A stretch of 64,000 nt of DNA from Armatimonadota bacterium (GTDB lineage Bacteria > Armatimonadota > UBA5829 > DTLH01). Location of the stretch: the NCBI GenBank assembly GCA_038207085.1, contig JBBRAE010000013.1, positions 1-64,000 of the forward strand, read 5' to 3'. How positions within the stretch are numbered: the first letter of the stretch is position 1; every line of letters starts with the position of its first letter. The position numbers were made by a program, and so were the translations under genes. Under the pieces are notes generated by a model that was not told where the DNA came from, did no database searches, and was given only the letters and a program-made list of their open reading frames with translations. Positions 1 through 64,000 of this stretch are shown piece after piece.

Positions 1-46
1 GGTCTGGCCCGATAGTTCGCCTATCTCACCCAATGGAGCAATTGTT

Positions 47-1465
47 GTGACTTTCCCAATGCGGCGTATGATACCAGTATTCGCGGTGGTATTCGTCGGT
101 ATTCTGTTCTCACCCATGTGCCTGATAGGCGCGCCCCTGACTCTCACCGATGCGGTAACTACGGCTCTTGGAGGCAACTCCAGCCTCAAGCAAGCAGAGA
201 ACGATCGCCTGAACTCGCTATCATCCCTCAAAGTAGCCGGTTTTACCACAACCTACGGAGTCTCAAGTTTTACCAACCTCAAAAGCACACCAAGAGAGGA
301 AGGAACGGACGGACGCGTATCAGGAATGGCCGGTCAGCTATTTGGAAACCTTACATACCAAGGCTTCAGCGGAACCACGGTGATGCTTAACGTTGCGCCG
401 CTCGGCGTCGGAAGCGAGCAGGGTTCTCTCGCCCTCACACTGCGCCAGCCGCTCGCATCGGGCAAGGGACACCTCTCCGAGAAGTCCGACCGGCTCCTCT
501 CAGCACAGAGCGAACTCGATATTCAGAACAAAGGGCTCTACATCGTTCGGCAGTCGACCGTTGCCGGCGTCGTCGATGCCTACTGCAGAGCGCTCCTTGC
601 ACGAGAACAGGTGAAGGTGCAGGAGAGAGCCGTCAGCATCTCCGAAGACGCTGCCACTCGTGCACGGAAGCTCGCGGAAGCAGGCAAAGTCGCCGAAATT
701 GAGGTCACACGCGCCGAGATCAGAGTCGCACAAACCAGGGACCAGTTGAATCTGCAGCGTCAGGAAGCTCGCGCGAGCGTTGACAAGTTGATGCTTGCAA
801 TGGGGTCGGGCGTTGGAGACTCGCCGGACCTCTCAGAAAAGGTTCCTGACCCGCAGATCGATGTCCCCCCGCTTGCTGAGGCCGTTCAGACCGCGCTCGA
901 TCAGAGGCCGGAGCTTGCTGTGATGGATGAGCGTAAGATCACGCTGGAACGCAAATTGGCTATTGCGCGAGATTCGCTTAGGCCCAAGCTCGACGTTGTC
1001 GCAGGGTTTAACAGCACCGCTAGAGACTCGACAGTCATTTCTCAGTCGATCCTTGACCTCGGCTCACTGAACGCGGGACTTGAGCTCAAGTTTCCGCTTG
1101 ACAGACGAATTTCGATGGAAGATAAACAGAGCGCGGACCGAAGCGTCAGGCTCCTTGGCACCTTGCGTGACTATGAGATGGAAACCATCGCCGAACAAGT
1201 GCGAGAGGCTTATCGACGATACGAGTCGGCACAGTCCTCGGTTGGCATCTACGGTCAGAACCTCAAGGTCACGGAAGACAACCTTCGGCTCGCTCAACGG
1301 ATGCTCGAAGAAGGGCTCGACGACAACAGAAACGTCCTCGAAGCCCAGCAGGAGCTGACCCGTGTCCAGGGACAGCTCCTATCAACAAAAGTCGATTTGT
1401 TCCTGGCAAAAGTGAATCTCAGGCGCGCCATTGGCGACGACCTTACCAAGATGGGATGGAAATGA
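47..1465 (+). CDS. TolC family outer membrane efflux protein
   Basis: Signal peptide, two repeated helical OEP-like halves, first gene of a TolC-MFP-ABC operon; start could be a few codons downstream. Confidence 0.85.
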   Translation: MTFPMRRMIPVFAVVFVGILFSPMCLIGAPLTLTDAVTTALGGNSSLKQAENDRLNSLSSLKVAGFTTTYGVSSFTNLKSTPREEGTDGRVSGMAGQLFGNLTYQGFSGTTVMLNVAPLGVGSEQGSLALTLRQPLASGKGHLSEKSDRLLSAQSELDIQNKGLYIVRQSTVAGVVDAYCRALLAREQVKVQERAVSISEDAATRARKLAEAGKVAEIEVTRAEIRVAQTRDQLNLQRQEARASVDKLMLAMGSGVGDSPDLSEKVPDPQIDVPPLAEAVQTALDQRPELAVMDERKITLERKLAIARDSLRPKLDVVAGFNSTARDSTVISQSILDLGSLNAGLELKFPLDRRISMEDKQSADRSVRLLGTLRDYEMETIAEQVREAYRRYESAQSSVGIYGQNLKVTEDNLRLAQRMLEEGLDDNRNVLEAQQELTRVQGQLLSTKVDLFLAKVNLRRAIGDDLTKMGWK

Positions 1466-2868
1466 AAAAGCAGATCAAGATATGGGGAACTCGTAGTCTC
1501 TCGCTCGTCCTGCTCGTTGTGGCGATGCAGCACTGGGGAATGCCCCTCTACAAACAGTATTTTCAGCCCAAGAAGACAGTCGCTTATGTTCCCACGACCA
1601 CAGTTCGTGAGGGCAAGTTCACCGTGAGTTTTCACGAGATCGGCACGCTTGAAGCCGAGAACTCTGTTCCAGTGAACTCGGAGATCGAAGGCAAGATCAT
1701 TACACTTGTCGATGACGGCACAGTAGTCGGCGCGGGATCGCAGATCGTGGTACTCGACACTGAAAGCCTCCAGCGGGAAGTGATGAGCAAAAAACTCGGT
1801 TACGAGAACACAATTGCCGACGTGAACCGCGCTAAAGCCGAGCTTGAAATCCTCAAAGAATCCAACAGGACCGAAGTCGAGCAAAGTGAAGCCCAGCTTG
1901 GATTCGAGCAGACTGAGCTCGATCGAGCTAAGAAGGCGCTCGAGCGCGAAACGAGACTTGCTGAAGACAAACTCGTGCCAAAAAGCGAAGTGGAAAAGGC
2001 GGAGTTCGATGTGCGCTCCAATGAACTCTCTGTTCTTAAAGACACCAAGGCGCTTACTCTAAAGAAGAAGGAAGTGCAGTCAAAAGAAGAGCAGAAGGTG
2101 GCAGATGTGCGTAACGTGGAGTTCCGTGCCAGTATGGCGAAGATGGAACTCGACCGCTGCCAGGGGCAACTGTCAATGGGGGTCGTCACTGCACCGACCA
2201 CCGGTCTTGTAGTCATCTCAAAGACGTGGTCCGCCGATGGCCGTCGCAAGCTTCAGGAAGGGGATCAGGTCCACCCACAGCAGATGATCTGCTCACTTCC
2301 TGATCTATCGAGCATGCAGGTTAAGATCAACGTAGGCGAGGCTGATGCGCCCAAGGTGAAGATCGGCGTCCCTGTGCTGATCAAGCTCGAAGCGGTGCCA
2401 AAGAAGGTCTTTCACGGCACGGTTGATGACGTTTCCACCCTTGCAACGGAGCCATCACCCTGGGAAAGTGGCTCAACCCCCGGACGCAAAAACTTCGAGG
2501 TCACTGTCGCTGTCAAAGAGGTCGACTCCAAGACTCTGAAGCCTGGAATGACGGCCGATGTCGAGTTTCTCTGCGAGCAGATCAAAAAGTCGGTATACGT
2601 GCCGCTTGAGGCTGTTCAGGAACGAAACAGCAAGACATTTGTGTTCGTCAAGAATGGCCAGAAGTATAGCCAGGTAGCCGTAAAGACCGGCAAGAAGAAT
2701 GACAACTTCATCTGCATCACAAAAGGCCTGAAGAAGGGCCATGTCATAACTCTTCGAGACCCTAGCCGACCGACGGAGGATGGCACGTCTGATTCCAACG
2801 ATGGTCAGGAAGACAAGAAGGCGGATAAGCCCGCCCTCCCGATGCCAAAGTCAGCAGGCAAGAAGTAA
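1462..2868 (+). CDS. Efflux periplasmic adaptor (membrane fusion protein, MacA/HlyD-like)
   Basis: N-terminal anchor, lipoyl-like halves around a long coiled coil, LKPGMTADV motif; overlaps tolC stop. Confidence 0.88.
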   Translation: MKKQIKIWGTRSLSLVLLVVAMQHWGMPLYKQYFQPKKTVAYVPTTTVREGKFTVSFHEIGTLEAENSVPVNSEIEGKIITLVDDGTVVGAGSQIVVLDTESLQREVMSKKLGYENTIADVNRAKAELEILKESNRTEVEQSEAQLGFEQTELDRAKKALERETRLAEDKLVPKSEVEKAEFDVRSNELSVLKDTKALTLKKKEVQSKEEQKVADVRNVEFRASMAKMELDRCQGQLSMGVVTAPTTGLVVISKTWSADGRRKLQEGDQVHPQQMICSLPDLSSMQVKINVGEADAPKVKIGVPVLIKLEAVPKKVFHGTVDDVSTLATEPSPWESGSTPGRKNFEVTVAVKEVDSKTLKPGMTADVEFLCEQIKKSVYVPLEAVQERNSKTFVFVKNGQKYSQVAVKTGKKNDNFICITKGLKKGHVITLRDPSRPTEDGTSDSNDGQEDKKADKPALPMPKSAGKK

Positions 2869-2869
2869 A

Positions 2870-4174
2870 ATGGGAATCTTCGACGCAATTAGGACGGGAC
2901 TGTCCGAAGTCCTCTCTCACAAGATGCGCTCCATGCTCACTATGCTTGGCGTCATCTTCGGAGTCGCGGCTGTCATCGCGATGGTCTCAATCGGAGAAGG
3001 CGCGAAGCAGGAAGCGCTGGATCAGATCAAGAAGATGGGCATCGATGTCGTGCACGTCAAGCGCGCTGTAGTGGCAGGGGAGCTTCTTGAAAAGAGCCAG
3101 GACCGGTCGCCGAACGGTCTCAAGTTCTCCGATGCTGACGGAATTTCCGAGGTGTGTGACTTCGCGAGACAGATCGTGCCGGTGCGTGAGGTGTTTGCAG
3201 ACGTCAGAATTGGTGAGACGCCGATCTCGGTCAAGGTAGTAGGAACAACCCCTGGGTACGCCGATGTGACGCGAACCGTCACCGAACTCGGTAGATTTCT
3301 ACGCACAAGCGATGTCACCGAGCACAATGCTGTGTGCGTTCTGGGAGCTGCGGCTAAGCGGGAGCTTTTCGGGTTTGACGAAGCGATCGGCAAGAGCGTG
3401 AAGATAGGACGCAGGCTGTTTCGGGTCGTCGGAGTCCTTGAGCCCAAAGAGTTAGGCTCGGCCAAAGCGTTTTCTGCGCTTAGAGATCTAAACTCAGACA
3501 TATACATCCCGGTAACGGTATCGATCAGCGATTTCCAGATATACTCGCAGCAGGCAGTCCCGGCCACAATGCGATCCGTCATTGAGATGCGACAGCGAAT
3601 GCTCACCCGACGCAGTATCGGCAACAGCCCAATCACCGAGATCATCGTCCAGGTTGAAAGCGCAGATGCAGCCGTACCGACGGCGTCCATTGTCAAGTCG
3701 GTCCTAAAGCGCCTGCACAACAACATCAAAGACTACGAAATAGTGATCCCGGTCGAGTTGCTGCGTCAAAGCCAGCAGACCCAGCAGATATTCAACATCG
3801 TCATGGCCGCGATTGCGAGCATTTCGCTTCTGGTCGGCGGCATCGGCATTATGAACATTATGCTTGCGACGGTTTCGCACAGAACCCGGGAGATCGGCAT
3901 CAGGCGCTGCATCGGCGCGACCAGATGGGATATTGTGCGCCAGTTTATGATCGAGGCGCTTGTTATCACCTGCACGGGAGGCTTGACTGGAGTCGCGATT
4001 GGAATCGGAGGCGCTCGCTTGATCTCTGACTTTGCACACTGGCGGACGGTGGTTTCAATGCAGGCAGTGATCGTCTCCTTTGGAGTCTCCGGTCTTGTCG
4101 GAGTCGTATTCGGAATCTACCCCGCGGTTCGGGCGGCGATGATCGACCCTATCGAAGCACTGAGGTATTCATAG
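2870..4174 (+). CDS. MacB/FtsX-like ABC transporter permease
   Basis: RSMLTMLGVIFGVAAVI and SLLVGGIGIMNIML..V..RTREIGIRR motifs, DPIEALRY end; ATG 2870 follows the MFP stop. Confidence 0.92.
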   Translation: MGIFDAIRTGLSEVLSHKMRSMLTMLGVIFGVAAVIAMVSIGEGAKQEALDQIKKMGIDVVHVKRAVVAGELLEKSQDRSPNGLKFSDADGISEVCDFARQIVPVREVFADVRIGETPISVKVVGTTPGYADVTRTVTELGRFLRTSDVTEHNAVCVLGAAAKRELFGFDEAIGKSVKIGRRLFRVVGVLEPKELGSAKAFSALRDLNSDIYIPVTVSISDFQIYSQQAVPATMRSVIEMRQRMLTRRSIGNSPITEIIVQVESADAAVPTASIVKSVLKRLHNNIKDYEIVIPVELLRQSQQTQQIFNIVMAAIASISLLVGGIGIMNIMLATVSHRTREIGIRRCIGATRWDIVRQFMIEALVITCTGGLTGVAIGIGGARLISDFAHWRTVVSMQAVIVSFGVSGLVGVVFGIYPAVRAAMIDPIEALRYS

Positions 4175-4882
4175 ATGGCTCTGATTGAGATCAATGATCT
4201 TACAAAGACCTACAAGATCGGAAGCGTCGAGGTTCGTGCGCTTCGTGAGGTCACTTTCAACATAGAGCAAGGCGAGTTCGTCGCAATAATGGGGCCTTCC
4301 GGGTCTGGTAAGTCGACGCTCATGAACCTGCTTGGCTGCCTGGACAGGCCGACCTCTGGGACATATATGTTAGACAGCGTGAACGTCGGACGACTGAGAG
4401 ACGCGGCGCTCGCATATATTCGAAACATCAAGCTTGGGTTCGTCTTTCAGAGCTTCAACCTGCTGCCGGGGCTCTCCGCGCAGCGCAACGTTATGCTGCC
4501 GATGCTCTACGCCGACCGTAAGAAAGACAACAAACGCGCGAGGGTCCTGCTTGAGTCAGTAGGCCTCGGCGGGCGGACTCACCACACACCGATGCAGCTA
4601 TCTGGTGGCGAGCAACAGCGGGTAGCGATCGCGAGGTCGCTCATCAACGACCCGCCTCTCATACTTGGAGATGAGCCGACCGGAAACCTCGACACCACGA
4701 CGAGTATTGAGATCATGGCGACCTTCCAACGATTGAACGATGAGGGCAAGACCGTCATCATCGTTACCCATGAGCAGGACATCGCGATGCACGCCAAGCG
4801 CATTCTCCGATTCCGTGACGGTCAGCTGGAATCCGACGAAGCGGTCACAGAGCGACTGATCATAGAACAGAAGACGGTTTAG
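4175..4882 (+). CDS. ABC transporter ATP-binding protein (MacB/LolD-like)
   Basis: Walker A GPSGSGKST, LSGGEQQR signature, Walker B/D-loop ILGDEPTGNLD, VTH switch. Confidence 0.95.
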   Translation: MALIEINDLTKTYKIGSVEVRALREVTFNIEQGEFVAIMGPSGSGKSTLMNLLGCLDRPTSGTYMLDSVNVGRLRDAALAYIRNIKLGFVFQSFNLLPGLSAQRNVMLPMLYADRKKDNKRARVLLESVGLGGRTHHTPMQLSGGEQQRVAIARSLINDPPLILGDEPTGNLDTTTSIEIMATFQRLNDEGKTVIIVTHEQDIAMHAKRILRFRDGQLESDEAVTERLIIEQKTV

Positions 4883-5130
4883 TCTTCCGTGCTCTCTGTC
4901 GAGATCGGCCGTCCAAGCTGTTCAAGGCACTCGGGGGCAAACTTGCACCATGCTGCACAAGCCATGTCGTTTTGCGGGTTCACCATGTACTCCCCGCAAC
5001 TCGGGCATTTGCGCCGAAGGTCGTCTTTGAAGAACTCCACCGGTTTGCCGCAATGCATGCACGGCAACTCGAATATATCCTCCGGCTTCCAATACCGAAG
5101 ATCCTGTCCAGGGCAATTGCTATTGTTCAT
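4879..5130 (-). CDS. Small Cys-rich (zinc-ribbon/Fe-S-like) hypothetical protein
   Basis: CPGQD..WKPEDIFE.PCxxCG..VEFFKDD..RKCxxCG..NP..D..CA.WC...C; GGAGG/GAGG SD upstream; divergent from the acs cluster. Confidence 0.7.
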   Translation of the reverse strand: MNNSNCPGQDLRYWKPEDIFELPCMHCGKPVEFFKDDLRRKCPSCGEYMVNPQNDMACAAWCKFAPECLEQLGRPISTESTED

Positions 5131-5190
5131 AGTCCTCATCCTCCCCACTCTGATATTGTACAACATGCTCAGCAGTTAAACATGGAAGTG

Positions 5191-5334
5191 GCTAGTCGTC
5201 AGTCGCTAGTGGGTCAATTGCCATGCATTACGCCATTCGGGATTCGGAAATCCCGTCTTAGCTTTGGGGTGGCGATTCGGAAATCGCCACCCAACAACAA
5301 GTGACCCACTAGCGACTAGCGACTGACGACTAGC
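5191..5334. repeat. MITE/REP-like palindromic element, family A, with heptamer-repeat inverted ends
   Basis: ~26 bp terminal inverted repeat (gctagtcgtcagtcgctagtgggtca); core 5208-5295 recurs inverted at 58360-58471. Confidence 0.85.
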
Positions 5335-5475
5335 TACTCTCCTTGGTAATCCCGTGCTCTTTGTGTAAAGTCGTTGCAAAGTGCACGAAAAGCATTGCAT
5401 GGGCCCCCATGCGTGGTGTAGTGTAGTATTGCAAGAAGGTGGGATTCGCCTGCTTGATGGATTGGAAGGACTGCA

Positions 5476-6270
5476 ATGGCAATCAAGTTAGCGGTTTCTG
5501 GAAAAGGTGGAGTCGGTAAGTCGACGCTCGCGGGGACGCTTGCGCTGCTCTTTGCGGCGGACGGCAACCGTGTGCTCGCGGTAGACGCTGACCCCGATGC
5601 AAACCTGGCATCGGCGCTTGGCATGCCTGAAGATCTCAAATCATCCGTTCGGACAATAGCCCAGGAGAGACAGCTTATCGAGGAACGAACCGGCGCTAAA
5701 GCCGGACAGTTCGGCCAGATATTCTCCATCAACCCCGATGTCTCTGGGATCGCAGAGCAGTATGGAGTGCGGCACCAGGGGGTCGACCTCTTGGTGCTGG
5801 GAGCCGCCCAGCAGGCTGGCGCAGGATGCGCATGTCCTGAGTCGGTGCTGTTGAAGTCGCTTGTTATGGACCTTGTGCTCGGACGCGGTGACGTGCTCGT
5901 GCTTGATATGGAAGCCGGAATCGAGCACCTTGGACGAGGGACAGCCACGGGCGTCGACCTGATGATCGCAGTCGTCGAGCCTGGTCAGCGAAGCTTAGAA
6001 ACAGCCGAGCGCGTGCGAGATATGGCGCGGGGCATCGGCATCAAGCGCATTGCCGTGGTGCTGAACAAATCGATCGATCCCGTAGAAGACCGTGCGTGGC
6101 TTGAGTCGAGCTTTGGATCTGACTCGGTGATTGGGGTGATCCCCTACGACACCAGGGTGATCGCCGCCGACCGCAAATGCTTGTCAATCCTGGATATGGG
6201 TGACGAAGCCCTGCTTTCTCCGTATAGAAAGATATACGAGACTATAAGAGACAACTATCAGAAGTCGTAA
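5476..6270 (+). CDS. cooC: CooC-type nickel-insertion ATPase (CODH maturation)
   Basis: GKGGVGKS, DADPDANL, GCAC Ni-binding motif, DMEAGIEHLGRG. Confidence 0.9.
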   Translation: MAIKLAVSGKGGVGKSTLAGTLALLFAADGNRVLAVDADPDANLASALGMPEDLKSSVRTIAQERQLIEERTGAKAGQFGQIFSINPDVSGIAEQYGVRHQGVDLLVLGAAQQAGAGCACPESVLLKSLVMDLVLGRGDVLVLDMEAGIEHLGRGTATGVDLMIAVVEPGQRSLETAERVRDMARGIGIKRIAVVLNKSIDPVEDRAWLESSFGSDSVIGVIPYDTRVIAADRKCLSILDMGDEALLSPYRKIYETIRDNYQKS

Positions 6271-6321
6271 CACAAGCTTTATCGAATTTACTAATTTATC
6301 GCAAGCGAGGTATCTTTAGAG

Positions 6322-7371
6322 ATGAGTTTCGAGCCCAAATGTATGGCAACAGCCATCGGCAGCCTTCCTCACAGCAATGCTGAGGACGCAATCACGGTAA
6401 TTCTTGCTAGTATCCCCGACGCACCCATCTGGCCGCAGCTTCCTTCAACAGGGATGAACGAGCAGATGGAGGTGCAGTACTCCGAGAACCTTCCCGATGT
6501 CGTCATCGACCGCGAGAAGGAGAGAATGTACATCGACACCACCGACGAGACCTTCGCGGGCATCAGCACCTTCATGGAGAAGTTCGCGATGGACGAGGTG
6601 GACTATTTCGCCATCTCCCCCGAGTTCTCAAAGGGCATCTACGCGATGGAGGCCGCTCTCCAGGCAGCAGGGGCAAGCCGCCCGTTTGTCAAAGTCCAGA
6701 CCACCGGGCCGATCAGCTTCGGTCTGACAATCGTCGACGAGAACAAACGCGCAATCTACTACAACGATATGTTCCGCGATGCGGTCGTCAAAGGCCTCAC
6801 AATGAAGTGCCGCTGGCAGATCCGCAGGTTCAAGTCTTTTGCTGACAACGTGATCTGCTTCATCGACGAGCCGATTCTCTCGGCGTTTGGAAGCTCCACC
6901 TATGTGAGCGTCAACCGTGAGGACGTTGTGTCGATCCTAAGTGAAGTGATCGAAGCGATCCACGCTGAAGGCGCAGTCGCCGGTATCCACTGCTGTGGCA
7001 ACACCGAGTGGTCGATCCTCGTAGACGCGGGCGTTGACATCGTCAACTTCGACGCGTTCGACTACGGCGACACCATCGCACTCTACCCCGAAGCTATGAA
7101 GCGCCACCTTGAGGCTGGTAAGTATCTGGCCTGGGGCGTCATTCCCACAAGCAGCGAGAAGATCCAGAGCCAGACCGTCGAGAGCCTCGTCGCGAAGTTC
7201 GATGCGGGCGTCGACAACCTCGCCAAAGCGACTGGGCTTGACAGAGATATGATCATCAAGCAGGCCTTTATCACCCCGTCCTGCGGCACGGGCTCACTCC
7301 CCGTCGCTGACGCTGAACTCGTCTTCAGCATGCTCGGACAGGTCAGCAAGGCTCTTAGAGAAAGGCAGTAA
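6322..7371 (+). CDS. Core (folate-independent, MetE C-terminal-like) methionine synthase, MesB-like
   Basis: TAIGSLPH, WPQLP, KVQTTGPISF, FIDEP, Zn ligands IHCC and TPSCG; ~350 aa single TIM barrel of the URO-D/MetE superfamily. Confidence 0.72.
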   Translation: MSFEPKCMATAIGSLPHSNAEDAITVILASIPDAPIWPQLPSTGMNEQMEVQYSENLPDVVIDREKERMYIDTTDETFAGISTFMEKFAMDEVDYFAISPEFSKGIYAMEAALQAAGASRPFVKVQTTGPISFGLTIVDENKRAIYYNDMFRDAVVKGLTMKCRWQIRRFKSFADNVICFIDEPILSAFGSSTYVSVNREDVVSILSEVIEAIHAEGAVAGIHCCGNTEWSILVDAGVDIVNFDAFDYGDTIALYPEAMKRHLEAGKYLAWGVIPTSSEKIQSQTVESLVAKFDAGVDNLAKATGLDRDMIIKQAFITPSCGTGSLPVADAELVFSMLGQVSKALRERQ

Positions 7372-7460
7372 TTAGCCATTAACTGTTAGCCGTTAGCAAC
7401 CAGAACTGTGGTAACCACCAATCTGCCTGCTAATGGCTAACAGCTAACCGCTAACAGCTC
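7372..7460. repeat. Inverted heptamer-repeat hairpin (ttagcNN / gctaaNN)
   Basis: ttagcca-ttaactg-ttagccg-ttagcaa ... gctaatg-gctaaca-gctaacc-gctaaca; related to 13899-13988. Confidence 0.75.
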
Positions 7461-7463
7461 AAA

Positions 7464-8228
7464 ATGAGTTTTACAATCGCAGTTACAGGTAAAGGCGGCG
7501 TTGGGAAGACCACTCTTTCTTCGCTTATCGTGCAGTATTTGGTCGCAAACGGGCGAACTCCGGTGCTGGCGGTCGACGCAGATTCCAATGCAAATCTTCA
7601 CGAAGCGCTTGGGGTCGAGTTCAGCGAAAGCGTCGGAGCGATCCGCGAGGACGCGAAGAGCAAAGTGGCTGAGATGTCGGGGATGGGCAAGCAGGAGTTT
7701 CTGGATATGAGAGTCCAGGAAGCGCTTGTCGAGCAGAACGGCTACGATATGATCGTTATGGGACGCCCGGAAGGGCCAGGCTGCTACTGCTATGCTAACA
7801 ACGTGCTCCGCGATGTGATCCAGAAGCTTTCGCAGAACTACAAGTATCTTGTGGTCGACACCGAGGCTGGAATCGAGCACGTTTCGCGGCGCACGCTGAT
7901 CAAGATCGACCTGCTCTGCGTGGTTTCTGACTGCTCAGTGCGCGGAGTTCGCACTGCAAAGCGAATCGCCGACCTCGCCGACGAGATGGGAACGCCTGTC
8001 ACCCGCCGCGGACTGATTGTGAACCGCGTGCCGGGAGGCGTCCTCCCTGAAGGCGTCAAAACCGAGGCCGAGTCTACAGGGCTGCCGCTTCTCGCAGTCA
8101 TCCCGATGGACGAAAACGTTGCTGCGATGGACGCGGGCGGTATGGCGATCGGTGATATCCCTGCTGATTCGCCGACCAGACTTTCTCTCAAAGCGCTCCT
8201 CGATGAGGCGCTCACGGCGGCTGTGTAA
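7464..8228 (+). CDS. CooC/AcsF-type nickel-insertion ATPase (ACS maturation)
   Basis: GKGGVGKT, MGRPEGPGCYC motif, DTEAGIEH. Confidence 0.9.
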   Translation: MSFTIAVTGKGGVGKTTLSSLIVQYLVANGRTPVLAVDADSNANLHEALGVEFSESVGAIREDAKSKVAEMSGMGKQEFLDMRVQEALVEQNGYDMIVMGRPEGPGCYCYANNVLRDVIQKLSQNYKYLVVDTEAGIEHVSRRTLIKIDLLCVVSDCSVRGVRTAKRIADLADEMGTPVTRRGLIVNRVPGGVLPEGVKTEAESTGLPLLAVIPMDENVAAMDAGGMAIGDIPADSPTRLSLKALLDEALTAAV

Positions 8229-8279
8229 CACATTTACCAATTTGCACTTTGTATTTCCCTAACAAGGAGTTCTTTGCCA

Positions 8280-10229
8280 ATGGCAACCGAAATCGAAAAA
8301 CCGAACAACGGCGGTGTATCACGTGACCCGGCCATTAATGAGATGGTCGAAGTCGCAAAAGCCGCGGGTATTGACACAGTCTGGGACCGCCACAAGTCGA
8401 TGGGAGTCCCGTGTAAGCTTGGCTCAACCGGCGTCTGCTGCAAGATCTGCCACATGGGCCCGTGCCGAATCACGCCGAAGTCACCCAAAGGCATCTGCGG
8501 AGCCGACGCGGACACGATCGCCGCGCGCAACCTGCTTCGTGAGATCGCCGCGGGAACAGCCGCGCACTCAGACCACGGGCGCATGCTTGTCAGAACGCTG
8601 AAGCTGGTTTCTGAGGACAAAGGCGGCGACTACAAGATCACCGACCCCGGCAGGCTGCACAACGCGGCACAGTTCTTCGAGATCGAGACCGAAGGCAAGA
8701 CTGATCTGCAAATCGCGGGTGAGCTCGCTGACTTCTTCATGGGACAGTTCGCCTGGAGCGACAAACCGAACAAAACCCTGAAGCGCGCTCCTGAGAAGCG
8801 GCAGGCGGTTTGGAAGAAGCTTGAAATCGAGCCCCACGGCATCGATTCGGCGGTCGTCGAACTGATGCACCGAACGCACATGGGCGTCGACCACGACTAC
8901 AGGCACCTCATTATGGGCGGCCTGAAGTGCAGCATCGCTGACGGCTGGGTCGGTTCGATTATCGCGACTACAGTTTCTGACATTCTCTTCGGAACCCCGA
9001 AACCGCTTAGGAGCAAAGTGAACCTCGGCGTGCTTTCTGAGACCAAGGTCAACATCATCGTCCACGGCCACGAGCCGACTCTCTCTGAGATGCTCGCCTG
9101 GGCGTCAAAAGACAAGGAACTCCTGGACTACGCAAAGAGCAAGGGCGCGGACGGCATCAACATCGCCGGTATCTGCTGCACCGCAAACGAAATCCTGATG
9201 CGCCACGGTCTGCCGATCGCCGGAAACTTCCTCCAGCAGGAGCTTGCGATTCTGACCGGCGCGGTCGAGATGATGATCGTCGACGTTCAGTGCGTTATGC
9301 CGAGCCTTCCTGAAATTATGAAGTGCTTCCACACCAGGCTCGTCAGCACGTCGGAGATCGCCCAGACTTTCAACGCCGAACAGATCACGTTTGAGGTCGA
9401 GAAGGGCTTCGAGCACGCGAAGTCCCTCATTCGTGGGGCGATCGACAACTTCGCCAACCGCAACAAGGCCAAAGTTACAATCCCTGACCACTCGATGGAC
9501 CTGGTAGCCGGGTTCTCCAACGAGACGGTCTTCCATATGCTCGGTGGACGATTCCGGAGCACATTCAGACCGCTGAACGATGCGATCATCGACGGCCGAA
9601 TCAGAGGCGTCGTCGGGATCGTCGGCTGCAGCAACCCCAAGGTGAACACCGACGACCTGCACGTCACGCTGACGTCTGAGCTTATCAAGCGAAACGTGCT
9701 GGTGCTTCAGACCGGATGCTCCGCGATCGCCTGCGCGAAAGCTGGGTTCCTCACCCCTGAAGCCGCACGCGAACTTGCCGGTGAGACGCTTGCCGAGGTC
9801 TGCGAAGCAGTCGGTATTCCGCCTGTGCTGCATATGGGAAGCTGTGTTGATAACAGCCGAATCCTGCTTGCCGCGACAAATGTTTTGATGGAAGGTGGGC
9901 TCGGCGAGGATCTATCCGATCTGCCTGTAGCTGGAGCCGCACCGGAGTGGATGAGCGAGAAGGCGGTCGCGATCGGCCACTATTTCGTCGCTAGCGGACT
10001 CTACGTTGTCCTCGGACAGCCGCTCTATGTGGGGGGCAGCGAGAACGTTACCAAGCTGCTCACAGAGGAGATGGAAGGCCTCACCGGCGGCAAGTTCGCC
10101 TGGGAGCCCGATCCCGTCAAGGCGGCGGACATGATAATGGAGCACATTGAAAAGAAACGCGACGCGCTCGGCATCAACCAGAAACGGGAGCGTAAGCTGC
10201 TTGATATGAAGGAGCGCAGAGAGCTGTAA
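8280..10229 (+). CDS. cooS: Anaerobic Ni-Fe carbon monoxide dehydrogenase catalytic subunit
   Basis: D/B-cluster C..GxxGVCCxxCxMGPC...GICG; C-cluster ligand motifs HGH, GICCT, GCSN, TGCS, HMGSCVDN; WMSEKA; AAGGAG SD. Confidence 0.96.
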   Translation: MATEIEKPNNGGVSRDPAINEMVEVAKAAGIDTVWDRHKSMGVPCKLGSTGVCCKICHMGPCRITPKSPKGICGADADTIAARNLLREIAAGTAAHSDHGRMLVRTLKLVSEDKGGDYKITDPGRLHNAAQFFEIETEGKTDLQIAGELADFFMGQFAWSDKPNKTLKRAPEKRQAVWKKLEIEPHGIDSAVVELMHRTHMGVDHDYRHLIMGGLKCSIADGWVGSIIATTVSDILFGTPKPLRSKVNLGVLSETKVNIIVHGHEPTLSEMLAWASKDKELLDYAKSKGADGINIAGICCTANEILMRHGLPIAGNFLQQELAILTGAVEMMIVDVQCVMPSLPEIMKCFHTRLVSTSEIAQTFNAEQITFEVEKGFEHAKSLIRGAIDNFANRNKAKVTIPDHSMDLVAGFSNETVFHMLGGRFRSTFRPLNDAIIDGRIRGVVGIVGCSNPKVNTDDLHVTLTSELIKRNVLVLQTGCSAIACAKAGFLTPEAARELAGETLAEVCEAVGIPPVLHMGSCVDNSRILLAATNVLMEGGLGEDLSDLPVAGAAPEWMSEKAVAIGHYFVASGLYVVLGQPLYVGGSENVTKLLTEEMEGLTGGKFAWEPDPVKAADMIMEHIEKKRDALGINQKRERKLLDMKERREL

Positions 10230-13200
10230 TGAGTAAGATCATCGCCTCAAGCGCCATAATCGGCGCGCATAAGATATACAAACAAGCCGAGGAGATTGTC
10301 GCAAAGACGATAGCCGAGAAAGGCGCGGATAGCCCGGTAGCGTTCCCTGACACTACCTACTATCTGCCCGTGATCTACTCGATGCTCGGCACCAGGGTGG
10401 AAAAGCTCTCGGACATGCAGTCTGTTCTGGACGAGTGCAAGAGCCTTTTACCTCCGATCCCGTCCGACGACGTTTGGCTCCCCTATCTTGGTGGAACGCT
10501 CGACGCCGGTATGTCGACGCTTTTCGCGTTCGAGCTGATCGAGGCGTGCAAGTATCTGATAGGCCCGAACCCCGTTGATGGAATCTGGCTCGGGGCTGCG
10601 AGTGACGTTATCATCCGCGAGCGTGGAATCGAGTTCGTCGACGGCTCAGCTCCTGGTTTCGCCGCAGTTGTCGGCGCGGCTCCGGACAAAGAGACCGCCG
10701 TCAAGATCGCCCGCGAGCTTCAGGAGAAGAACCTCTACGTCTTCATAGCCGGTAACACCAACGGCGTATCGTTTGCCGAGCAGCTTGTGGAAGCCGGTGT
10801 CCAGATAGGCTGGGACACCAGGCTTGTTCCCTTCGGCAAAGACATATCCGCTGCGATCTATGCGCTCGGGTTTGCGAACCGCGCGGCGCTTTCTTTTGGA
10901 GGCGTTCAGCCCGGTGACTACGCTCGAAATCTGAAATACAACAAAGACCGAATCTTTGCGTTCGTAATGGCGCTTGGCGAGGTCGACGCAGAGAAGTATG
11001 CGGCAGCCGCCGGAGCGATCTCCTACGGCTTCCCAACGATCGCCGACACCGACATCCCGGAGATTCTGCCGACCGGTATCTGCACCTACGAGCACGTAGT
11101 CTCAAACGTTCCGCTTGACCGAATCGTCGAGAAATCGCTTGAAGTGCGCGGCTGCAAGATCAAGATCGCCAAAGTCCCGATCCCCGTAGCTTACGGCGCT
11201 GCCTTTGAGGGTGAGAGAATCCGCAAAGAGCAGACCTACGTCGAGTTCGGCGGAAACAAGACTCACGCGTTTGAGTATGTCACAACCAAAGACCTAACCG
11301 AGGTCGAAGACGGCAAGATCACCGTCGTCGGCCCAGAGATTGACGACGTTCCAGAGGGCACCGCGCTTCCGCTTGCGATTTGGGTGGAAGTTGCAGGCCG
11401 CAAGATGCAGTCGGACTTTGAGTCGATCCTGGAGCGCCAGATCCACCACCTCATAAACGGCGCGGAGGGCGTCTGGCATATGGGCCAGCGCGATATCGTC
11501 TGGACCCGAATCTCAAAAGCCGCCAAGGAGAAGGGCTTCAAGATCGCCCACTATGGCGAGATTTTGCACGCCAAGCTCTTGAACGAATACCCCGCCATCG
11601 TCGACAAGGTTCAGGTGACGCTCTTCACCGACCTGAAAGAAGTCGAGGAGCGAATCATTGAGGCCAGAAGAGTCTACCGCGAGAGGAACCTGCGCGTTGA
11701 GTCGATGACCGACGAGACCGTCGACACGTTTTACTCGTGCCTGCTCTGCCAGAGCTTCGCGCCGAACCACGTATGCGTCATTACACCCGAGCGACTCGGA
11801 CTCTGCGGCGCTTACAACTGGCTCGACGGAAAGGCCGCCTACGAGATCGACCCCACAGGCCCAAACCAGCCGCTCACCAAGGGCGAGTGCATCGACCCCG
11901 TCCGCGGCCAGTGGAAAGACATTAACGATTACGTCTACGCAAACTCCAAGCAGTCGATCACGTGCTTCAACGCCTATTCGATGCTTGAGGACCCGATGAC
12001 GAGCTGTGGCTGCTTCGAGGCTATCGTCGCGCTCCTCCCTGAGTGCAACGGCGTCGCTATCGTCAACCGAGAGTATCCCGGTGACACACCGATGGGTATG
12101 CGGTTCTCCTCGCTTGCTGGTATGACCGGCGGCGGCCAGCAGACTCCGGGATTCATCGGGATTGGCAAGGCGTATATCTCCAGTCGCAAGTTCATCTCCG
12201 CTGAAGGCGGACACAAACGAATCGTCTGGATGCCTGCTGAGCTTAAGGCAAGCCTGAAGGAAGATCTCGCGCACATCGGCGAGCAGCTTGGAATCGAAAA
12301 CTATGCCGACCTTATCGCGGACGAAAACGTCGGGACAGATTCCGCGGCGATCAGCGCACATATGGAAAAGGTTGGCCACCCCGCGCTTTCGATGTGGGAC
12401 GTGACCCAGCCGTCGCCTGAAGCCACCGAGGTCGACGTGAACCGTGGCAAAACCGCTGAAGCTCCTGCAGCACCTGTAGCCGCTGCGACCGCGTCTGCTC
12501 CGGCTCCGGCAAAAGAGACAGCACCAGTCGCAGTCGCCGAAAGGCCTGCGCCCGAGCATGCCAAGATTCCCGCAAACTCGACACCAGTTCACGCAGCACC
12601 TTCAAACGGCGGGAACGGTGGAAACGGTGACGGACTCTCTCATGTGATTTCCGTCATCGAACAAGTGCGTGCCAACGGGCTTCCCACGGCAAACCCGGCA
12701 TCGACTCCCGAGGAGCAGATGGCCGCCCTTCAGATGTCGACCGCTCTAAACTTGCTCACTGCAGGCGCGAATATGCTCCTGATGTATAGCGGTGCGCTCG
12801 GCGTTACGCCCGTAGCGGCGAAAGCTGTTCCATTGCCAGTCGAGACTTCTGTCGAACCAACCCCGGTTGTCGAGACCCAGAAGATATCGGAAGTGCTCGA
12901 AGCACCGCAGAAGCCGATCACATCGGCCAGCATCATCGTGCCGACCAGCTTCGGTGTGCCTGGCGAGGCGTTCGCTGGCACAGTTCGTGAAGTGACGCTC
13001 GGTGGGTCTGGCACGCGGACGTCTTCGGTGACAATCGGCGGCGCAAACGCCCTGCCCTTCCGCCACTTCGAAGGAAACACCGGCCGCAAGCAGGTGATCG
13101 CTATGGAGGTCTTCGACAAAACGCCGAGGAACTATCCCAACTCCCTGCAAGAGGCATTTGGAAGTCTGATAAACGATCCCGCTGCGATGGCTAAATACTG

Positions 13201-13897
13201 CGTTGAGCAGTGCGGCGCTGAGATCATAAGCGTCCGACTTGATGGAACTCATCCCGACAACGGCGATGCATCCATCGAGGCGGCCTCTGAGATCGTCGGA
13301 AAGGTGCTAAAAGCCGTCGGCGTGCCGATCATGGTCACCGGGCCCGGTCACTTCGAGAAGAACAACGCGGTTATGAAGCAGATCGCAAGCGACTTCGCGG
13401 GCGAGAACCTGCTGCTTAACTGGGCTGAAACCGACAACTACAAGACAGTCGCCGCCGCCGCGATGGGCTACAACCACTGCGTAGTCGCCCAGTCGCCAAT
13501 CGACGTCAACATGGCGAAGCAGCTGAATATCCTGATGACCAACATGGGGCTTGCGCCTGAGAAGATCGTCATCGACGCCTATACCGGCGCAATCGGCTAC
13601 GGTCTTGAATATACCTACTCCGTTATGGAGCGAATCAGGGCGTCGGCACTCACAAACGACGCGATGCTTGCGATGCCGATCATCGGCACACCGGGATTTG
13701 AAGTCGCACGCATCAAGGAGAGCAAAGCCCCCGAGAGTGCATTCCCGATCTGGGGAAGCGAGACCGAACGCGGGGCGTTGCTTGAGATATCGACCGCGAT
13801 GAGCCTCCTAAACGCAGGCGCGGACGTTCTGGTGATGTATCACCCCGTAGCCGCCCGCACAGTGAAGCGCAAAATCGCAGAGATGAACGAAAAATAG
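10229..13897 (+). CDS. acsB: Acetyl-CoA synthase (AcsB) fused via an Ala/Pro linker to the CoFeSP small subunit (AcsD)
   Basis: A-cluster FYSCLLCQSFAPNHVC..LGLCG and PMTSCGCFE in aa 1-~730; AcsD-like TIM barrel (IGGANALPF, AMEVFD, SPIDVNMAKQLN, GYGLEYTYSVMERIR) in the last ~310 aa; no intervening stop. Confidence 0.93.
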   Translation: MSKIIASSAIIGAHKIYKQAEEIVAKTIAEKGADSPVAFPDTTYYLPVIYSMLGTRVEKLSDMQSVLDECKSLLPPIPSDDVWLPYLGGTLDAGMSTLFAFELIEACKYLIGPNPVDGIWLGAASDVIIRERGIEFVDGSAPGFAAVVGAAPDKETAVKIARELQEKNLYVFIAGNTNGVSFAEQLVEAGVQIGWDTRLVPFGKDISAAIYALGFANRAALSFGGVQPGDYARNLKYNKDRIFAFVMALGEVDAEKYAAAAGAISYGFPTIADTDIPEILPTGICTYEHVVSNVPLDRIVEKSLEVRGCKIKIAKVPIPVAYGAAFEGERIRKEQTYVEFGGNKTHAFEYVTTKDLTEVEDGKITVVGPEIDDVPEGTALPLAIWVEVAGRKMQSDFESILERQIHHLINGAEGVWHMGQRDIVWTRISKAAKEKGFKIAHYGEILHAKLLNEYPAIVDKVQVTLFTDLKEVEERIIEARRVYRERNLRVESMTDETVDTFYSCLLCQSFAPNHVCVITPERLGLCGAYNWLDGKAAYEIDPTGPNQPLTKGECIDPVRGQWKDINDYVYANSKQSITCFNAYSMLEDPMTSCGCFEAIVALLPECNGVAIVNREYPGDTPMGMRFSSLAGMTGGGQQTPGFIGIGKAYISSRKFISAEGGHKRIVWMPAELKASLKEDLAHIGEQLGIENYADLIADENVGTDSAAISAHMEKVGHPALSMWDVTQPSPEATEVDVNRGKTAEAPAAPVAAATASAPAPAKETAPVAVAERPAPEHAKIPANSTPVHAAPSNGGNGGNGDGLSHVISVIEQVRANGLPTANPASTPEEQMAALQMSTALNLLTAGANMLLMYSGALGVTPVAAKAVPLPVETSVEPTPVVETQKISEVLEAPQKPITSASIIVPTSFGVPGEAFAGTVREVTLGGSGTRTSSVTIGGANALPFRHFEGNTGRKQVIAMEVFDKTPRNYPNSLQEAFGSLINDPAAMAKYCVEQCGAEIISVRLDGTHPDNGDASIEAASEIVGKVLKAVGVPIMVTGPGHFEKNNAVMKQIASDFAGENLLLNWAETDNYKTVAAAAMGYNHCVVAQSPIDVNMAKQLNILMTNMGLAPEKIVIDAYTGAIGYGLEYTYSVMERIRASALTNDAMLAMPIIGTPGFEVARIKESKAPESAFPIWGSETERGALLEISTAMSLLNAGADVLVMYHPVAARTVKRKIAEMNEK

Positions 13898-13898
13898 G

Positions 13899-13988
13899 GT
13901 AGCTATTAGTAGTTAGCTGTTAGCAACCAAACTCGCACCAGCATGACAATCTGGTTGCTAACGGCTAATAGCTAGCTGCTAGCTGCTC
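13899..13988. repeat. Inverted heptamer-repeat hairpin
   Basis: tagctat-tagtagt-tagctgt-tagcaac ... gctaacg-gctaata-gctagct-gctagct; shares gttagcaacca..caatctg..tgctaa with 7372-7460. Confidence 0.75.
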
Positions 13989-14001
13989 CCAAGGAGTTGA
14001 A

Positions 14002-15342
14002 ATGGCACTTTCAGGCTTAGATATATTCAAACTGTTACCGAAAACCAACTGCGGCGAGTGCGGCGTGCCTACATGCATGGCATTCGCGATGAAGCTTGCA
14101 TCGAAGGGCGCGGAACTTGCTGCTTGTCCGTATGCGTCCGATGAGGCAAAATCCAAGCTCGGAGCCGCGAGCAAGCCGCCGATCAGGCTCGTCAAGGTCG
14201 GCACTGGCGACACAGAAGTTCAGGTCGGCAACGAAACCGTGATGTTCAGGCACGAGAAGACGTTCGTCCACCCGACGGCTATCGCTATATCGTTCACCGA
14301 CGACCAGGCCGGGGACGTGCTCGCCCATCAGACCGCTGTCGTTCGCGACTACTGCCTTGAGCGAGTCGGCGAGGAATTGAAGATCGACCTCGCGGTTGTC
14401 GACAATGTCACGGGCGAGGCGGAACCTTTCGTCGCCGCAGTCAAGGAAGTCGCGGGGACGACCGGCAAGGCGATCGTTCTGCAGAGCTCTTACCCCGAGG
14501 TGATCGAGGCGGCTCTTCAGGCCATTCCGGGGCAGCGACCGCTCATCCACGCAGCGACACCCGAAAACATCGACGCAATGGCCGCGCTTGCGCTCAAATA
14601 CAACGCGCCCATCGTCGCCAGAGCCAACACGCTCGACGAACTTGCCGCGCTTACTACAAAGCTTGCGGCGCTTGGCGTTCAGGATATTGTGCTCGATATC
14701 CCGGCTGACAACCCGGCCGCTATGATGCAGTATAATACAATCATCAGGAAAGCCGCTCTGAAGGGCAGCGTTGAGCCGATGGGCTACCCGGTGATGAACT
14801 TCCTTATGGGAATGGACCTGCCGTCGCTCGTCGCAGACGCATCGACGCTCATAAGCAAGTATTCATCGATCCTCGTTATCGACACGATAGCCCTCCAGGC
14901 ACTGCTTCCGATGATGATGCTCAGACAGAACATCTACACCGACCCGCAGAAACCAATTCAGGTTGAGCCGAAGATCTATCCCATCGGCGAGGCAACAGAG
15001 AACTCACCGATCCTTGTGACGACGAACTTCTCGCTCACGTATTTTATTGTGTCGGGTGAGATCGAGAACTCTGGCGTCCCGGCGCACCTCGCGATTGTCG
15101 AATGCGAAGGAATGAGCGTCCTTACGGCATGGGCTGCCGGCAAGTTCTCCGGTGAGAAGATCGGCGCATTCATCAAGCAGTCAGGCCTTGAAGACCAGGT
15201 TAAGACCAGAAAGTTGATCATACCTGGATACGTCGCACAGATCAGCGGCGAACTTGAGGAATCACTCCCAGGCTGGGAGATCCTCGTCGGCCCGCAGGAA
15301 GCAAGTGACCTCGGCGCGTATATGAAGATGCACGCGGCATAG
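14002..15342 (+). CDS. acsC: Corrinoid iron-sulfur protein large subunit (AcsC/CdhE)
   Basis: KTNCGECGxPTCMAFA...CPY [4Fe-4S], RQNIYTDPQKP, TTNFSLTY, SVLTAWAAGKF; AAGGAG SD. Confidence 0.95.
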   Translation: MALSGLDIFKLLPKTNCGECGVPTCMAFAMKLASKGAELAACPYASDEAKSKLGAASKPPIRLVKVGTGDTEVQVGNETVMFRHEKTFVHPTAIAISFTDDQAGDVLAHQTAVVRDYCLERVGEELKIDLAVVDNVTGEAEPFVAAVKEVAGTTGKAIVLQSSYPEVIEAALQAIPGQRPLIHAATPENIDAMAALALKYNAPIVARANTLDELAALTTKLAALGVQDIVLDIPADNPAAMMQYNTIIRKAALKGSVEPMGYPVMNFLMGMDLPSLVADASTLISKYSSILVIDTIALQALLPMMMLRQNIYTDPQKPIQVEPKIYPIGEATENSPILVTTNFSLTYFIVSGEIENSGVPAHLAIVECEGMSVLTAWAAGKFSGEKIGAFIKQSGLEDQVKTRKLIIPGYVAQISGELEESLPGWEILVGPQEASDLGAYMKMHAA

Positions 15343-15455
15343 CCCGGTTTATTCGTGAAGCGAATAAAGTTTTCGCTAACCCGGTTTATTCGTGAAGCGA
15401 ATAAAGCTCTTGCTAAGAGAGCATCATTCACGTTTCTCGTGAATAATGCGGGCTA
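15340..15455. repeat. MITE/REP-like element, family C (tagcccg...cgggcta)
   Basis: Internal hairpins tttattcg..cgaataaa and gcatNattcacg..cgtgaataatgc; 37-bp internal tandem duplication; second copy at 39572-39650. Confidence 0.85.
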
Positions 15456-15505
15456 ACAGATGTTGGCTTGTAGCTCATCGACCTGTGGTCGCAACTCATA
15501 AACTT

Positions 15506-17419
15506 ATGTATTCGATACAATTCTTACCTGCTGATATAGAGCTAAAGGTCCAACCCGGCACACTGGTCTCCGACGCCGCCATCATGGCCGGCCTCGAAGA
15601 CCTGCACCTGCCGTGCGGTGGCAAAGGCACGTGTGGGCGCTGCCTTGTTGAAGTTGTATCCGGCAATCCTATACAGACCTCTACCGCGCGCTTGGACGTC
15701 GCGCTTGCTGGTAAGCGGCTCGTTATGGCCTGCCAGACCAAGGTGAACGAAGACCTTGTAATCAGGATCCCCGAGCAACGGGAGACTGCGATGAGAGTAG
15801 TCGGCGACAGCCATTTTCTCGTCGGGGAAGAGTATCTGCCCGATCGCAGCGCGCTTTCGTCACTCTATCGAATAGAGAAGCTCACGGTACCTCCAGCTAC
15901 AATCGAAGAACACTACAGCGACTGGCAAAGGCTTGTCCGAGAGATCGGCGCAAGGATCGGGTCGAGCAACGTCACTACCGACGTATGGGTTCTGCGTTCG
16001 CTCGCCGATGCTCTTCGCGCCAAGGATGGGAAAGTCACCGTCGTTCTTCAGGAGGACGACTGCGGGTACCGCCTCTGGAACGTCAACGCAGGTCACAGCC
16101 CTGTCACCGTGTACGGGCTTGCAATAGACATAGGCACCACGACTATCGCGGTGCAGCTAGTCGATCTGAGCACCGGCGAAGTCGCCGCAAGCCGAACACT
16201 TTATAACGCGCAAATAGGTCGCGGCGCGGACGTTATTAGTCGGATCGATTATGCAAAGAACCCCGTTCGCCTGTTCGAGCTTCGCGAACTTGTTCTCGGC
16301 ACAATCAACGAACTGATTGAAGGCGTCGCGGAGGAAGTCGGGCTCCCGCCTGTGGAGATTCGAGCTGCGTTCATCGCCGGGAATACGACGATGGTGCACC
16401 TGCTCCTCGCGCTCCCACCCAAGCATATTCGCGAGACACCCTACGTTCCGACGGTGAACACCATCCCCACCCTTTTTGCGCCAGACGTTGGGCTTCGTAT
16501 CCACTCCCAGGCCGCGATCGCCTTTGCGCCCGGAGTCGGAAGCTACGTTGGCGGCGACATCACTTCGGGGCTTCTCTGCACTGAGATCCCAAAAAACCAC
16601 GACGAGGTCTTTTTGTTCCTCGACATCGGCACCAACGGCGAGATTGTGCTTGGAAACGCCGACTGGATGGTAGCCTGCGCCTGCTCCGCTGGCCCAGCCT
16701 TTGAAGGCAGCGGAATCAAGTGCGGTATGCGCGCGACAACAGGGGCGATCGAGTATATCGAAATATCTGACGATAAACGCGAAGTTCGCTATGATGTGAT
16801 CGGCGAAACCAAACCGGCGGGCATTTGCGGCTCCGGCCTCATCTGCCTGCTCGGCGAGTTGCTGGTAAGGGGCGTGATAGACCAGTCGGGACGCTTCAAC
16901 ATCAATCTCGACACCGACCGCATCATCACGCAGGGGTCGAACAAGGCGTTCGTCATTGAGTGGGCTGAAAACACCGAAAGCGGCGAGAACCTGGTCATCA
17001 CAGAGCCAGATATGGAGAACCTGATGCGCACCAAGGCCGCAATTTACGGCGCGTGCAGCCTCATTCTGACAAACGTGGGGATCGAATGGAACGCCATATC
17101 GCGAATCTACATCGCAGGCGGTTTTGGCAGATACATTCAGATAGAAGACGCCGTGCTAATCGGCCTTCTTCCCGATTTACCCTACGACAGGTTCACTTAC
17201 ATCGGCAACTCATCGCTTACCGGAGCTTATATCGCCCTGCTTTCTCGCGACCACAGGCAGTTGCTGAACGAGATCGCAGGCATGATGACCTATATCGATC
17301 TTAGCAGCGATTCGCACTACATGGACGCTTATATCAGCGCGCTTTTCCTGCCACACACTGATATGTCGCAGTTTCCATCGGTCGCAAAGCGCCTTACCGA
17401 TTTGAAATCTACAACCTAA
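15506..17419 (+). CDS. acsV: Corrinoid reductive activator (RACo/AcsV; 2Fe-2S + ASKHA ATPase)
   Basis: PCGGKGTCGRC ferredoxin, DIGTTT, GADVISRI, YVGGDI, DIGTNGE, SAGPAFEG, GICGSG; ATG 15506 chosen because the upstream ATG lies inside a repeat. Confidence 0.9.
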   Translation: MYSIQFLPADIELKVQPGTLVSDAAIMAGLEDLHLPCGGKGTCGRCLVEVVSGNPIQTSTARLDVALAGKRLVMACQTKVNEDLVIRIPEQRETAMRVVGDSHFLVGEEYLPDRSALSSLYRIEKLTVPPATIEEHYSDWQRLVREIGARIGSSNVTTDVWVLRSLADALRAKDGKVTVVLQEDDCGYRLWNVNAGHSPVTVYGLAIDIGTTTIAVQLVDLSTGEVAASRTLYNAQIGRGADVISRIDYAKNPVRLFELRELVLGTINELIEGVAEEVGLPPVEIRAAFIAGNTTMVHLLLALPPKHIRETPYVPTVNTIPTLFAPDVGLRIHSQAAIAFAPGVGSYVGGDITSGLLCTEIPKNHDEVFLFLDIGTNGEIVLGNADWMVACACSAGPAFEGSGIKCGMRATTGAIEYIEISDDKREVRYDVIGETKPAGICGSGLICLLGELLVRGVIDQSGRFNINLDTDRIITQGSNKAFVIEWAENTESGENLVITEPDMENLMRTKAAIYGACSLILTNVGIEWNAISRIYIAGGFGRYIQIEDAVLIGLLPDLPYDRFTYIGNSSLTGAYIALLSRDHRQLLNEIAGMMTYIDLSSDSHYMDAYISALFLPHTDMSQFPSVAKRLTDLKSTT

Positions 17420-17449
17420 AATCTGAAATCATCACTGGAGGTCTTTCAT

Positions 17450-18364
17450 TTGAAAAGCATTCTTGAAAGAGTCGCCGCTGGAGAAGTTCTTATCTCCGAC
17501 GGCGCGATGGGAACATTTCTGCAGGCCAAGGGTCTGCAGCCGGGCGAGTGCCCCGAGTCCTGGTGCGTGCTGCGCCCTGAGGACGTGAAAAGCGTAGCCG
17601 ATGCATACGTCGCGGCTGGCTGCGATATGATCGAAACCGACAGCTTCGGCGGCACCTGCTACAAGCTGCGCGAGTATGGGCTTGAGGACAAGGTTGCCGA
17701 CTACAATCGTGCCGCTGCACAGATTGCGAAGTCTTCTATCGGCGACAAGGGCTACGTGATTGCGTCGATCGGCCCCACGGGTCAGATCGTAGAGGACGAA
17801 GGCGGTATGGTCACCCCTGAAGGCCTTTACAACGCCTTCAAAGAGCAGGCTGTTGCGCTTGAAGAAGGTGGAGCAGACGCACTCTGCCTCGAAACGATGT
17901 CGAGCGTCACCGAGGCCGTACAGGCCATCAAAGCCGCGAAAGAGAACACGAAGCTACCCGTGATCTGCACGTTCACCTTCGAGCCGGGAGCCCGCGGGTT
18001 CCGCACGATGATGGGAACCGACCCAGCGACAGCCGTAACTGCTGCAGTTGAGGCGGGAGCTGATGTCGTCGGAGCAAACTGCGGAAACGGCATCGACAAC
18101 ATGATCCAGATCACCAAGGATATGCGCGCGGCCGTCCCGAACACTCCTATACTCATCCACGCCAACGCCGGAATGCCTGTATTTGAAGACGGCAAGACCC
18201 TGTTCAAAGACACTCCCGAGCAGATGGCAGGAAAGGTCCAGGAGCTAGTCGCCGCCGGTGCGAATATCATCGGTGGATGCTGTGGCACCAACCCCAACCA
18301 CATCGCCGCAATGGCCGAAGCCGCACGTGGCAACGGTGGCTGCGGTTGCTGCTGTAATCACTAA
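17450..18364 (+). CDS. Stand-alone homocysteine S-methyltransferase domain (MetH N-terminal/BHMT family)
   Basis: SDGAMGT, SIGPTG, ETMS, GANCG, IIGGCCGT Zn ligands; no pterin or cobalamin domain; GGAGG SD; C-terminal GCGCCCNH. Confidence 0.9.
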   Translation: MKSILERVAAGEVLISDGAMGTFLQAKGLQPGECPESWCVLRPEDVKSVADAYVAAGCDMIETDSFGGTCYKLREYGLEDKVADYNRAAAQIAKSSIGDKGYVIASIGPTGQIVEDEGGMVTPEGLYNAFKEQAVALEEGGADALCLETMSSVTEAVQAIKAAKENTKLPVICTFTFEPGARGFRTMMGTDPATAVTAAVEAGADVVGANCGNGIDNMIQITKDMRAAVPNTPILIHANAGMPVFEDGKTLFKDTPEQMAGKVQELVAAGANIIGGCCGTNPNHIAAMAEAARGNGGCGCCCNH

Positions 18365-18372
18365 TTACCTTG

Positions 18373-18399
18373 TGGAGGTGGGTAATCAGCCCACCTCCA
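18373..18399. terminator. Hairpin between convergent genes (putative terminator)
   Basis: tggaggtggg-taatcag-cccacctcca 10-bp stem directly after the stop. Confidence 0.6.
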
Positions 18400-18497
18400 G
18401 CTATATTCTTCGCCAGATCAAAGTGTGTGTCTGAAACGGGAAACGCGTCAATACGTAGTGTCCGGTCGCTGTGCAGGACACTATGAGAGATGAGAAG

Positions 18498-19619
18498 TCA
18501 GACGCCCAGAACAAGATTATCCCTGTGGATCACCTCGTCAAAGTCCTTGCCCCCGAGAATCTGCTCGATTTCGGAAGTCTGTTTGCCGGCGATCTGGCGA
18601 ATCTCTGCGGCGCTGTAGTTTGCGAAGCCACGGGCGATTCGCTTGCCGCCTTCGTCGGATACAGCGATAAGGTCGCCGGGCTTGAACGTGCCGGTCACAT
18701 CAGTGATCCCCGCCGGGAGCAGGCTTTTGCCGCCAGTGACGAGCATATTCTTCGCGCCTTCGTTTACTACGACGGTCCCGCGGATTTGGGAAGAGAAGGC
18801 GATCCAGCGCTTTCGACTGGAAAGAAGTTTCAGACTTGGAGCAAACCTTGTACCGACTGAGAGGCCTTTGACGACTTCGGCGATGACGTTTTCTCGCCGC
18901 CCATCGGCTATCACCATCTCGACGCCGGATTTGTTCGCGATTTCAGCGGCGTCTAGCTTGGTGCGCATTCCGCCTGTTCCGGCGTCGCCCTGCGCGTCTC
19001 CGGCGATGGCGCGAATCTCAGGGGTAATCGCACGCACCTCAGGGATCAGTTTGCAGCCCGGGAGCTTTGGGTCACGGTCGCAGAGGCCGGGAACGTCGGA
19101 TAGGAGAATCAGAAGATCGGCACGAAGGCCCGATGCGACGAGCGCGGCGAGCGTGTCGTTGTCACCGAACTTGATCTCCTCGATTGCGACGGTGTCGTTT
19201 TCGTTGATGATCGGCACGCACCCGTATTCGAGCAGCATATTCATGGTGTTGCGGGCGTTCAGGTAGCGGGCGCGGTGCTTGAGGTCGTCGCGGGTTAGGA
19301 GAATCTGGGCCGCCGCGATTCCAGATTCGCTAAAAACCTCGGAATAGGTGTGCATCAAGAGGCCCTGGCCGATGGCTGCCGCTGCTTGCTTCTCAGGGAT
19401 GGTCTTCGGTCGCCCGTCGATGTTCAGGCGCTCGCGACCCGCACGAATCGCCCCTGAACTGACGAGCACGCACTCCATCCCCGACTGCACCTGATGCGAA
19501 ATCTGCTCGACCAGGCTTCTGATATATGCCCGGTCGATCTTGCCGCTGCCGTCGGTCAGCGTGCTCGTGCCGACCTTGATTACGATTCTTTTTGACCCGT
19601 TATTCTGCGTCTTCGTCAT
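18498..19619 (-). CDS. proB: Glutamate 5-kinase with PUA domain
   Basis: IVIKVGTS, VSSGAI, AAAIGQ, INENDT, FGDNDTL, GTGGM.TK, SLLPAG, HRDNL. Confidence 0.96.
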   Translation of the reverse strand: MTKTQNNGSKRIVIKVGTSTLTDGSGKIDRAYIRSLVEQISHQVQSGMECVLVSSGAIRAGRERLNIDGRPKTIPEKQAAAAIGQGLLMHTYSEVFSESGIAAAQILLTRDDLKHRARYLNARNTMNMLLEYGCVPIINENDTVAIEEIKFGDNDTLAALVASGLRADLLILLSDVPGLCDRDPKLPGCKLIPEVRAITPEIRAIAGDAQGDAGTGGMRTKLDAAEIANKSGVEMVIADGRRENVIAEVVKGLSVGTRFAPSLKLLSSRKRWIAFSSQIRGTVVVNEGAKNMLVTGGKSLLPAGITDVTGTFKPGDLIAVSDEGGKRIARGFANYSAAEIRQIAGKQTSEIEQILGGKDFDEVIHRDNLVLGV

Positions 19620-20895
19620 AAAAGTCGAACTCGATATTCCTGATTTTGACCGTATCCCCGTCCTGCGCACCGGCTTCTCGGAGCGCCTTGATGACACCCA
19701 TACGGTCGAGCTGGCGATGCAGCCGCCGGAACGCGAACTCGTTGGCGACGTTTGTGCGAGCGATCACGAGCTCCACTGGCTTGCCTTCAACCACAAATTC
19801 GTTGGGAGCCGTCTTCTTGACCTCCCACGTCTCAGGCTCAGATTCGACTGTGAACGTAATCACATCGTCCTCTTGCGCCTGGTGGCGCGGACCAAGACGT
19901 TCGACGTGCTCGCCGATGTCATAGACAAGCTCTTGAAGGCCGTGTCCCGTAACAGCGGAGATAAGATGAACCGACTCGTAGCCCTTCTCACGAACAGCAC
20001 GAACGAGTTCGGCTTTCATCTCCTCATCCCCGTTGACATCGCTTTTGTTGAGCGCGACTATTTGGGGCAGCTCACCAAGCCTCGGGTTAAACTGCGTAAG
20101 CTCCGAATTGATGATGTCGAAGTCCTGGAGCGCGTCGCGCCCCGTCGTGCCTGAAATGTCGAGTATGTGCACGAGCAGCCTCGTTCGCTCGATGTGCCGC
20201 AGGAACTGATGCCCGAGCCCCGCACCCTGATGAGCGCCTTCGATCAGCCCCGGCATATCGGCGACCACGAACGAGCGGTTATCGTCAACCCGGACGACTC
20301 CGAGGTTCGGGATGAGCGTCGTAAACGGATAATCGGCGATCTTCGGCCTTGCAGCTGAGATACGACTGATCACGGTCGACTTGCCTACGTTCGGAAAACC
20401 TACGAGGCCCACGTCTGCAAGAAGCTTCAGCTCCATGGCGAGAGTGCGCTCTTCGCCAGGGTCGCCGTTCTCGGAAAATCTAGGAGTCTGCATCGTGGAG
20501 GTCGCGAACTGGGCGTTGCCGCGTCCGCCTCTTCCACCATGGACCGACGTAAACACCTGACCGTCTTCCACGAGGTCCGCGAGCACCTGCTCGGTGTCCT
20601 TGTCGCGAATGATGGTCCCAACAGGCACTTTCAGGAACAGGTCACTGGCCTTTTTGCCGCTCATGTTGTTCTGACCACCGTCACCGCCGCGATCGGCGTG
20701 GTAGTGCTTGTGGTAGCGAAGGTCGACGAGCGTGTTCAGGCGCTGATCGGCGGTGATCACGATATCCCCGCCTTTGCCACCGTCACCACCTGCCGGACCG
20801 CCCCTGGGCATGAACTTCTCGCGCCGAAAAGCGACGACACCGTGCCCGCCGTCTCCAGCTTTAACAAATATTTCCGCTTGATCTACAAATTGCAT
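19600..20895 (-). CDS. obgE: GTPase ObgE/CgtA
   Basis: FVD..GDGG.G..FRREK Gly-rich domain, GFPNVGKS, YPFTT, DMPG, NKSD; C-terminal DUF1967-like domain. Confidence 0.97.
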   Translation of the reverse strand: MQFVDQAEIFVKAGDGGHGVVAFRREKFMPRGGPAGGDGGKGGDIVITADQRLNTLVDLRYHKHYHADRGGDGGQNNMSGKKASDLFLKVPVGTIIRDKDTEQVLADLVEDGQVFTSVHGGRGGRGNAQFATSTMQTPRFSENGDPGEERTLAMELKLLADVGLVGFPNVGKSTVISRISAARPKIADYPFTTLIPNLGVVRVDDNRSFVVADMPGLIEGAHQGAGLGHQFLRHIERTRLLVHILDISGTTGRDALQDFDIINSELTQFNPRLGELPQIVALNKSDVNGDEEMKAELVRAVREKGYESVHLISAVTGHGLQELVYDIGEHVERLGPRHQAQEDDVITFTVESEPETWEVKKTAPNEFVVEGKPVELVIARTNVANEFAFRRLHRQLDRMGVIKALREAGAQDGDTVKIRNIEFDFYDEDAE

Positions 20896-20960
20896 AACAG
20901 TAATTTATACCTCAGATCGGAGACTATTGTAACACAAACAGGCAGGGATGAGGAAATTTG

Positions 20961-21032
20961 GGTTCAGAGTGGAGATTTCAGAGTGCAGAGCAGGGAAATG
21001 ACTCCCGTCGCTCTGCACTCTGAACTCTGAAC
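20961..21032. repeat. Inverted heptamer-repeat hairpin (ttcagag / ctctgaa)
   Basis: ttcagagtgcagagc ... gctctgcactctgaactctgaac. Confidence 0.7.
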
Positions 21033-22825
21033 TATAGCGCCCAGGGGTGGGTGATTTTCGGGGTATTGGCGTAGCGTTTCATAGAGACGACTAGCCGCTG
21101 TCCCGCGCCGGGGGCGATCTTCACGGTAAACGTCCTGCCGTTCACGGGAACGCTCTTGCCGCCATCGGGCTTGACTGAGAGTATCTGGTGTTCACCATAA
21201 GCGCCGCCCTGGACGATGACAGTATGCTCTTTGCCGCTGCTGGTGTTTACGAGCACGAGCGTCGCAGAGTCGTCGGCAAGCTTCTCAACAAGTGCAGCGC
21301 AGTCCTCGCTTATGCCGGGACGCTTGCGCTCGGGGTCCAGGTAGAAGAATCTGGTTATGAGAAGCTGACCCTGCCATCGGGGCATGACTCCTCCAGTCAT
21401 CGCGTTCACGAGCGACCCGCAAGCACCGCCGCTGGGCGAACTGGGTAGCTCGGGGTCGACACCTTTCGCAGCGGCTTGCTTTACGAGCTCAAAGCTTGAT
21501 TTGGCCTGCTCTAGCTGCTTAGTGATATACTCGACAGGCCAAGTGGGATTCTTGCCTTGAAGATATGCGAACCACTCGGCTTCGTGTCCAGCTTCAAAGT
21601 CGTCGCTATAGGTGGTCGCGCCGGTAAGCATTGAGCGCTCGTTAATGCGATCAAGATCGGCCTGTTTCATGCTGGCGAGATAGGTGTTGGCAAGTATCGT
21701 GGAGTAGAGCCCGCCGTGCTTGAAGTCGCCCCAAGTGTAGTCGTTGAACCCGGCTGCGTTGATGCCGCCCGGAACGCCCAGCACAGTTCCGTTGTCATCG
21801 ATATACCGATGCTTCCAGAGCGTGTCCCCAAGCATTCGCCAGTTGTCGTAGTAGCTTGTGTCGCCCGTCAAGAGGAGACCGTTGGACCAGCCGGCGTTCG
21901 GGCCGGAGAGCACGACCAGCAGCCCGCCGAAGCGCGCGGTAGGGCGGTCCCAACCGAGGATGCCAGCCCACCAGTCCTCGGGAATAGAGCCGTCCCGGTT
22001 TACGTTGGTAGGCATTATGCCGCCGTTTGCCTTGCAGCGATCGCGCCACGCGTTGACATAGTCGACGGTCATCGTCCGGTAGTGTTCGTCGCCTGTGAGC
22101 AGGAACGCGTTTGTGGTAAGGCAGGTATAGATTAGGCTTGCAGGGCCTTCATATGCGTAGTCGGTGTCAGGGAGCCAGAAGTTGGTGACTTTCGGGTCGA
22201 ACTGCTCCTTCTTCTCAACTGCTCCTCGACCACCCGACAAGATGCTCTTCATCGTTTTGGTCTTGGGGTCATAGTTCTGAACGAGCGTGCCCTGACCATC
22301 GTAGAACGAGGCGAACTTGAGCGCGAGCCGTCGGTACTCGGGGTCGTCGGACATTGCAAGCGCCGACATGAAGAATCCCTCGTAGCCCTGGCCCATGTGG
22401 TTTGCGTCGTGGCAGGTGAGAAACTCGTTGGTGCAGAACCCCTGCTCGGTCATCTGATCGAGTCCCGCACGCCAAACTCTCCACCACTGGTCTTTGATCG
22501 ATGAGTCCCCGCCGAGCGCGTAGATGAGCGGCCACTTATACATCAAGGTGAACACCCCGTGCGGGTGCTGCGCGTTCTTGCCCTGGGTGTCGTATTTGCC
22601 CCTGACATACCCATTGGGAAGCGTGAAAGTCTTGGCGTTAAGCTCTATCACTTTGGCGTTGATATCGAGCAGTTCCCGCTCTTTCAGCGCCCACTCAGGG
22701 GCAGGCATCGGGCTTGAGATCGATACTATGGGTGTCATAGGCCTTTCAACCCCTGCCTGGGAAGCCGCACAGGACATCCCTGATATTACGGCTAATCCAG
22801 TCATTACCAGCTTGGATACACTCAT
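21032..22825 (-). CDS. Secreted hypothetical protein, paralog B
   Basis: Signal-peptide-like N-terminus; shares many blocks with the 22856-24643 protein (YRRLALKFASFYDG, NYDP, GAYGEHQ). Confidence 0.8.
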   Translation of the reverse strand: MSVSKLVMTGLAVISGMSCAASQAGVERPMTPIVSISSPMPAPEWALKERELLDINAKVIELNAKTFTLPNGYVRGKYDTQGKNAQHPHGVFTLMYKWPLIYALGGDSSIKDQWWRVWRAGLDQMTEQGFCTNEFLTCHDANHMGQGYEGFFMSALAMSDDPEYRRLALKFASFYDGQGTLVQNYDPKTKTMKSILSGGRGAVEKKEQFDPKVTNFWLPDTDYAYEGPASLIYTCLTTNAFLLTGDEHYRTMTVDYVNAWRDRCKANGGIMPTNVNRDGSIPEDWWAGILGWDRPTARFGGLLVVLSGPNAGWSNGLLLTGDTSYYDNWRMLGDTLWKHRYIDDNGTVLGVPGGINAAGFNDYTWGDFKHGGLYSTILANTYLASMKQADLDRINERSMLTGATTYSDDFEAGHEAEWFAYLQGKNPTWPVEYITKQLEQAKSSFELVKQAAAKGVDPELPSSPSGGACGSLVNAMTGGVMPRWQGQLLITRFFYLDPERKRPGISEDCAALVEKLADDSATLVLVNTSSGKEHTVIVQGGAYGEHQILSVKPDGGKSVPVNGRTFTVKIAPGAGQRLVVSMKRYANTPKITHPWAL

Positions 22826-22855
22826 TCGAACAGAACCCACCTTTCAGCTCGAAGC

Positions 22856-24643
22856 TCATTTGCCCCAAGGCATCCGAAGCGTAGGAGCGTTTGCATACCT
22901 CTTCATTGAGACGACGAAACGCTTGCCTGATTGCGGCGCAAGCTTTACCGCGAACAAAGTTCCGTTAACCTTGACCGATGAGCCACCTTCAGGCTTTACA
23001 GACAGGCACTGATGCTCAGCGTAGGCCCCGGTCTGCACAAGCACGGTGTGCTCTGTCGTCGGACTAGTGTTGACCAGCATGAGCGTCGCCGAATCATCTG
23101 ACATAGACTCAATCATCGCCGCGCAGTCCGCAGTGATTCCCATTTTCTTCTGTTCGGGGTCGAAGTAACGGAACCTCGCGAGAAGCGGCTGACCGTTCCA
23201 TTTCGGCACTACAGCGCCCATCATCAGGTGGACGAGCGGACCACACCAGCCTACGCCGGTGGCATTGGATCTTTCTGTGTGCTGGCCTGCTGCGATCTCC
23301 TTTACGAGAGTTTCGTTGGTTTTCTTGCAGTTGTCGATGAGCTTATCCAAAGACTTGTCGACCCACTCAGGGTTCTTGCCAGCAAGCCACCTGATCCAGT
23401 CGAACTCGTACCCGATTTCGTAGAACTCCCCGAAGCCGGCTATGCTTACGAGCATAGAGCGCTCCAGACAGCGACTCAGGTCTTCTTTCTTCATTGTGGC
23501 GAGGTAGATGTTGGTCATCACCTGGCTGTAGACGCCTTGACCATCGCCGTACCACGGAGTTCCGTACCAGCCGAGGTCGCTGCTGTAGCGCGCCGGGAAG
23601 TTGGTGACCTCTCCCTTGTCGTTGGTGTAGCGGTTCTTCCACCACTCATCGGCCATATGTCTCCAGTTGTCCCAGTAGGAGGTGTCGCCCGAGAGAAGCG
23701 TGCCGTTTGACCATCCCGCAGTAGGCCCTGCCGTGACGACGAACCCGCCCGTGAACTTGTCAGAGGTCCAGCCAAGGACCCCTCCCCACCAGTCATCGGG
23801 AATAGTGCCGTCGAGCCTGACTTTGGTCGGGACAATGCCTCCGTTAGCCTTTGTCCGGTCGCGCCATGCGTTGATATAGTCGAGAGCGACCTTCTTGTAG
23901 CGTACGTCACCTGTCATCGCGTAGGCATTGGTCAAGAAGCAGGTCGTAGTCATATTGGCCGGCGATTCAAAGGCGTAGTCCTCAACGGCTGTCCAATATT
24001 TGGTGTGTACGGGGTCGAACTTCGAGTTATCGAGCAGTGGGCCGTTGCCTCCGTGCATGGCACTTCGCATGACTTTATGAACGGGGTCATAGTTTGGGAC
24101 CTCGGGGTTTGATCCGTCATAGAACGACGCGAACTTGAGAGCGAGCCTGCGGTATTCGGGGTCATCGAACATCATCAGCGCGCCGTTGAAGAAGTTACCG
24201 TACTGCTCTCCGATATGGTAGCCTTCCATGCTCTTAATGAACTCGTTGACGTAGAACCCTTCCTCAGTGCACTGGGAGACGTTGCCTTTGATGGCTTTCC
24301 ACCAGACTTCGCGAACAGGCTCTCCTGCGCCCAGAATATAGACAATCGGCAGCTTGAAGAACGTTTCGTAGTAATCGTCGGGTGACTGTCCACCGCCGAC
24401 ACCATATTTCATACACCTGTGGCCATTAGGGAGCAGATACGCCTTGTCCCAAAGCTCTACGGCCTTGGTGTTCAAATCGAGGATCTCGCGCTCTTTGACG
24501 GCCCACGACGGCGTAACCATCTCTGTGTCCACATTAATGGTCGGAACGCCCTTCACGGGCTCACAGCGGGCCTCTCCGTGCGACGGGACGACGGCAATGC
24601 CGAGGAGCAAAACTAAAACCAGACTACACACAACTTCGTTCAC
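22856..24643 (-). CDS. Secreted hypothetical protein, paralog A
   Basis: GGAGG SD + GTG, signal peptide, Trp/Tyr/Gly-rich; paralog of the adjacent gene. Confidence 0.82.
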   Translation of the reverse strand: MNEVVCSLVLVLLLGIAVVPSHGEARCEPVKGVPTINVDTEMVTPSWAVKEREILDLNTKAVELWDKAYLLPNGHRCMKYGVGGGQSPDDYYETFFKLPIVYILGAGEPVREVWWKAIKGNVSQCTEEGFYVNEFIKSMEGYHIGEQYGNFFNGALMMFDDPEYRRLALKFASFYDGSNPEVPNYDPVHKVMRSAMHGGNGPLLDNSKFDPVHTKYWTAVEDYAFESPANMTTTCFLTNAYAMTGDVRYKKVALDYINAWRDRTKANGGIVPTKVRLDGTIPDDWWGGVLGWTSDKFTGGFVVTAGPTAGWSNGTLLSGDTSYWDNWRHMADEWWKNRYTNDKGEVTNFPARYSSDLGWYGTPWYGDGQGVYSQVMTNIYLATMKKEDLSRCLERSMLVSIAGFGEFYEIGYEFDWIRWLAGKNPEWVDKSLDKLIDNCKKTNETLVKEIAAGQHTERSNATGVGWCGPLVHLMMGAVVPKWNGQPLLARFRYFDPEQKKMGITADCAAMIESMSDDSATLMLVNTSPTTEHTVLVQTGAYAEHQCLSVKPEGGSSVKVNGTLFAVKLAPQSGKRFVVSMKRYANAPTLRMPWGK

Positions 24644-24675
24644 AAGTTAACCTCCAGAGAAACAATCTCAACGAA

Positions 24676-24705
24676 ACGATAGTCTCCAAAGCGGGTCTTT
24701 GTCAA
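24676..24705 (-). promoter_or_regulatory. Putative sigma70 promoter for the paralog pair
   Basis: TTGACA-N18-TATCGT on the minus strand. Confidence 0.45.
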
Positions 24706-24760
24706 GTGAATAGTTGATGGGGGTGTATGTGAGAATTATCAGTAACGGTCAATCGTCATT

Positions 24761-24873
24761 TGGAGTGCGGCTTGCGAGAGTCGCTTTCACAACTCTTCCG
24801 GCTGGCGATAATATGGCGCTTGCGCACCTTGCTGTCGCCTGAGAACAAAGCGGCGATTGCTCGCCGCACTCCA
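24761..24873. repeat. REP-doublet-like element (tggagtgcggc...gccgcactcca)
   Basis: 11-bp perfect inverted ends plus inner gcttt/aaagc pairing; 3' of nuoN. Confidence 0.65.
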
Positions 24874-24959
24874 CGTAAAGGCCGTTTGTCGCCGACAATC
24901 TTTACATGCACTCATTGTTCAGACTGCGTAAGTGCCATCACGAGTGGATGGCCCTGGAA

Positions 24960-26516
24960 TTACAAAATTACTGAGGCTTTTGCAAGGCTCACCACGGGAC
25001 CAGCGGCAAGGCAGATCGCAAACGTGAGTATTAGCATTAAGATGATGGTTGCCCTGAGGGGCTTGGAAAGACCGATCGGGCTCTTTGCTTCGCCCTCGTT
25101 CATAAACATCAATCGAACTACGTTGAAGTAGTAGTAGACCGATATTACGCTGTTCGCTACGGCGATTATTGCAAGTATCAGAAGGTCCTTTTGTCCAGTC
25201 TGGATGGCTCCGGCGAAGACATACAGCTTGCCGAGGAACCCGGCGGTCGGCGGCATGCCTGCAAGCGACAGGAAGAAGACCACCATAGACGCAGCCAGGA
25301 ATGGAGAACGCTTCATCAGGCCGACATAGGCTGCGAGGTCGCTTGAGCCAGTCTTTCGCTCGACGGCGATCACTACGGCGAATGCTCCAAGGTTCATAAA
25401 CAGGTAGCTTGCCGCATAGATCAGCAGTCCCGCCAGCCCGAAGTTCGCGGGGTTGTTGTGCGAAGCGGCTGCGGCCAAAAGACCGATCAGCATATACCCG
25501 ACCTGCGCGATGCTTGAATAGGCCAGCATTCGCTTGATGTTCTTCTGGGTGATGGCGACCATATTGCCAAGCGTCATACTCACAGCAGACAGCACGAGGA
25601 TGATCGTGTACCAGTCTACGTCAGAACGCATCGGGACAGCCGTAAGAAGGAACCGTGCGGCAACTGCAAGGCCAGCCGCTTTGGATGCGACGGAAAGCCA
25701 CGCCGTGATCGGGGTTGGGGCTCCTTCGTAGGTATCAGGGGCCCACATATGGAACGGCACAAGCGCGAGCTTGTAGCCGATGCCGGCAAGCACCAGAATG
25801 ACAGCTGTAAGAGCAGCCGGAGTCGATAACGCCTGCCCACTAGCCAGAGTCGACGCGATCTGCGCGAGGTTCGTCGTGTTTGTGAGCCCGTAGAGCATGG
25901 ACATGCCGTAGAGCATCAACGCCGAAGAAAGCGCGCCGAAGAGGAAATACTTCATCCCCGCTTCGCTTGATTTCGGGTCGTCCTTCCAGTAAGCAGCGAG
26001 AACGTAGCTTGCGAGGCTCAAGAATTCGATCGAGAGATAGATCATCAATAAATCAGTCGAGCAGGCCAGGAGTATGGCAGCGACTGTGGCGAAGATGAGG
26101 AGCGCGAAGTACTCGCCCCGGTTTCTCTGGTTATGGTCGCCGAAGTACTCAAGCGACATAACCACAACCACGAGCGTGCCGATTATCGCCGCCAGGCTCA
26201 GAAACATCGCAAGCGGGTCAAACTGGATCAGATACGCCGGTAATGGTGAGCCGGGCTGGCCTCCGACTGGGAACAGCCGCAGCGTCTCCGGGCGTAGAAT
26301 CGCCGATCTGAGCGCAGCAAAGCCGAATATGACCATCGGCACCATAACGGCGATCGACAGGTACTCCGGGGGCATCCAGTGGTTCAACTTGCCCTTTGGG
26401 AATCGGTCTGCGATGACGCCGAACATCAGGACGAGCAGACCCGCTACCGTAAGCATGAGCACCGGCGCAACGCAGATCATTGCCGTGGAGTCTTTGATTA
26501 GCTGACTTAAGTCCAT
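24960..26516 (-). CDS. nuoN: NADH-quinone oxidoreductase subunit N
   Basis: SEAGMKYF, GYKLALVPFHMWAPDTYEGAPTP, KRMLAYSSI, SLAGMPP. Confidence 0.95.
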   Translation of the reverse strand: MDLSQLIKDSTAMICVAPVLMLTVAGLLVLMFGVIADRFPKGKLNHWMPPEYLSIAVMVPMVIFGFAALRSAILRPETLRLFPVGGQPGSPLPAYLIQFDPLAMFLSLAAIIGTLVVVVMSLEYFGDHNQRNRGEYFALLIFATVAAILLACSTDLLMIYLSIEFLSLASYVLAAYWKDDPKSSEAGMKYFLFGALSSALMLYGMSMLYGLTNTTNLAQIASTLASGQALSTPAALTAVILVLAGIGYKLALVPFHMWAPDTYEGAPTPITAWLSVASKAAGLAVAARFLLTAVPMRSDVDWYTIILVLSAVSMTLGNMVAITQKNIKRMLAYSSIAQVGYMLIGLLAAAASHNNPANFGLAGLLIYAASYLFMNLGAFAVVIAVERKTGSSDLAAYVGLMKRSPFLAASMVVFFLSLAGMPPTAGFLGKLYVFAGAIQTGQKDLLILAIIAVANSVISVYYYFNVVRLMFMNEGEAKSPIGLSKPLRATIILMLILTFAICLAAGPVVSLAKASVIL

Positions 26517-26529
26517 TTGTCCGCCCAGT

Positions 26530-28047
<1,518 letters not shown>

Positions 28048-28051
28048 ATCC

Positions 28052-30172
28052 CTACCTCAAAATCAGGAAATACCAGCTAAGCAAAATGACACATATAACG
28101 GTGATCGCAGCATACTGCTGAACGATACCGGTCTGAGTAAACTTAAGGACGCGCCCACCGATTTTACTTGTCTCGGCGACGAGGTTCACGAGCCCGTCCA
28201 CAACGTATTTGTCGAACACGGACCAGAACCTGGAGAGTATGAGAGTGAACCAGCCGACACCGTTTACGATGGCATAGTCGATGACCCAACGGTCGAAGGC
28301 ATACATGGCGTTGTTTACGAACATCAGCGGCTTGATGACGACGATGTCATTGATCTCGTCCATATAGTATTTGTTCTCGACGATGGTCTGGACCCAGCCA
28401 AACGACGGTTTCAGCCAGTCAAACTTGAGAACCGGCCAGATCCAAATAAGAGACGCAATGCCGATGCCCACGATTCCGGCGAGTGTGCCGAGGAGCATTA
28501 CTACGAGCGAGAAATGGTGCTCCACCATGCCCTCGATACCGATCACCTCAGGGTTGATATAGTGCCCGAAGATGCTGTGACCGGGGATCCCGATGTAGCC
28601 CGCCGCGATCGAGAGAAACGCGAGGATGAACAGCGGAATGAGCATCACTTTCCAGCTCTCGTGAGCGTGAATGCTCGGGTCACGCGGCTTGCCGAGGAAC
28701 GTCATTGCGACAAGTCTGGTCATATAGAACGCCGTCATAAACGCGCCTGCGAGTCCCGCGTAGAAGATGATCTTGCCATACTCCCAGTGATACGCCGTCA
28801 GAAGTATCTCGTCTTTGCTGAAGAAACCCGCGAAGCCGGGGAATCCAGCAAGAGCGAGAGTTCCGATTGCGAACGTCAGGAACGTCCAGGGCATCTTCTT
28901 GCGAAGCCCACCCATCTGGCGCATATCCTGAGTGCCGGTGCCGTGAATGACGCTTCCCGAACCAAGGAACAGGTTTGCCTTGAAATAGGCGTGGGTCATC
29001 AGGTGGAACATCCCCGCCGTATATCCGCCGACGCCGAGTGCCATCATCATATACCCGAGCTGGCTTATGGTGGAATAAGCGAGGACCTTCTTGATATCGT
29101 TCATGACGAGGCCCATGGTTGCTGCAAACAGCGCGGTAAACGCGCCGATTGCGGCGACTACCATAAGGGCCCGCTGGTCGATATGAAAGACGGGATACAT
29201 TCGGGCAACGAGATACACACCGGCTGCGACCATCGTAGCCGCGTGAATGAGCGCGCTCACGGGCGTCGGGCCTTCCATTGCGTCAGGAAGCCAGACGTGC
29301 AGCGGGAACTGAGCAGATTTGCCCATCGCTCCCCAGAAGAGGAGCAACGCGGCAATCGCGGCAATCGAAAGCGACACTGAAAGGCTATGCATCAGTGCAA
29401 AGACTATAGCAAACACGGCAACGCCAGCGATGATCGCAATGGGAAGCCTCTTTGCGCCTTTAAGAGCCGCCGCTGCGAACCCGTAGGAGAATATTCCGAG
29501 TATGATCGCCGCGATTGCGCCAATTGCCGGAATCGAGACTTCTTTGGCGGCCATTGCGATGAGGGTATGGTGTTCAAAAATCTTTGAAAGCTCGAGGCTT
29601 CCGACGTTGGCGTACAGCAAGAGCAACCCAAGGAAGAACCCCACGTCACCGACACGGGTAACGAGAAACGCCTTCTTTGCCGCGCGCATGGCTTCGGGCT
29701 TCTCGAACCAGAAACCGATCAGCAGATATGACGTGAGGCCGACAAGCTCCCAGCTCACATACATCAGCAGCAGGGTGTTTGCGATCACGAGCGAGAGCAT
29801 CGCGCAGGTAAAGAGCGAGAGATACGCGAAGAACCTCGGGAAGCGTTTGTCGCCGTGCATATAGCCGACGGAGAAAATCTGCACCATCATGCTGACGACT
29901 GTTACGACGAAGAGCATCATGATCGTGAGCGCGTCGACGCTGAACCCCACCCGGATCATGTCGGAGCCGTAGGGAGCCCAGTTGCATATGAAATCGCCAG
30001 TCTTGCCGTGTCCCGCGAGCCAGGTTACTGCCGCGTAACACGACACCAGAAACGACCCCGCGATAGCCGCGATGCCGACGTACGGCGACCTCTCCTTCAG
30101 GTTCTGCCCGAAGAAGATGATGACCAAAAACGCGGCAAGCGGTAGTATCGGTATTAGCCAAGCAAGATGCAT
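28052..30172 (-). CDS. nuoL: NADH-quinone oxidoreductase subunit L
   Basis: WELVG..SYLLIGFW, GKSAQFPLHVWLPDAMEGPTPVSALIHAATMV, KKVLAYSTISQLGYM. Confidence 0.96.
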   Translation of the reverse strand: MHLAWLIPILPLAAFLVIIFFGQNLKERSPYVGIAAIAGSFLVSCYAAVTWLAGHGKTGDFICNWAPYGSDMIRVGFSVDALTIMMLFVVTVVSMMVQIFSVGYMHGDKRFPRFFAYLSLFTCAMLSLVIANTLLLMYVSWELVGLTSYLLIGFWFEKPEAMRAAKKAFLVTRVGDVGFFLGLLLLYANVGSLELSKIFEHHTLIAMAAKEVSIPAIGAIAAIILGIFSYGFAAAALKGAKRLPIAIIAGVAVFAIVFALMHSLSVSLSIAAIAALLLFWGAMGKSAQFPLHVWLPDAMEGPTPVSALIHAATMVAAGVYLVARMYPVFHIDQRALMVVAAIGAFTALFAATMGLVMNDIKKVLAYSTISQLGYMMMALGVGGYTAGMFHLMTHAYFKANLFLGSGSVIHGTGTQDMRQMGGLRKKMPWTFLTFAIGTLALAGFPGFAGFFSKDEILLTAYHWEYGKIIFYAGLAGAFMTAFYMTRLVAMTFLGKPRDPSIHAHESWKVMLIPLFILAFLSIAAGYIGIPGHSIFGHYINPEVIGIEGMVEHHFSLVVMLLGTLAGIVGIGIASLIWIWPVLKFDWLKPSFGWVQTIVENKYYMDEINDIVVIKPLMFVNNAMYAFDRWVIDYAIVNGVGWFTLILSRFWSVFDKYVVDGLVNLVAETSKIGGRVLKFTQTGIVQQYAAITVICVILLSWYFLILR

Positions 30173-30215
30173 ATTCTGTCCTTATAGCGACAACGGCGTA
30201 AGAGCTGAAACTCCA

Positions 30216-30524
30216 TCACCACTTCATCAGGTTTACATCGTCGGCGTTGATGTGCCGGACTGCGCGATAGACGTTGATGACGATAGCGATCCCCACAGCA
30301 GCTTCAGCCGCGGCAAGGGTGATGACAAAGAGCGCGAAAATCTGCCCCGTAAGCGCAGGGCCCCTGAGATACGATGAGAAAGCGACGAGATTGATATTCG
30401 CCGCGTTCAGCATAAGCTCGATCGACATCAGAAGCGCGATGGCGTTGCGGCGGGTCATCATCCCAAAGAGCCCAAGCGAGAAAAGCGCCGCCGAAACAGT
30501 GATATACCAGCTAAGCGGGACCAT
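30216..30524 (-). CDS. nuoK: NADH-quinone oxidoreductase subunit K
   Basis: RRN..LMSIELMLNA, AAAEAAVG; 102 aa, 3 TM. Confidence 0.95.
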   Translation of the reverse strand: MVPLSWYITVSAALFSLGLFGMMTRRNAIALLMSIELMLNAANINLVAFSSYLRGPALTGQIFALFVITLAAAEAAVGIAIVINVYRAVRHINADDVNLMKW

Positions 30525-31084
30525 TATTCGTTCTCCTCCTTGGCTATGACGATCGCACCAACGAGCGCCGCGAGCAATATCAAAGATGCAAGCTCAAACG
30601 GCAGCACATAGGGCCGAAGAAGCATCTCGGCTATCTTCGGGGTAGTACCTTCGGATGCCCTTGCCTGCTCGTTTTCGGCATAGAAATCTTTGGGCACTGC
30701 AGGCGCGCTTGCGATGCTGACGGCGGTTCCTGAAGTCGGGTGTTTGAACGGAGTCACAAAGCTTGTGGTAAAGAGCAAAAACGCCAATACGGCAACCGGG
30801 GCTCCGATCCACCACGCGCGCGAGCTCTGTTTGATCTTTGCGCCCATAAGCTGCTGCGTCAGGACAATCGCGAACATAATGAGCACAGTGATAGCGCCCA
30901 CGTAGATCAACACCTGCATCGCAGCGAGGAACTCAGCGTTGAGCAAAATATATAGCGCCGCAACACCGAGAAAACTGAACGCCAGGAACAGCGCTGAGCG
31001 CAGAATATTCGGGATTATTACAACACACGCCGCGGCTATGATCGTCACAGCGGCGATAACGATAAATGCAATCTGGTTTCCCAT
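30524..31084 (-). CDS. nuoJ: NADH-quinone oxidoreductase subunit J
   Basis: LNAEFLA..QVLIYVGAI.VL, PFELASLILL. Confidence 0.94.
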   Translation of the reverse strand: MGNQIAFIVIAAVTIIAAACVVIIPNILRSALFLAFSFLGVAALYILLNAEFLAAMQVLIYVGAITVLIMFAIVLTQQLMGAKIKQSSRAWWIGAPVAVLAFLLFTTSFVTPFKHPTSGTAVSIASAPAVPKDFYAENEQARASEGTTPKIAEMLLRPYVLPFELASLILLAALVGAIVIAKEENE

Positions 31085-31087
31085 ATC

Positions 31088-31612
31088 TTAAGCGACGCCT
31101 CCTGATTCGGGTTTCTGCTCGTCAGTCGCCTCGTCCTCGGGTTTCTCTTCGGCGGGCTCTTCAGGCCATCGTCCACCGGCTTTGTTGAGGTCGTCGAGGT
31201 CCATCACCATCTGATCGCGAGTTGTGCTCGAAAGCTCGTAGACATCGCTCATGACCAGCGCATCTGTCGGGCAGGCCTCGGCGCAGAGACCGCAGAACAT
31301 GCACCGTGACATATCGATTGTAAACTCAGTAAGCTTGCGTTTCTTATCCTCGCCGACCTCGAACTCAAGCTTTATGATCTGCTCGGGGCATACCCGAGCG
31401 CACGCGCCGCAGGATATGCACCGGGTCTTCTCGGTTTTGGGGTCGATCGGAAGCGCTGGCATCCCACGGTAGCCTTTGGGGAGGTCCCAACGCTCCTCAG
31501 GGTATTGCAGGGTCACTTTCTTGCGCCAAAAGTTGTTGAATGTGACGCCAAGGCCTTTTGCAAGGCTCGTGACTGTGCGCAGGATCTCGCGGGGCAGGCT
31601 TCTTCTTTTCAT
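31088..31612 (-). CDS. nuoI: NADH-quinone oxidoreductase subunit I (2x[4Fe-4S])
   Basis: TLQYPEE, CISCGACARVCP, RCMFCGLCAEACP. Confidence 0.95.
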   Translation of the reverse strand: MKRRSLPREILRTVTSLAKGLGVTFNNFWRKKVTLQYPEERWDLPKGYRGMPALPIDPKTEKTRCISCGACARVCPEQIIKLEFEVGEDKKRKLTEFTIDMSRCMFCGLCAEACPTDALVMSDVYELSSTTRDQMVMDLDDLNKAGGRWPEEPAEEKPEDEATDEQKPESGGVA

Positions 31613-31616
31613 AATC

Positions 31617-32678
31617 TTAACCTCCCGCCGCCACGATGCCGCCGGCAGCGAGTAGAAGAACTAGACCAATGGGGATCAGCACCTTCCACCCGAAGTTCAT
31701 AAGCTGGTCGACGCGGACTCTGGGCCACGTTGCGCGGATCCACATCAGGGTCACCACGAGGCCGATAGATTTCGCGAGGAACCAGAAAAGTGATATCCCC
31801 ATCCAGAGCAGGCTCGCGTGCTGACCGGGAGCTGGCATAAACTGCGCTCCAAGGAACGGCAGTGGCGGGTTCCATCCACCGAAAAATAGCGTAACGGCGA
31901 TTGCGGAAATCGTAAACGATGCAGCAAACTCTTCGAGAAAGAACAGCGCGAACTTCATACCGCTGTACTCTACGTTGAACCCGGCGACAAGCTCGGACTC
32001 AGCTTCCATAATGTCAAAAGGCGTGTGATTGATCTCAGCAAGCCCGGCGGCGAGATAGATAAACGCCGCAATGGCCGGGATGCCGTAGCCGGAGAGTATA
32101 AACCACTTTGGGATGAATCCCATATAGTATCCGGACTGTGCTTCGACGATTCCCTGCATTCTAAGCGTTCCGGCAAAGACCACGGGGATGCAGATCGCGA
32201 GGATCATCGGAACTTCGTAGGCCACAAGCTGAGCGGCTGCTCTGAACGCACCAAGGAGCGACCACTTGTTGTTGGATGCCCATCCCGCAATGATGACCCC
32301 TATCACGGCGATGCTCGTGATCGCACTCACGTAGATGATGCCGATGTTGAGATCGCGGGCGATCAATCCATCACCAAACGGCATGACGACATAGACTAGA
32401 TAAGCCGGGATAAAAACGATGGCCGGAGCAATGGTGAAAAGCCATTTGTCCGCGCCTTCGGGGATAACATCTTCTTTTTGAAGCAGTTTCAAAGCGTCGG
32501 CGACAGTTTGAAGGAGACCCTGAGGGCCAACCCTGTTGGGCCCGATCCTTGCCTGGATGAAACCCATCACCTTCCGCAGCCCATAAATCATATAAAGGAC
32601 TGAGAACAGGACAAAGCTGAGCACAACCACTGCGACAAGGAGCATCTTACCTATTGCGAGGAGTAGTTCACTGTTCAT
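31617..32678 (-). CDS. nuoH: NADH-quinone oxidoreductase subunit H
   Basis: RIGPNRVGP.GLLQ..ADALKLL.KE, PFDI.EAESELVAGF..EYSG, PRVRVDQLM. Confidence 0.95.
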   Translation of the reverse strand: MNSELLLAIGKMLLVAVVVLSFVLFSVLYMIYGLRKVMGFIQARIGPNRVGPQGLLQTVADALKLLQKEDVIPEGADKWLFTIAPAIVFIPAYLVYVVMPFGDGLIARDLNIGIIYVSAITSIAVIGVIIAGWASNNKWSLLGAFRAAAQLVAYEVPMILAICIPVVFAGTLRMQGIVEAQSGYYMGFIPKWFILSGYGIPAIAAFIYLAAGLAEINHTPFDIMEAESELVAGFNVEYSGMKFALFFLEEFAASFTISAIAVTLFFGGWNPPLPFLGAQFMPAPGQHASLLWMGISLFWFLAKSIGLVVTLMWIRATWPRVRVDQLMNFGWKVLIPIGLVLLLAAGGIVAAGG

Positions 32679-32784
32679 ACTTGTGATAGCACCGCCGACC
32701 TTTGGGGTTACGTGCGTAGTTTGTTCACGCACCCTGACGGCACAAAGCTTATGAAGTCTTAAGCATCCCCTAGCCGCCATACCT

Positions 32785-32813
32785 ATTATATTTGCTGGGC
32801 TGAGGCGTGTCAA
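32785..32813 (-). promoter_or_regulatory. Perfect consensus sigma70 promoter for nuoH-N
   Basis: TTGACA-cgcctcagcccagcaaa (17 nt)-TATAAT on the minus strand, ~105 nt upstream of nuoH. Confidence 0.8.
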
Positions 32814-32977
32814 GCAAAGACAGAGGCACGAAATGGGGGAGAGACGGGTGTAAACAGGTAAACCTCTCAGTTGTACGGGAGGTCAAATGAAGGTATTTGT
32901 TACGTGTAACCTCCTAGGCGGCGGACCTCCTCAGGATTAGTTGTTACCGCGATTAATGGTCTGCCGCCTCCCAATAT

Positions 32978-33193
32978 CTAGCCCTCGATCAGCTCAATGG
33001 CCTCATCGATTTTCACATACACAGGAACCCCGTTTCGCTCCACGTAGAGAAGCCCACCGTCCTCGGCGACATCAAGCAGCCTGTCAGTGCGAATCTCTTC
33101 TGTGCGACCGTCCGTAGTGGTCAATCGATATTTGAGAGCGAGTCGTTCGTTATTGTCGAGCCTCAGGGCGATTTTCTTCAGATCCATCTGCAT
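32978..33193 (-). CDS. Small hypothetical protein (~71 aa)
   Basis: GGAG SD, protein-like composition (MDLKKIALRLDNNERL...); no family recognised. Confidence 0.6.
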   Translation of the reverse strand: MQMDLKKIALRLDNNERLALKYRLTTTDGRTEEIRTDRLLDVAEDGGLLYVERNGVPVYVKIDEAIELIEG

Positions 33194-33210
33194 CACTCCA
33201 ACCGCATACT

Positions 33211-33462
33211 CCGGTGGCGCATAGCGCCAGCCTTTAAGAGACGGCGCGGATAGCGCCGTCGATACGGTGACAAAAATCTGATTATGTGTTAGGCGCGAAC
33301 GCTTGATATTCCTTCAATTGAATATCCCGTCGACGGCGCTATCCGCGCCGTCTCTTAATGGTCTATTGCGGCGCGAGTGCCGCTGTCGACCCCGGTGGCG
33401 CAAGCGCCACTGTGACAGCAGCCAAAGGCTGCGGAAGGGCTGGCGCGGATAGCGCCACCGGC
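33211..33462. repeat. Cluster of REP-like hairpins, family B (ggtggcgc..gcgccac / gacggcgcggatagcgccgtc)
   Basis: 29-bp perfect inverted pair 33234-33262 / 33330-33358 plus further units at 33211, 33392 and 33439. Confidence 0.85.
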
Positions 33463-33525
33463 TATTGACATACCGAGGCGTAAACTGGAATACTACCGGA
33501 AGAGAAGTGTTGGAGGCAATAACGA

Positions 33526-34554
33526 ATGGCAAGACTCTTTGGTTGCGACTACACAAGAAATGAACTTCTTGCGCGGGTCGGGGATATCTCGCAGGTCGGC
33601 GGGATCAAGAAGGTGCGACTTTCTGACGGTATGGAAGATGGCGTCGAAGCTTACGATGTGCGCACCGGCACGGGTTTCACTTTTACTGTGCTTGCCGGAC
33701 GCGGAATGGGGATCGGGGGCGCTGAGTTTCAGGGAAGGCCGCTTGCTTGGCGCTCGGCGACTGGGGACGTCGCTCCACAGTTCTATGAAGCCGAGGGCAA
33801 GGGGTTTCTCCGAGGATTTGGAGGAGGGCTTCTTGTTACCTGTGGCCTGACCAACGTGGGCTCGCGGGTCGAAGAAAATAGCGCGCTCTATCCGGTGCAT
33901 GGACGGGTGCACAGCATCCCTGCGCGCGAGGTTTCCTATGGAGGAGAATGGGTCGGCGACGACTACGTTATGACGCTCGTGGGCAAGGTGAGAGAAGCCG
34001 CGGTATTCGGGGAAACTCTTGAGTTAACGAGAAAAATCACGGCGAGGCTTGGCGAGAGTGTTATCACAATTGAAGACACCGTCGAGAATCTCGGGCACGA
34101 ACCCGCCGATCATATGATCCTTTATCACATAAACGCGGGTTTTCCGGTGCTCGATGCGGGAGCACGCCTGCTAGCCCGTTCCAAGACCGTTACTCCAAGA
34201 GACCCACAAGCGGCCGAAGGCTTGGATGACTATGCCGTCTTTGACGCCCCGACGCCGGGGTATCGCGAGCAGGTCTTTTACCACGATCTTGAAAGTGATG
34301 ATTCGGGTCTTGTCACCGTAGCGGCTGTAAAAGACAACTTTGGGTTCTATGTTACTTACAGCAAAGAGGAACTTCCTGTTTTCGTTCAGTGGAAACAATG
34401 CGGGATGGGCACCTATGTGATGGGGATGGAACCTGCGAACTGCCACGTGGAAGGCAGACAGCGGGAGCGGGAAATGGGGACGCTTCAGTCGCTTGAGCCA
34501 GGTGAGGCGCGCCACTATAGGCTTGAGATTGGCGTGATATCCTCCAAGGACTGA
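33526..34554 (+). CDS. Aldose 1-epimerase-like protein (DUF4432)
   Basis: RGMGIG, GGGLLVTCGL, HGRVH, LYHINAGFP, YVMGMEP; GGAGG SD; TTGACA at 33465. Confidence 0.85.
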   Translation: MARLFGCDYTRNELLARVGDISQVGGIKKVRLSDGMEDGVEAYDVRTGTGFTFTVLAGRGMGIGGAEFQGRPLAWRSATGDVAPQFYEAEGKGFLRGFGGGLLVTCGLTNVGSRVEENSALYPVHGRVHSIPAREVSYGGEWVGDDYVMTLVGKVREAAVFGETLELTRKITARLGESVITIEDTVENLGHEPADHMILYHINAGFPVLDAGARLLARSKTVTPRDPQAAEGLDDYAVFDAPTPGYREQVFYHDLESDDSGLVTVAAVKDNFGFYVTYSKEELPVFVQWKQCGMGTYVMGMEPANCHVEGRQREREMGTLQSLEPGEARHYRLEIGVISSKD

Positions 34555-34601
34555 AGAATCGCGTCAAAGTCGCCGATAATTGAGGACGAGGTGGTGGAGA
34601 C

Positions 34602-34778
34602 GTGATTATGGCATTTTTTGCTGGATGGGTTATTGGTAGCCTTTCGGTATATAGTTATTTGGTGTTGACGGCGAAGCAGCCGCCGTATCCTGAGTGTATG
34701 GCGTGCGACAGCGCGTCTTGTGAAGGCTGCGAGGTGCTATCGTCAGACAACACCGAAGAGTTTCGCATGGCTGCGTAG
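34602..34778 (+). CDS. Small single-TM, four-Cys microprotein (not in ORF track)
   Basis: GAGGTGG/GGAG SD; (V/M)IMAFFAGWVIGSLSVYSYLVLTAKQPPYPECMACDSASCEGCEVLSSDNTEEFRMAA, double TAG stop, followed by a terminator-like hairpin. Confidence 0.65.
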   Translation: MIMAFFAGWVIGSLSVYSYLVLTAKQPPYPECMACDSASCEGCEVLSSDNTEEFRMAA

Positions 34779-34813
34779 TAGTTACTGCAAAGCAGATAGA
34801 TCTGGAGAAATAC

Positions 34814-34845
34814 GAAAAGCCCGGGCAAATATGCACCGGGCTTTC
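34814..34845. terminator. Putative bidirectional terminator
   Basis: gaaaagcccgggca-aata-tgcaccgggctttc between convergent genes. Confidence 0.6.
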
Positions 34846-34871
34846 AATCTTTACAGGCGTTATTGGTCGAC

Positions 34872-35105
34872 TTACTTGATGTAACCCACCATGGCACTAG
34901 TGACCATGAAAGCGATAGCAGACCACTTAGTGACCTCGGCTAGTCTTTCTTCACTCCCGGGCTTGCCTCGGAAAGCGGACTCAGCCTTACCTCCGATGGT
35001 GCCGGTCAGACCCTCACTCTTGGTAGACTGCGACATAACGATCGCAATGAGGCCGACGGCGGCTATGAGCTGAATTGCAGCAAACAGAATTTTTAGCGCA
35101 TCCAT
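34872..35105 (-). CDS. secG: Preprotein translocase subunit SecG
   Basis: 77 aa, 2 TM, Q..K..GL.G.IGG motif; AAAGGAG SD. Confidence 0.88.
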   Translation of the reverse strand: MDALKILFAAIQLIAAVGLIAIVMSQSTKSEGLTGTIGGKAESAFRGKPGSEERLAEVTKWSAIAFMVTSAMVGYIK

Positions 35106-35150
35106 TATATTAGAACCCTGTCTCCTTTGTATGCCGAACGGCAACCCGCC

Positions 35151-35236
35151 AGTAGCGCACAGCGCCATCTCAGCGGTCACCACCGGTGGCGCTATCCGCG
35201 CCACCCATTAAGAGACGGCGCGGATATCGCCGTCGA
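35151..35236. repeat. REP-like hairpins, family B
   Basis: ccggtggcgctatccgcgccacc-cattaagagacggcgcggatatcgccgtcga, matching 33211-33262. Confidence 0.8.
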
Positions 35237-35262
35237 GCAGTTTATTCCTTAAAACCTCAGAT

Positions 35263-35353
35263 ATATTAGCTGATTTTCACGTTCTCGTCAAGTGCTCGTT
35301 CAGGGCGCTCGTCTCCCGTCTGCTTGCCGCCGCCCCCTCTTCTCCGGTATAAT
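35263..35353. promoter_or_regulatory. Divergent promoters for secG (-) and proA (+)
   Basis: Minus: TTGACG-N17-TAATAT (35263-35291); plus: TTGCCG-N18-TATAAT (35324-35353). Confidence 0.55.
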
Positions 35354-35387
35354 CATATGTAAGTTATGAGTAGGATCAGGTGACCCA

Positions 35388-36647
35388 ATGACTGAGACAA
35401 TTTCCGAAGTAAGACAGAAGGCGATGCTGGCCAAGGCTGCGGCACGGGCGCTTGCGTCGGTTTCGACGGGCGTGAAGAACGCGGCGCTTCTTGGGATGGC
35501 GCAGGCGTTTATCGACCGGCAGGACGAGATTATCGCAGCAAACGCCGTCGACCTCGATCGCGCCAAAGAAAAGGGCATATCAGGCGCGCTGCTCGACCGG
35601 CTGACGCTGAACGACAAACGCATTGAAGGCATGGCCGATGGTCTTAGAATCGTCGCCGCCCTACCCGACCCCATCGGCGAGGTCATCAAAGGCTGGAAGC
35701 GACCGAATGGGCTCGATATCAGGCAGGTGCGTGTGCCGATCGGCGTTATTGGGATCATCTATGAAGCCAGGCCGAACGTCACTGCTGACGCCGCCGGGCT
35801 CTGCATCAAGGCAGGTAACGCCTGCGTGCTCCGAGGTGGCTCTGAGGCGATCAATGCCAACAAAGTGATCACGAAGATTATGGCCGAAGCCGCTCTGGCC
35901 GCTGGGATGCCGGACAACTGCATTCTTTTGATAGAATCGACCGACAGAGAAGCCGCGCGCGAGCTTATGAGGATGAACGAGTTCGTCGACGCGCTTATCC
36001 CAAGAGGCGGGGCGGGGCTCATTCGAACCGTTGTGGAGACAGCGACCGTTCCCGTGATCGAAACAGGCTGCGGCAACTGCCATACGTTCGTCGAGGCGTC
36101 TGCAGACCTCAAGATGGCTGAAGATATCGCCTTCAACGCCAAGGTGCAACGCCCGGGCGTCTGCAACGCGATGGAGTCGCTTTTGGTCGATGAGAAGGTC
36201 GCCGACAAGTTTCTTCCGGTTATGTTGAAGAGATTCGAAGACGCCGGTGTCGAGATTCGGGGCTGCGAGAAGACTCGGGCCATCTGGCCGAACGCCACAC
36301 CTGCGACCGACGAAGACTACTACACCGAGTACCTGGCGCTGATTCTCGCTGTAAAGGTAGTATACGGAGTCGACGAGGCGATCGCGCATATCAACAAATA
36401 TAATACGCGCCACTCCGAGACGATCGTGACTAGCAACTTCAGCACGGCAAAGAAGTTCGAGGACGAGATCGACGCCGCTGCCGTCTATGTGAACGCTTCT
36501 ACCAGGTTCACCGACGGCTTTGAGTTCGGTTTTGGCGCGGAGATCGGGATTTCCAACCAGAAGCTGCACGCCCGTGGCCCGATGGGCCTGCAGGAGATCA
36601 CTACTTACAAATATCTTATCGAAGGCAGTGGGCAGATCAGGCAGTAG
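35388..36647 (+). CDS. proA: Gamma-glutamyl phosphate reductase
   Basis: IIYEARPNVT, LRGGSEA, VCNAMES, NASTRFTDG.EFG.GAEIGIS.QKLHARGPMGL. Confidence 0.97.
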   Translation: MTETISEVRQKAMLAKAAARALASVSTGVKNAALLGMAQAFIDRQDEIIAANAVDLDRAKEKGISGALLDRLTLNDKRIEGMADGLRIVAALPDPIGEVIKGWKRPNGLDIRQVRVPIGVIGIIYEARPNVTADAAGLCIKAGNACVLRGGSEAINANKVITKIMAEAALAAGMPDNCILLIESTDREAARELMRMNEFVDALIPRGGAGLIRTVVETATVPVIETGCGNCHTFVEASADLKMAEDIAFNAKVQRPGVCNAMESLLVDEKVADKFLPVMLKRFEDAGVEIRGCEKTRAIWPNATPATDEDYYTEYLALILAVKVVYGVDEAIAHINKYNTRHSETIVTSNFSTAKKFEDEIDAAAVYVNASTRFTDGFEFGFGAEIGISNQKLHARGPMGLQEITTYKYLIEGSGQIRQ

Positions 36648-36648
36648 T

Positions 36649-37254
36649 ATGACTGAGCGTATTGGCATCATCGGTGGGACGTTCGACCCGATTCACCTCG
36701 GGCATCTCTTCATCGCCGAGGAATCGCGGTATAGGTGCGGACTCGATCGGGTGATATTTGTCCCTGCAGGTGTGCCACCGCACAAGCCGGGTGAGCCAAT
36801 CACCGCCGCCGAACGTAGATATAGTATGACCATGCTCGCGACTGAGGACAATCCCGCGTTTGAGGTCTCTCGAATAGAGATAGAGCGCCCGGAGACGTCG
36901 TACACCGTGAACACGCTTGAGGCGTTTCGAGAGGCTCAACCCGACGACGAGCTTTTCTTCATTATGGGAGCCGATTCGGTCGCCGAACTTGTGACGTGGT
37001 ATCGTCCTGAGAGGATTGTGGAACTCGCAACGGTGATAGCCGCCGCACGCCCTGGGACGGATATTGAACGCGCAAAGGAAGATCTGCCGAAGAGTCTACG
37101 CAACCGCGTGATCTTTTTGGAGTCACCGGGGCTGCATATATCCTCTACGGCGCTTCGTGCGCGAGCTTCGCTAGGTATGCCACTCAGGTATCTTCTGCAC
37201 GATAGAGTGGAAAAGTACATAATAGAAAACGAATTATACAGGAATGGAAGTTGA
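36649..37254 (+). CDS. nadD: Nicotinate-nucleotide adenylyltransferase
   Basis: GGTFDPIHLGH, PPHK, SYT, FIMGADS, ISST. Confidence 0.95.
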   Translation: MTERIGIIGGTFDPIHLGHLFIAEESRYRCGLDRVIFVPAGVPPHKPGEPITAAERRYSMTMLATEDNPAFEVSRIEIERPETSYTVNTLEAFREAQPDDELFFIMGADSVAELVTWYRPERIVELATVIAAARPGTDIERAKEDLPKSLRNRVIFLESPGLHISSTALRARASLGMPLRYLLHDRVEKYIIENELYRNGS

Positions 37255-38462
37255 TGCAAAGAACTAGACCGGCCAAGCGACCGAAACACGTGCTGCGCTG
37301 GGTGATAATATGTCTGCTGGGCATTGTGATCGGCGTTGGTGGCGCATATACAGTTCTAATGATGAAGGCGTCCGGCGGTGACATCCGCCGTGCGTTCGAC
37401 CCACCGTTTCGAGGCAAGAGCTTTGTTCGGATCCTCGTTCTCGGAGAGGACAACACAAGCAGGAACCGCGCATCGGGCCACGGGCTCTCAGACACGATTA
37501 TGGTCGCCGCCATCGATACAGGGAACAAGACTGTGCGGGCGGTATCAGTTCCAAGAGACACGATGATCGAGATTCCCAGTCACGGCACGCAGAAAATCAA
37601 TGCGTCGTTCGCCTTTGGCGGGCCGGAACTCACCCAACAGATGGTGCAATCGCTTCTCGGGCTCGACTCGATCGACTACTACGTCAAGACCGACATCGAA
37701 GGCCTCACTAAAATCGTCGATATGGTAGGAGGCGTCGGGGTTGATGTCGAGAAGAACATGCACTACGTAGACAGGCACGGCGGGCTCTATATCGATCTCA
37801 AGAAGGGCTACAGGCACCTCGACGGCAAGAAGGCGCTGGGGTATGTGAGGTTCAGACACGACAAGCTCGGGGATATCACTCGGACGCAGCGTCAGCAGAA
37901 GTTCCTGCGCGCACTGGCAAGGCAGATGTTGATGCCTCAGAACTGGGCGAAACTTCCGAGAATCATCAACGAGATCAAGAGCAAGGGGTATATAGAGACA
38001 AATATGCAGCCCCGCGATCTCCTGACGCTTGCGAGACTTGCCGGGGACGTGCCGGCCGAAGAGGTGCAGACACAGACGCTTCCCGGCGCGCCTGAGCGCA
38101 TTCGTGGCATCAGCTATTGGCAGATAGACCACGAGAAGACCGCTGAGATCGTCGGAGATATGCTCGACTATCCTACGGCCAAGGCAGCAACCGTTGAGGT
38201 CTTGAACGGCACAGGGATCGCCGGACGCGCCAAAATCGTCGCTGACAAGCTGGAGACATCGGGATTCAAGATTGCCTCAACAGGCAATGCGCCGTCGTTT
38301 GACTACGACAGCTGCAGTATCATCGTTCATAACCCAAAGGCGGCCGGTGTAGACAGCATCGCAGAGATGCTTGGTTGTCGTGAAGTCAAAACCGAGCCAG
38401 CCGCACATGGCGCATCAGCGCCGGATATCACTGTAATCATCGGCCGGGACTACCAGCCGTAA
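37254..38462 (+). CDS. LCP (LytR-CpsA-Psr) family protein with LytR C-terminal domain
   Basis: TM anchor, ILVLGED, SDTIM, SVPRDT, KINA, YVRFRH..GDI.R..RQQ, VEVLNGTG. Confidence 0.92.
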   Translation: MQRTRPAKRPKHVLRWVIICLLGIVIGVGGAYTVLMMKASGGDIRRAFDPPFRGKSFVRILVLGEDNTSRNRASGHGLSDTIMVAAIDTGNKTVRAVSVPRDTMIEIPSHGTQKINASFAFGGPELTQQMVQSLLGLDSIDYYVKTDIEGLTKIVDMVGGVGVDVEKNMHYVDRHGGLYIDLKKGYRHLDGKKALGYVRFRHDKLGDITRTQRQQKFLRALARQMLMPQNWAKLPRIINEIKSKGYIETNMQPRDLLTLARLAGDVPAEEVQTQTLPGAPERIRGISYWQIDHEKTAEIVGDMLDYPTAKAATVEVLNGTGIAGRAKIVADKLETSGFKIASTGNAPSFDYDSCSIIVHNPKAAGVDSIAEMLGCREVKTEPAAHGASAPDITVIIGRDYQP

Positions 38463-38524
38463 CTATTAATCAAGAAGTAAACGGGAACGTAAATGGCAAA
38501 AACCTCCATTTACTAAGGGAGTAT

Positions 38525-38881
38525 ATGACACAAACTATAGCAGCAGAACAGAAACTTCAACTCATTCGCGAGGCCATTGATGAAAGCAAGGCAGAAAGCG
38601 TCGAAGTGCTTGATCTCAAGAATCTTACGCTCGTCGCTGACTACTTTGTCGTCGCAACCGGCACCTCGAACGTCCACATCAGAGCTATCGTGGATAACGC
38701 TGTCAAGAAGCTGAGAGAGCAGAAGATTCACGTAAACCACGTGGAAGGCCAGTCACAGGCCAAGTGGGTGCTTGTCGACTTCGGAGACGTGATTCTTCAC
38801 GTCTTCGCAGCAGAGGAGCGCGAGTTCTACGACCTTGAAACGCTTTGGAGTGCTACAGCTAACAAGCTTGGAGTGGGCTAG
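38525..38881 (+). CDS. rsfS: Ribosome silencing factor RsfS (Iojap)
   Basis: DYFVVATG.S..H, EG...WVLVDFGDVILHVF...REFYDLE.LW. Confidence 0.95.
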   Translation: MTQTIAAEQKLQLIREAIDESKAESVEVLDLKNLTLVADYFVVATGTSNVHIRAIVDNAVKKLREQKIHVNHVEGQSQAKWVLVDFGDVILHVFAAEEREFYDLETLWSATANKLGVG

Positions 38882-38883
38882 GC

Positions 38884-39570
38884 ATGACCCGGGACGCAGG
38901 GGATATCGCAAGGATCGCTGAGATCGACAAGCTTCTGTCGCGCGGCAACATCCACAGGATGCGCGGTGACATACTGGAAGCCGAAGACTCGTTTCGTCAG
39001 GCGCTTGCCGTCGACGAGTCGCGCGACGACATCCGTGAGCTGATAGCCGATATGCTCTATGCCCGAGGACAGCTCGACAAGGCTGCCCAGGATTACAGAT
39101 CCCTAATGGAGAAGCGTCCGGGCAATGTGCCGATAGAAACTAAATACGCTAAAGTGGTCCTTGAGATCGGCGAGCGTAACTTCGAGCGGCAGATGGCAGA
39201 AGGGCTGATCATGAACCCTTCACGGTTCAGTGAGCGTCCCCAGAGGCCGGTCGCTTCGATGCTCCTGTCGATCACTGCGCCCGGGGCAGGGCAACTGTAC
39301 AACGGAGAGATACTGAAGGGGATGATACTCCTTGGGGTGTTCTTCTTGTCCATTGTTGCGCTTGCACTGTCGCCAACGGACTGCAAGAACATGCTTTTGT
39401 ATCTCGGTGCGATGATAAACCCTCACGAGGGTATCCTGCCCCCTGTGAGCGGTATCGCGCTTCTTTTTACGGTGTTACTTGTAATTGACTGGATCTACGC
39501 TATGATCGACGCCCCGATCTCTGCGGATAAACTGAGGAATCGGCCCGGCCAAAGCGCTGAGTCCAAGTAG
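38884..39570 (+). CDS. TPR-containing membrane protein
   Basis: N-terminal TPR-like helices; C-terminal LS..PGAGQLYNG...KG membrane motif. Confidence 0.75.
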   Translation: MTRDAGDIARIAEIDKLLSRGNIHRMRGDILEAEDSFRQALAVDESRDDIRELIADMLYARGQLDKAAQDYRSLMEKRPGNVPIETKYAKVVLEIGERNFERQMAEGLIMNPSRFSERPQRPVASMLLSITAPGAGQLYNGEILKGMILLGVFFLSIVALALSPTDCKNMLLYLGAMINPHEGILPPVSGIALLFTVLLVIDWIYAMIDAPISADKLRNRPGQSAESK

Positions 39571-39571
39571 A

Positions 39572-39650
39572 TAGCCCGCTTTATTCGTGAAGCGAATAAA
39601 GCTCTCGCTAACAGAGCATTATTCACGAGAAGCGTGAATAATGCGGGATA
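39572..39650. repeat. MITE/REP-like element, family C, copy 2
   Basis: Near-identical to 15377-15455. Confidence 0.85.
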
Positions 39651-39652
39651 GC

Positions 39653-39684
39653 GCAAAGGCCGCACCGTGTGGTGCGGCCTTTGC
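39653..39684. terminator. Perfect 14-bp hairpin between convergent genes
   Basis: gcaaaggccgcacc-gtgt-ggtgcggcctttgc. Confidence 0.7.
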
Positions 39685-39712
39685 AGCAGGTAATGGTTCC
39701 AAAACGGAATGA

Positions 39713-39970
39713 TCACTCAGCAAGTGTATTCTCGATGGAAATCAGTCCCAAACGAGTGGCCCTGCGGAATGCCTGGACCCTGTTGGACACTTGCAGCTTG
39801 TCATATATGTTGGCCAAATGAAAATCGACCGTTCTTTTGCTTACGTAAAGCGCGTCTGCGACATCCTTGCTTGATCGGCCTTCGATCACCAAAGAAAGAA
39901 CTTCCAATTCGCGTTTTGTAAGCCGAACAGCTCGACTTTCTTGGACCTCGGGTATTCCCATAGCCGCCAT
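39713..39970 (-). CDS. Stand-alone LuxR/GerE-type HTH regulator
   Basis: LTKRELEVLSLVIEG.SSKDVADALYVSKRTVDFHLANIYDKL; AAGGAG SD; no receiver domain. Confidence 0.9.
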   Translation of the reverse strand: MAAMGIPEVQESRAVRLTKRELEVLSLVIEGRSSKDVADALYVSKRTVDFHLANIYDKLQVSNRVQAFRRATRLGLISIENTLAE

Positions 39971-40145
39971 ATACCGTGGTCTCCTTTCCCTGCTCGCCTC
40001 TCACATAGGTTCTTCCACGGCATACCAGGGAAATGAGACACGAATATTGGCATATTGCCTGAATATTTCGTGTCACACATGAAGCATACAAACGACAAAG
40101 GCCCGGGAAGTTTCCCAGGCCCGAAAAGTTAAACTTTGTGCTCAA

Positions 40146-41009
40146 TCAGCCAAGCTCGATCATCGTACCGATGCCGTGCTCGGTGAATATCTCCATCAGC
40201 AGCGAATGAGATTTCGTGCCGTCGATGATATGGGTCCGCTCCACGCCGCCCTCAAGCGCCGTGATGCAGGCCTCGACCTTGGGGATCATCCCCTTGTCGA
40301 TCTTGCCAGAGCCGATCATCTGCTCAGCCTCGTTTTGAGACAGCACAGAGCAAAGCGTGCCAGGGTCCTCTTTGTTGCCGAAGATCCCGGCCACATCGGT
40401 CAGCATAACGAGCTTGCTCGCTCCAACTGCCGCGGCTATAGCGCCGGCGATGTGATCAGCGTTCACGTTCAAGCTCTCCCCACCTTGACCGATCGCGACA
40501 GACGAGATAACAGGGATATACCCCTCGCGCCCAAGCGTCTCAAGAATACCGGGGTTGATCGTCTTCACTTCGCCTACAAGTCCGAGATCGACTTCGCCGC
40601 CCCTGCGCTCGGCTACGATCAGATTTGCATCTTTGCCAGAAAGGCCGACAGCCTGACCGCCGTGCGTATTGATGATCGATACGATCCCCTTGTTCGTCTT
40701 ACCGGCAAGCACCATTTCGACGATCTCCATCGTCTCCTCATCGGTAACACGAAGCCCGCCGATGAAATGGGGCTCTTTGCCCATCCGCTTCATCATCCCG
40801 GAAATATCAGGGCCGCCGCCGTGAACGAGTATGGGGTTCATCCCTACGTAGCGCAACAGGACGACATCTCCAAGCACAGAGGTCTTCAGCTTGTCGTCCG
40901 TCATAGCGTTTCCGCCGTACTTGATGACGATGGTCTTGCCGAAGTAGCGCTGTATATACGGGAGCGCCTGCACGAGAATGTTGGCCTGTTCTGAAGTGTA
41001 GCTCATCAT
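40146..41009 (-). CDS. argB: Acetylglutamate kinase
   Basis: VIKYGGNAM, VHGGGP, GLRVTD, NVNAD, GMIPKV, EIFT..GIGT. Confidence 0.96.
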   Translation of the reverse strand: MMSYTSEQANILVQALPYIQRYFGKTIVIKYGGNAMTDDKLKTSVLGDVVLLRYVGMNPILVHGGGPDISGMMKRMGKEPHFIGGLRVTDEETMEIVEMVLAGKTNKGIVSIINTHGGQAVGLSGKDANLIVAERRGGEVDLGLVGEVKTINPGILETLGREGYIPVISSVAIGQGGESLNVNADHIAGAIAAAVGASKLVMLTDVAGIFGNKEDPGTLCSVLSQNEAEQMIGSGKIDKGMIPKVEACITALEGGVERTHIIDGTKSHSLLMEIFTEHGIGTMIELG

Positions 41010-41404
41010 TTCACCTGTACCCAAACTTTTCGGCTCCTGGGGCCGTCAAACTCGCAGAAGTATATCCCCTGCCAAGTTCCAAGCGCAAGTCGTCCATCTT
41101 CCACAATAACCTGACTCGAAAACCCCATCATACTCGCTTTGATATGAGCGTCAGAGTTGCCCTCGCCGTGCCTGTAGTCACCGTGCTCCGGAACGATCCG
41201 CGCGAGGTTGACCAGAATGTCTCTCACAACGCTTGGGTCGGCATTTTCGTTGATAGTCACGCCAGCGGTCGTATGAGGGACAAATATGGTTGCAACGCCG
41301 TCACGGACCCCCGATTCCCGCACTGCCGAAGCAACTTCTGAGGTGATGTCGATCAGCTCGTTTCGCGCACTGGTTCGAACTGAGAAACCCGTCAATTGCG
41401 TCAC
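41006..41404 (-). CDS. yjbQ: YjbQ/UPF0047 family protein
   Basis: PHTTAG.TINENADPSV, H.EGNSDAHIK, LGTWQGIYFCEFDGPR. Confidence 0.92.
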   Translation of the reverse strand: MTQLTGFSVRTSARNELIDITSEVASAVRESGVRDGVATIFVPHTTAGVTINENADPSVVRDILVNLARIVPEHGDYRHGEGNSDAHIKASMMGFSSQVIVEDGRLALGTWQGIYFCEFDGPRSRKVWVQVK

Positions 41405-42063
41405 CTGCTCTTGATCCGATCAATCAGAATCTTCGGGTTCTCGTAGAGCACCACATTGATCTCTTCATCAGAGAGACCAGCTCCTAGACCGACGATCCGT
41501 GCGAACTCCTCGGTCATAAGGTCACCGGGAGCGTGCCCGTCGGAGTTGATCAGAAACTTCGCCCCAACCTCCCGACCAATCTGCACGACTCGGCCATTGG
41601 TGAGTGAGTGCCCCTTGCGGCAGGTTATCTCCAGAAAGACGTTGTGCTCGGCTGCGAGCTTCGCGTCCTCAGGTGTTATAAGGCCAGGATGGGCGAGGAT
41701 ATCGACCTTGCCACAAAGTATAGCCGCGCGGTTTGTACCGGGCTCCACGGGCTCCACAACGGTCTCTCCGTGGACGACGACGTAGTCGACGTCCAAGCTA
41801 TGCGCCTTGGATGTGACTTCATCGATCGCCGTAGCCGGGACGTGTGTGATCTCAGCGCCCACAAACACTTCCATGTTCCACGCGCGCTTAGCCAGATACG
41901 CGTCGCGCCTGAGTTCGTGCAGCACGCGATCAACAGTCGACAGGCTCACGTGATCGGCTATGCCAAGTGCCGTGTAGCCGTTCACCGCACAGCGGCGAAT
42001 CAGCTCCATCGGCAAGAGAACGCCGTCAGACAGAAACGTGTGGGTATGGAAATCATAGAGCAT
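41401..42063 (-). CDS. PHP-domain phosphoesterase (histidinol-phosphatase-like)
   Basis: DFHTHT..SDG, IADH, GAEITH, VHGET, ILAHPG, NSDGH. Confidence 0.88.
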   Translation of the reverse strand: MLYDFHTHTFLSDGVLLPMELIRRCAVNGYTALGIADHVSLSTVDRVLHELRRDAYLAKRAWNMEVFVGAEITHVPATAIDEVTSKAHSLDVDYVVVHGETVVEPVEPGTNRAAILCGKVDILAHPGLITPEDAKLAAEHNVFLEITCRKGHSLTNGRVVQIGREVGAKFLINSDGHAPGDLMTEEFARIVGLGAGLSDEEINVVLYENPKILIDRIKSR

Positions 42064-42087
42064 TCCAAGAAACCTCACTTTGCAGCG

Positions 42088-43038
42088 TTAACGGAAGAGC
42101 GTTGTGATCGATTCGTTCGCCTGAACCCGTCTAATTGCCTCAGCAAATATCGGCGCTACGCTGATAACCTTCAGGTTAGGCAACCTCTCAATCGACGGCG
42201 CAGGGATCGTGTCAGTGACGACGATCTCTTTTAGCTCCGGGCGATTAAGCTTCGCAAACGCAGGCTCAGTGAGCACTCCGTGGGTCGCGGCTATGTAGAT
42301 CTCAGGGTTGCAGCCGTGGGCCAGGAGCGCATCGACGCATTCTGTGATGCTTCCGCCGGTGGTGATGATGTCCTCGACGATGATCGGGGTCTTGCCCTTC
42401 ACGTCGCCCGCGAGGTGGGTCATCTCAGTCATGCCGTGCTCGGGGTGGAACTTGTAGCCGACAGCAATGGGGGCCTGAAGGCGGCTTGCGACCTGTCTCA
42501 CGGTCTTGACGCGTCCCTCGTCGGTTGAGACCAGGACGACGTTTTCAAGCTTCTTCCCGATGAAATAGTTGCTGATCGTCGGGATCGATGTAAGATGATC
42601 GACGGGGATATTGAAAAAACCCTGAATCGCGCCTGCGTGCAGGTCCATGGTGACAATTCTGTTCGCACCGGCTGCGGTCAGGATGTCGGCGATCAGTTTT
42701 GCAGTGATCGGTTCGCGCGGAGCATCCTTCTTCTCCTGACGGGCATAGCCGTAGTAGGGAATCACGACGTTTACGCTTCTTGCCGAAGCTCTCTTAAGCG
42801 CGTCAATAAGAATCAGAAGCTCAACCAGACTGGTATCAACCGGCGGACATGTCGGCTGGACAATGTAGGCGTCGATCCCGCGCACGCTCTCTTTGAACTT
42901 GACATAGCACTCGCCATCACTGAACCGTTCGATAGTCAGATCCCCGAGACTCAAGCCCAAGTAGTCAGCAATCTTCTCCGCAAGCGGCCTGTTTGCCGTA
43001 CCCGCAAAGATCTTCAGCCCGTTCTTAATGTCAGCCAT
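42088..43038 (-). CDS. prs: Ribose-phosphate pyrophosphokinase (divergent motifs)
   Basis: FSDGE, PYYGYARQEKK..REPI.AK, MDLHA.AIQGFF; GGAGG SD; catalytic loop atypical. Confidence 0.88.
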   Translation of the reverse strand: MADIKNGLKIFAGTANRPLAEKIADYLGLSLGDLTIERFSDGECYVKFKESVRGIDAYIVQPTCPPVDTSLVELLILIDALKRASARSVNVVIPYYGYARQEKKDAPREPITAKLIADILTAAGANRIVTMDLHAGAIQGFFNIPVDHLTSIPTISNYFIGKKLENVVLVSTDEGRVKTVRQVASRLQAPIAVGYKFHPEHGMTEMTHLAGDVKGKTPIIVEDIITTGGSITECVDALLAHGCNPEIYIAATHGVLTEPAFAKLNRPELKEIVVTDTIPAPSIERLPNLKVISVAPIFAEAIRRVQANESITTLFR

Positions 43039-43062
43039 TCGCCGTCCTCCATGCTTACACAT

Positions 43063-43089
43063 AAAAAAACCAACGCAAGCGTTGGTTTT
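43063..43089 (-). terminator. Intrinsic terminator between rnj and prs
   Basis: aaaaccaacgc-tt-gcgttggttttttt on the minus strand. Confidence 0.6.
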
Positions 43090-43161
43090 AGTTTTCCACA
43101 ACAGTAGCTCAACCGCGCCATTGCTATTATACTGCTAAACAAGGTCTAACTTCAAGGCAGA

Positions 43162-44856
43162 TTAGACCTCTACGATCACCGGCACGATCATCGGGCGGCG
43201 TCTGGTGCGCTCGTAGATGAACTTGCCAAGCGCCCTGCGCACATCCATCTTTATGGTCATAGTATCGTCGCCATCGATGTCGGGATCTGTTTCCACGACA
43301 GCCTCGAACTTGGCCATAATGATCTCCTTGGCCTTCTCCATCATCTCATCTTCGAGCTCGGGCATGGCAAACCCTCGTGAGACGATGTCAGGGTCGGCGA
43401 CAAGCTCGCCGGTCGTACGATCGACTGTCAGCACGGCGATCATAACTCCATCCTGCGCCAGGTGCCTGCGGTCGCGCAGCACAATGTCAGTCACGTCACC
43501 GACACCAATGCCGTCGACCATCACCATTCCGGAGTTTTCGATCCGGCCTGCGTGTCTCCCCTTGCCGTTTACAAACTCATAGATGTCACCGACACCCAGA
43601 CGCGGCACCCAGTCTGGGCCATAGCCCATCATGGCGGCCATCTCAGCGTATTTCGTGAGGTGGCGATACTCTCCGTGAACGGGAATCACGTACTTCGGAC
43701 GCACGAGGTAGAGCATCAGCTTCAAGTCTTCCTGGTTGCCGTGCCCTGAAACGTGCGTCTCCTCTGATGCGTCGTAAATAACGCGCGCACCGCGCCTGTA
43801 AAGATTGTTGATCGTCTTGTTTACGAGGTTTTCGTTGCCGGGAATCGGCATCGCAGAGAAGATGACCGTATCGCCAGGCCCTATCTTGATCTTCTTATGC
43901 TCATCGACCGCCATCCGGCTGAGTGCGGAAAGCGGCTCACCCTGACTGCCGGTAGACATAATGACGATCTGCTCCGGCGGTGTGCTGTTCAGCTCACCAA
44001 GCGGTAGATCGACGCCTTCCGGGATGCGAAGGTAGCCGAGCTGGGTCGCGATCGCGCTGTTTTTAGCCATGCTACGACCGACCACGGCAACCTTACGCCC
44101 ACATCTCGTTGCGGTGTCGTAAACCTGCTGCATACGGTGGACGTTCGAGGCAAACATAGCGACGACGATTCTTCCCGGTGCCGTCGCAAACGCCTCGTCA
44201 AAGCTCTTTCCGACAAGTCGCTCACTTGGGGTGTAACCCTCGCGCTCGACGTTTGTCGTGTCTGACATAAGCGCAAGCACGTCTTCGTCACCAAGCCGTG
44301 CAAACCTCGCGACATCGATCGGGTGACCGCCGACGGGGGTGTAGTCAAACTTGAAATCGCTTGTGTGGACGATCGTCCCGGCGGGAGTCCGAATGGCAAG
44401 CCCCACCGCGTCGGGGATGCTGTGGCTCACGCTGATGAACTCGATCTTGAAGCTGCCCACCGAGATCACATCACCGGGTTCAACCACATTGAACTCAGCC
44501 TGATCGAGCAGACCGGGGTGGTCCTCAACTTTCGCCTTCACAAACCCGAGCGTAAGCCCCGTGCCCCAAACGGGCACGTTCATCTCTCGAAGGACGTAGG
44601 GCAGCGCGCCGATGTGGTCCTCGTGGCCGTGCGTAAGCACGATCCCAAGGACGTGCTCTTTGTTCTCGATGAGAAACGAGATGTCTGGAATGACGATATC
44701 GACACCGAACATCTCTTCATCCGGGAACATCAGCCCGGCATCGATGACGATAATCTCCTCGCCGTAGCGTACGGCGGTCATATTCTTGCCGATCTCCCCC
44801 ACTCCACCGAGCGGGATTATCTGCAGTGGCATACTTTTCTTTGAACGACGCGGCAT
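43162..44856 (-). CDS. rnj: Ribonuclease J
   Basis: PLGGVGEIGKNM, THGHEDHIG, HSIPD, DFKFD, TGSQGEP, HVSGH, PVHGE. Confidence 0.96.
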   Translation of the reverse strand: MPRRSKKSMPLQIIPLGGVGEIGKNMTAVRYGEEIIVIDAGLMFPDEEMFGVDIVIPDISFLIENKEHVLGIVLTHGHEDHIGALPYVLREMNVPVWGTGLTLGFVKAKVEDHPGLLDQAEFNVVEPGDVISVGSFKIEFISVSHSIPDAVGLAIRTPAGTIVHTSDFKFDYTPVGGHPIDVARFARLGDEDVLALMSDTTNVEREGYTPSERLVGKSFDEAFATAPGRIVVAMFASNVHRMQQVYDTATRCGRKVAVVGRSMAKNSAIATQLGYLRIPEGVDLPLGELNSTPPEQIVIMSTGSQGEPLSALSRMAVDEHKKIKIGPGDTVIFSAMPIPGNENLVNKTINNLYRRGARVIYDASEETHVSGHGNQEDLKLMLYLVRPKYVIPVHGEYRHLTKYAEMAAMMGYGPDWVPRLGVGDIYEFVNGKGRHAGRIENSGMVMVDGIGVGDVTDIVLRDRRHLAQDGVMIAVLTVDRTTGELVADPDIVSRGFAMPELEDEMMEKAKEIIMAKFEAVVETDPDIDGDDTMTIKMDVRRALGKFIYERTRRRPMIVPVIVEV

Positions 44857-44921
44857 GTGTACAATATTAGAGGCGGCGCAGCCAGTGCGCCGCCAGCCTT
44901 TCAATTTGTTGTCTTACGTGA

Positions 44922-45947
44922 CTACTTCTTCGCGATAAGCCCGCGCTCGATCATACATTCAGCAATCTGAACTGCATTTAGCGCGGCGCCCTTTCTGATG
45001 TTATCGGCGACGACCCACATATCGATCGTGTTCGGGCAGCACTCGTCCTGCCTGATTCGACCGACAAAGACCGGGTCCGACCCGTCAGCGAAAAGCGGCA
45101 TCGGATACTTGCCGTTCGCCGGGTCATCCATCACCTCAACGCCGGGATAGCTCGCAAGCGCGTTGCGTGCTTCTTCGGCGGTGATAGGGTTCGCAAACTC
45201 TACATTCACAGTCTCAGAGTGAGCTCTCATAACCGGCACGCGAACGCACGTGGCGGATACCGCGAGTTCAGGGATGTCAAAGATTTTGCGTGTTTCTTTG
45301 ATCATCTTGATCTCTTCGCCGTAGTAGCCTTCGAACTCGTCGGTAAGTTTGGATATCTGCGGGATCAAGTTGCAGAATATCTGATGGCTATACTCTTTGA
45401 CAGGTATCTCAGTCCCAGCAACGCTTGCCTTGATCTGCTCCTCAAGCTCGCGAATCGCCGCGCCGCCTGAGCCCGACACGGACTGATACGTCGAAACTAC
45501 AACCCTCTTCATTGTTGCCTTCTTGTGAAGAGGAGCAAGCGCAACAACCATCTGAATGGTGCTGCAATTCGGGTTAGCGACAAGACCCTGATGCTTTTCG
45601 AGCGCGTCAGCGTTTACTTCAGGGACGACGAGCGGGACCCGTGGGTCCATCCTCCAGTCGTCTCCGTTATCGACGACAACCGCGCCGCGAGCGACAGCCT
45701 CCCAGCCGAACATAGTCGATGCGCCCTTCTCGCCTTCGGTTCCGGCGAAAAACGCGATATCGACGCCATCAAAGGCCTCTGCTGTGGTCGGGATGATATC
45801 AAACTCCCGTCCGTCGAGGACCTGTTTGCGAGCCGAGCGAGCCATAACTTTCAGCTCCGCGATAGGAAAGTTCCTTTGTCGGAGGACCTTCAGCATCTCC
45901 TCGCCTACGGCTCCTGCTCCGACTACTGCTACGTTGTAACCAGCCAC
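44922..45947 (-). CDS. asd: Aspartate-semialdehyde dehydrogenase
   Basis: VPLVVPEVN, ANPNCST, TYQSVSGSG, TCVRVPV..AHS, DNIRKGAALNAVQIAE. Confidence 0.96.
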   Translation of the reverse strand: MAGYNVAVVGAGAVGEEMLKVLRQRNFPIAELKVMARSARKQVLDGREFDIIPTTAEAFDGVDIAFFAGTEGEKGASTMFGWEAVARGAVVVDNGDDWRMDPRVPLVVPEVNADALEKHQGLVANPNCSTIQMVVALAPLHKKATMKRVVVSTYQSVSGSGGAAIRELEEQIKASVAGTEIPVKEYSHQIFCNLIPQISKLTDEFEGYYGEEIKMIKETRKIFDIPELAVSATCVRVPVMRAHSETVNVEFANPITAEEARNALASYPGVEVMDDPANGKYPMPLFADGSDPVFVGRIRQDECCPNTIDMWVVADNIRKGAALNAVQIAECMIERGLIAKK

Positions 45948-46019
45948 CAGATTATTACTACCTTTCTTTGAAATTGGACGACCAGGCTAGGGGTGCAATT
46001 GACCCCGGCCACGCCCATG

Positions 46020-46805
46020 CTAGAGTAGATTATCCAGCCCATACACCAGGCCGCCCAGCCCTCGGACCTTGCGGACCGCAAGCAGGACGCCCGGCATAAA
46101 ACTTGTTCTGTCAATACTATCGTGGCGGATCGTGAGCGTCTGCCCCTGTCCGCCGAAAATCACTTCCTGGCTTGCGACAAACCCCTGAAGCCTCACGCTG
46201 TGAATTGGAACATCCGACTTAAGCTCACCGCGCGTCGGGCCTTGATCGGGATGCACCTGATACTCGCTGCGAGTAGCGGCAATAAGCTCAGCGGTCTTGA
46301 TCGCCGTTCCCGATGGAGAATCAAGCTTCTTGTCGTGATGAAGCTCAATAATCTCGACGCTCGGCATATACTTCGCGGCCTCAGCGGCAAACTTCATCAT
46401 CAGAAGAGCGCCAATCGCGAAGTTCGGAGCGATCAGGACAGATGTGCCAGCCTCACCCGAAAGCTTGCGGAGTTCATCGATGTTCTCAGGAGAAAGCCCG
46501 GTCGTCCCGATTACCGTCGCGATACGCTTTGAAATACACACCTTGGAGTTTGCAAAGACGGTAACAGGCGAGGTGAAGTCTACAACGACATCGGGGTTCT
46601 TACCTTCAAGCATCTCAGCGAGGTCTGACTCGATAACCACGTCGCTTGTAACACCAACCACAGTTCCCGATAGCGTGCTTCCAACACAAGCTACGTCACA
46701 CGCGCCGACGACCTCCATGTCAGGGGCGCCAGACACCGCGCGCGCAGTTTCCTGGCCCATCTTGCCGCACACGCCGACAATCGCCACTCTGATCTTCTCG
46801 CTCAA
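46020..46805 (-). CDS. dapB: 4-hydroxy-tetrahydrodipicolinate reductase
   Basis: G..GKMG, VDFT, IGTTG, APNF, ELHHDKKLDSPSGTA. Confidence 0.95.
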   Translation of the reverse strand: MSEKIRVAIVGVCGKMGQETARAVSGAPDMEVVGACDVACVGSTLSGTVVGVTSDVVIESDLAEMLEGKNPDVVVDFTSPVTVFANSKVCISKRIATVIGTTGLSPENIDELRKLSGEAGTSVLIAPNFAIGALLMMKFAAEAAKYMPSVEIIELHHDKKLDSPSGTAIKTAELIAATRSEYQVHPDQGPTRGELKSDVPIHSVRLQGFVASQEVIFGGQGQTLTIRHDSIDRTSFMPGVLLAVRKVRGLGGLVYGLDNLL

Positions 46806-48058
46806 ACCGTCTTCCTCCCCCGCTTGAAAGGACCGATGGCAGTAAAGCAAAGATTCTCTTCGACAAAGAGCTCATTTGCCACCCGCATCACGTCCTCCGC
46901 AGTCACCTTCATGATAGCATCAATTACTTCTTGCACGGGCATGATTCTTCCGTGATAAATCTCTGAACTCGCCATCCGGCTCATCCGGTTGGACATACTT
47001 TCCTGACCAAGAACGAGCGCGCCGCGGATCTGGTTCTTGCCGCGCTCCAGTTCTTCCTGCCCAAGCGGCTCAGCTTTGACGTTCTCAAACTCTGTTCGGA
47101 TGAGCGCGATCACTTCGTCCATGTTCTCGAAACTCGTCCCGGCGTAGACTGCAAACATCCCCGCCTCCCGGTGCGAAGCTGAGTATGAGCCGATGTTATA
47201 GACCAGGCCCCTGTTCTCTCGAACCTCCTGGAACAGCCGCGAGCTCATCCCGCCACCGATCGCGCAGTCAAGCACCGCAAGCACGAACTTATCAGGTTCG
47301 CTGTGGGCAAACCCTCGTGTCCCCAGACAAAAATGGACCTGTTCACTCCGTTTGGCGATCATCTGAGTGCCGCCACTACTAAGAGCGGGGGTAAGCACCC
47401 TCTCAGGCGTCCCACTGTCCAAAGGGCCCATTCGCTCAGTGACAAGCCCAAGTAAATCTTCGTGTTGAAGGTTCCCGGCAGCGGAAACGACGATGCGCCC
47501 GGGGCGGTAGTCGCGCTCGATGTGGCTTACGACCGTGTCTCTCGTGAACTTCGCAACGGTCTTGCGGTCGCCCGCGACAAAATTGCCAAGCGGGTGACTG
47601 GGCCAAAGCGCCTGCGCGAAGACATCGTGGATCATATCCTCGGGGGTGTCCTCGTGGCGTTTGATCTCTTCGACGACCACGTTACGCTCGCGTGCAAGCT
47701 CCTCGGGGTCGTGCACCGAGTGCAGCACCATGTCCGATAGGATATCGACCGCTGTAGGCATATGCAGAGAGAGCACACGGGCATAGTAGCCGGTGGACTC
47801 TCGATCGGTGAACGCATTCAGGTGTCCACCGAGCATCTCCATTTCATCGGCGATACGCCGTGCCGTGCGATTCTCGGTCCCCTTAAAGAGCATGTGCTCA
47901 ATAAAGTGGTGAATCCCCTTTGCGCTGGCCTCTTCATCGCGTGAACCGGAGTCCACAAAGATACCGACAGACACAGAATCCACGTAAGGCACGGACTCAG
48001 AAAGCACGCGGATCCCGTTTGGGAGAACCGTCTTGTTGACATGGGAATCAAATGGCAT
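46802..48058 (-). CDS. M16 family zinc peptidase
   Basis: HFIEHMLFKGT inverted zincin, NAFT, GGGMSSRLFQEVRE.RGL.Y. Confidence 0.93.
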   Translation of the reverse strand: MPFDSHVNKTVLPNGIRVLSESVPYVDSVSVGIFVDSGSRDEEASAKGIHHFIEHMLFKGTENRTARRIADEMEMLGGHLNAFTDRESTGYYARVLSLHMPTAVDILSDMVLHSVHDPEELARERNVVVEEIKRHEDTPEDMIHDVFAQALWPSHPLGNFVAGDRKTVAKFTRDTVVSHIERDYRPGRIVVSAAGNLQHEDLLGLVTERMGPLDSGTPERVLTPALSSGGTQMIAKRSEQVHFCLGTRGFAHSEPDKFVLAVLDCAIGGGMSSRLFQEVRENRGLVYNIGSYSASHREAGMFAVYAGTSFENMDEVIALIRTEFENVKAEPLGQEELERGKNQIRGALVLGQESMSNRMSRMASSEIYHGRIMPVQEVIDAIMKVTAEDVMRVANELFVEENLCFTAIGPFKRGRKTV

Positions 48059-48184
48059 AATATATCCAAAAAAGCCACCGCAACCAGCCCGAACGGCAAT
48101 GGATACGCGGTGGCCGAAGAGAAGTTGGAAGCCTAAGCGGGCGATCGATCATCCCGACCGCCCACAGCTTCCAACTTCGGTATG

Positions 48185-50476
48185 TTATTGTTTCGGTCTG
48201 AAGTGAGCTCTAACGTCCTCGCCGCCGTGGCCGCCTTCACGACCACCGCCGCCGCCACCACGTCCGCCGCCGTAACCGCCGCGTCCGCCACGATCTCTGT
48301 CGCCGCCGCCGCCACGTCCACCGCGGTCCTCACCACCTGGCCTCGGAGTGAGCGCTGCCGCCATTCGAGCCTCGAAGTCCTCTTGGGTCTCACCGGCTCT
48401 GGGCTTCTGAGTCAGGCCTTTCATTGAAAGCCTGATCTTGTTGTCCTCACCCGGAACGACCTTGACGAGCACTTCGTCGCCCATTTGCACAATATCGCTA
48501 GCCTGGTTGACTCGGCCCATCGCCATCTCAGAGATGTGGACCATACCTTCGCGTCCGGGAAGAATCTCCACAAACGCTCCGTAGCCCTCAACCCGAGTGA
48601 CTCGACCGGCATAGGTCTCACCGACCATAACATCGCGAGTAATGTCCTCGACGATCTTCTTAGCTCGCTCGCCGCCCGCAGCATCAACCGACGTGATGTA
48701 CACGTGGCCGTCCTGCTGGATGTCGAGTTTCGCGCCGGTGTCGGCCTCGATCTTCTTGATCACCTTGCCTCCAGGACCGATAATGTCACCGATCTTGTCA
48801 GGGTGAATCTCAACCATGAAGACCCTCGGAGCGTACTCCGAAAGCGCCTCTCTTGGCTGCTCGATCGTCTTTAGCATAATATCAAGCATGTGCAGTCTGC
48901 CGTCACGAGCCCGATCAAGCGTCTCTCTGATAACTGCATCGGAGATTCCGCCGATCTTGGTATCCATCTGTATGGCAGTGATACCCTCACGGGTTCCGGC
49001 GACTTTGAAGTCCATGTCGCCCGTGAAGTCTTCCATACCCTGGATGTCGCTTAGCACACGATAATTCTCGCCATCGGTCATAAGTCCCATCGCGATACCC
49101 GCAACCGGGGACTTGATCGCAACGCCTGCGTCCATCAGAGCAAGAGTAGATCCGCACACACTTGCCATCGAGGACGAGCCATTTGACTCAAGCACGTCCG
49201 AGATCATAAGCAGTGTGTAAGGGAAATCCTCCTGGCTCGGCACAACGTACTTCAGTGCCCGCTCAGCAAGAGCTCCGTGACCGACTTCTCTTCTGCCCGG
49301 AGAACGAAGGAATCTCGCCTCTCCGACAGAGAACGGCAGGAAGTTGTAGAAGTGCATGTAGCGCTTCTCGCTGTCTTCCTCAAGGTTGTCGATCCTCTGC
49401 GCATCATCAAGCGAACCAAGTGTGCAGGTTGTCAGCACCTGGGTTTGGCCTCTGGTGAAGATACCTGATCCGTGTACCCTCGGAAGCATCCCGACCTCAC
49501 ACCAGATGTCTCTGATCTGATCAGGAGTCCTGCCGTCAGGGCGGACGCCCTTCTCAAGGACGAGTTTGCGAACTTCCTGCTTGACTACCTTCTCAGCTGC
49601 CTCTGCAAGCTCCACTTCCCGCTCAGGGAACTGGTCTGCAAGCCTCGCAACGACATCAAGTTTGACATCGTTGATGCCGCTTTCGCGGGACGCCTTGTCC
49701 GGATCCTGAATCGCTGATGCGATCTCGGCGGAAGCGTTGTCCACGATAGCCTGAAGAATTTCGGCGTCGACCTTGTGAAGCGGTACTTCGGTCTTGACAA
49801 CGCCTACCATCGCGGCAAGCTCTTCCTGAAGTTCGCAGAGCGCCTTGATGGCGATCCATGCGAAATCAATCGCGTCAAGAATAACCTGCTCCGAAAGCTG
49901 CTCAGCGCCGCCTTCGATCATCGTCACCGCTTCTTTTGTGCCGGCGACAACGAGATCGAGGTCCGAAACAGGCTGCTGCTCAAGGCTCGGGTTCAGAACG
50001 AACTCACCCTCGATCCGTCCGACGCGAACCGCGCCAACCGGGCCAAGGAAAGGAATGTCCGAAACCGTGAGAGCCGACGAAGCTGCAAGCATCGCGAGCA
50101 TATCGGCGGGGTTTTCCGGCTCCATCGAATAGGGAATTGCGATCACCTGAACGTCGTTGCGCATCCCACTGGGGAACAACGGCCTTAGGGGCCTATCCAT
50201 GAGGCGGGAAGTAAGAACCGCCTTCTCAGACGGGCGACCGCCTCTTTTGATGAAGCCGCCCGGAATTTTCCCAACAGCTGATTTCCGCTCTTCATAATCA
50301 CAAGTAAGGGGAAAGAAATCTATCCCCTGCTTCGGAAGAGCGCCCATCGTAGCCGTGCCAAGGACCACAGAGTCCCCGCACGAAACGAACACGGAGCCAT
50401 TCGCCTGCTTGGCGACCTTGCCCGTCTCGATGACGTACGTGCGCCCTCCGAGTTCTCGTTCAACTCTATGCGTCAT
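48185..50476 (-). CDS. pnp: Polyribonucleotide nucleotidyltransferase (PNPase)
   Basis: FFPLT, RLMDRPLRPLFP, FTRGQTQ, ESNGSSSMASVC, GDMDFKVAG, KH and S1 domains, Gly/Arg-rich tail. Confidence 0.98.
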   Translation of the reverse strand: MTHRVERELGGRTYVIETGKVAKQANGSVFVSCGDSVVLGTATMGALPKQGIDFFPLTCDYEERKSAVGKIPGGFIKRGGRPSEKAVLTSRLMDRPLRPLFPSGMRNDVQVIAIPYSMEPENPADMLAMLAASSALTVSDIPFLGPVGAVRVGRIEGEFVLNPSLEQQPVSDLDLVVAGTKEAVTMIEGGAEQLSEQVILDAIDFAWIAIKALCELQEELAAMVGVVKTEVPLHKVDAEILQAIVDNASAEIASAIQDPDKASRESGINDVKLDVVARLADQFPEREVELAEAAEKVVKQEVRKLVLEKGVRPDGRTPDQIRDIWCEVGMLPRVHGSGIFTRGQTQVLTTCTLGSLDDAQRIDNLEEDSEKRYMHFYNFLPFSVGEARFLRSPGRREVGHGALAERALKYVVPSQEDFPYTLLMISDVLESNGSSSMASVCGSTLALMDAGVAIKSPVAGIAMGLMTDGENYRVLSDIQGMEDFTGDMDFKVAGTREGITAIQMDTKIGGISDAVIRETLDRARDGRLHMLDIMLKTIEQPREALSEYAPRVFMVEIHPDKIGDIIGPGGKVIKKIEADTGAKLDIQQDGHVYITSVDAAGGERAKKIVEDITRDVMVGETYAGRVTRVEGYGAFVEILPGREGMVHISEMAMGRVNQASDIVQMGDEVLVKVVPGEDNKIRLSMKGLTQKPRAGETQEDFEARMAAALTPRPGGEDRGGRGGGGDRDRGGRGGYGGGRGGGGGGREGGHGGEDVRAHFRPKQ

Positions 50477-50490
50477 ATGTAGTTAATGTC

Positions 50491-50760
50491 CTATCTGCGC
50501 AGACCAAGCTTTGCAACAATCGCGCGGTAACGGCTGATTTCCGTCTTCGCAAGATAGTTTAGCAGCCTTCTACGCTGTCCGACCATCATCAGGAGCCCAC
50601 GCCTCGAATGGTGGTCCTTTTTATGCTCCTTGAGATGCTCCGTAAGCCCAGCAATCCGTGTCGACAACAGTGCAATCTGCACCTCAGGTGACCCGGTATC
50701 GCCATCGTGAGTCTTATGCTCCGCGATTATCTGGTCCTTCTGCTCTTTTATAAGCCCCAA
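50491..50760 (-). CDS. rpsO: 30S ribosomal protein S15
   Basis: [31 protein letters not shown] start after GGAGG; 89 aa. Confidence 0.97.
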
Positions 50761-50907
50761 AAAATCTGTACCTCCGTATGTTCTACGAGAATTTACCATA
50801 ATGTCGTTCAAATTGTCAACGTAAGTCTGCTTGCCGAATAATCACCGGCGAGCTACACACTTTGTAATATGCCCAAACCAACAGCGCCACGCTGCAAGCT
50901 CGCTTCC

Positions 50908-51834
50908 TCATCTCTCGGCAACTATGCGCCTGGCCTCGGCGATATCCACTCCTATTTGAGCGATAAGGCTCGCCAGACTCTCGAACTTCTGCTGGTCACG
51001 AAGTTTTCTGCGAAAGACCACCCCAAGCCGAGTGCCGTAAATATCCCCCAAAAAATCGTCTATCAGCACTTCAATCGCGTGCTCTGTCCCGTCAATTGTC
51101 GGCCTGTGACCGATGCTGCAAGCCGCAGCATAGCACCTGCCGTCAACAATCGCTTCGACGGCGTACACTCCGTCCGGCGGCACGATCTGTCTGTCTGCGA
51201 CATCCACGTTCGCCGTTGGATATCCAAGCTGACGCCCGAGACCAAGCCCAGTGACAACCTCGCCAAACATCGTAAACGGGCGACCAAGAAGCAGCGCCGC
51301 AGTGTCAACCTCGCCGCGCTCGATCGTGTGGCGCACCCGTGTGCTGCTGACCGGGGCTCCCTGAAAGACAGTAGGCTCGACGCCGATCACCCGAAGACCT
51401 CGCGCGTCGCCAATCTGCCTGAGCGCTTTAATATCGCCTGAGCGATGTTTGCCAAACTTGAAATTGCTTCCCACAACTACAACTGCACAGTGCAAACGAT
51501 CTATCAACACGCGATCTACGAACTCCTCGGCAGTAAGATCGGCAAGCGCGTGATCGAACTTCGCGACTACCACGTTTTGAACGCCGGTAGACTGCAATAG
51601 ATCGACCTTCTGGTCAAGAGTCGTCAAATACCGAGGTTCACGCTCGGGAGCTAGAAGCGCTCTAGGGTGGCGGTCGAACGTAAGGACCACATCGCGAACA
51701 CCGAGCCTCGCCGCCTCAGCACGAAGCACCGCCAGAAGCGCCTGATGTCCAAGATGCACCCCGTCGAACACGCCGATACTCACCGCACACCGGCCAAAAG
51801 CCCCGGGGACATCGTCAAGCGTCACAATACTCAC
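50908..51834 (-). CDS. ribF: Bifunctional riboflavin kinase/FAD synthetase
   Basis: IGVFDGVHLGH, F.FG..R.G, VSST.VR, GRQLGYPTAN, GVY. Confidence 0.94.
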   Translation of the reverse strand: MSIVTLDDVPGAFGRCAVSIGVFDGVHLGHQALLAVLRAEAARLGVRDVVLTFDRHPRALLAPEREPRYLTTLDQKVDLLQSTGVQNVVVAKFDHALADLTAEEFVDRVLIDRLHCAVVVVGSNFKFGKHRSGDIKALRQIGDARGLRVIGVEPTVFQGAPVSSTRVRHTIERGEVDTAALLLGRPFTMFGEVVTGLGLGRQLGYPTANVDVADRQIVPPDGVYAVEAIVDGRCYAAACSIGHRPTIDGTEHAIEVLIDDFLGDIYGTRLGVVFRRKLRDQQKFESLASLIAQIGVDIAEARRIVAER

Positions 51835-52751
51835 TTGGAGGCCTCCGCAAAGACTTTCTCAGGGCTGATCACACTGCCCCCGGCCCGCGGATGTGCTCGG
51901 CCAAGCGCAAGCAGTTCACCGCTCTCGCTTTTCAACCGAACCACCTCGCCTTCAGCCGACTGGTAGGAGGACGGAACCACGCAGCCGTGAAGCACCAAAC
52001 CGGCCTGCACGGGGTCGACGATCACCTCGGGCATCGCAACAAGCGCTGCATCCATCGACAAAAGCAACTCTTCGGCGCCAGACTTCGATGCGCGCTCCGC
52101 CAGGGTGTCCAGCTCTAGCGCATTTTCTAAATCAAAACTGCCCACACGGGTGCGAACCAGGCTCAGCATAAACCCGCCGACACCAAGCTTCTCGCCGATA
52201 TCAGCGCAGATCGTGCGAATATAGGTGCCGCTGGAACAGACTATTCGCAGACCGGCAACAGGAAGACCATCAGGCCCGCCATTGTCGCTAAAACTCGTCA
52301 TCTCAAGCTCGTAGACCGTCACCTCGCGCGCCTGTCGCTCCACCTGGATATCCTTGCGAGCAAGTTTGTATAACCTTTCGCCCTGATACTTAACAGCCGA
52401 CACCATCGGAGGAATCTGCATAATGCGACCGGTAAAGCCTGGCAGGGCGTCAAGGACCATCTCGCGGGTAACGTGGGAGGCATCGGTCTGAGTAAGCACG
52501 TCGCCCTCTACATCCTCGGTCGAAGTAGTGCGGCCAAGGACCATTTCAGCGCGATACTCTTTCTGTTCTGCGACCAGATACTCCACAATGCGAGTAGCCT
52601 TGCCGACACACACCACGAGCACACCCGTCGCCAGGGGATCGAGCGTCCCCGCGTGCCCCACCCGCTTTTCTCTTAGAATCCGTCTTATGCTCGCTACCAC
52701 ATCGTGTGAAGTCGGACCGGAAGGCTTGTTGATATTTAGGACGCCATCCAC
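51831..52751 (-). CDS. truB: tRNA pseudouridine(55) synthase
   Basis: KP.G.TSHDVV, VGHAGTLDPLATGVL, PPM.SAVK, CSSGTYIR. Confidence 0.96.
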   Translation of the reverse strand: MDGVLNINKPSGPTSHDVVASIRRILREKRVGHAGTLDPLATGVLVVCVGKATRIVEYLVAEQKEYRAEMVLGRTTSTEDVEGDVLTQTDASHVTREMVLDALPGFTGRIMQIPPMVSAVKYQGERLYKLARKDIQVERQAREVTVYELEMTSFSDNGGPDGLPVAGLRIVCSSGTYIRTICADIGEKLGVGGFMLSLVRTRVGSFDLENALELDTLAERASKSGAEELLLSMDAALVAMPEVIVDPVQAGLVLHGCVVPSSYQSAEGEVVRLKSESGELLALGRAHPRAGGSVISPEKVFAEASK

Positions 52752-53716
52752 TTACGAACCTCCGCAAGGACGGCGGGTCTCGCCACATCCAGTGGTGCTT
52801 CAATGGTGATACCGGCGGCTGCCACGTGACCTCCGCCTCCAAAAGTGTTAGCGATTGCGTTCACATCAACCTTGCCCCAGGATCTGAGGCTCACTCGTGT
52901 GACCTTCTCATCGAGCTCCCGGAAGAGCACTCCAACATCAGCGCCCTTGATCGCCCGAACATGGTTCACGATGCTATCGGTATCGGCGTCGGTCGCATTG
53001 AACCGCGCGAAATCCTCTTTGGCAACCTGTGACCAGGCAAGGCGGCCTTCAAGCTCGGTCTGGATCGCAAGCAGCGCGACTCCGAGCAGCTTGGTGTTCG
53101 CCATCGAGCGGTTTTCGTATATCTCGCGGGAAGCGCGCGACGGGGATGCGCCAAGCGCAACCAGCCTCGACGCGAATTCGAGAGTCTGGGCGTTTACGTT
53201 GGAAAACCTAAAGCCACCGGTGTCGCCGACGATCCCAGCCATCAAGAGCTCAGCGGTCTCGGTATCGATGAATATACTAAGCCCGTGCAACAGCTCAAAA
53301 ACAAGCTCGGCAGTCGATGCGGAACTCGAATCACCCAAAAATAGCGTTGGCTCACAATCACTGTCACCGGGCTTGTGATGGTCGATGATCAAAAGCGACT
53401 TTGCACTGGTAGCAACTTCACCCGAGGTCCCACAGCGGCCAGCCGAGTTACAGTCGCAAATTATACCGACATCGAAGCCGCGGTCACTCGTTTCACGCTG
53501 CACTTTATCGACGTCCGGGAGCCAGGTGCATGTGTCCGGCACGCCGTCCTCGGAGAGCACAACGACCGACTTTTCCAGAACCCTGAGGCCCCGGGCGAGC
53601 GCAAGTATACTCCCGATCGCATCCGCGTCGGGCCGAGTATGCGCGGTGATGACAAAAGTCTCCGCCGACTCGATTAACGCCTGAGCGGCGTCCAGTTCAT
53701 TCTTTGTTAGGCTCAT
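52736..53716 (-). CDS. nrnA: DHH/DHHA1 phosphoesterase (NrnA-like oligoribonuclease/pAp phosphatase)
   Basis: H.RPDADAIGS, IDHH, DTGGF, SLRS, GGGGH..AAG. Confidence 0.88.
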   Translation of the reverse strand: MSLTKNELDAAQALIESAETFVITAHTRPDADAIGSILALARGLRVLEKSVVVLSEDGVPDTCTWLPDVDKVQRETSDRGFDVGIICDCNSAGRCGTSGEVATSAKSLLIIDHHKPGDSDCEPTLFLGDSSSASTAELVFELLHGLSIFIDTETAELLMAGIVGDTGGFRFSNVNAQTLEFASRLVALGASPSRASREIYENRSMANTKLLGVALLAIQTELEGRLAWSQVAKEDFARFNATDADTDSIVNHVRAIKGADVGVLFRELDEKVTRVSLRSWGKVDVNAIANTFGGGGHVAAAGITIEAPLDVARPAVLAEVRKWMAS

Positions 53717-54053
53717 TCTTTTTTATCTTCTGCAACAGCTCGAACATTCTTATCCCCTGCTCGATGCTTTCATCGAAGCGGAAATCAATCTCAGGTGTGG
53801 TTCGCATCTTGACCCGCTTGCCCACTTCAGCGCGAAAGAACCCGGAGGCGTTCTTAAGGGCCTTTAGGGACAACCTCTTGGCTTCGTCGTCGCCAAGAAC
53901 ACTCACATAAACACGCGCATGTCTCAGGTCCGCTGTGATATCGACATCAGTGATGGTCACAAACCCGACGCGAGGGTCTTTCATCTCGCGGTGAATTATC
54001 TCGCTGATCTCAATCTTCAGCATCTCCTCAACTTTTTCCTGTCGGGTGCTCAC
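53697..54053 (-). CDS. rbfA: Ribosome-binding factor A
   Basis: KDPR..FVTIT.V..T.DL..A.VY, R.TP...F..D.S. Confidence 0.95.
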   Translation of the reverse strand: MSTRQEKVEEMLKIEISEIIHREMKDPRVGFVTITDVDITADLRHARVYVSVLGDDEAKRLSLKALKNASGFFRAEVGKRVKMRTTPEIDFRFDESIEQGIRMFELLQKIKKNEPNKE

Positions 54054-54055
54054 AG

Positions 54056-54337
54056 CTATACAAACTCCATATCTATCGCACCAACTGCGATCGCGGGGTT
54101 CGATTCAACAAAATCCACCACGTGGTCAAGCACGCCGTTGGCTACGTCGCGTTCGTTTGACACGCACGATACGCCAACAACCGCGCGCCGCCAGACGTCG
54201 TTATCACCGACCTCTGCGGCAGACACGTTGAACCGATGCCGGATACCGTCAATCAGGCTCTTCACCACTTGACGTTTATCCTTTAATGAATTTGCCCCCG
54301 GTATACTAAAACTAATAGTCAAAATGCCAACAACCAT
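54056..54337 (-). CDS. DUF503 (YlxP) family protein
   Basis: MVVG...SLKDKR.VVKSL.....RFNVSAAEV; between infB and rbfA. Confidence 0.88.
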   Translation of the reverse strand: MVVGILTISFSIPGANSLKDKRQVVKSLIDGIRHRFNVSAAEVGDNDVWRRAVVGVSCVSNERDVANGVLDHVVDFVESNPAIAVGAIDMEFV

Positions 54338-54415
54338 ATAGTTATTCAGCAAAAAGTTGCGAGCCCGGTCGTCCGAGCCCGCAACTGATATTATCTCCAA
54401 AACAAAGGGCAGCGC

Positions 54416-56344
54416 TTATACAGCGCGAGCAACCCTCTTGGTAGTGTAAACGTCGAATACGTCGCCTTCGTGGAAGTCGTTGTATCCGTCCATCGAGATA
54501 CCGCACTCGAAGCCCGCGGCCATCTCTTTCACGTCGTCTTTGATGTGCTTCAGCTGGTCAATCTTGCCCTCGCGGACCACTTCGTTGCCGCGCATCACTC
54601 TCACGAACGCGCCTCGCTGAATCTTGCCTTCAGTCACATAGCAACCAGCGACCATTCCGATCTTCGGAACCCGGAAGGTGGCTCTCACTTCGGCCTTGCC
54701 AAGCGGGACCTCTTCGATAATCGGCTCAAGCAGACCACCCATCGCAGCGCGAACGTCGTTGATCAACTCGTAGATAACGTTGTACGTTCGCACCTCAACG
54801 TGCTCCGCCTCGGCCATATCGATCGCTCTCTGGTCGTAGCGGACGTTGAACCCGATCACAATCGCGTTGGATGCTGCAGCCAGCAGAATGTCCGACTCGC
54901 TCACGTTGCCAACGGCGCTGTGAATGATGTTTACCCGAACTTCCTCGTGCTCGATGCCCTCAAGCGACTGTCGAACAGCTTCTTCGGAACCCTGAACGTC
55001 TGCCTTAAGAATGATATTCAGGTCTCTGACAGCTCCCTCTTTCACCTGTCTGAACAGGTCTTCAAGGGTCAGTCTGGACTCGGATGCCATTCTCTCATCA
55101 CGGGCGTCGCGTGCGCGGCTCTCTGCCAAGAGTCGAGCTTCTCGCTCGTCCTTAGCCGATACCAACACGTCACCAGCGGCAGGCGGCATCGACAGGCCAA
55201 GAATCTCGACAGCAGTCGCAGGGCCAGCCTTAAAGACTCGCTCACCATTCTCGTCAAGCATAGCCTTGATCTTGCCGTGGACGGCCCCCGCAACAACCGG
55301 GGTCCCGACCTTGAGCGTGCCCTTCTGAACAAGCACAGTCGCGACAGCGCCTTTGCCTCGGTCGACCTTTGCTTCGATGATCGTTCCCAAAACATCTCTT
55401 GTCGACGCCGGGGCAGTAAGCTCCTGCATATCGGCAACGAGCAGGATCATCTCAAGCAGGTCGCCAATGTGCTCCCCCTGCTTGGCTGAGACTTCGACCA
55501 TAATCGTGTCGCCGCCCCAGTCTTCGGTCATAAGACCGTGTTCCATGAGCTGCTGCTTGGTGCGGTCGACGTTCGCGTCAACCTTGTCGATCTTGTTGAT
55601 CGCGACGATAATCGGCACGTTCGCCGCCTTGGCGTGGTGGATAGCCTCAATAGTCTGGGGCATAACCGCGTCGTCGGCTGCGACAACAAGCACTGCAATA
55701 TCAGTAATACTAGCGCCTCGTGCACGCATGGCAGTAAAAGCTTCGTGACCAGGAGTATCAAGGAACGTGATCTTCTTGCCGTTCACTTCCACCTGGTAAG
55801 CGCCGATGTGCTGGGTGATGCCACCAAACTCACCAGCGGTAACATTTGCTTTACGGATAGTATCAAGAAGGGTCGTCTTACCGTGGTCGACGTGCCCCAT
55901 AATAACAACTACCGGCGGCCGTGCGACGGTCTTGCCGGCATGTTTGGGCTTGGGTCCGTTTGCGGTTGGCTTCGGGGCGATTACCCGGTCCTTCTTCACG
56001 ACCTGCAATTTGTAGCCGAATTTTCCGGCAAGCGAGCCGGCGACTTCGGCGTCGAGCTGCTGATTGACACTGGCAAGCACGCCCATCTCAACCAGTCGCT
56101 TCTGCAGATCGGAAGCATCAACTTTCATAGCCTCCGCAAGTTCCCGAACCGATATGGTCTGCCCGATCTCGACCATGCGGCTTGAGTCCTGTGCGACGAG
56201 ATCCTTGACGGTCTGAGCCGTCGCCTCATCGACCACAGCGCCACCGGTCGAAGCGGAAACACCGAGATCCTTCAGGATATCGATAAGCGGACCAGTCCCG
56301 ATGCCCATCTCCTTTGCTAGTTCGGAAACCTTAAGGTTCTTCAT
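54416..56344 (-). CDS. infB: Translation initiation factor IF-2
   Basis: [42 protein letters not shown]. Confidence 0.98.
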
Positions 56345-56612
56345 ACAGATTTTCTTCTCCAATCGGATAATCGGCTCCGTGCGCGTTCTCAGGTGCACGG
56401 CTAATACGGAGTCATTAGAATATACACATCAATACAAAAGTTGAGAACAACCGTGGAGAAACAGAGGAGCCAAAGGGGCAAAGGAAAGAAGTGGGCACGA
56501 GGCCCATAGATAGGAGCACTGCTGGCGCGGGTGATATTCACACGCGATCTCGCCCGAACCGATCGGGCTATATTATAATGAGCGTCAGTGTTCCATAGTT
56601 ATTCCTTGCCGT

Positions 56613-56900
56613 CTACTGTTCCGCGTTTTCGTTCTCCTGCACGACCAATTCAATTTCACTGATGAGTCCAGCAGGCAGCGCCGTGCGAAGCGCCCGCTCG
56701 AACCCCTTTTTCTTGATCGCCGCAGCAAGGCACACCTTGCTGCGACAAATATACGCTCCCCTGCCCGGCTTCTTGCCGGTGGGGTCTATACCAATCTCAC
56801 CGGTCGAACTCCGTACAATACGGAGCAGACCTTTCTTTTCCCCTGTCGATCGACAGGCCACACATGTTCGGATCGGTTTCTTCTTGTCTTCCAAAACCAA
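56613..56900 (-). CDS. ylxR: YlxR (DUF448) family protein
   Basis: PIRTCVAC, LLRIVR, GRGAYIC. Confidence 0.9.
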   Translation of the reverse strand: MVLEDKKKPIRTCVACRSTGEKKGLLRIVRSSTGEIGIDPTGKKPGRGAYICRSKVCLAAAIKKKGFERALRTALPAGLISEIELVVQENENAEQ

Positions 56901-56939
56901 TACCCATTTTCAATTTGGGACTTAAGTTCCAAAATCAAA

Positions 56940-58127
56940 TCAATCCCAGGCTGATTCGCCAGAGTCGCCGCTGACGACAGTCTCAGAATCCACTGCTTCA
57001 ACCACAACTTCAGCTTCAACAGCAACAACGTCCTCAGGTTCAGGATCAACCGCAGCCACAACCTCTGGCTCAGGCTCAACGGTCAACACTGCTTTTGCGA
57101 TCTGGGCTTCGCTTCGAATATCGATTCTCCAGCCCGTCAACCTCGCCGCAAGCCTTACGTTCTGCCCGGACTTGCCGATAGCAAGCGAGAGCTGACTGTC
57201 CGGCACGACTACAAGCGCGGTCTTGGTATCTTCGTTCACAGTGACCGAAGAGGCCTTGGCCGGGCTCAGGCTTTCGGCGATGTACTTCGCCATATCCTGG
57301 TTCCAGCGGACAATATCGATCTTTTCGTCGTAAAGCTCGTTTACAACCGCCTGAACGCGACTTCCACGATGCCCAACGCATGCGCCTACCGGATCGACCT
57401 TGTCATCACTCGACGTAACGGCAATCTTGGTCCTTGCCCCGGCTTCACGGGCGACAGATTTGATCGTCACGATGGCCTCCACGATCTCAGGAACCTCAAG
57501 CTCGAATAGCCTGCGGATCAGAGTCGGGTGAGTCCTCGAAACGACCACCTGCGGTCCGCGCGGTGTGCGCCTGACCTCGAGAATATAAATCTTCAGCCTG
57601 TCACCGAACCTGTAAGGCTCGGTCGGCACCTGCTCCGCAGCCGGCAGAAGCGCCTCAACCTTGCCCAGGTTGATAAACACGTTCCGCTGCTCTTTACGCT
57701 GAACAGTGCCCGTTACGACCTCGCCGACGCGCTCGCCGAACTCCTCGTACACGTGCTCACGCTCGGCCTCGCGAATCCGCTGCACGACTACCTGCTTGGC
57801 AGTCTGCGCCGCGATTCGTCCGAAGTTCTCAGGCGTAACCTCGATCTCTACGGAAGAGCCAACAACAGCGTCGGGGTCGTACTTCCTCGCGTCCGTAAAA
57901 TTGATCTCAGTATGATCGTTCTCAACGTGCTCGACTACGTCTTTTTGACAATAGACCTTAAAGCCGGACTTGGAGGAGGTCACTCGGACGCGAACGTCCC
58001 CAGTTGCGGCATAGTTTTTCTTATATGCCGTTTCAAGCGCCGACTCGATAGTCGTGAGGAGCACCTCAAGCGGTATATCTTTTTCCTTCTCTATCTGTCG
58101 GAGCGCCTCTAGGAAGTCCTGGTTCAT
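56940..58127 (-). CDS. nusA: Transcription termination factor NusA
   Basis: FGRIAAQTAKQV, SR...LF.LEVPEI, AREAG.RTKIAV, GACVG.RG.R, LSLAIGK.GQNVRLA. Confidence 0.97.
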   Translation of the reverse strand: MNQDFLEALRQIEKEKDIPLEVLLTTIESALETAYKKNYAATGDVRVRVTSSKSGFKVYCQKDVVEHVENDHTEINFTDARKYDPDAVVGSSVEIEVTPENFGRIAAQTAKQVVVQRIREAEREHVYEEFGERVGEVVTGTVQRKEQRNVFINLGKVEALLPAAEQVPTEPYRFGDRLKIYILEVRRTPRGPQVVVSRTHPTLIRRLFELEVPEIVEAIVTIKSVAREAGARTKIAVTSSDDKVDPVGACVGHRGSRVQAVVNELYDEKIDIVRWNQDMAKYIAESLSPAKASSVTVNEDTKTALVVVPDSQLSLAIGKSGQNVRLAARLTGWRIDIRSEAQIAKAVLTVEPEPEVVAAVDPEPEDVVAVEAEVVVEAVDSETVVSGDSGESAWD

Positions 58128-58162
58128 TCTAGCTATCTCCCGATAAACTTGCTTTAAACAAT

Positions 58163-58191
58163 AAAAAGAGTGGGTGTGCGACCCACTCTTT
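58163..58191 (-). promoter_or_regulatory. Leader terminator hairpin upstream of nusA (rimP-leader-like)
   Basis: aaagagtgggt-cgcac-acccactcttttt between the promoter and nusA. Confidence 0.7.
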
Positions 58192-58215
58192 CGTTGCACC
58201 TGTATAACAACTCAT

Positions 58216-58244
58216 AGTATAGCACGGCGCATCGTTTTTGGCAA
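58216..58244 (-). promoter_or_regulatory. sigma70 promoter of the nusA-infB operon
   Basis: TTGCCA-N17-TATACT with extended -10 TG. Confidence 0.65.
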
Positions 58245-58335
58245 TAGTTCCGACAACTCCACGGTCCGAAGCCGTCAAGGTCTTGCACACGTCTGCCATA
58301 TTCCCTTATTATCATCAAAGCTATACATCCTGACG

Positions 58336-58495
58336 AGCAGTGTTTCAAGCTGGAACATTGTTGGGTGGCGATTTCCGAATCGCCACCCCAAAGCTAAGAC
58401 GGGATTTCCGAATCGACGGCGCTATGCGCCACTGGATCCCGAATGGCGTAATACATGGCGATTGACCCACTAGCAGTGTTTCAATGTGGAACATT
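58336..58495. repeat. Family A element copy 2 (inverted), flanked by 24-bp direct repeats
   Basis: Core 58360-58471 is the reverse complement of 5208-5295 plus a 24-nt insert; flanks agcagtgtttcaa(gc/tg)tggaacatt at 58336 and 58472. Confidence 0.85.
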
Positions 58496-58537
58496 ACGTC
58501 TACTCGCTCAGTCTTCATACCAGGGAGGGATCGACCT

Positions 58538-59911
58538 ATGAAGAAACCGCGTTGGTATCACACACTTTTGGCCGCCGTGCTGATTCTCAGTTCAGGCATG
58601 CTTTTGGCCGTCTCTTTTGACCACCGATGGGGGTTTTTCGGCTGGATATCGATGATGCCGCTTCTCATCGGCACAAGATTCACCCGCCCCGGCATCTCTG
58701 CGCTACTTGGTTTCGTGGCGATAGCGATCTGTGGATGCTTGATGGTCGGAGGTCTCGCGAACGCGACCGAAGGCGCCAATGCGATGTTTCTGTTTCTGGG
58801 CCTCGCCCTGATGTTCGCTGCTGTCCCTGCCCTTTGCTCCTACACCGCTCCCCGAATGTCCCCTGCCCTTTGGGTAGTATTCGTCGCGTGTGCTGCAGTT
58901 GCGAGCGAGTGGGCGATAGACTTCCTCACCCCGGCAAGCACTTCTCTCCCTCTTGCCCACAGCCAGGCTGCGCTCGGAATCGCCCGTTTCACCGGAATAT
59001 GGGGAGTTACGTTTCTGGTGTGGCTGATTCCTGGTGCGCTCGCAATGTCGTTCGCGAAGAAGAAAAAGGCGTGGCCGCTTCTGATTCCGGCGATGGTGGC
59101 AATCGCCATCGGCTGGGTGTCAGGTGGACGGGAGCCCTCAGGAAAGAGAGTGACAGCGGCTGCGGTGCAGTGTATGTTCCCCGAGCAGGCGCTAGACGAG
59201 ACTTCAAGGCTTCCGGCAAGCGTCGAATACGCAGTGTGGCCTGAATATGTGATCGACGGCGACTTCCCTGAAGCACATGCCGCCGCGACGCAATCCGGCG
59301 CGTTTGTCGTCGCTAGCATAACCGAGCACACTGGGGCGAAAAAGCCCTACAACACAGCAATCCTCATATCACCCGACGGAGAGAAGATTGGGCAATCCCG
59401 CAAGCGTCATCTCTTTGGCGACGAGGTCTTTCACTACTTCTCAGGAATGACCTCAAGCCCAATTGACGTCGACGGCACAAAGGTGGCTCTGGCGATATGC
59501 TATGACACGGTTTTCACCGATGTTACCCGTGACCTCGCATCCCAGGGCGCACAGATACTCTTCGTGCCTACCGGCGACCCGGTCATCCACGGCTATCTGT
59601 TCCACAAGCTCCACGCCGGAATGGTAGCCTTCCGCGCAGCGGAAAACGGGATACCCATAGTCTGGGCGGACGCCCACGGGATGTCAACCGTGTTCGACTC
59701 ACTCGGGCGAGTGGTGGAACAAGCGCCAACCGACCGCCAAACAGCCGTGTTTGCGACCGTTAAACTAAGAAACGAGACGACACCATTCACCCGAATGGGC
59801 GATGTGTTTGCCTACGCGTGTGCAGGGGCCGCCTTCGCCATACTCGTCATTGTGCTCGCGAAAGAAACCTCTAGTCGGAGGCAGGCTCGAGGTCAGGGAA
59901 CCAGAGATTGA
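58538..59911 (+). CDS. Apolipoprotein N-acyltransferase-like membrane nitrilase-family protein
   Basis: Multiple N-terminal TMs, VWPE, K.HLFG.E, AICYD catalytic-triad motifs, RAAENG; GGGAGG SD. Confidence 0.8.
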
Positions 59912-60290
59912 TCTCCGTCTCCGCCGCCTCAAGCGAGTCCGAACCGTGGATCAGGTTCTGTCGCATATCGGTTGTGAGATCGCCTCGGATCGTCCCCGGC
60001 ATCGCGTCTGAGGGCTTGAGCGCTCCCATACTGTTTCGCGCGAGCCTGACTGCGTCATCGGCCTCTAGCACCATCGCAACCACCGGCCCGGACGTTATGA
60101 ACTCAAGCAGCCCATCATAAAATGGTTTGCCCTTATGCACAGAGTAGTGTTCCTCGGCGAGTTCACTCGACGGCGTCACCATCCGCAGTGCGACAATGCC
60201 GAACCCTCGGTCCTCAAACCGCCTGATTATTTCGCCCACCAAGCGCCGTCTCACGCCATCGGGCTTTACCATAACAAATGTGCGTTCCAC
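59871..60290 (-). CDS. ndk: Nucleoside diphosphate kinase
   Basis: [42 protein letters not shown] + GTG. Confidence 0.97.
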
Positions 60291-60323
60291 GATAACTCCT
60301 TTATCCACTCGGAGAATTGGTTA

Positions 60324-60415
60324 GTTATACCAAGCAACCAGGCATTTGGTCAAGAGTATTATCCCACATATACCCAGCAATTAGCCTTGACATGGCAAAA
60401 AATACATGGTATATG
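60324..60415. promoter_or_regulatory. Divergent promoters for ndk (-) and the large secreted protein (+)
   Basis: Minus TTGACC-N18-TATAAC (60324-60353); plus TTGACA-N17-TATATG (60387-60415); both with extended TG. Confidence 0.6.
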
Positions 60416-60531
60416 TGAAATATGATATCGGCAATCGCATGCGCATTGCCGACTATGTAGTAGAAGAGCCCAACCATCGGGCCATAGGGACGAGGTCGAT
60501 CTTATGACGCGGTCCCTCAGAGGTAACAGGA

Positions 60532-63500
60532 ATGTCGATGATCTTCAAGCGTAACCCGGCTCTGTTCACCCTCACAATTGTTTGTCTTCTTTTTGCGCCA
60601 ACGTTGGTTAGCGCGGGAACGCTAACGGGAGTGATCAGCACTGGCGCTGCCGGAAACCCTCCGCTCGCCGAAGCCTTGGTAAGAACCCTGGGCGAACCCA
60701 ACTATGGCGCTACCACCAGCCCAACCGGGGAGTATTCACTCATCGCGCCCGATGGCTCATATACGCTGCTTGTTTCCGCACCGGGACACATTCCCCAGCG
60801 AGTTTCGGTTACCATATCATCCAATTCGGTCAAAGGGTTGGCACTGCGAGAGAGCTCTCAGTCTGCTTCACCCATAGACCTGCCACCACCGTCCAATTGG
60901 GGAGAGCCGCCCGCAGCGCCTGAGCCCCCCGGGGACAGTTTCCCGATCTGCTTCGCCGATCTCGGAACCCAGCCGACCGCCGGGAGCCCCAACATCTCCG
61001 AGTGGAGCAGGACAATCGAGCCCGACGACACCTTCAGCCTGACTGGTTCCGCCTTTACCACAAGGACCGGCATTGATGCAGGAACCGACACGACTGTGTG
61101 GGTGTGGGCGCGAACATCGGATTCGGGCGGCGTGCTGCGGCAGGCAACGATCTGGAGCGTGCGCGACAACTTCCTAATGGCAACGATGCCCGAGGACATC
61201 CCCTACGGAACCTACCTTCTCTGGGTCGAGAACAGCGCTGGAGTGAGCGCACCGATCATCGTCAACAAGCCTCAGGCTCACTGGATCGGCCCACTCGGCA
61301 ACAAATGCTCTGCAGGTGCGGTTAAAAGAGTAGTCGGGCGAAACGTCGCCCACAACCGAGGCACGACCACCTCGGACGCACATGTCTACATCCAAGATGC
61401 CTCCGGCGGCGCATTCATGCCCTGCACGATCACCAGAGTCGACCCCTATATGGCGGAGTTCACAGTTCCCGCAGGTCTCTCGAACGGCAACTACAAAGTC
61501 TTTGTTCACAGCGGACACGGTGGAGCCTACGGCTGGAGCAACCCAGTCGATCTGGTCGTCGAAGATCGATTCGTGCGAGGAACAAGCGAGGTTGTCGTCG
61601 CTCCAAACGGCACCGACGACACAGCGAACCTCCAGTCCGCAATCAACACGCAGACCGCCAAATCAAGCGGCGGCGTCATCAAGCTTAGCGCGGGCGACTA
61701 CATCATCAAAGGCCCGCTTTATTTGAAAGCCAAAGTCGAGCTGAAAGGCGCGGGTATGAACTCGACCCGCATACTCATTCAGCTTTCAACAGCTCAGCAC
61801 ACAACGATCAACATGAACGAGGACCATATCGGGGTAACTGACCTCTGGGTGCACGAGTCAGCTGGGTTCGCCAAGACGAACTATGTCGCGATCGGGCACT
61901 ACTACTGGACCCCGCCCTCCTATGACGCGACTTTCACTCGTTATAAGCAAACCGCAGACCCCAACGTGTTCACGTCTTACGCGCTTGACGCTCCGGGCCG
62001 AACCGAACTAAACGGCTGCGTAATGTATCGCAAGGCAAACGCAGGTTCTGAAGGCTACATACACAACTGCACGCTCTACGGCGACTTTTACGGGCAGTCA
62101 GAGGCAGCGTCAAGCATCGGCGACAACAACGTATTTGAGTATAACCACATCGAGACACAGAATTGGCCGACAAACCCGGCAAACGGAAGCCGAAATTATC
62201 TTCCCGGACTTGCCGACGCTTGGCTGACGTGGGACCAGGTGAGTACTATCGTCTGGGCAAAGCGGGTGGCGCTATCTTACTGCTCCAACAGCTATATCGC
62301 GCACAACACGACCAAAGATGTCGCCGTACAAGACAACAAGGGTGAGATGATCTTGTTTCACGGAAGCGGCAGCTTGTGGTTTGGCAACGTGCTTTCAAAC
62401 GATATCCGCACAATGACGCTGCGCACCGACGGACTAGTCGACGGACAGACAATAGCCGTAGACAACTATCGTGGAGATGACCTGCTTGTCGGCGGCAAAC
62501 CTGTACCCACCTGCGTGGGCTCAAGCGCGATCATCATCGCCGGCAAGGGGTTCGGACAGTCAAGGCTCATAGTCGCAAACACAGCGAACATGATAACCGT
62601 TGACTCACCCTGGCTGGTTCAGCCCGACTCTACATCGAAGATATACATATCCACTGGCAGAGCTTACACGAACAACGTCGTCTACTCAAACGACCTGAAC
62701 GCGTTCCCCGTCGGCTACAATCGAGGAGACGCCGCCAGCGTCGGTTGGGATGTTGACGGCAACGGCTGGATGAACATGTTCGAAGGGAACACATCCCGAA
62801 GGAACATGATGGCCCGCTGGCTTGTCGCAAACGGCGGCCCTAACTGGTGGAACGATGCCCGCAACGAAACCGCGCTCGACGTTTTCAACGACGGACTGGC
62901 CGCGTTCTGGTGGAGCGGACACCCGCTATACTCACCGTCTTTCAGCAACACCTACCGTGACTGCTATGTCGAGATCACCGGCCCTGCGGACTCCAGGTTC
63001 GGCGGCGCAAGAGTCATGGGTGAGGGATGCGTCGCGGAACGCATTACGGTTAAGTCCAAACAGGGTTATGCAATAGACGGTCGACAGGTAGGCACGCTCG
63101 GAGAGAACATCATCCGAAAGGGCAATGTTACCGTCACTGACGCTGCATCTGCTCCGCCTGTGCCGACACCGGTCGGGATCACCAGCGCTGACGGTGCAAC
63201 ACTGCTCGTCGACAATACCTACGCTGGGTCCACACAGACGTATTTCCTTGGCTCAGGAGTTTCCAGTTACAACATCCCCGTCCCGGCACAGAGAGTCGCC
63301 CGATTCAAAACTCATCCGGGTAGGACATCCGACTCTGTGCTTATCCCCATCGCAAACGCCGGTATCCAGTCCTCAGCCCTGAGTGTAAATACAAGTGACA
63401 CTTGGATCACCGCGAGCCTCCCGGGTGCCTCCACAATGGGGCCTGAGAGCAGTTACGCACGGCTCCTGGTCAGCATAAACGGGGTTGGGCTCTCTGTCGG

Positions 63501-64000
63501 CAGGCACTGGGGATGGGTCGACGTATTGACCCCCACAAAGACCGTCAGAGTGGGAGTCGTGGCCGACGTAGCTTCGAGCGCTCCTGCCAATCTTCCTCCC
63601 ATCGCTTCCTTTGTGCCAAACCCGACCGCGGGCACCGCGCCGCTCACAGTGAGCTTCAACGCCGCAGCATCGATGGACTCCGATGGGCTTGTCACCGGGT
63701 ATTCCTGGGACTTTGGCGACGGCACTTACGGCGTTGGCGCAGCGGCGAGCCACACCTACAGCAAGCCCGGCCTGTTCGTCCCGACGCTCACTGTAACAGA
63801 CGATGACACGGCTACAGGCTCGGCATTTACGAGCATCACCATCACCCCGCCACTTACAGGCGTTACACTATCGGGCACGCCGGTTTCGCCCGTCGATATT
63901 GGAACCGCTGTCACTCTGAGCGCACAGGCCGCAGGAGGCTATCTGACCAAATACAAGTTCCTGATCCGAACCACAGCCGGATGGACAACGCTTCAGGACT
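60532..64000 (+). CDS. Large secreted multidomain protein (carboxypeptidase-regulatory-like, Ig-like, pectate-lyase-like beta-helix, BACON-like, PKD); 3' truncated
   Basis: Apparently open frame with no stop to the window end (~1156 codons; no closed ORF in this frame in the track); signal peptide MIFKRNPALFTLTIVCLLFAPTLVSA; NGTDDTANLQSAIN..GG.IKL.AG.Y motif; PKD PLTVSFNA..S.D.DG....YSWDFGDG. Confidence 0.85.
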   Translation, partial: MSMIFKRNPALFTLTIVCLLFAPTLVSAGTLTGVISTGAAGNPPLAEALVRTLGEPNYGATTSPTGEYSLIAPDGSYTLLVSAPGHIPQRVSVTISSNSVKGLALRESSQSASPIDLPPPSNWGEPPAAPEPPGDSFPICFADLGTQPTAGSPNISEWSRTIEPDDTFSLTGSAFTTRTGIDAGTDTTVWVWARTSDSGGVLRQATIWSVRDNFLMATMPEDIPYGTYLLWVENSAGVSAPIIVNKPQAHWIGPLGNKCSAGAVKRVVGRNVAHNRGTTTSDAHVYIQDASGGAFMPCTITRVDPYMAEFTVPAGLSNGNYKVFVHSGHGGAYGWSNPVDLVVEDRFVRGTSEVVVAPNGTDDTANLQSAINTQTAKSSGGVIKLSAGDYIIKGPLYLKAKVELKGAGMNSTRILIQLSTAQHTTINMNEDHIGVTDLWVHESAGFAKTNYVAIGHYYWTPPSYDATFTRYKQTADPNVFTSYALDAPGRTELNGCVMYRKANAGSEGYIHNCTLYGDFYGQSEAASSIGDNNVFEYNHIETQNWPTNPANGSRNYLPGLADAWLTWDQVSTIVWAKRVALSYCSNSYIAHNTTKDVAVQDNKGEMILFHGSGSLWFGNVLSNDIRTMTLRTDGLVDGQTIAVDNYRGDDLLVGGKPVPTCVGSSAIIIAGKGFGQSRLIVANTANMITVDSPWLVQPDSTSKIYISTGRAYTNNVVYSNDLNAFPVGYNRGDAASVGWDVDGNGWMNMFEGNTSRRNMMARWLVANGGPNWWNDARNETALDVFNDGLAAFWWSGHPLYSPSFSNTYRDCYVEITGPADSRFGGARVMGEGCVAERITVKSKQGYAIDGRQVGTLGENIIRKGNVTVTDAASAPPVPTPVGITSADGATLLVDNTYAGSTQTYFLGSGVSSYNIPVPAQRVARFKTHPGRTSDSVLIPIANAGIQSSALSVNTSDTWITASLPGASTMGPESSYARLLVSINGVGLSVGRHWGWVDVLTPTKTVRVGVVADVASSAPANLPPIASFVPNPTAGTAPLTVSFNAAASMDSDGLVTGYSWDFGDGTYGVGAAASHTYSKPGLFVPTLTVTDDDTATGSAFTSITITPPLTGVTLSGTPVSPVDIGTAVTLSAQAAGGYLTKYKFLIRTTAGWTTLQD

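Follow-up and report, generated by a model that had tools for sequence, protein, structure and literature searches.

CODH/ACS genes are routinely taken as indicating the Wood-Ljungdahl pathway. Within the canonical cluster of the Moorella type (acsA-acsB-acsC-acsV-cooC/acsF-acsD-acsE), AcsA, AcsB, AcsC, AcsD and AcsV are encoded together with a CooC-type chaperone and AcsE. A different outlet for the methyl group, its transfer from CoFeSP to core methionine synthases, was proposed by Deobald 2020 (PMC7005905) and stands as a prediction in Price 2021 (PMC7857596). Members of the MesB or bacterial core-MetE class methylate homocysteine from methylcobalamin and not from CH3-THF.

The closest described case is that of D. 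mccartyi, whose MesB is a single-barrel MetE-like protein with an H-x-C...D...C zinc site and co-occurs with AcsB, AcsC and AcsD without AcsE. In this organism, with its incomplete Wood-Ljungdahl pathway, the methyl group of CH3-CoFeSP is proposed to pass directly to homocysteine after acetyl-CoA cleavage (Deobald 2020; Price 2021; Zhuang 2014 as cited there). D. mccartyi is described as lacking CODH, MetF and MetH, however, and as carrying mesB in an operon of the SAM cycle, outside the acs cluster (PMC7005905). In methanogens mesB is found in apparent operons with the CoFeSP genes acsC and acsD, an arrangement seen as pointing to a direct functional link (section 8 and Fig 3B legend of Price 2021); these systems are archaeal, and those parts of the article mention neither CODH nor a second homocysteine methyltransferase. 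Table S1 of the same article, in which unclassified organisms are not shown, lists no MesB under Acidobacteria, Lentisphaerae, Bacteroidetes or Armatimonadetes. Finally, non-acetogenic Breznakiellaceae of the termite gut retain CODH/ACS without Fhs or MetF, in one case without acsE, and this has been read as methyl supply for methionine (bioRxiv 10.64898/2026.10.06.756956). That preprint, however, invokes formation of 5-methyl-THF after Zhuang 2014, and its accessible text mentions neither MesB nor a PF02574 gene within the cluster.

Our literature searches returned no paper describing a PF02574 gene in acs clusters, an acsE-less operon class with two methyltransferases, or AcsB-AcsD fusions. 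The idea of methyl transfer from CoFeSP to MesB is thus already published, but the operon class described below was not found in the literature as such.

A CODH/ACS operon with two homocysteine methyltransferases

The locus lies in an Armatimonadota genome, on a 64-kb stretch of DNA (contig JBBRAE010000013.1, positions 1 to 64,000) referred to here as the window. Positions 5476-18364 (12.9 kb) form a single operon with all genes on the + strand and intergenic spacing of -1 to 104 bp. ORF and profile searches reproduced exactly the co-oriented order of the original prediction: cooC, a mesB-like gene, cooC/acsF, acsA, acsB::acsD in one ORF, acsC, acsV and a gene for a stand-alone PF02574 protein, here called HcyMT. 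The same profile searches found the canonical acs set, comprising AcsA, AcsB, AcsC, AcsD, nickel chaperone and RACo, to be encoded in full.

The first gene (5476..6270) encodes CooC1, a 264 aa cooC-type nickel-insertion P-loop ATPase that matches PF01656 (CbiA, 70.6 bits) as well as ParA/NifH-type models, and a second cooC/acsF-type P-loop ATPase, CooC2 (7464..8228, 254 aa; PF01656, 62 bits), follows the mesB-like gene. The Ni-CODH catalytic subunit AcsA (8274..10229, 651 aa) scores 696 bits with TIGR01702 (cut-off 478) and 580 bits with PF03063. AcsC, the large subunit of CoFeSP with its corrinoid and 4Fe-4S domains (14002..15342, 446 aa), matches PF03599, PF04060 and NF003195 (566 bits, cut-off 306). 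AcsV/RACo, the reductive activator of the corrinoid protein (15446..17419, 657 aa), matches PF14574, PF17651, PF17650 and PF00111 but remains under the cut-off of NF040756 (620 bits against 800).

Between acsA and acsC, a single ORF (10229..13897) encodes a 1222 aa fusion of AcsB and AcsD, in which ACS occupies residues ~1-757, an Ala/Pro-rich linker ~725-905 and the CoFeSP small subunit ~908-1220. The AcsB model NF040764 covers residues 12-724 (1062 bits) and the AcsD model NF003376 residues 911-1219 (384 bits), and the AcsB part retains the bacterial N-terminal CODH-binding domain PF18537. Both proteins are likewise encoded by a single ORF in 42 of the 52 related loci that hold both.

A terminator-like hairpin at 18373..18399 (+ strand), identified by pattern match only, consists of an 11-pair stem with 7 G-C pairs and a T-rich tail behind it; it is the strongest such site on the + strand within 4800-18700, and the next gene beyond it, proB, is convergent. 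At 0.56-0.59, the operon's GC content is near that of its flanks. For positions 9000-18500 a search of public sequencing runs gave no RNA data sets, but DNA runs from a single sediment study, perhaps including the source run. An empty insertion site was sought in five genomes of the same family, where the flanking proB and MacB-type permease genes lie on separate contigs. No Rfam family matched at gathering threshold in the window or in seven related loci, so that a regulatory tie to methionine through a SAM or B12 riboswitch is absent there.

Compared with the Moorella-type cluster, the operon shares the AcsA/B/C/D/V set, CooC-type chaperones and the bacterial AcsB N-terminal domain, but it lacks acsE, fuses AcsB to AcsD and adds two homocysteine methyltransferases. 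It differs from D. mccartyi in that mesB sits within the operon, which it shares with the genes for CODH, two CooC proteins, AcsV and the PF02574 methyltransferase, and in that the genome retains a folate route.

The two methyltransferases

The mesB-like gene (6322..7371) encodes P0001, a protein of 349 aa. Neither Pfam (E up to 10) nor PDB sequences gave useful matches, PF08267 and PF01717 were undetected, and the 'methionine synthase' model NF002119 gave a weak 32 bits (cut-off 258); the protein is therefore placed in its family by fold, motifs and context. The AlphaFold model (pLDDT 95.6) is of a single MetE/UroD-clan barrel, and its top Foldseek matches are MetE C-terminal halves, the core MesD structure 3rpd and UroD. 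The protein thus has a MetE C-terminal-type barrel without the folate-binding N-terminal domain, close to the ~340 aa of MesB. The zinc ligands of the class follow the pattern His-x-Cys ... Asp/Glu ... Cys, which is HCDC in the characterised enzyme. Among 48 relatives the matching residues are H223, C225 and D244, all invariant, and C321, at least 90% conserved; their spacing of 2/19/77 compares with 2/19/76 in D. mccartyi MesB (214/216/235/311). In the same 48 sequences S14 and D182 are near-invariant and E183 invariant, and the homocysteine-binding Ser15 and Asp177 of D. mccartyi MesB can be equated with them by position only. Zinc pattern, spacing and fold all point to a MesB-like core methionine synthase, as originally proposed, and use of methylcobalamin by P0001 is a prediction from that likeness. 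In Price 2021, membership of MesB requires 130-173 bits or more in phmmer against DET0516 of D. mccartyi. The names attached in the ESM Atlas, automatic only, are 'Methionine synthase family protein' and Thermodesulfobacteriota.

HcyMT (P0002; 17450..18364) is a 304-aa stand-alone homocysteine-binding methyltransferase whose C-terminal tail is rich in Cys. Its PF02574 match takes up the whole protein (profile positions 1-282 of 283, 232 bits), with no further domain, and D17 of the N-terminal DG motif and the zinc triad C211, C277 and C278 are invariant in all 20 cluster-linked homologues. Identity as BHMT (NF005718, 240 against a cut-off of 338) or MmuM (NF007020, 102 against 215) was considered and rejected. 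Nor is this single-domain protein, with 159 bits against the TIGR02082 cut-off of 1011, a full-length MetH, which joins homocysteine, pterin, B12 and activation domains. A complex prediction of HcyMT with the AcsC corrinoid domain (residues 312-446), run with alignment inputs, scored 0.01 against a mark of 0.32 and counts neither way.

In a tree of HcyMT proteins, one clade of 43 rows unites 36 acs-linked copies from many phyla with 7 unlinked copies from the window's order. The HcyMT of the window falls in this acs-associated clade, apart from the housekeeping stand-alone copies of its own family.

Conservation of the AcsE-less arrangement

Related loci were gathered with an alignment of 12 MesB-like sequences. 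This identified 80 loci from more than 10 phyla that hold a MesB-like gene (51-81% identical), in most cases with acs genes beside it. CooC1 is present in 72 of these, CooC2 in 67, AcsA in 66, AcsB in 58, AcsD in 53, AcsC in 49, AcsV in 41 and HcyMT in 42, counts that are to be read with many of the loci ending at contig or flank edges. AcsE/MeTr, MetF and FolD were found in none of the 80 (1.23 Mb, E<=1e-3), in searches that detected their positive controls. The linkage of the two methyltransferases to an acsE-less CODH/ACS operon, first noted in the window, is therefore conserved far beyond its lineage, and the recurrence of an identical order in tens of loci excludes a chance arrangement.

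By our reading of the locus results, HcyMT lies inside or adjoining the cluster in 25 of 36 carrier genomes from many phyla, mostly immediately upstream of mesB. A family-level stand-alone AcsE exceeds its cut-off in 4 of the 36 and is never near the cluster. Fhs is found in 18 carriers and missing from 18; 18 lack both Fhs and a family-level MeTr, including one Victivallales represented by a single 8.6-Mb chromosome record. A MetH-like frame of at least 780 aa is present in 26/36 and MetF in 29/36.

Within the window's own order, 8 of 41 genomes carry the MesB-like gene and all 8 have AcsC, as expected of MesB, a class confined to genomes with CoFeSP (AcsC/AcsD). Two sister genomes (G015 and G032) instead have the canonical acsA-acsB-acsC-acsV-cooC-acsD-acsE form, with no MesB-like gene seen.

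A folate route and a split MetH in the same genome

The original prediction had also described the module as a candidate folate-free shuttle, and had noted that acsE, fhs, folD and metF were missing from the cluster and its surroundings. The absence itself holds: whole-genome matches to PF00809, PF02219 and PF01268 fall on other contigs only, so that acsE, metF and fhs are absent from the operon's contig, and folD was located on contig C32. The wider claim fails, since C32 carries a complete fhs-folD-metF-metV-MeTr operon and contig C6 the partners of a split MetH. Of that interpretation, then, the conserved linkage of the two methyltransferases stands, whilst folate independence in the window's genome does not.

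The C32 MeTr (L008:9394-10323) belongs to the AcsE family and scores 304 bits (cut-off 259); the dedicated AcsE of G032 scores 309 bits, too alike for NCBIfam to separate them. On C6 are a 209-aa corrinoid protein (L022:8303-8932, PF02607 and PF02310) and a RamA/RACo-like activase (L022:6379-8271). The genome has exactly two PF02574 genes, one for the operon HcyMT and one for a 614-aa HcyMT-MTHFR fusion, and no match to the activation domain PF02965. No formate dehydrogenase reaches the TIGR01591 cut-off, which argues against classical autotrophic acetogenesis.

A three-part MetH with separate homocysteine, pterin and B12 proteins and a RamA-like activase was reportedly described by Price in 2018. 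The window's genome likewise holds all of these: a PF02574 protein, an AcsE-family MeTr, a B12-binding protein and a RamA/RACo-like activase, which may work together as a split MetH. In this case, however, the homocysteine module is encoded by the last gene of a CODH/ACS operon and falls in the acs-associated clade. MeTr and the corrinoid protein are each present in 41/41 relatives and, of the 6 loci inspected in relatives, 5 have the activase next to the corrinoid protein; the three-part split MetH is housekeeping in this lineage. AcsC, by contrast, is found in only 11/41, and neither the fhs-metF-metV-MeTr operon nor MeTr itself is therefore specific to ACS.

Fate of the CoFeSP methyl group

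Our best explanation, tentative and a little short of an even chance, is that the operon represents a widespread AcsE-less CODH/ACS class that passes the CoFeSP methyl group to homocysteine, via MesB and HcyMT, and not to tetrahydrofolate. ACS would split acetyl-CoA into CoA, CO and CH3-Co(III)FeSP, the methyl carrier being CoFeSP made up of AcsC and the AcsD part of the fusion. CODH would oxidise the CO and reduce ferredoxin. The methyl group would then be moved to homocysteine by two different zinc thiol-methyltransferases, the MesB-type core methionine synthase and probably also the stand-alone MetH-type homocysteine-binding barrel, yielding methionine and Co(I), and AcsV would re-reduce any Co(II) formed. 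In the window's genome this ACS route would operate beside the folate-dependent split MetH, for which HcyMT is the sole stand-alone homocysteine module available, so that HcyMT probably serves both corrinoid carriers. The operon thus probably links the cobalt-bound methyl of CoFeSP directly to methionine despite a normal folate route in the same genome. In favour are the anatomy of the operon, the MesB and HcyMT zinc sites, the cross-phylum linkage with no AcsE, MetF or FolD, the acs-associated HcyMT clade, the lack of an FdhA over cut-off and the published proposals. Gene content, conserved residues and the distribution of the operon are observed, whereas the individual methyl transfers, the direction in which ACS runs and the sharing of HcyMT are inferred.

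Several points count against this explanation. With fhs-folD-metF-metV-MeTr and a split MetH, the window's genome does not need such a route; an operon of this size is hard to justify if it serves only a redundant methionine supply (MetH in 26/36 carriers, MetF in 29/36); and two enzymes are provided for one reaction. HcyMT orthologues are also present in genomes where AcsC was not found, or lie away from acs genes, and the riboswitch search gave no regulatory link to methionine.

If the explanation is correct, a class spanning Acidobacteriota, PVC bacteria, Bacteroidota, Clostridia, Spirochaetota and Armatimonadota is wired to homocysteine with no folate methyltransferase, and many metagenome-based predictions of acetogenesis or CO2 fixation would be mistaken. 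The compact operon also offers a direct handle on the Deobald/Price prediction, since the genes of every partner adjoin one another and could be co-expressed.

The most serious alternative, unlikely but with an appreciable chance, is an ordinary Wood-Ljungdahl carbonyl branch in which the C32 MeTr acts as AcsE in trans, ACS makes acetyl-CoA, and MesB and HcyMT merely tap CH3-CoFeSP for methionine, a shortcut whose logic is described by Price 2021. The window's genome has Fhs, FolD, MetF/MetV and a MeTr that scores like a dedicated AcsE, and G023/G076 carries the same set. Yet MeTr is far more widely distributed in the order than AcsC, no FdhA exceeds its cut-off, a family-level stand-alone MeTr is missing from 32/36 carriers and Fhs from 18/36, and the sister genomes with a canonical cluster keep acsE within it.

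We consider it improbable that HcyMT is merely the homocysteine module of split MetH, partnering the 209-aa corrinoid protein, with only MesB meeting CoFeSP and the operon position of HcyMT mechanistically meaningless. That the genome has just two PF02574 genes would fit, as would the ubiquity of the corrinoid protein and MeTr in the order and the adjacent activase. So would the orthologues, 69-75% identical, in G018, G025 and G028 (98, 91 and 98% complete), where AcsC was not found. HcyMT is unlinked to acs genes in the relatives G008 and G006, and one orthologue adjoins metX/metW. Given the three genomes without detected AcsC, HcyMT cannot depend on CoFeSP alone. Its linkage to the acsE-less cluster in 25/36 genomes, usually right upstream of mesB, nevertheless argues for a role there, as do the separate clade of acs-linked copies and the fact that most HcyMT-linked genomes have MetH in fused form and lack the split system.

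Two further proposals send methyl groups towards acetyl-CoA. In the first, which we regard as distinctly improbable, MesB and HcyMT take the place of AcsE as methyl port of CODH/ACS, with homocysteine/methionine or another S-methyl compound as the methyl carrier in place of folate. One of the two would charge Co(I)-CoFeSP using an S-methyl or sulfonium donor, and ACS would fix the methyl with CO2-derived CO. Fermentative Victivallales, Bacteroidales, Clostridia, Acidobacteriota and Armatimonadota would gain an electron sink that forms acetyl-CoA independently of folate, and the AcsB::AcsD fusion, along with the Cys-rich HcyMT tail of this lineage, would be adaptations to that complex. In the second, to which we give only a slim chance, one methyltransferase charges Co(I)-CoFeSP with a methyl taken from an S-methyl donor, be it methionine, S-methylmethionine, SAM or a methylthio compound, and ACS adds CO2-derived CO. 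The original prediction had offered loading of CoFeSP by the BHMT-like protein as its alternative, which the data neither favour nor contradict. With flow in this direction, fermenters would have an electron sink that forms acetyl-CoA without the folate branch. It would suit the retention of a full CODH and two nickel chaperones, the many non-acetogenic carriers (MetH in 26/36, Fhs missing in 18/36) and the presence of two methyltransferases, sensible as one loader and one unloader, and for HgcA, a related corrinoid protein, the reported methyl donor is SAM. Against it, moving a methyl group from a thioether onto Co(I) is strongly uphill, the related loci share no conserved gene specific to a donor, both enzymes retain homocysteine-type zinc sites, and the BHMT and MmuM models stay below cut-off.

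Least credible is that this CoFeSP exchanges methyl groups with pterin unaided, as archaeal CdhDE does without an extra enzyme (PMC13370988): the missing AcsE would then say nothing of folate independence, and the AcsD part does exceed its cut-off only with the generic delta-subunit model NF003376 and not with the acetogen model NF040759, but it also falls short of the archaeal cdhD model TIGR00381 (215 against 253), AcsB carries the bacterial domain PF18537, and the conservation of two homocysteine methyltransferases would be left unaccounted for.

The window's order itself holds a natural comparison, with the canonical acsE cluster, the acsE-less mesB and HcyMT cluster, and ACS-free genomes that have the same split MetH.

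The acs operon in the window

The genome assembly G000, an Armatimonadota genome of 3.35 Mb in 83 contigs rated 100% complete and 2% contaminated, carries the acs operon on contig C13, from which the window is taken. Operon genes were called by ORF listing together with Pfam and NCBIfam scans. The first encodes a CooC-type ATPase (5476–6270) and is followed by the gene for a 349-aa MesB-like protein (6322–7371), a core methionine synthase candidate that is without a Pfam match and matches NF002119 ('methionine synthase') weakly, at 32 bits versus a cut-off of 258. Downstream of these lie genes for a second CooC-type ATPase (7464–8228), the CODH catalytic subunit (8274–10229), AcsB and AcsD in one ORF of 1222 aa (AcsB::AcsD, 10229–13897), AcsC (14002–15342), AcsV/RACo (15446–17419) and HcyMT (17450–18364), a 304-aa stand-alone homocysteine methyltransferase, the whole of which is a single PF02574 domain. 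All lie on the plus strand in the order claimed in the original prediction, with intergenic gaps of −1 to 104 bp in the ORF listing, and a terminator-like hairpin is found 3' of HcyMT, the last gene of the operon. The reported absence of acsE, fhs and metF beside the cluster was likewise upheld, family searches across the G000 genome finding no PF00809, PF01268 or PF02219 match on contig C13.

The two halves of AcsB::AcsD are joined via an Ala/Pro-rich linker of ~180 residues (about 12400–12950). AcsB and AcsD are encoded in a single ORF at 42 of 52 related loci, and no paper describing the fusion was found in the literature searched.

A TolC/HlyD/MacB efflux set is located upstream of the operon, whilst downstream there is a convergent proB–obg pair and then housekeeping genes. 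Further along, on the minus strand, are two neighbouring ORFs of ~600 aa (21032–22840 and 22856–24643) without Pfam or NCBIfam match and, 6 kb from the acs operon, a partial run of complex I genes (NuoH, I, J, L, M and N types, 24960–32813).

Conservation across phyla

Of at least 600 stretches matched when one genome per species was scanned, at least 597 hold a relative of the MesB-like protein. To judge by the titles of their records, the best 80 of these, with 51–81% identity to the MesB-like protein, belong to NC10, Acidobacteriota, Planctomycetota, Lentisphaerota, Verrucomicrobiota, Bacteroidota, Spirochaetota, Bacillota, Aminicenantes, Syntrophales, Desulfovibrionaceae, Hydrogenedentota and others; as far as Table S1 of Price 2021 (PMC7857596) goes, from which unclassified organisms are omitted, no MesB is listed for the phyla newly seen here. 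In tblastn searches of these 80 loci, many of which are cut off where the contig or the 10-kb flank ends, the G000 proteins found matches to CooC1 at 72, CooC2 at 67, AcsA at 66, AcsB at 58, AcsD at 53, AcsC at 49, AcsV at 41, HcyMT at 42 and the small corrinoid protein at seven. No match to MeTr, the AcsE-family methyltransferase (two queries), MetF or FolD was found in the same loci (1.23 Mb, E ≤ 1e-3), where positive controls were found. Where a locus spans mesB to acsV, HcyMT is present in 25 of 40 cases, and most of the others break off no more than a few bases from acsV. Three gene orders recur: HcyMT-mesB-cooC-cooC-acsA-acsB::D-acsC-acsV, the order of the window with HcyMT last, and an Aminicenantes form in which a small corrinoid protein comes first.

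The conserved linkage of both methyltransferases to acsE-less clusters is real and broad, extending over many phyla. These loci define an operon class comprising CODH/ACS, the corrinoid iron-sulfur protein CoFeSP, its activase, nickel chaperones and two homocysteine-type zinc methyltransferases, with no AcsE. No paper describing this class, or a PF02574 gene in acs clusters, was found in the literature searched.

At several loci (L120, L124, L131 and L133 of Aminicenantes, L108 and L064) a small MetH-type corrinoid protein gene, sometimes with a RACo-like gene, adjoins the acsE-less cluster, an adjacency hinting at methyltransferases shared between the two corrinoid carriers.

We also searched the whole genomes of 36 carriers, for which completeness figures were not reported and absences are given as 'not found'. 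An AcsE-family match over the cut-off is present in four, never on the contig of the cluster; in 26 the AcsE-type domain occurs only in MetH-like frames of at least 780 aa, and in four it was not found at all. MetF is present in 29 carriers and Fhs in 18. Neither Fhs nor a family-level MeTr was found in 18 of the 36, among them a single 8.6-Mb Victivallales chromosome. Carriers of the operon class often cannot feed CoFeSP from folate. By reading of the locus listings, a stand-alone HcyMT lies in or adjoining the cluster in 25 carriers and is absent in seven (mostly Syntrophales, Desulfovibrionaceae, Leptospirales and Ignavibacteriae), the remaining four having it elsewhere or not determined.

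A possible route from acetyl-CoA to methionine

In the simplest mechanism, which is also a published proposal, ACS would cleave acetyl-CoA, CODH would remove the CO released and the methyl group would pass from CoFeSP to homocysteine. A thiolate accepts a methyl group from methyl-cobalt in a strongly exergonic reaction, which would pull the otherwise unfavourable cleavage of acetyl-CoA and so provide a rationale for the arrangement. The operon may be seen as encoding in one unit what has been put forward elsewhere. Core-MetE of D. mccartyi, whose gene lies in a SAM-cycle operon, has been characterised as a methylcobalamin:homocysteine methyltransferase, with direct transfer from AcsCD proposed (Deobald 2020, PMC7005905). 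The family was named MesB by Price 2021 (PMC7857596), who saw it in no proteome that lacked both AcsC and AcsD, described mesB-acsCD operons in methanogens and counted the donor role of CoFeSP among the predictions awaiting a test. Of two 2026 preprints, one reads CODH/ACS without Fhs/MetF in termite spirochaetes as methionine supply (10.64898/2026.10.06.756956), and the other, on archaeal ACDS, says that archaeal CoFeSP requires no separate methyltransferase (PMC13370988).

Weak points of this mechanism are that it would duplicate MetH or split MetH in most carriers, that it does not explain why two enzymes should be needed and that no methionine-linked regulation signal was found.

Folate route and split MetH in G000 and its relatives

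The acetyl-CoA-to-methionine shuttle was originally predicted to be folate-free. Whilst the acsE-less operon with both methyltransferases and their conserved linkage stand, this label is wrong for G000: a single operon on contig C32 encodes Fhs, FolD, a metF-type gene product, a 132-aa ORF without family match in the metV position and an AcsE-family MeTr (NF005719, 304 bits, cut-off 259). Split-MetH partners are encoded as well: contig C6 has a second RACo/RamA-like activase followed directly by a 209-aa corrinoid protein (B12-binding_2 plus B12-binding). With MeTr and HcyMT, G000 has every component of a three-part split MetH. MetE (PF01717) and the MetH activation domain were not found in genome-wide family searches of G000, and PF02574 occurs in two genes only, the window HcyMT and a 614-aa HcyMT-MTHFR fusion on contig C18. 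The HcyMT of the acs operon is the sole stand-alone Hcy module for split MetH in G000 and its orthologues are kept in ACS-free relatives, so that HcyMT probably serves split MetH as well.

The C18 fusion (46567–48264; loci L010 and L013) combines PF02574 with MTHFR and is YitJ-like, similar frames of ~610 aa being seen in many relatives. On C6 (L022:6379-10103), the gene next to those for the activase and corrinoid protein lies on the opposite strand and encodes a URO-D-family protein of 328 aa (PF01208, 52 bits), which could be a further corrinoid methyltransferase.

For G000 alone, the operon could instead be the carbonyl branch of a working Wood–Ljungdahl pathway with the housekeeping MeTr as feeder, although no FdhA was found in this genome.

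Proteins nearly identical to those of G000 carry, in public sources, the names of Armatimonadota MAGs. We compared 41 genomes (G000 and 40 relatives). All 41 have MeTr and the small corrinoid protein, and 40 have a PF02574-type match. AcsC is present in 11, none of them among the five of the window's own family, and the MesB-like gene in eight, every one AcsC-positive. The fhs-(folD)-metF-metV-MeTr operon is found in the ACS-less relatives G001, G003, G013, G018 and G010, and activase and corrinoid protein genes are adjacent in five of six relatives' loci inspected, indicating that split MetH and the folate route have housekeeping functions independent of ACS.

Two relatives, G015 and G032, have a canonical acsA-acsB-acsC-acsV-cooC-acsD-acsE cluster (L057:4329-15983 and L056:1-6721), the dedicated acsE of which shares 31% identity with the housekeeping MeTr; the NCBIfam models do not tell the two apart. 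No MesB-like gene was found in either genome, so that a single order contains clusters of both types. The window-type order with HcyMT after acsV also occurs in G023 (the entire operon), G026 and G027, and in G008, a 20-contig assembly, the operon genes are scattered over three contigs. The HcyMT orthologue adjoins a GDSL lipase gene in G006 and G008; in G018, G025 and G028 it is 69–75% identical, yet AcsC was not found. An HcyMT-type copy in G014 adjoins metX/metW.

The two METHYLTRANSFERASES

The proteins under this heading are the MesB-like protein and HcyMT. The MesB-like family has 2092 representatives at 50% clustering (E ≤ 0.001). Across 48 diverse family members there is no variation at H223, C225 or D244 and C321 is conserved to at least 90%, giving an HCDC zinc pattern whose 2/19/77 spacing matches positions 214/216/235/311 of D. 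mccartyi MesB but whose ligand positions differ from those given for MesA and MesC (Price 2021, PMC7857596). The structure is predicted with confidence (pLDDT 95.6), and its matches are the C-terminal barrels of MetE together with core MesD and UroD.

The zinc Cys triad and N-terminal DG motif of HcyMT are kept in 20 of 20 cluster-linked homologues. Assignment as BHMT, MmuM or MetH was rejected, scores being under the model cut-offs. In a tree of 54 rows, a starred clade (95/96) of 43 rows unites 36 acs-linked copies of many phyla with seven copies from this order that are not linked to acs genes. A second starred clade, apart from the first, is made up of the stand-alone copies of G001, G003, G010, G012 and G013. 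Matches aligned over fewer than 240 residues were left out of the tree, which excluded Acidobacteriota copies truncated where loci L063, L064, L066 and L130 end; the partial row L131 was left out too. The window HcyMT is thus of the acs-associated kind and differs from the kind typical of its own family, of which no stand-alone copy was found in G000. On a Victivallales chromosome, two tandem, nearly identical HcyMT genes lie upstream of mesB (L075:7985-9975).

Some HcyMT proteins end in a Cys-rich tail with four to five Cys among the last 10 residues (18330–18361 in the window; also L023:16187-17107, L024:6520-7440, the minus-strand copy of L025 and L026:9141-10064). The tail, which may be metal-binding, is confined to G000, G023, G026, G027 and G018; the G028, G025, G008 and G006 orthologues lack it, as does every cluster-linked copy outside this phylum.

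Follow-up and report, generated by a model that had tools for sequence, protein, structure and literature searches.

In the bacterial CODH/ACS systems of Moorella thermoacetica, Carboxydothermus hydrogenoformans and Clostridium autoethanogenum, acetyl-CoA synthase (ACS, AcsB) is a three-domain protein, and in the solved bacterial systems AcsB and AcsD, the small subunit of CoFeSP, are separate chains. The bacterial CODH/ACS and CoFeSP structures used here for reference were PDB 1mjg, 1oao, 7zkj, 4djd, 2h9a and 9fzy; in the solved CoFeSPs, AcsD is free-standing and ∼310–325 aa long. In archaeal ACDS (CdhABCDE), an N-terminal helix of CdhD forms a hexa- to octameric coiled coil, according to a preprint (PMC13370988) which, in the part available to us, describes bacterial AcsD as lacking the N-terminal region and makes no mention of AcsB–AcsD fusions. 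In Dehalococcoides, which has AcsB and CoFeSP without AcsE and lacks CODH, CoFeSP has been hypothesised to pass methyl groups directly to a MetE-like homocysteine methyltransferase, the core-MetE being encoded in another operon (Deobald et al., 2020, PMC7005905, in the sections available).

The window, the whole 64-kb stretch of DNA that was analysed, carries AcsB and AcsD in one chain. A single uninterrupted ORF, acsBD (10229..13897 on the forward strand, as are all features below), comprises 1222 codons plus stop, has a predicted product of 133 kDa and contains four Pfam domains in the order CODH_A_N (21–110), CdhC (318–472), ACS_CODH_B_C (483–723) and CdhD (921–1156). Its ATG overlaps the stop codon of the preceding CODH gene (TAATG). 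Judged from its sequence, acsBD encodes AcsB, with its Ni-Ni-[4Fe-4S] A-cluster, and the CoFeSP small subunit in one polypeptide, through a 174-residue joint with a conserved hairpin.

The AcsB part (10229..12418, residues 1–730) can be assigned as a bacterial three-domain acetyl-CoA synthase. Residues 13–723 aligned end to end with the PDB sequences of the AcsB chains 1mjg_M and 7zkj_B (E about 1e-210), alignments to PDB AcsB starting at residue 13–17 and extending to 723, and the score against NF040764 (1061.8 bits) is above the curated equivalog cut-off of 800. The A1 domain (helical CODH_A_N plus Rossmann) is present, with PF18537 at 21–110. The sequence-only reading had claimed complete A-cluster motifs, and this was borne out: C504, C507, C516 and C526, together with C593-G594-C595, are all present and are invariant in 28/28 aligned homologues. 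Presumably the four cysteines hold the [4Fe-4S] cluster and, with the Cys-Gly-Cys motif, make up the A-cluster ligands. SCLLCQSFAP, HVC, GLCGA and MTSCGCFEAI are identical to those of Carboxydothermus ACS (7zkj_B), with substitutions in between, and identical A-cluster motifs are likewise shared with the Moorella and Clostridium enzymes.

The AcsD part (12941..13894, residues 905–1222, 318 aa) forms the C-terminal domain of the 1222-aa protein and, as also claimed from the sequence, is a full domain, spanning a complete CdhD-family TIM barrel. Residues 908–1218 aligned with the PDB sequences of the AcsD chains 4djd_D, 2h9a_B and 9fzy_E, covering residues 21–316 of the 323 in 4djd_D (E 4.9e-84); identity to the bacterial AcsD barrel is 41–45%. 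In Foldseek, the AlphaFold2 model of the domain matched 4djd_D and 2h9a_B with target-normalised TM-scores of 0.92–0.94 and an rmsd of 2.0–2.3. Its score was above the cut-off of NF003376 (384.5 bits, cut-off 280) but below that of the Wood-Ljungdahl-specific AcsD model NF040759 (281.3 bits, cut-off 430), and the domain is accordingly a delta subunit, though outside the narrowly defined acetogen type. The barrel is free of cofactor, the corrinoid domain being located on the separately encoded AcsC. No second AcsD ORF was seen in the 64-kb window or in related loci, which makes the fused AcsD the sole AcsD of the operon.

All 120 of the best database relatives share the AcsB–AcsD layout, several of them on contigs of 2.8–8.2 Mb. 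A scan of species genomes found AcsB and AcsD in one ORF at 72 of the best 80 loci, from 14 named phyla, and at 7 of the 8 remaining loci the contig ends before AcsD could appear. The fusion identified from the sequence is therefore real, and an assembly or frameshift artefact joining two separate genes, for which we found no support, is refuted for practical purposes. At one related locus, L062, the gene is split over several frames, which indicates that this gene family is not free of sequencing errors; against an artefact, however, stand the in-frame layout in these relatives, which come from independent sources, the even GC content across the AcsB/AcsD junction (0.58–0.62) and the retention of the linker element in frame among homologues.

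The sequence-only reading described AcsB and AcsD as normally separate polypeptides. Their fusion is not unusual. At least 1581 protein clusters (90% identity) are long proteins with an AcsD domain (E ≤ 1e-10), ACS Pfam domains were also found in 120/120 of the AcsD-bearing long proteins listed, and together with the counts above this means that the fusion is common, not rare. The sequence-only reading had allowed that the architecture might prove common and already characterised; the first is the case, whereas a full-text literature search found no paper describing an AcsB–AcsD fusion. We conclude that the fusion is common in genomes but apparently unstudied. Seven short AcsD-only proteins lie on contigs of >100 kb (P0293, P0304, P0323, P0326, P0333, P0336 and P0341); they could represent relatives in which the two genes are truly split, or errors of gene calling.

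The surrounding genes resemble those of bacterial CODH/ACS, with a CooS-type CODH and AcsC, RACo and CooC partners. The operon order is cooC, a MetE-like gene, cooC, CODH, acsBD, acsC, RACo and a MetH-type homocysteine methyltransferase gene, and its conservation was assessed in the 35 related loci whose flanks extend for 7 kb or more in both directions (full-flank loci). The first gene (5476..6270; Pfam CbiA/ParA/Fer4_NifH) encodes a CooC-like Ni-insertion ATPase with a homologue in 32/35 full-flank loci, and a second CooC-like ATPase (7464..8228; CbiA/AAA_31) is found in 33/35. The CODH catalytic subunit (8274..10229; Prismane, E 5e-174) is of the CooS/AcsA Ni-CODH type, scoring 696 bits against TIGR01702 (CooS type, cut-off 478) and only 100.7 bits against the cdhA model TIGR00314 (cut-off 781.3). 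Unlike in archaeal ACDS, CdhB is lacking. Downstream of acsBD, acsC is a separate gene, as the earlier reading had it (14002..15342), for the CoFeSP large subunit (4Fe-4S, TIM barrel, corrinoid; Pfam FeS and CdhD; NF003195, 565.8 bits, cut-off 306), and it adjoins the fusion in 35/35 full-flank loci. It is followed by the gene for the CoFeSP reductive activator RACo/AcsV (15446..17419; Fer2, RACo_linker, Raco_middle and RACo_C_ter), which scores 620 bits against NF040756, under the cut-off of 800, and is present in 33/35 full-flank loci. Operon synteny is kept across phyla, and the fused state is maintained down to ∼55% AcsB identity. In our reading, the operon that contains acsBD is of a conserved type that spreads by horizontal transfer.

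The inter-domain stretch of 174 aa (residues 731–904) had been read as an Ala/Pro linker similar to the arm of pyruvate dehydrogenase E2, a description that holds for its first part only. Spacer 1 (12419..12616, residues 731–796, 66 aa) is Ala/Pro/Glu-rich (30% A and 15% P, 45% together), variable in length and sequence with no conservation among aligned homologues, and predicted to be disordered, with an AlphaFold2 pLDDT of <50 at residues 740–757 and 762–799. It is followed by a conserved element of 71 aa (12617..12829, residues 797–867), predicted to form a two-helix hairpin with helices at 802–816 and 827–853 (pLDDT 84–89). Spacer 2 (12830..12940, residues 868–904, 37 aa) is variable and rich in Pro/Val/Glu/Thr; pLDDT in this region is <50 at 858–866, 871–876 and 879–885, and 52–67 up to about residue 913. 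In the E2 arms of 2-oxo-acid dehydrogenases, a lipoyl group is covalently attached to a small domain. Spacer 1 shares with these arms an Ala/Pro-rich, predicted-disordered segment joining folded domains; here, in contrast, the mobile corrinoid is carried by AcsC, a separate protein bound to the tethered AcsD, and the linker contains a conserved folded insert of other origin.

That insert is a collapsed internal copy of the AcsD C-terminus (residues 1120–1212). Compared with the AcsD domain, it gave a Smith-Waterman score of 90 (z 12.6), which 0/2000 shuffles reached, and an hhalign probability of 93% (E 4.7e-8, 72 columns). It is kept in 25/28 aligned homologues, and few parts of the linker are as well conserved as its block at ∼801–857, while the flanking spacers diverge freely; L834, Q835, A839, L843, A845–N848 and L850 are invariant or nearly so in 51 sequences. 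In a tree built from fused AcsB only, the hairpin-bearing clade was monophyletic (17 rows, support 99). The hairpin is absent in 3/28 close homologues (P0077, P0079 and P0087), and linkers are short or helix-free at 3/72 loci (L059, 53 aa; L067, 46 aa; L072), so that some fusions, at least, can do without a structured element. In most other phyla the linker has another conserved helix, amphipathic and ∼40 aa long, which is present at 42/72 fused loci and conserved across at least ten phyla; several of 13 unclassified linkers look, by eye, like degenerate versions of it. No similarity between this helix and the hairpin of the window's clade was detected with hhalign (E 0.52). A flexible leash with a structured piece in it is thus a design that recurs.

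The nature of the linker bears on whether the chain stays intact. Its long, disordered Ala/Pro spacers could be accessible to a protease, so that a single translated chain would be cut at the spacers to give ordinary AcsB and AcsD. We regard such a polyprotein as highly improbable, since comparison of related loci revealed no conserved protease gene in the operon, and the linker has conserved structured elements but no conserved cleavage motif.

We consider it probable that acsBD is instead a covalent tether, holding CoFeSP at ACS on a partly structured leash in a fixed 1:1 ratio, with the hairpin as a docking or self-association module. Its likeliest function is to set the stoichiometry and to concentrate CoFeSP locally, and a covalent ACS–CoFeSP tether is a fair reading because the fusion is genuine, the sole AcsD is fused, AcsC is adjacent and spacer 1 is Ala/Pro-rich and predicted to be disordered. 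By analogy with the solved systems, A1 would anchor the AcsB part to the CODH dimer, and the AcsD barrel would bind corrinoid-carrying AcsC; CoFeSP would then have a covalent link to ACS, in a constant ratio. The two disordered spacers would give the leash its reach, allowing CoFeSP still to swing among the A-cluster, the RACo activator and the enzymes that donate or accept methyl groups. The tether would raise the concentration of methyl-CoFeSP close to ACS; that this makes methyl transfer faster is purely what we infer. The hairpin, a partial duplication of the AcsD C-terminal helices, is under purifying selection and most likely acts in docking or self-association.

The same observations could be explained by a fusion that is neutral or merely regulatory, ensuring only co-translation and equal amounts, with the linker element a leftover of duplication that has no docking role. 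Adjacent operon partners often fuse, the element can still be recognised as what remains of a stretch of AcsD, and the close relatives and loci lacking a structured element fit this view. We nevertheless think this quite unlikely: the ∼801–857 block is well conserved beside freely diverging spacers, at least ten phyla have conserved an unrelated helix in its position, and the fused state is retained at ∼55% AcsB identity.

A more ambitious proposal, which is compatible with the covalent tether but goes beyond it, is that the linker helices self-associate and gather several CODH/AcsBD/AcsC units around a CoFeSP hub, giving an ACDS-like supercomplex, which in the sequence-only reading would also channel methyl groups. 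As far as the available part of the preprint describes archaeal ACDS, both systems have, directly before the CdhD/AcsD barrel, a structured helical element amid disordered sequence, and share the idea that flexible tethers keep ACS and CoFeSP locally concentrated. The hydrophobic two-helix hairpin of the window's clade sits where archaeal CdhD has its oligomerising extension, as does the ∼40-aa helix of the other phyla, and the CdhD coiled coil offers a precedent (PMC13370988, in the same part). The archaeal tether described there is, however, non-covalent and its CdhC lacks A1, whereas acsBD is covalent and has retained A1. With A1 kept and a CODH of the CooS type, a stable CODH/ACS core is expected without a scaffold. 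Comparison of the linker elements with the N-termini of 15 archaeal-type CdhD proteins revealed no homology (hhalign E 0.92 for the hairpin, 0.62 for the other-phyla helix), the two bacterial elements are dissimilar to each other, and some fusions have no linker helix at all. An analogous oligomerising role of the linker element may exist despite the lack of homology to CdhD, but we judge a supercomplex of this kind unlikely.

The operon differs from that of bacterial CODH/ACS in its methyltransferase genes: no AcsE (PF00809) was seen in it, and a MetE-like gene and a gene for a MetH homocysteine-binding domain are present instead. The MetE-like gene (6322..7371) encodes X349, a protein of the MetE/URO-D/MtaA fold, which occurs in 33/35 full-flank loci. 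Its AlphaFold2 model (pLDDT 93.5) matched best URO-D, the M. mazei MtaA-like 4ay7 and the C-terminal barrels of MetE (E 8e-9 to 2e-6); MetE chains, the top Foldseek matches, gave E 7.8e-9 and a query-normalised TM-score of ∼0.6. The nearest ESM Atlas clusters are annotated 'Methionine synthase family protein' (score 0.97). Membership of the core-MetE family was considered and rejected: X349 had no Pfam match and scored 32 bits (E 6.8e-8) against NCBIfam PRK00957 'methionine synthase', which has a cut-off of 258, making it a distant relative only. Among its homologues HCCGN is present in 61/62 and PSCGTG in 62/62, and we take these to match the His-x-Cys ... Cys zinc motif of MetE. X349 is a putative Zn-dependent corrinoid:thiol methyltransferase.

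The last gene (17450..18364) encodes a MetH-type homocysteine-binding-domain methyltransferase (PF02574) that matched Pfam S-methyl_trans (E 1.3e-68) over profile positions 1–282 of 283. It carries NCG and GGCCG motifs, the latter present in 39/40 homologues, and a homologue is found in 28/35 full-flank loci. A terminator-like hairpin with an 11-bp stem (18373..18399), identified by a consensus scan only, marks the end of the operon. In contrast to Dehalococcoides, as described in the sections of the report available to us (PMC7005905), CODH is present here and the methyltransferase genes lie within the operon.

A MetE-fold gene and a MetH homocysteine-domain gene are thus physically linked to CoFeSP. 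A further proposal, tentative and in our view rather doubtful, is that AcsBD represents a distinct, widely transferred operon type in which tethered CoFeSP would trade methyl groups directly with two zinc-thiol methyltransferases, X349 and the MetH-type protein, replacing or supplementing folate-dependent AcsE, while the linker helices, as sites of docking or oligomerisation, would organise these partners into an ACDS-like assembly. If true, this would constitute a short circuit linking acetyl-CoA with methionine or methyl-sulfur compounds.

A single open frame on the + strand at 10229-13897 encodes a protein of 1222 aa, here called AcsBD. Pfam assigned it three ACS families, CODH_A_N (residues 21-110), CdhC (318-472) and ACS_CODH_B_C (483-723), followed by CdhD (921-1156). 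Among PDB sequences, AcsB from Moorella, Carboxydothermus and C. autoethanogenum matched residues 13-723 end to end (E ~1e-210), while the small subunit of CoFeSP (chains 4djd_D, 2h9a_B and 9fzy_E) matched residues 908-1218. The cysteines that we take to be the A-cluster ligands (C504, C507, C516, C526 and C593-G-C595) were all present and were invariant in 28/28 homologues, and their motifs aligned with the equivalent motifs in 7zkj_B. In an AlphaFold2 model of residues 724-1222, the AcsD barrel had a pLDDT >90, and superposition of the AcsD part on solved AcsD structures gave target TM-scores of 0.92-0.94. The acsC gene (14002-15342) lies 3' of acsBD as a gene of its own. As the open frame, the domains, the A-cluster motifs, the AcsD model and the separate acsC all agree, the sequence-only reading was correct in seeing a complete AcsB and a complete AcsD in one polypeptide. 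In characterised bacterial CODH/ACS systems AcsB and AcsD are separate chains (PDB entries), whereas here they form one; AcsBD is a new form of this well-known enzyme system, apparently uncharacterised.

An assembly artefact joining acsB to acsD was ruled out by conservation of the fusion across genomes; GC content is also even on either side of the junction. In a collection of 5.8 billion proteins, the best 120/120 matches had the ACS-plus-CdhD architecture, and 119 of them contained all four Pfam families. These relatives are 1108-1340 aa long and 67-78% identical where the BLASTP alignment covers the whole query, and several of the contigs that encode them measure 2.8-8.2 Mb. Scanning GTDB species, each represented by one genome, yielded 574 relatives, of which the best 80 were kept, a ranking biased toward fused forms because the query is itself fused. 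Local HMMs of both halves found AcsB and AcsD in a single open frame at 72 of these 80 loci. At seven of the remaining eight, the contig breaks off short of where AcsD would lie. At the eighth (L062, Acidobacteriaceae, 9934-13712) the fused gene is split over at least four frames, as a pseudogene or through assembly indel errors. A search with the AcsD part among proteins of 672-2139 aa returned 1581 clusters (E <= 1e-10), and ACS domains were also present in 120/120 of those listed. We conclude that the AcsB-AcsD fusion is real, old and common. Its earlier framing as rare was wrong, since the architecture is widespread.

Among the matches listed for short proteins (120 of 4160), most of those above ~59% identity were cut-off fragments on contigs of 1-4 kb, and seven short proteins on contigs >100 kb may be either split forms or gene-calling artefacts. 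A library of 50%-identity representatives is uninformative on the breadth of the fusion because the family collapses at that identity; only three long representatives with a C-terminal AcsD were listed, two of which (P0126 and P0140) are AcsB-AcsD fusions. The third, P0160 (1038 aa), by eye has a methylene-tetrahydrofolate-reductase-like (MetF) N-terminus and a coiled-coil or TPR-like region before AcsD. Other AcsD fusions were seen (P0160, P0145, P0148 and P0137), several proteins of 520-1120 aa having an N-terminal AcsD plus further sequence.

The titles of the 72 fused loci cover at least 14 named phyla: Acidobacteriota (12), Spirochaetota (10), Lentisphaerota and Thermodesulfobacteriota (8 each), Bacillota and Planctomycetota (6 each), Verrucomicrobiota, Fibrobacterota and Synergistota (3 each), Armatimonadota and Bacteroidota (2 each), and Methylomirabilota, Hydrogenedentota, Latescibacterota and Sumerlaeota (1 each); five carry no phylum name. 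A FastTree phylogeny of the AcsB part combined the window with 67 loci and two fused but distant representatives; five 5'-truncated loci were omitted. The window clustered with loci labelled Armatimonadota. Elsewhere phyla were intermixed, Treponema for example falling within a Bacillota/Synergistota group, a pattern that fits horizontal spread of the operon. The tree is silent on the number of fusion origins because every AcsB in it is fused.

The inter-domain linker (residues 731-904, 174 aa) consists of three parts. Spacer 1 (731-796) is 30% alanine and 15% proline, variable in length and sequence, and modelled with pLDDT <50. It is followed by an element (797-867) that is conserved in 25/28 aligned homologues and has predicted helices at 802-816 and 827-853 (pLDDT 84-89). 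Spacer 2 (868-904) is P/V/E/T-rich, variable and of low model confidence. The description of the linker as an Ala/Pro swinging arm therefore holds for spacer 1 and fails for the rest. A CxxC motif (e.g. CPTCFPT, CSHCLPT) occurs in spacer 2 of an Acidobacteriaceae/Korobacteraceae subgroup (loci L007-L011 and L015; proteins P0097-P0119) and not in the window's protein; this motif could give the tether a metal or redox site.

The conserved element resembles the C-terminal region of AcsD. Residues 797-815 aligned with AcsD residues 1120-1138 (score 44, z 6.3), residues 829-854 plus 861-867 with 1180-1205 plus 1206-1212 (score 75, z 10.5), and the full collinear alignment scored 90 (z 12.6); each score was reached by 0/2000 shuffles. 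Profile-profile comparison gave a probability of 93% (E 4.7e-8) over 72 columns. The element showed no similarity to AcsC (z -0.1) or AcsB (z -1.0). These alignments indicate that it is a collapsed internal copy of the AcsD C-terminal region. In the AcsB tree, element-bearing sequences form a single clade (17 rows, support 99). Because the element is confined to one clade and is similar to the AcsD C-terminus, we conclude that a single partial duplication carried the 3' end of the AcsD coding sequence into the linker, and that constraint has maintained it since. It is missing from the close relatives P0077, P0079 and P0087, where it was lost or never present. The predicted helices form a hairpin whose hydrophobic, conserved character argues that it binds, either to further copies of itself or to a docking partner.

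Linkers in other phyla are built differently. At 42 of the 72 fused loci (among L018-L079) the linker is shorter, 92-191 aa with a median of 107, and carries a different conserved amphipathic helix with the consensus ..TkEIV.dIIgTLSeKFLG. By eye, degenerate versions of this helix are present in several of 13 unclassified linkers. L078, the locus sister to the window's clade, has a seemingly divergent hairpin, and the Syntrophaceae loci L059, L067 and L072 have a low-complexity linker of 46-126 aa without the helix. The hairpin, the other-phyla helix and the N-terminal extensions of archaeal CdhD occupy a like place; a structured piece in a floppy leash, placed directly before the AcsD/CdhD barrel, thus recurs. 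Homology between these pieces was rejected: hhalign gave E 0.52 for hairpin against helix and, with the extensions of 15 archaeal-type CdhD proteins as the comparison set, E 0.62 for the helix and E 0.92 for the hairpin. Homology of the helix to the AcsD C-terminus was likewise rejected (E 0.69). As far as sequence comparison goes, structured linker pieces were apparently invented more than once.

In the window, acsBD is preceded by cooC (5476-6270), a gene for a 349-aa protein, X349 (6322-7371, + strand), a second cooC (7464-8228) and CODH (8274-10229). Downstream of acsC come RACo (15446-17419), a PF02574 methyltransferase gene (17450-18364, + strand) and a terminator-like hairpin (18373-18399). 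This gene set recurs across phyla. At the 35 loci flanked by 7 kb or more on each side, homologues were found of AcsC (35/35), CODH (34/35), X349, cooC2 and RACo (33/35 each), cooC1 (32/35) and the PF02574 protein (28/35), while the genes flanking the operon vary between genomes. Between acsBD and acsC, a 104-nt gap (13898-14001) contains an 11-bp inverted repeat (GTTAGCAACCA ... TGGTTGCTAAC) beside repeated TAGCT-like words, which may form an mRNA stem-loop between the CoFeSP subunit genes. Rfam gave 0 matches in the window, whether to riboswitches or to other families, and a promoter scan of the window did not exceed shuffles (4 found, mean 5.4). Further downstream, two adjacent ORFs of 602 aa and 595 aa on the - strand (21032-22840 and 22856-24643), with no Pfam match at E <= 1e-5, sit between obgE and a partial complex I set (nuoH to nuoN-like, 24960-32813).

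X349 had no Pfam match; its fold was predicted confidently (pLDDT 93.5) and is most like MetE C-terminal barrels, URO-D and an MtaA-like methyltransferase. The motifs HCCGN and PSCGTG are conserved, and the protein lies beside CODH/ACS across phyla at 52-81% identity. X349 is a candidate, from its modelled fold, for a corrinoid:thiol methyltransferase acting on CoFeSP. The protein encoded at 17450-18364 spans the entire homocysteine-binding-domain profile PF02574 and retains the zinc cysteines of its NCG and GGCCG motifs. It is a stand-alone MetH-type homocysteine-binding domain, encoded last in the operon; in most phyla its gene lies upstream of X349, and in the window's clade downstream of RACo. 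A Cys-rich C-terminal tail, GGCGCCCNH, is found in the window's protein and in 0/40 homologues. Among the 42 window ORFs scanned there was no pterin-binding AcsE (PF00809), nor were fhs, folD or metF seen. Similarly, PF00809 was absent from 84 flank ORFs at 12 representative loci (L005, L007, L019, L025, L029, L030, L032, L056, L068, L070, L074 and L076), the 84 remaining from 111 unassigned ORFs once short or overlapping ones had been dropped. DUF3786 lies next to the cluster at 4/12 of these loci and URO-D-family genes at 3/12. AcsE could be encoded elsewhere in acsBD-carrying genomes. The apparent lack of AcsE together with two thiol methyltransferases prompts the question of where the methyl group comes from or goes to in these organisms. 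For Dehalococcoides, Deobald et al. (2020, PMC7005905) hypothesised that CoFeSP hands its methyl group directly to a core-MetE, and the window's operon, with X349 and the PF02574 gene, is a genomic counterpart to that idea.

One chain thus holds a complete ACS together with the sole AcsD of the operon, always with AcsC adjoining (35/35 loci), and its connecting segment comprises two predicted-disordered spacers and a conserved, predicted-helical insert. If AcsBD behaves like characterised CODH/ACS and CoFeSP, its A1 domain would hold the chain on the CODH dimer and its AcsD barrel would bind AcsC, so that each ACS would have one CoFeSP tied to it (1:1). The ~100 disordered residues would let CoFeSP reach the A-cluster, RACo and the methyltransferase(s), and the gain would be a raised local concentration and a fixed stoichiometry. 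Assembly of these parts into a megacomplex like ACDS, as proposed in the sequence-only reading, is possible.

Full-text literature searches returned no description of an AcsB-AcsD fusion, an earlier mention in Adam et al. (2018, PNAS) being possible. Where they matched PMC4320612, PMC12743542, PMC5736913, PMC6344411 and PMC3315566, 'fused' refers to other things; fused CODHs are listed in Supplementary Table 1 of PMC6344411. According to a 2026 preprint on archaeal ACDS (PMC13370988), the complex is scaffolded by an N-terminal coiled coil of CdhD, a region that bacterial AcsD lacks; AcsB-AcsD fusions go unmentioned in its section on ACS phylogeny. AcsBD is a bacterial counterpart of the tether-based organisation lately proposed for ACDS. 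Both halves are already named in some JGI annotations (P0273, P0278 and P0279), while NCBI names only 'subunit alpha/beta'. This naming hides the AcsD part, so pathway-completeness calls could wrongly report AcsD missing. A 318-aa NCBI protein (P0316, 'subunit delta', labelled Acidobacteria, on a 16,392-base contig) is possibly the same record as locus L006, whose contig is equally long and which has one continuous 1295-aa fusion ORF. If so, annotation pipelines may split or truncate fusions, distorting calls of AcsD presence and absence.

Of all steps in the Wood-Ljungdahl pathway, the passage of the methyl group between CoFeSP and ACS is understood least, owing to the short life of their complex; a natural covalent fusion of the two provides a ready-made system for trapping and imaging it. 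The points of most note are the AcsD-derived hairpin conserved within the tether and an operon with thiol methyltransferases and no visible AcsE. The fusion has carriers in Armatimonadota, Acidobacteriota, the PVC group, Spirochaetota, Syntrophales, Synergistota, Bacillota and others. A single compact type of CODH/ACS operon is common to many uncultured lineages of soil, peat, sediment and gut.
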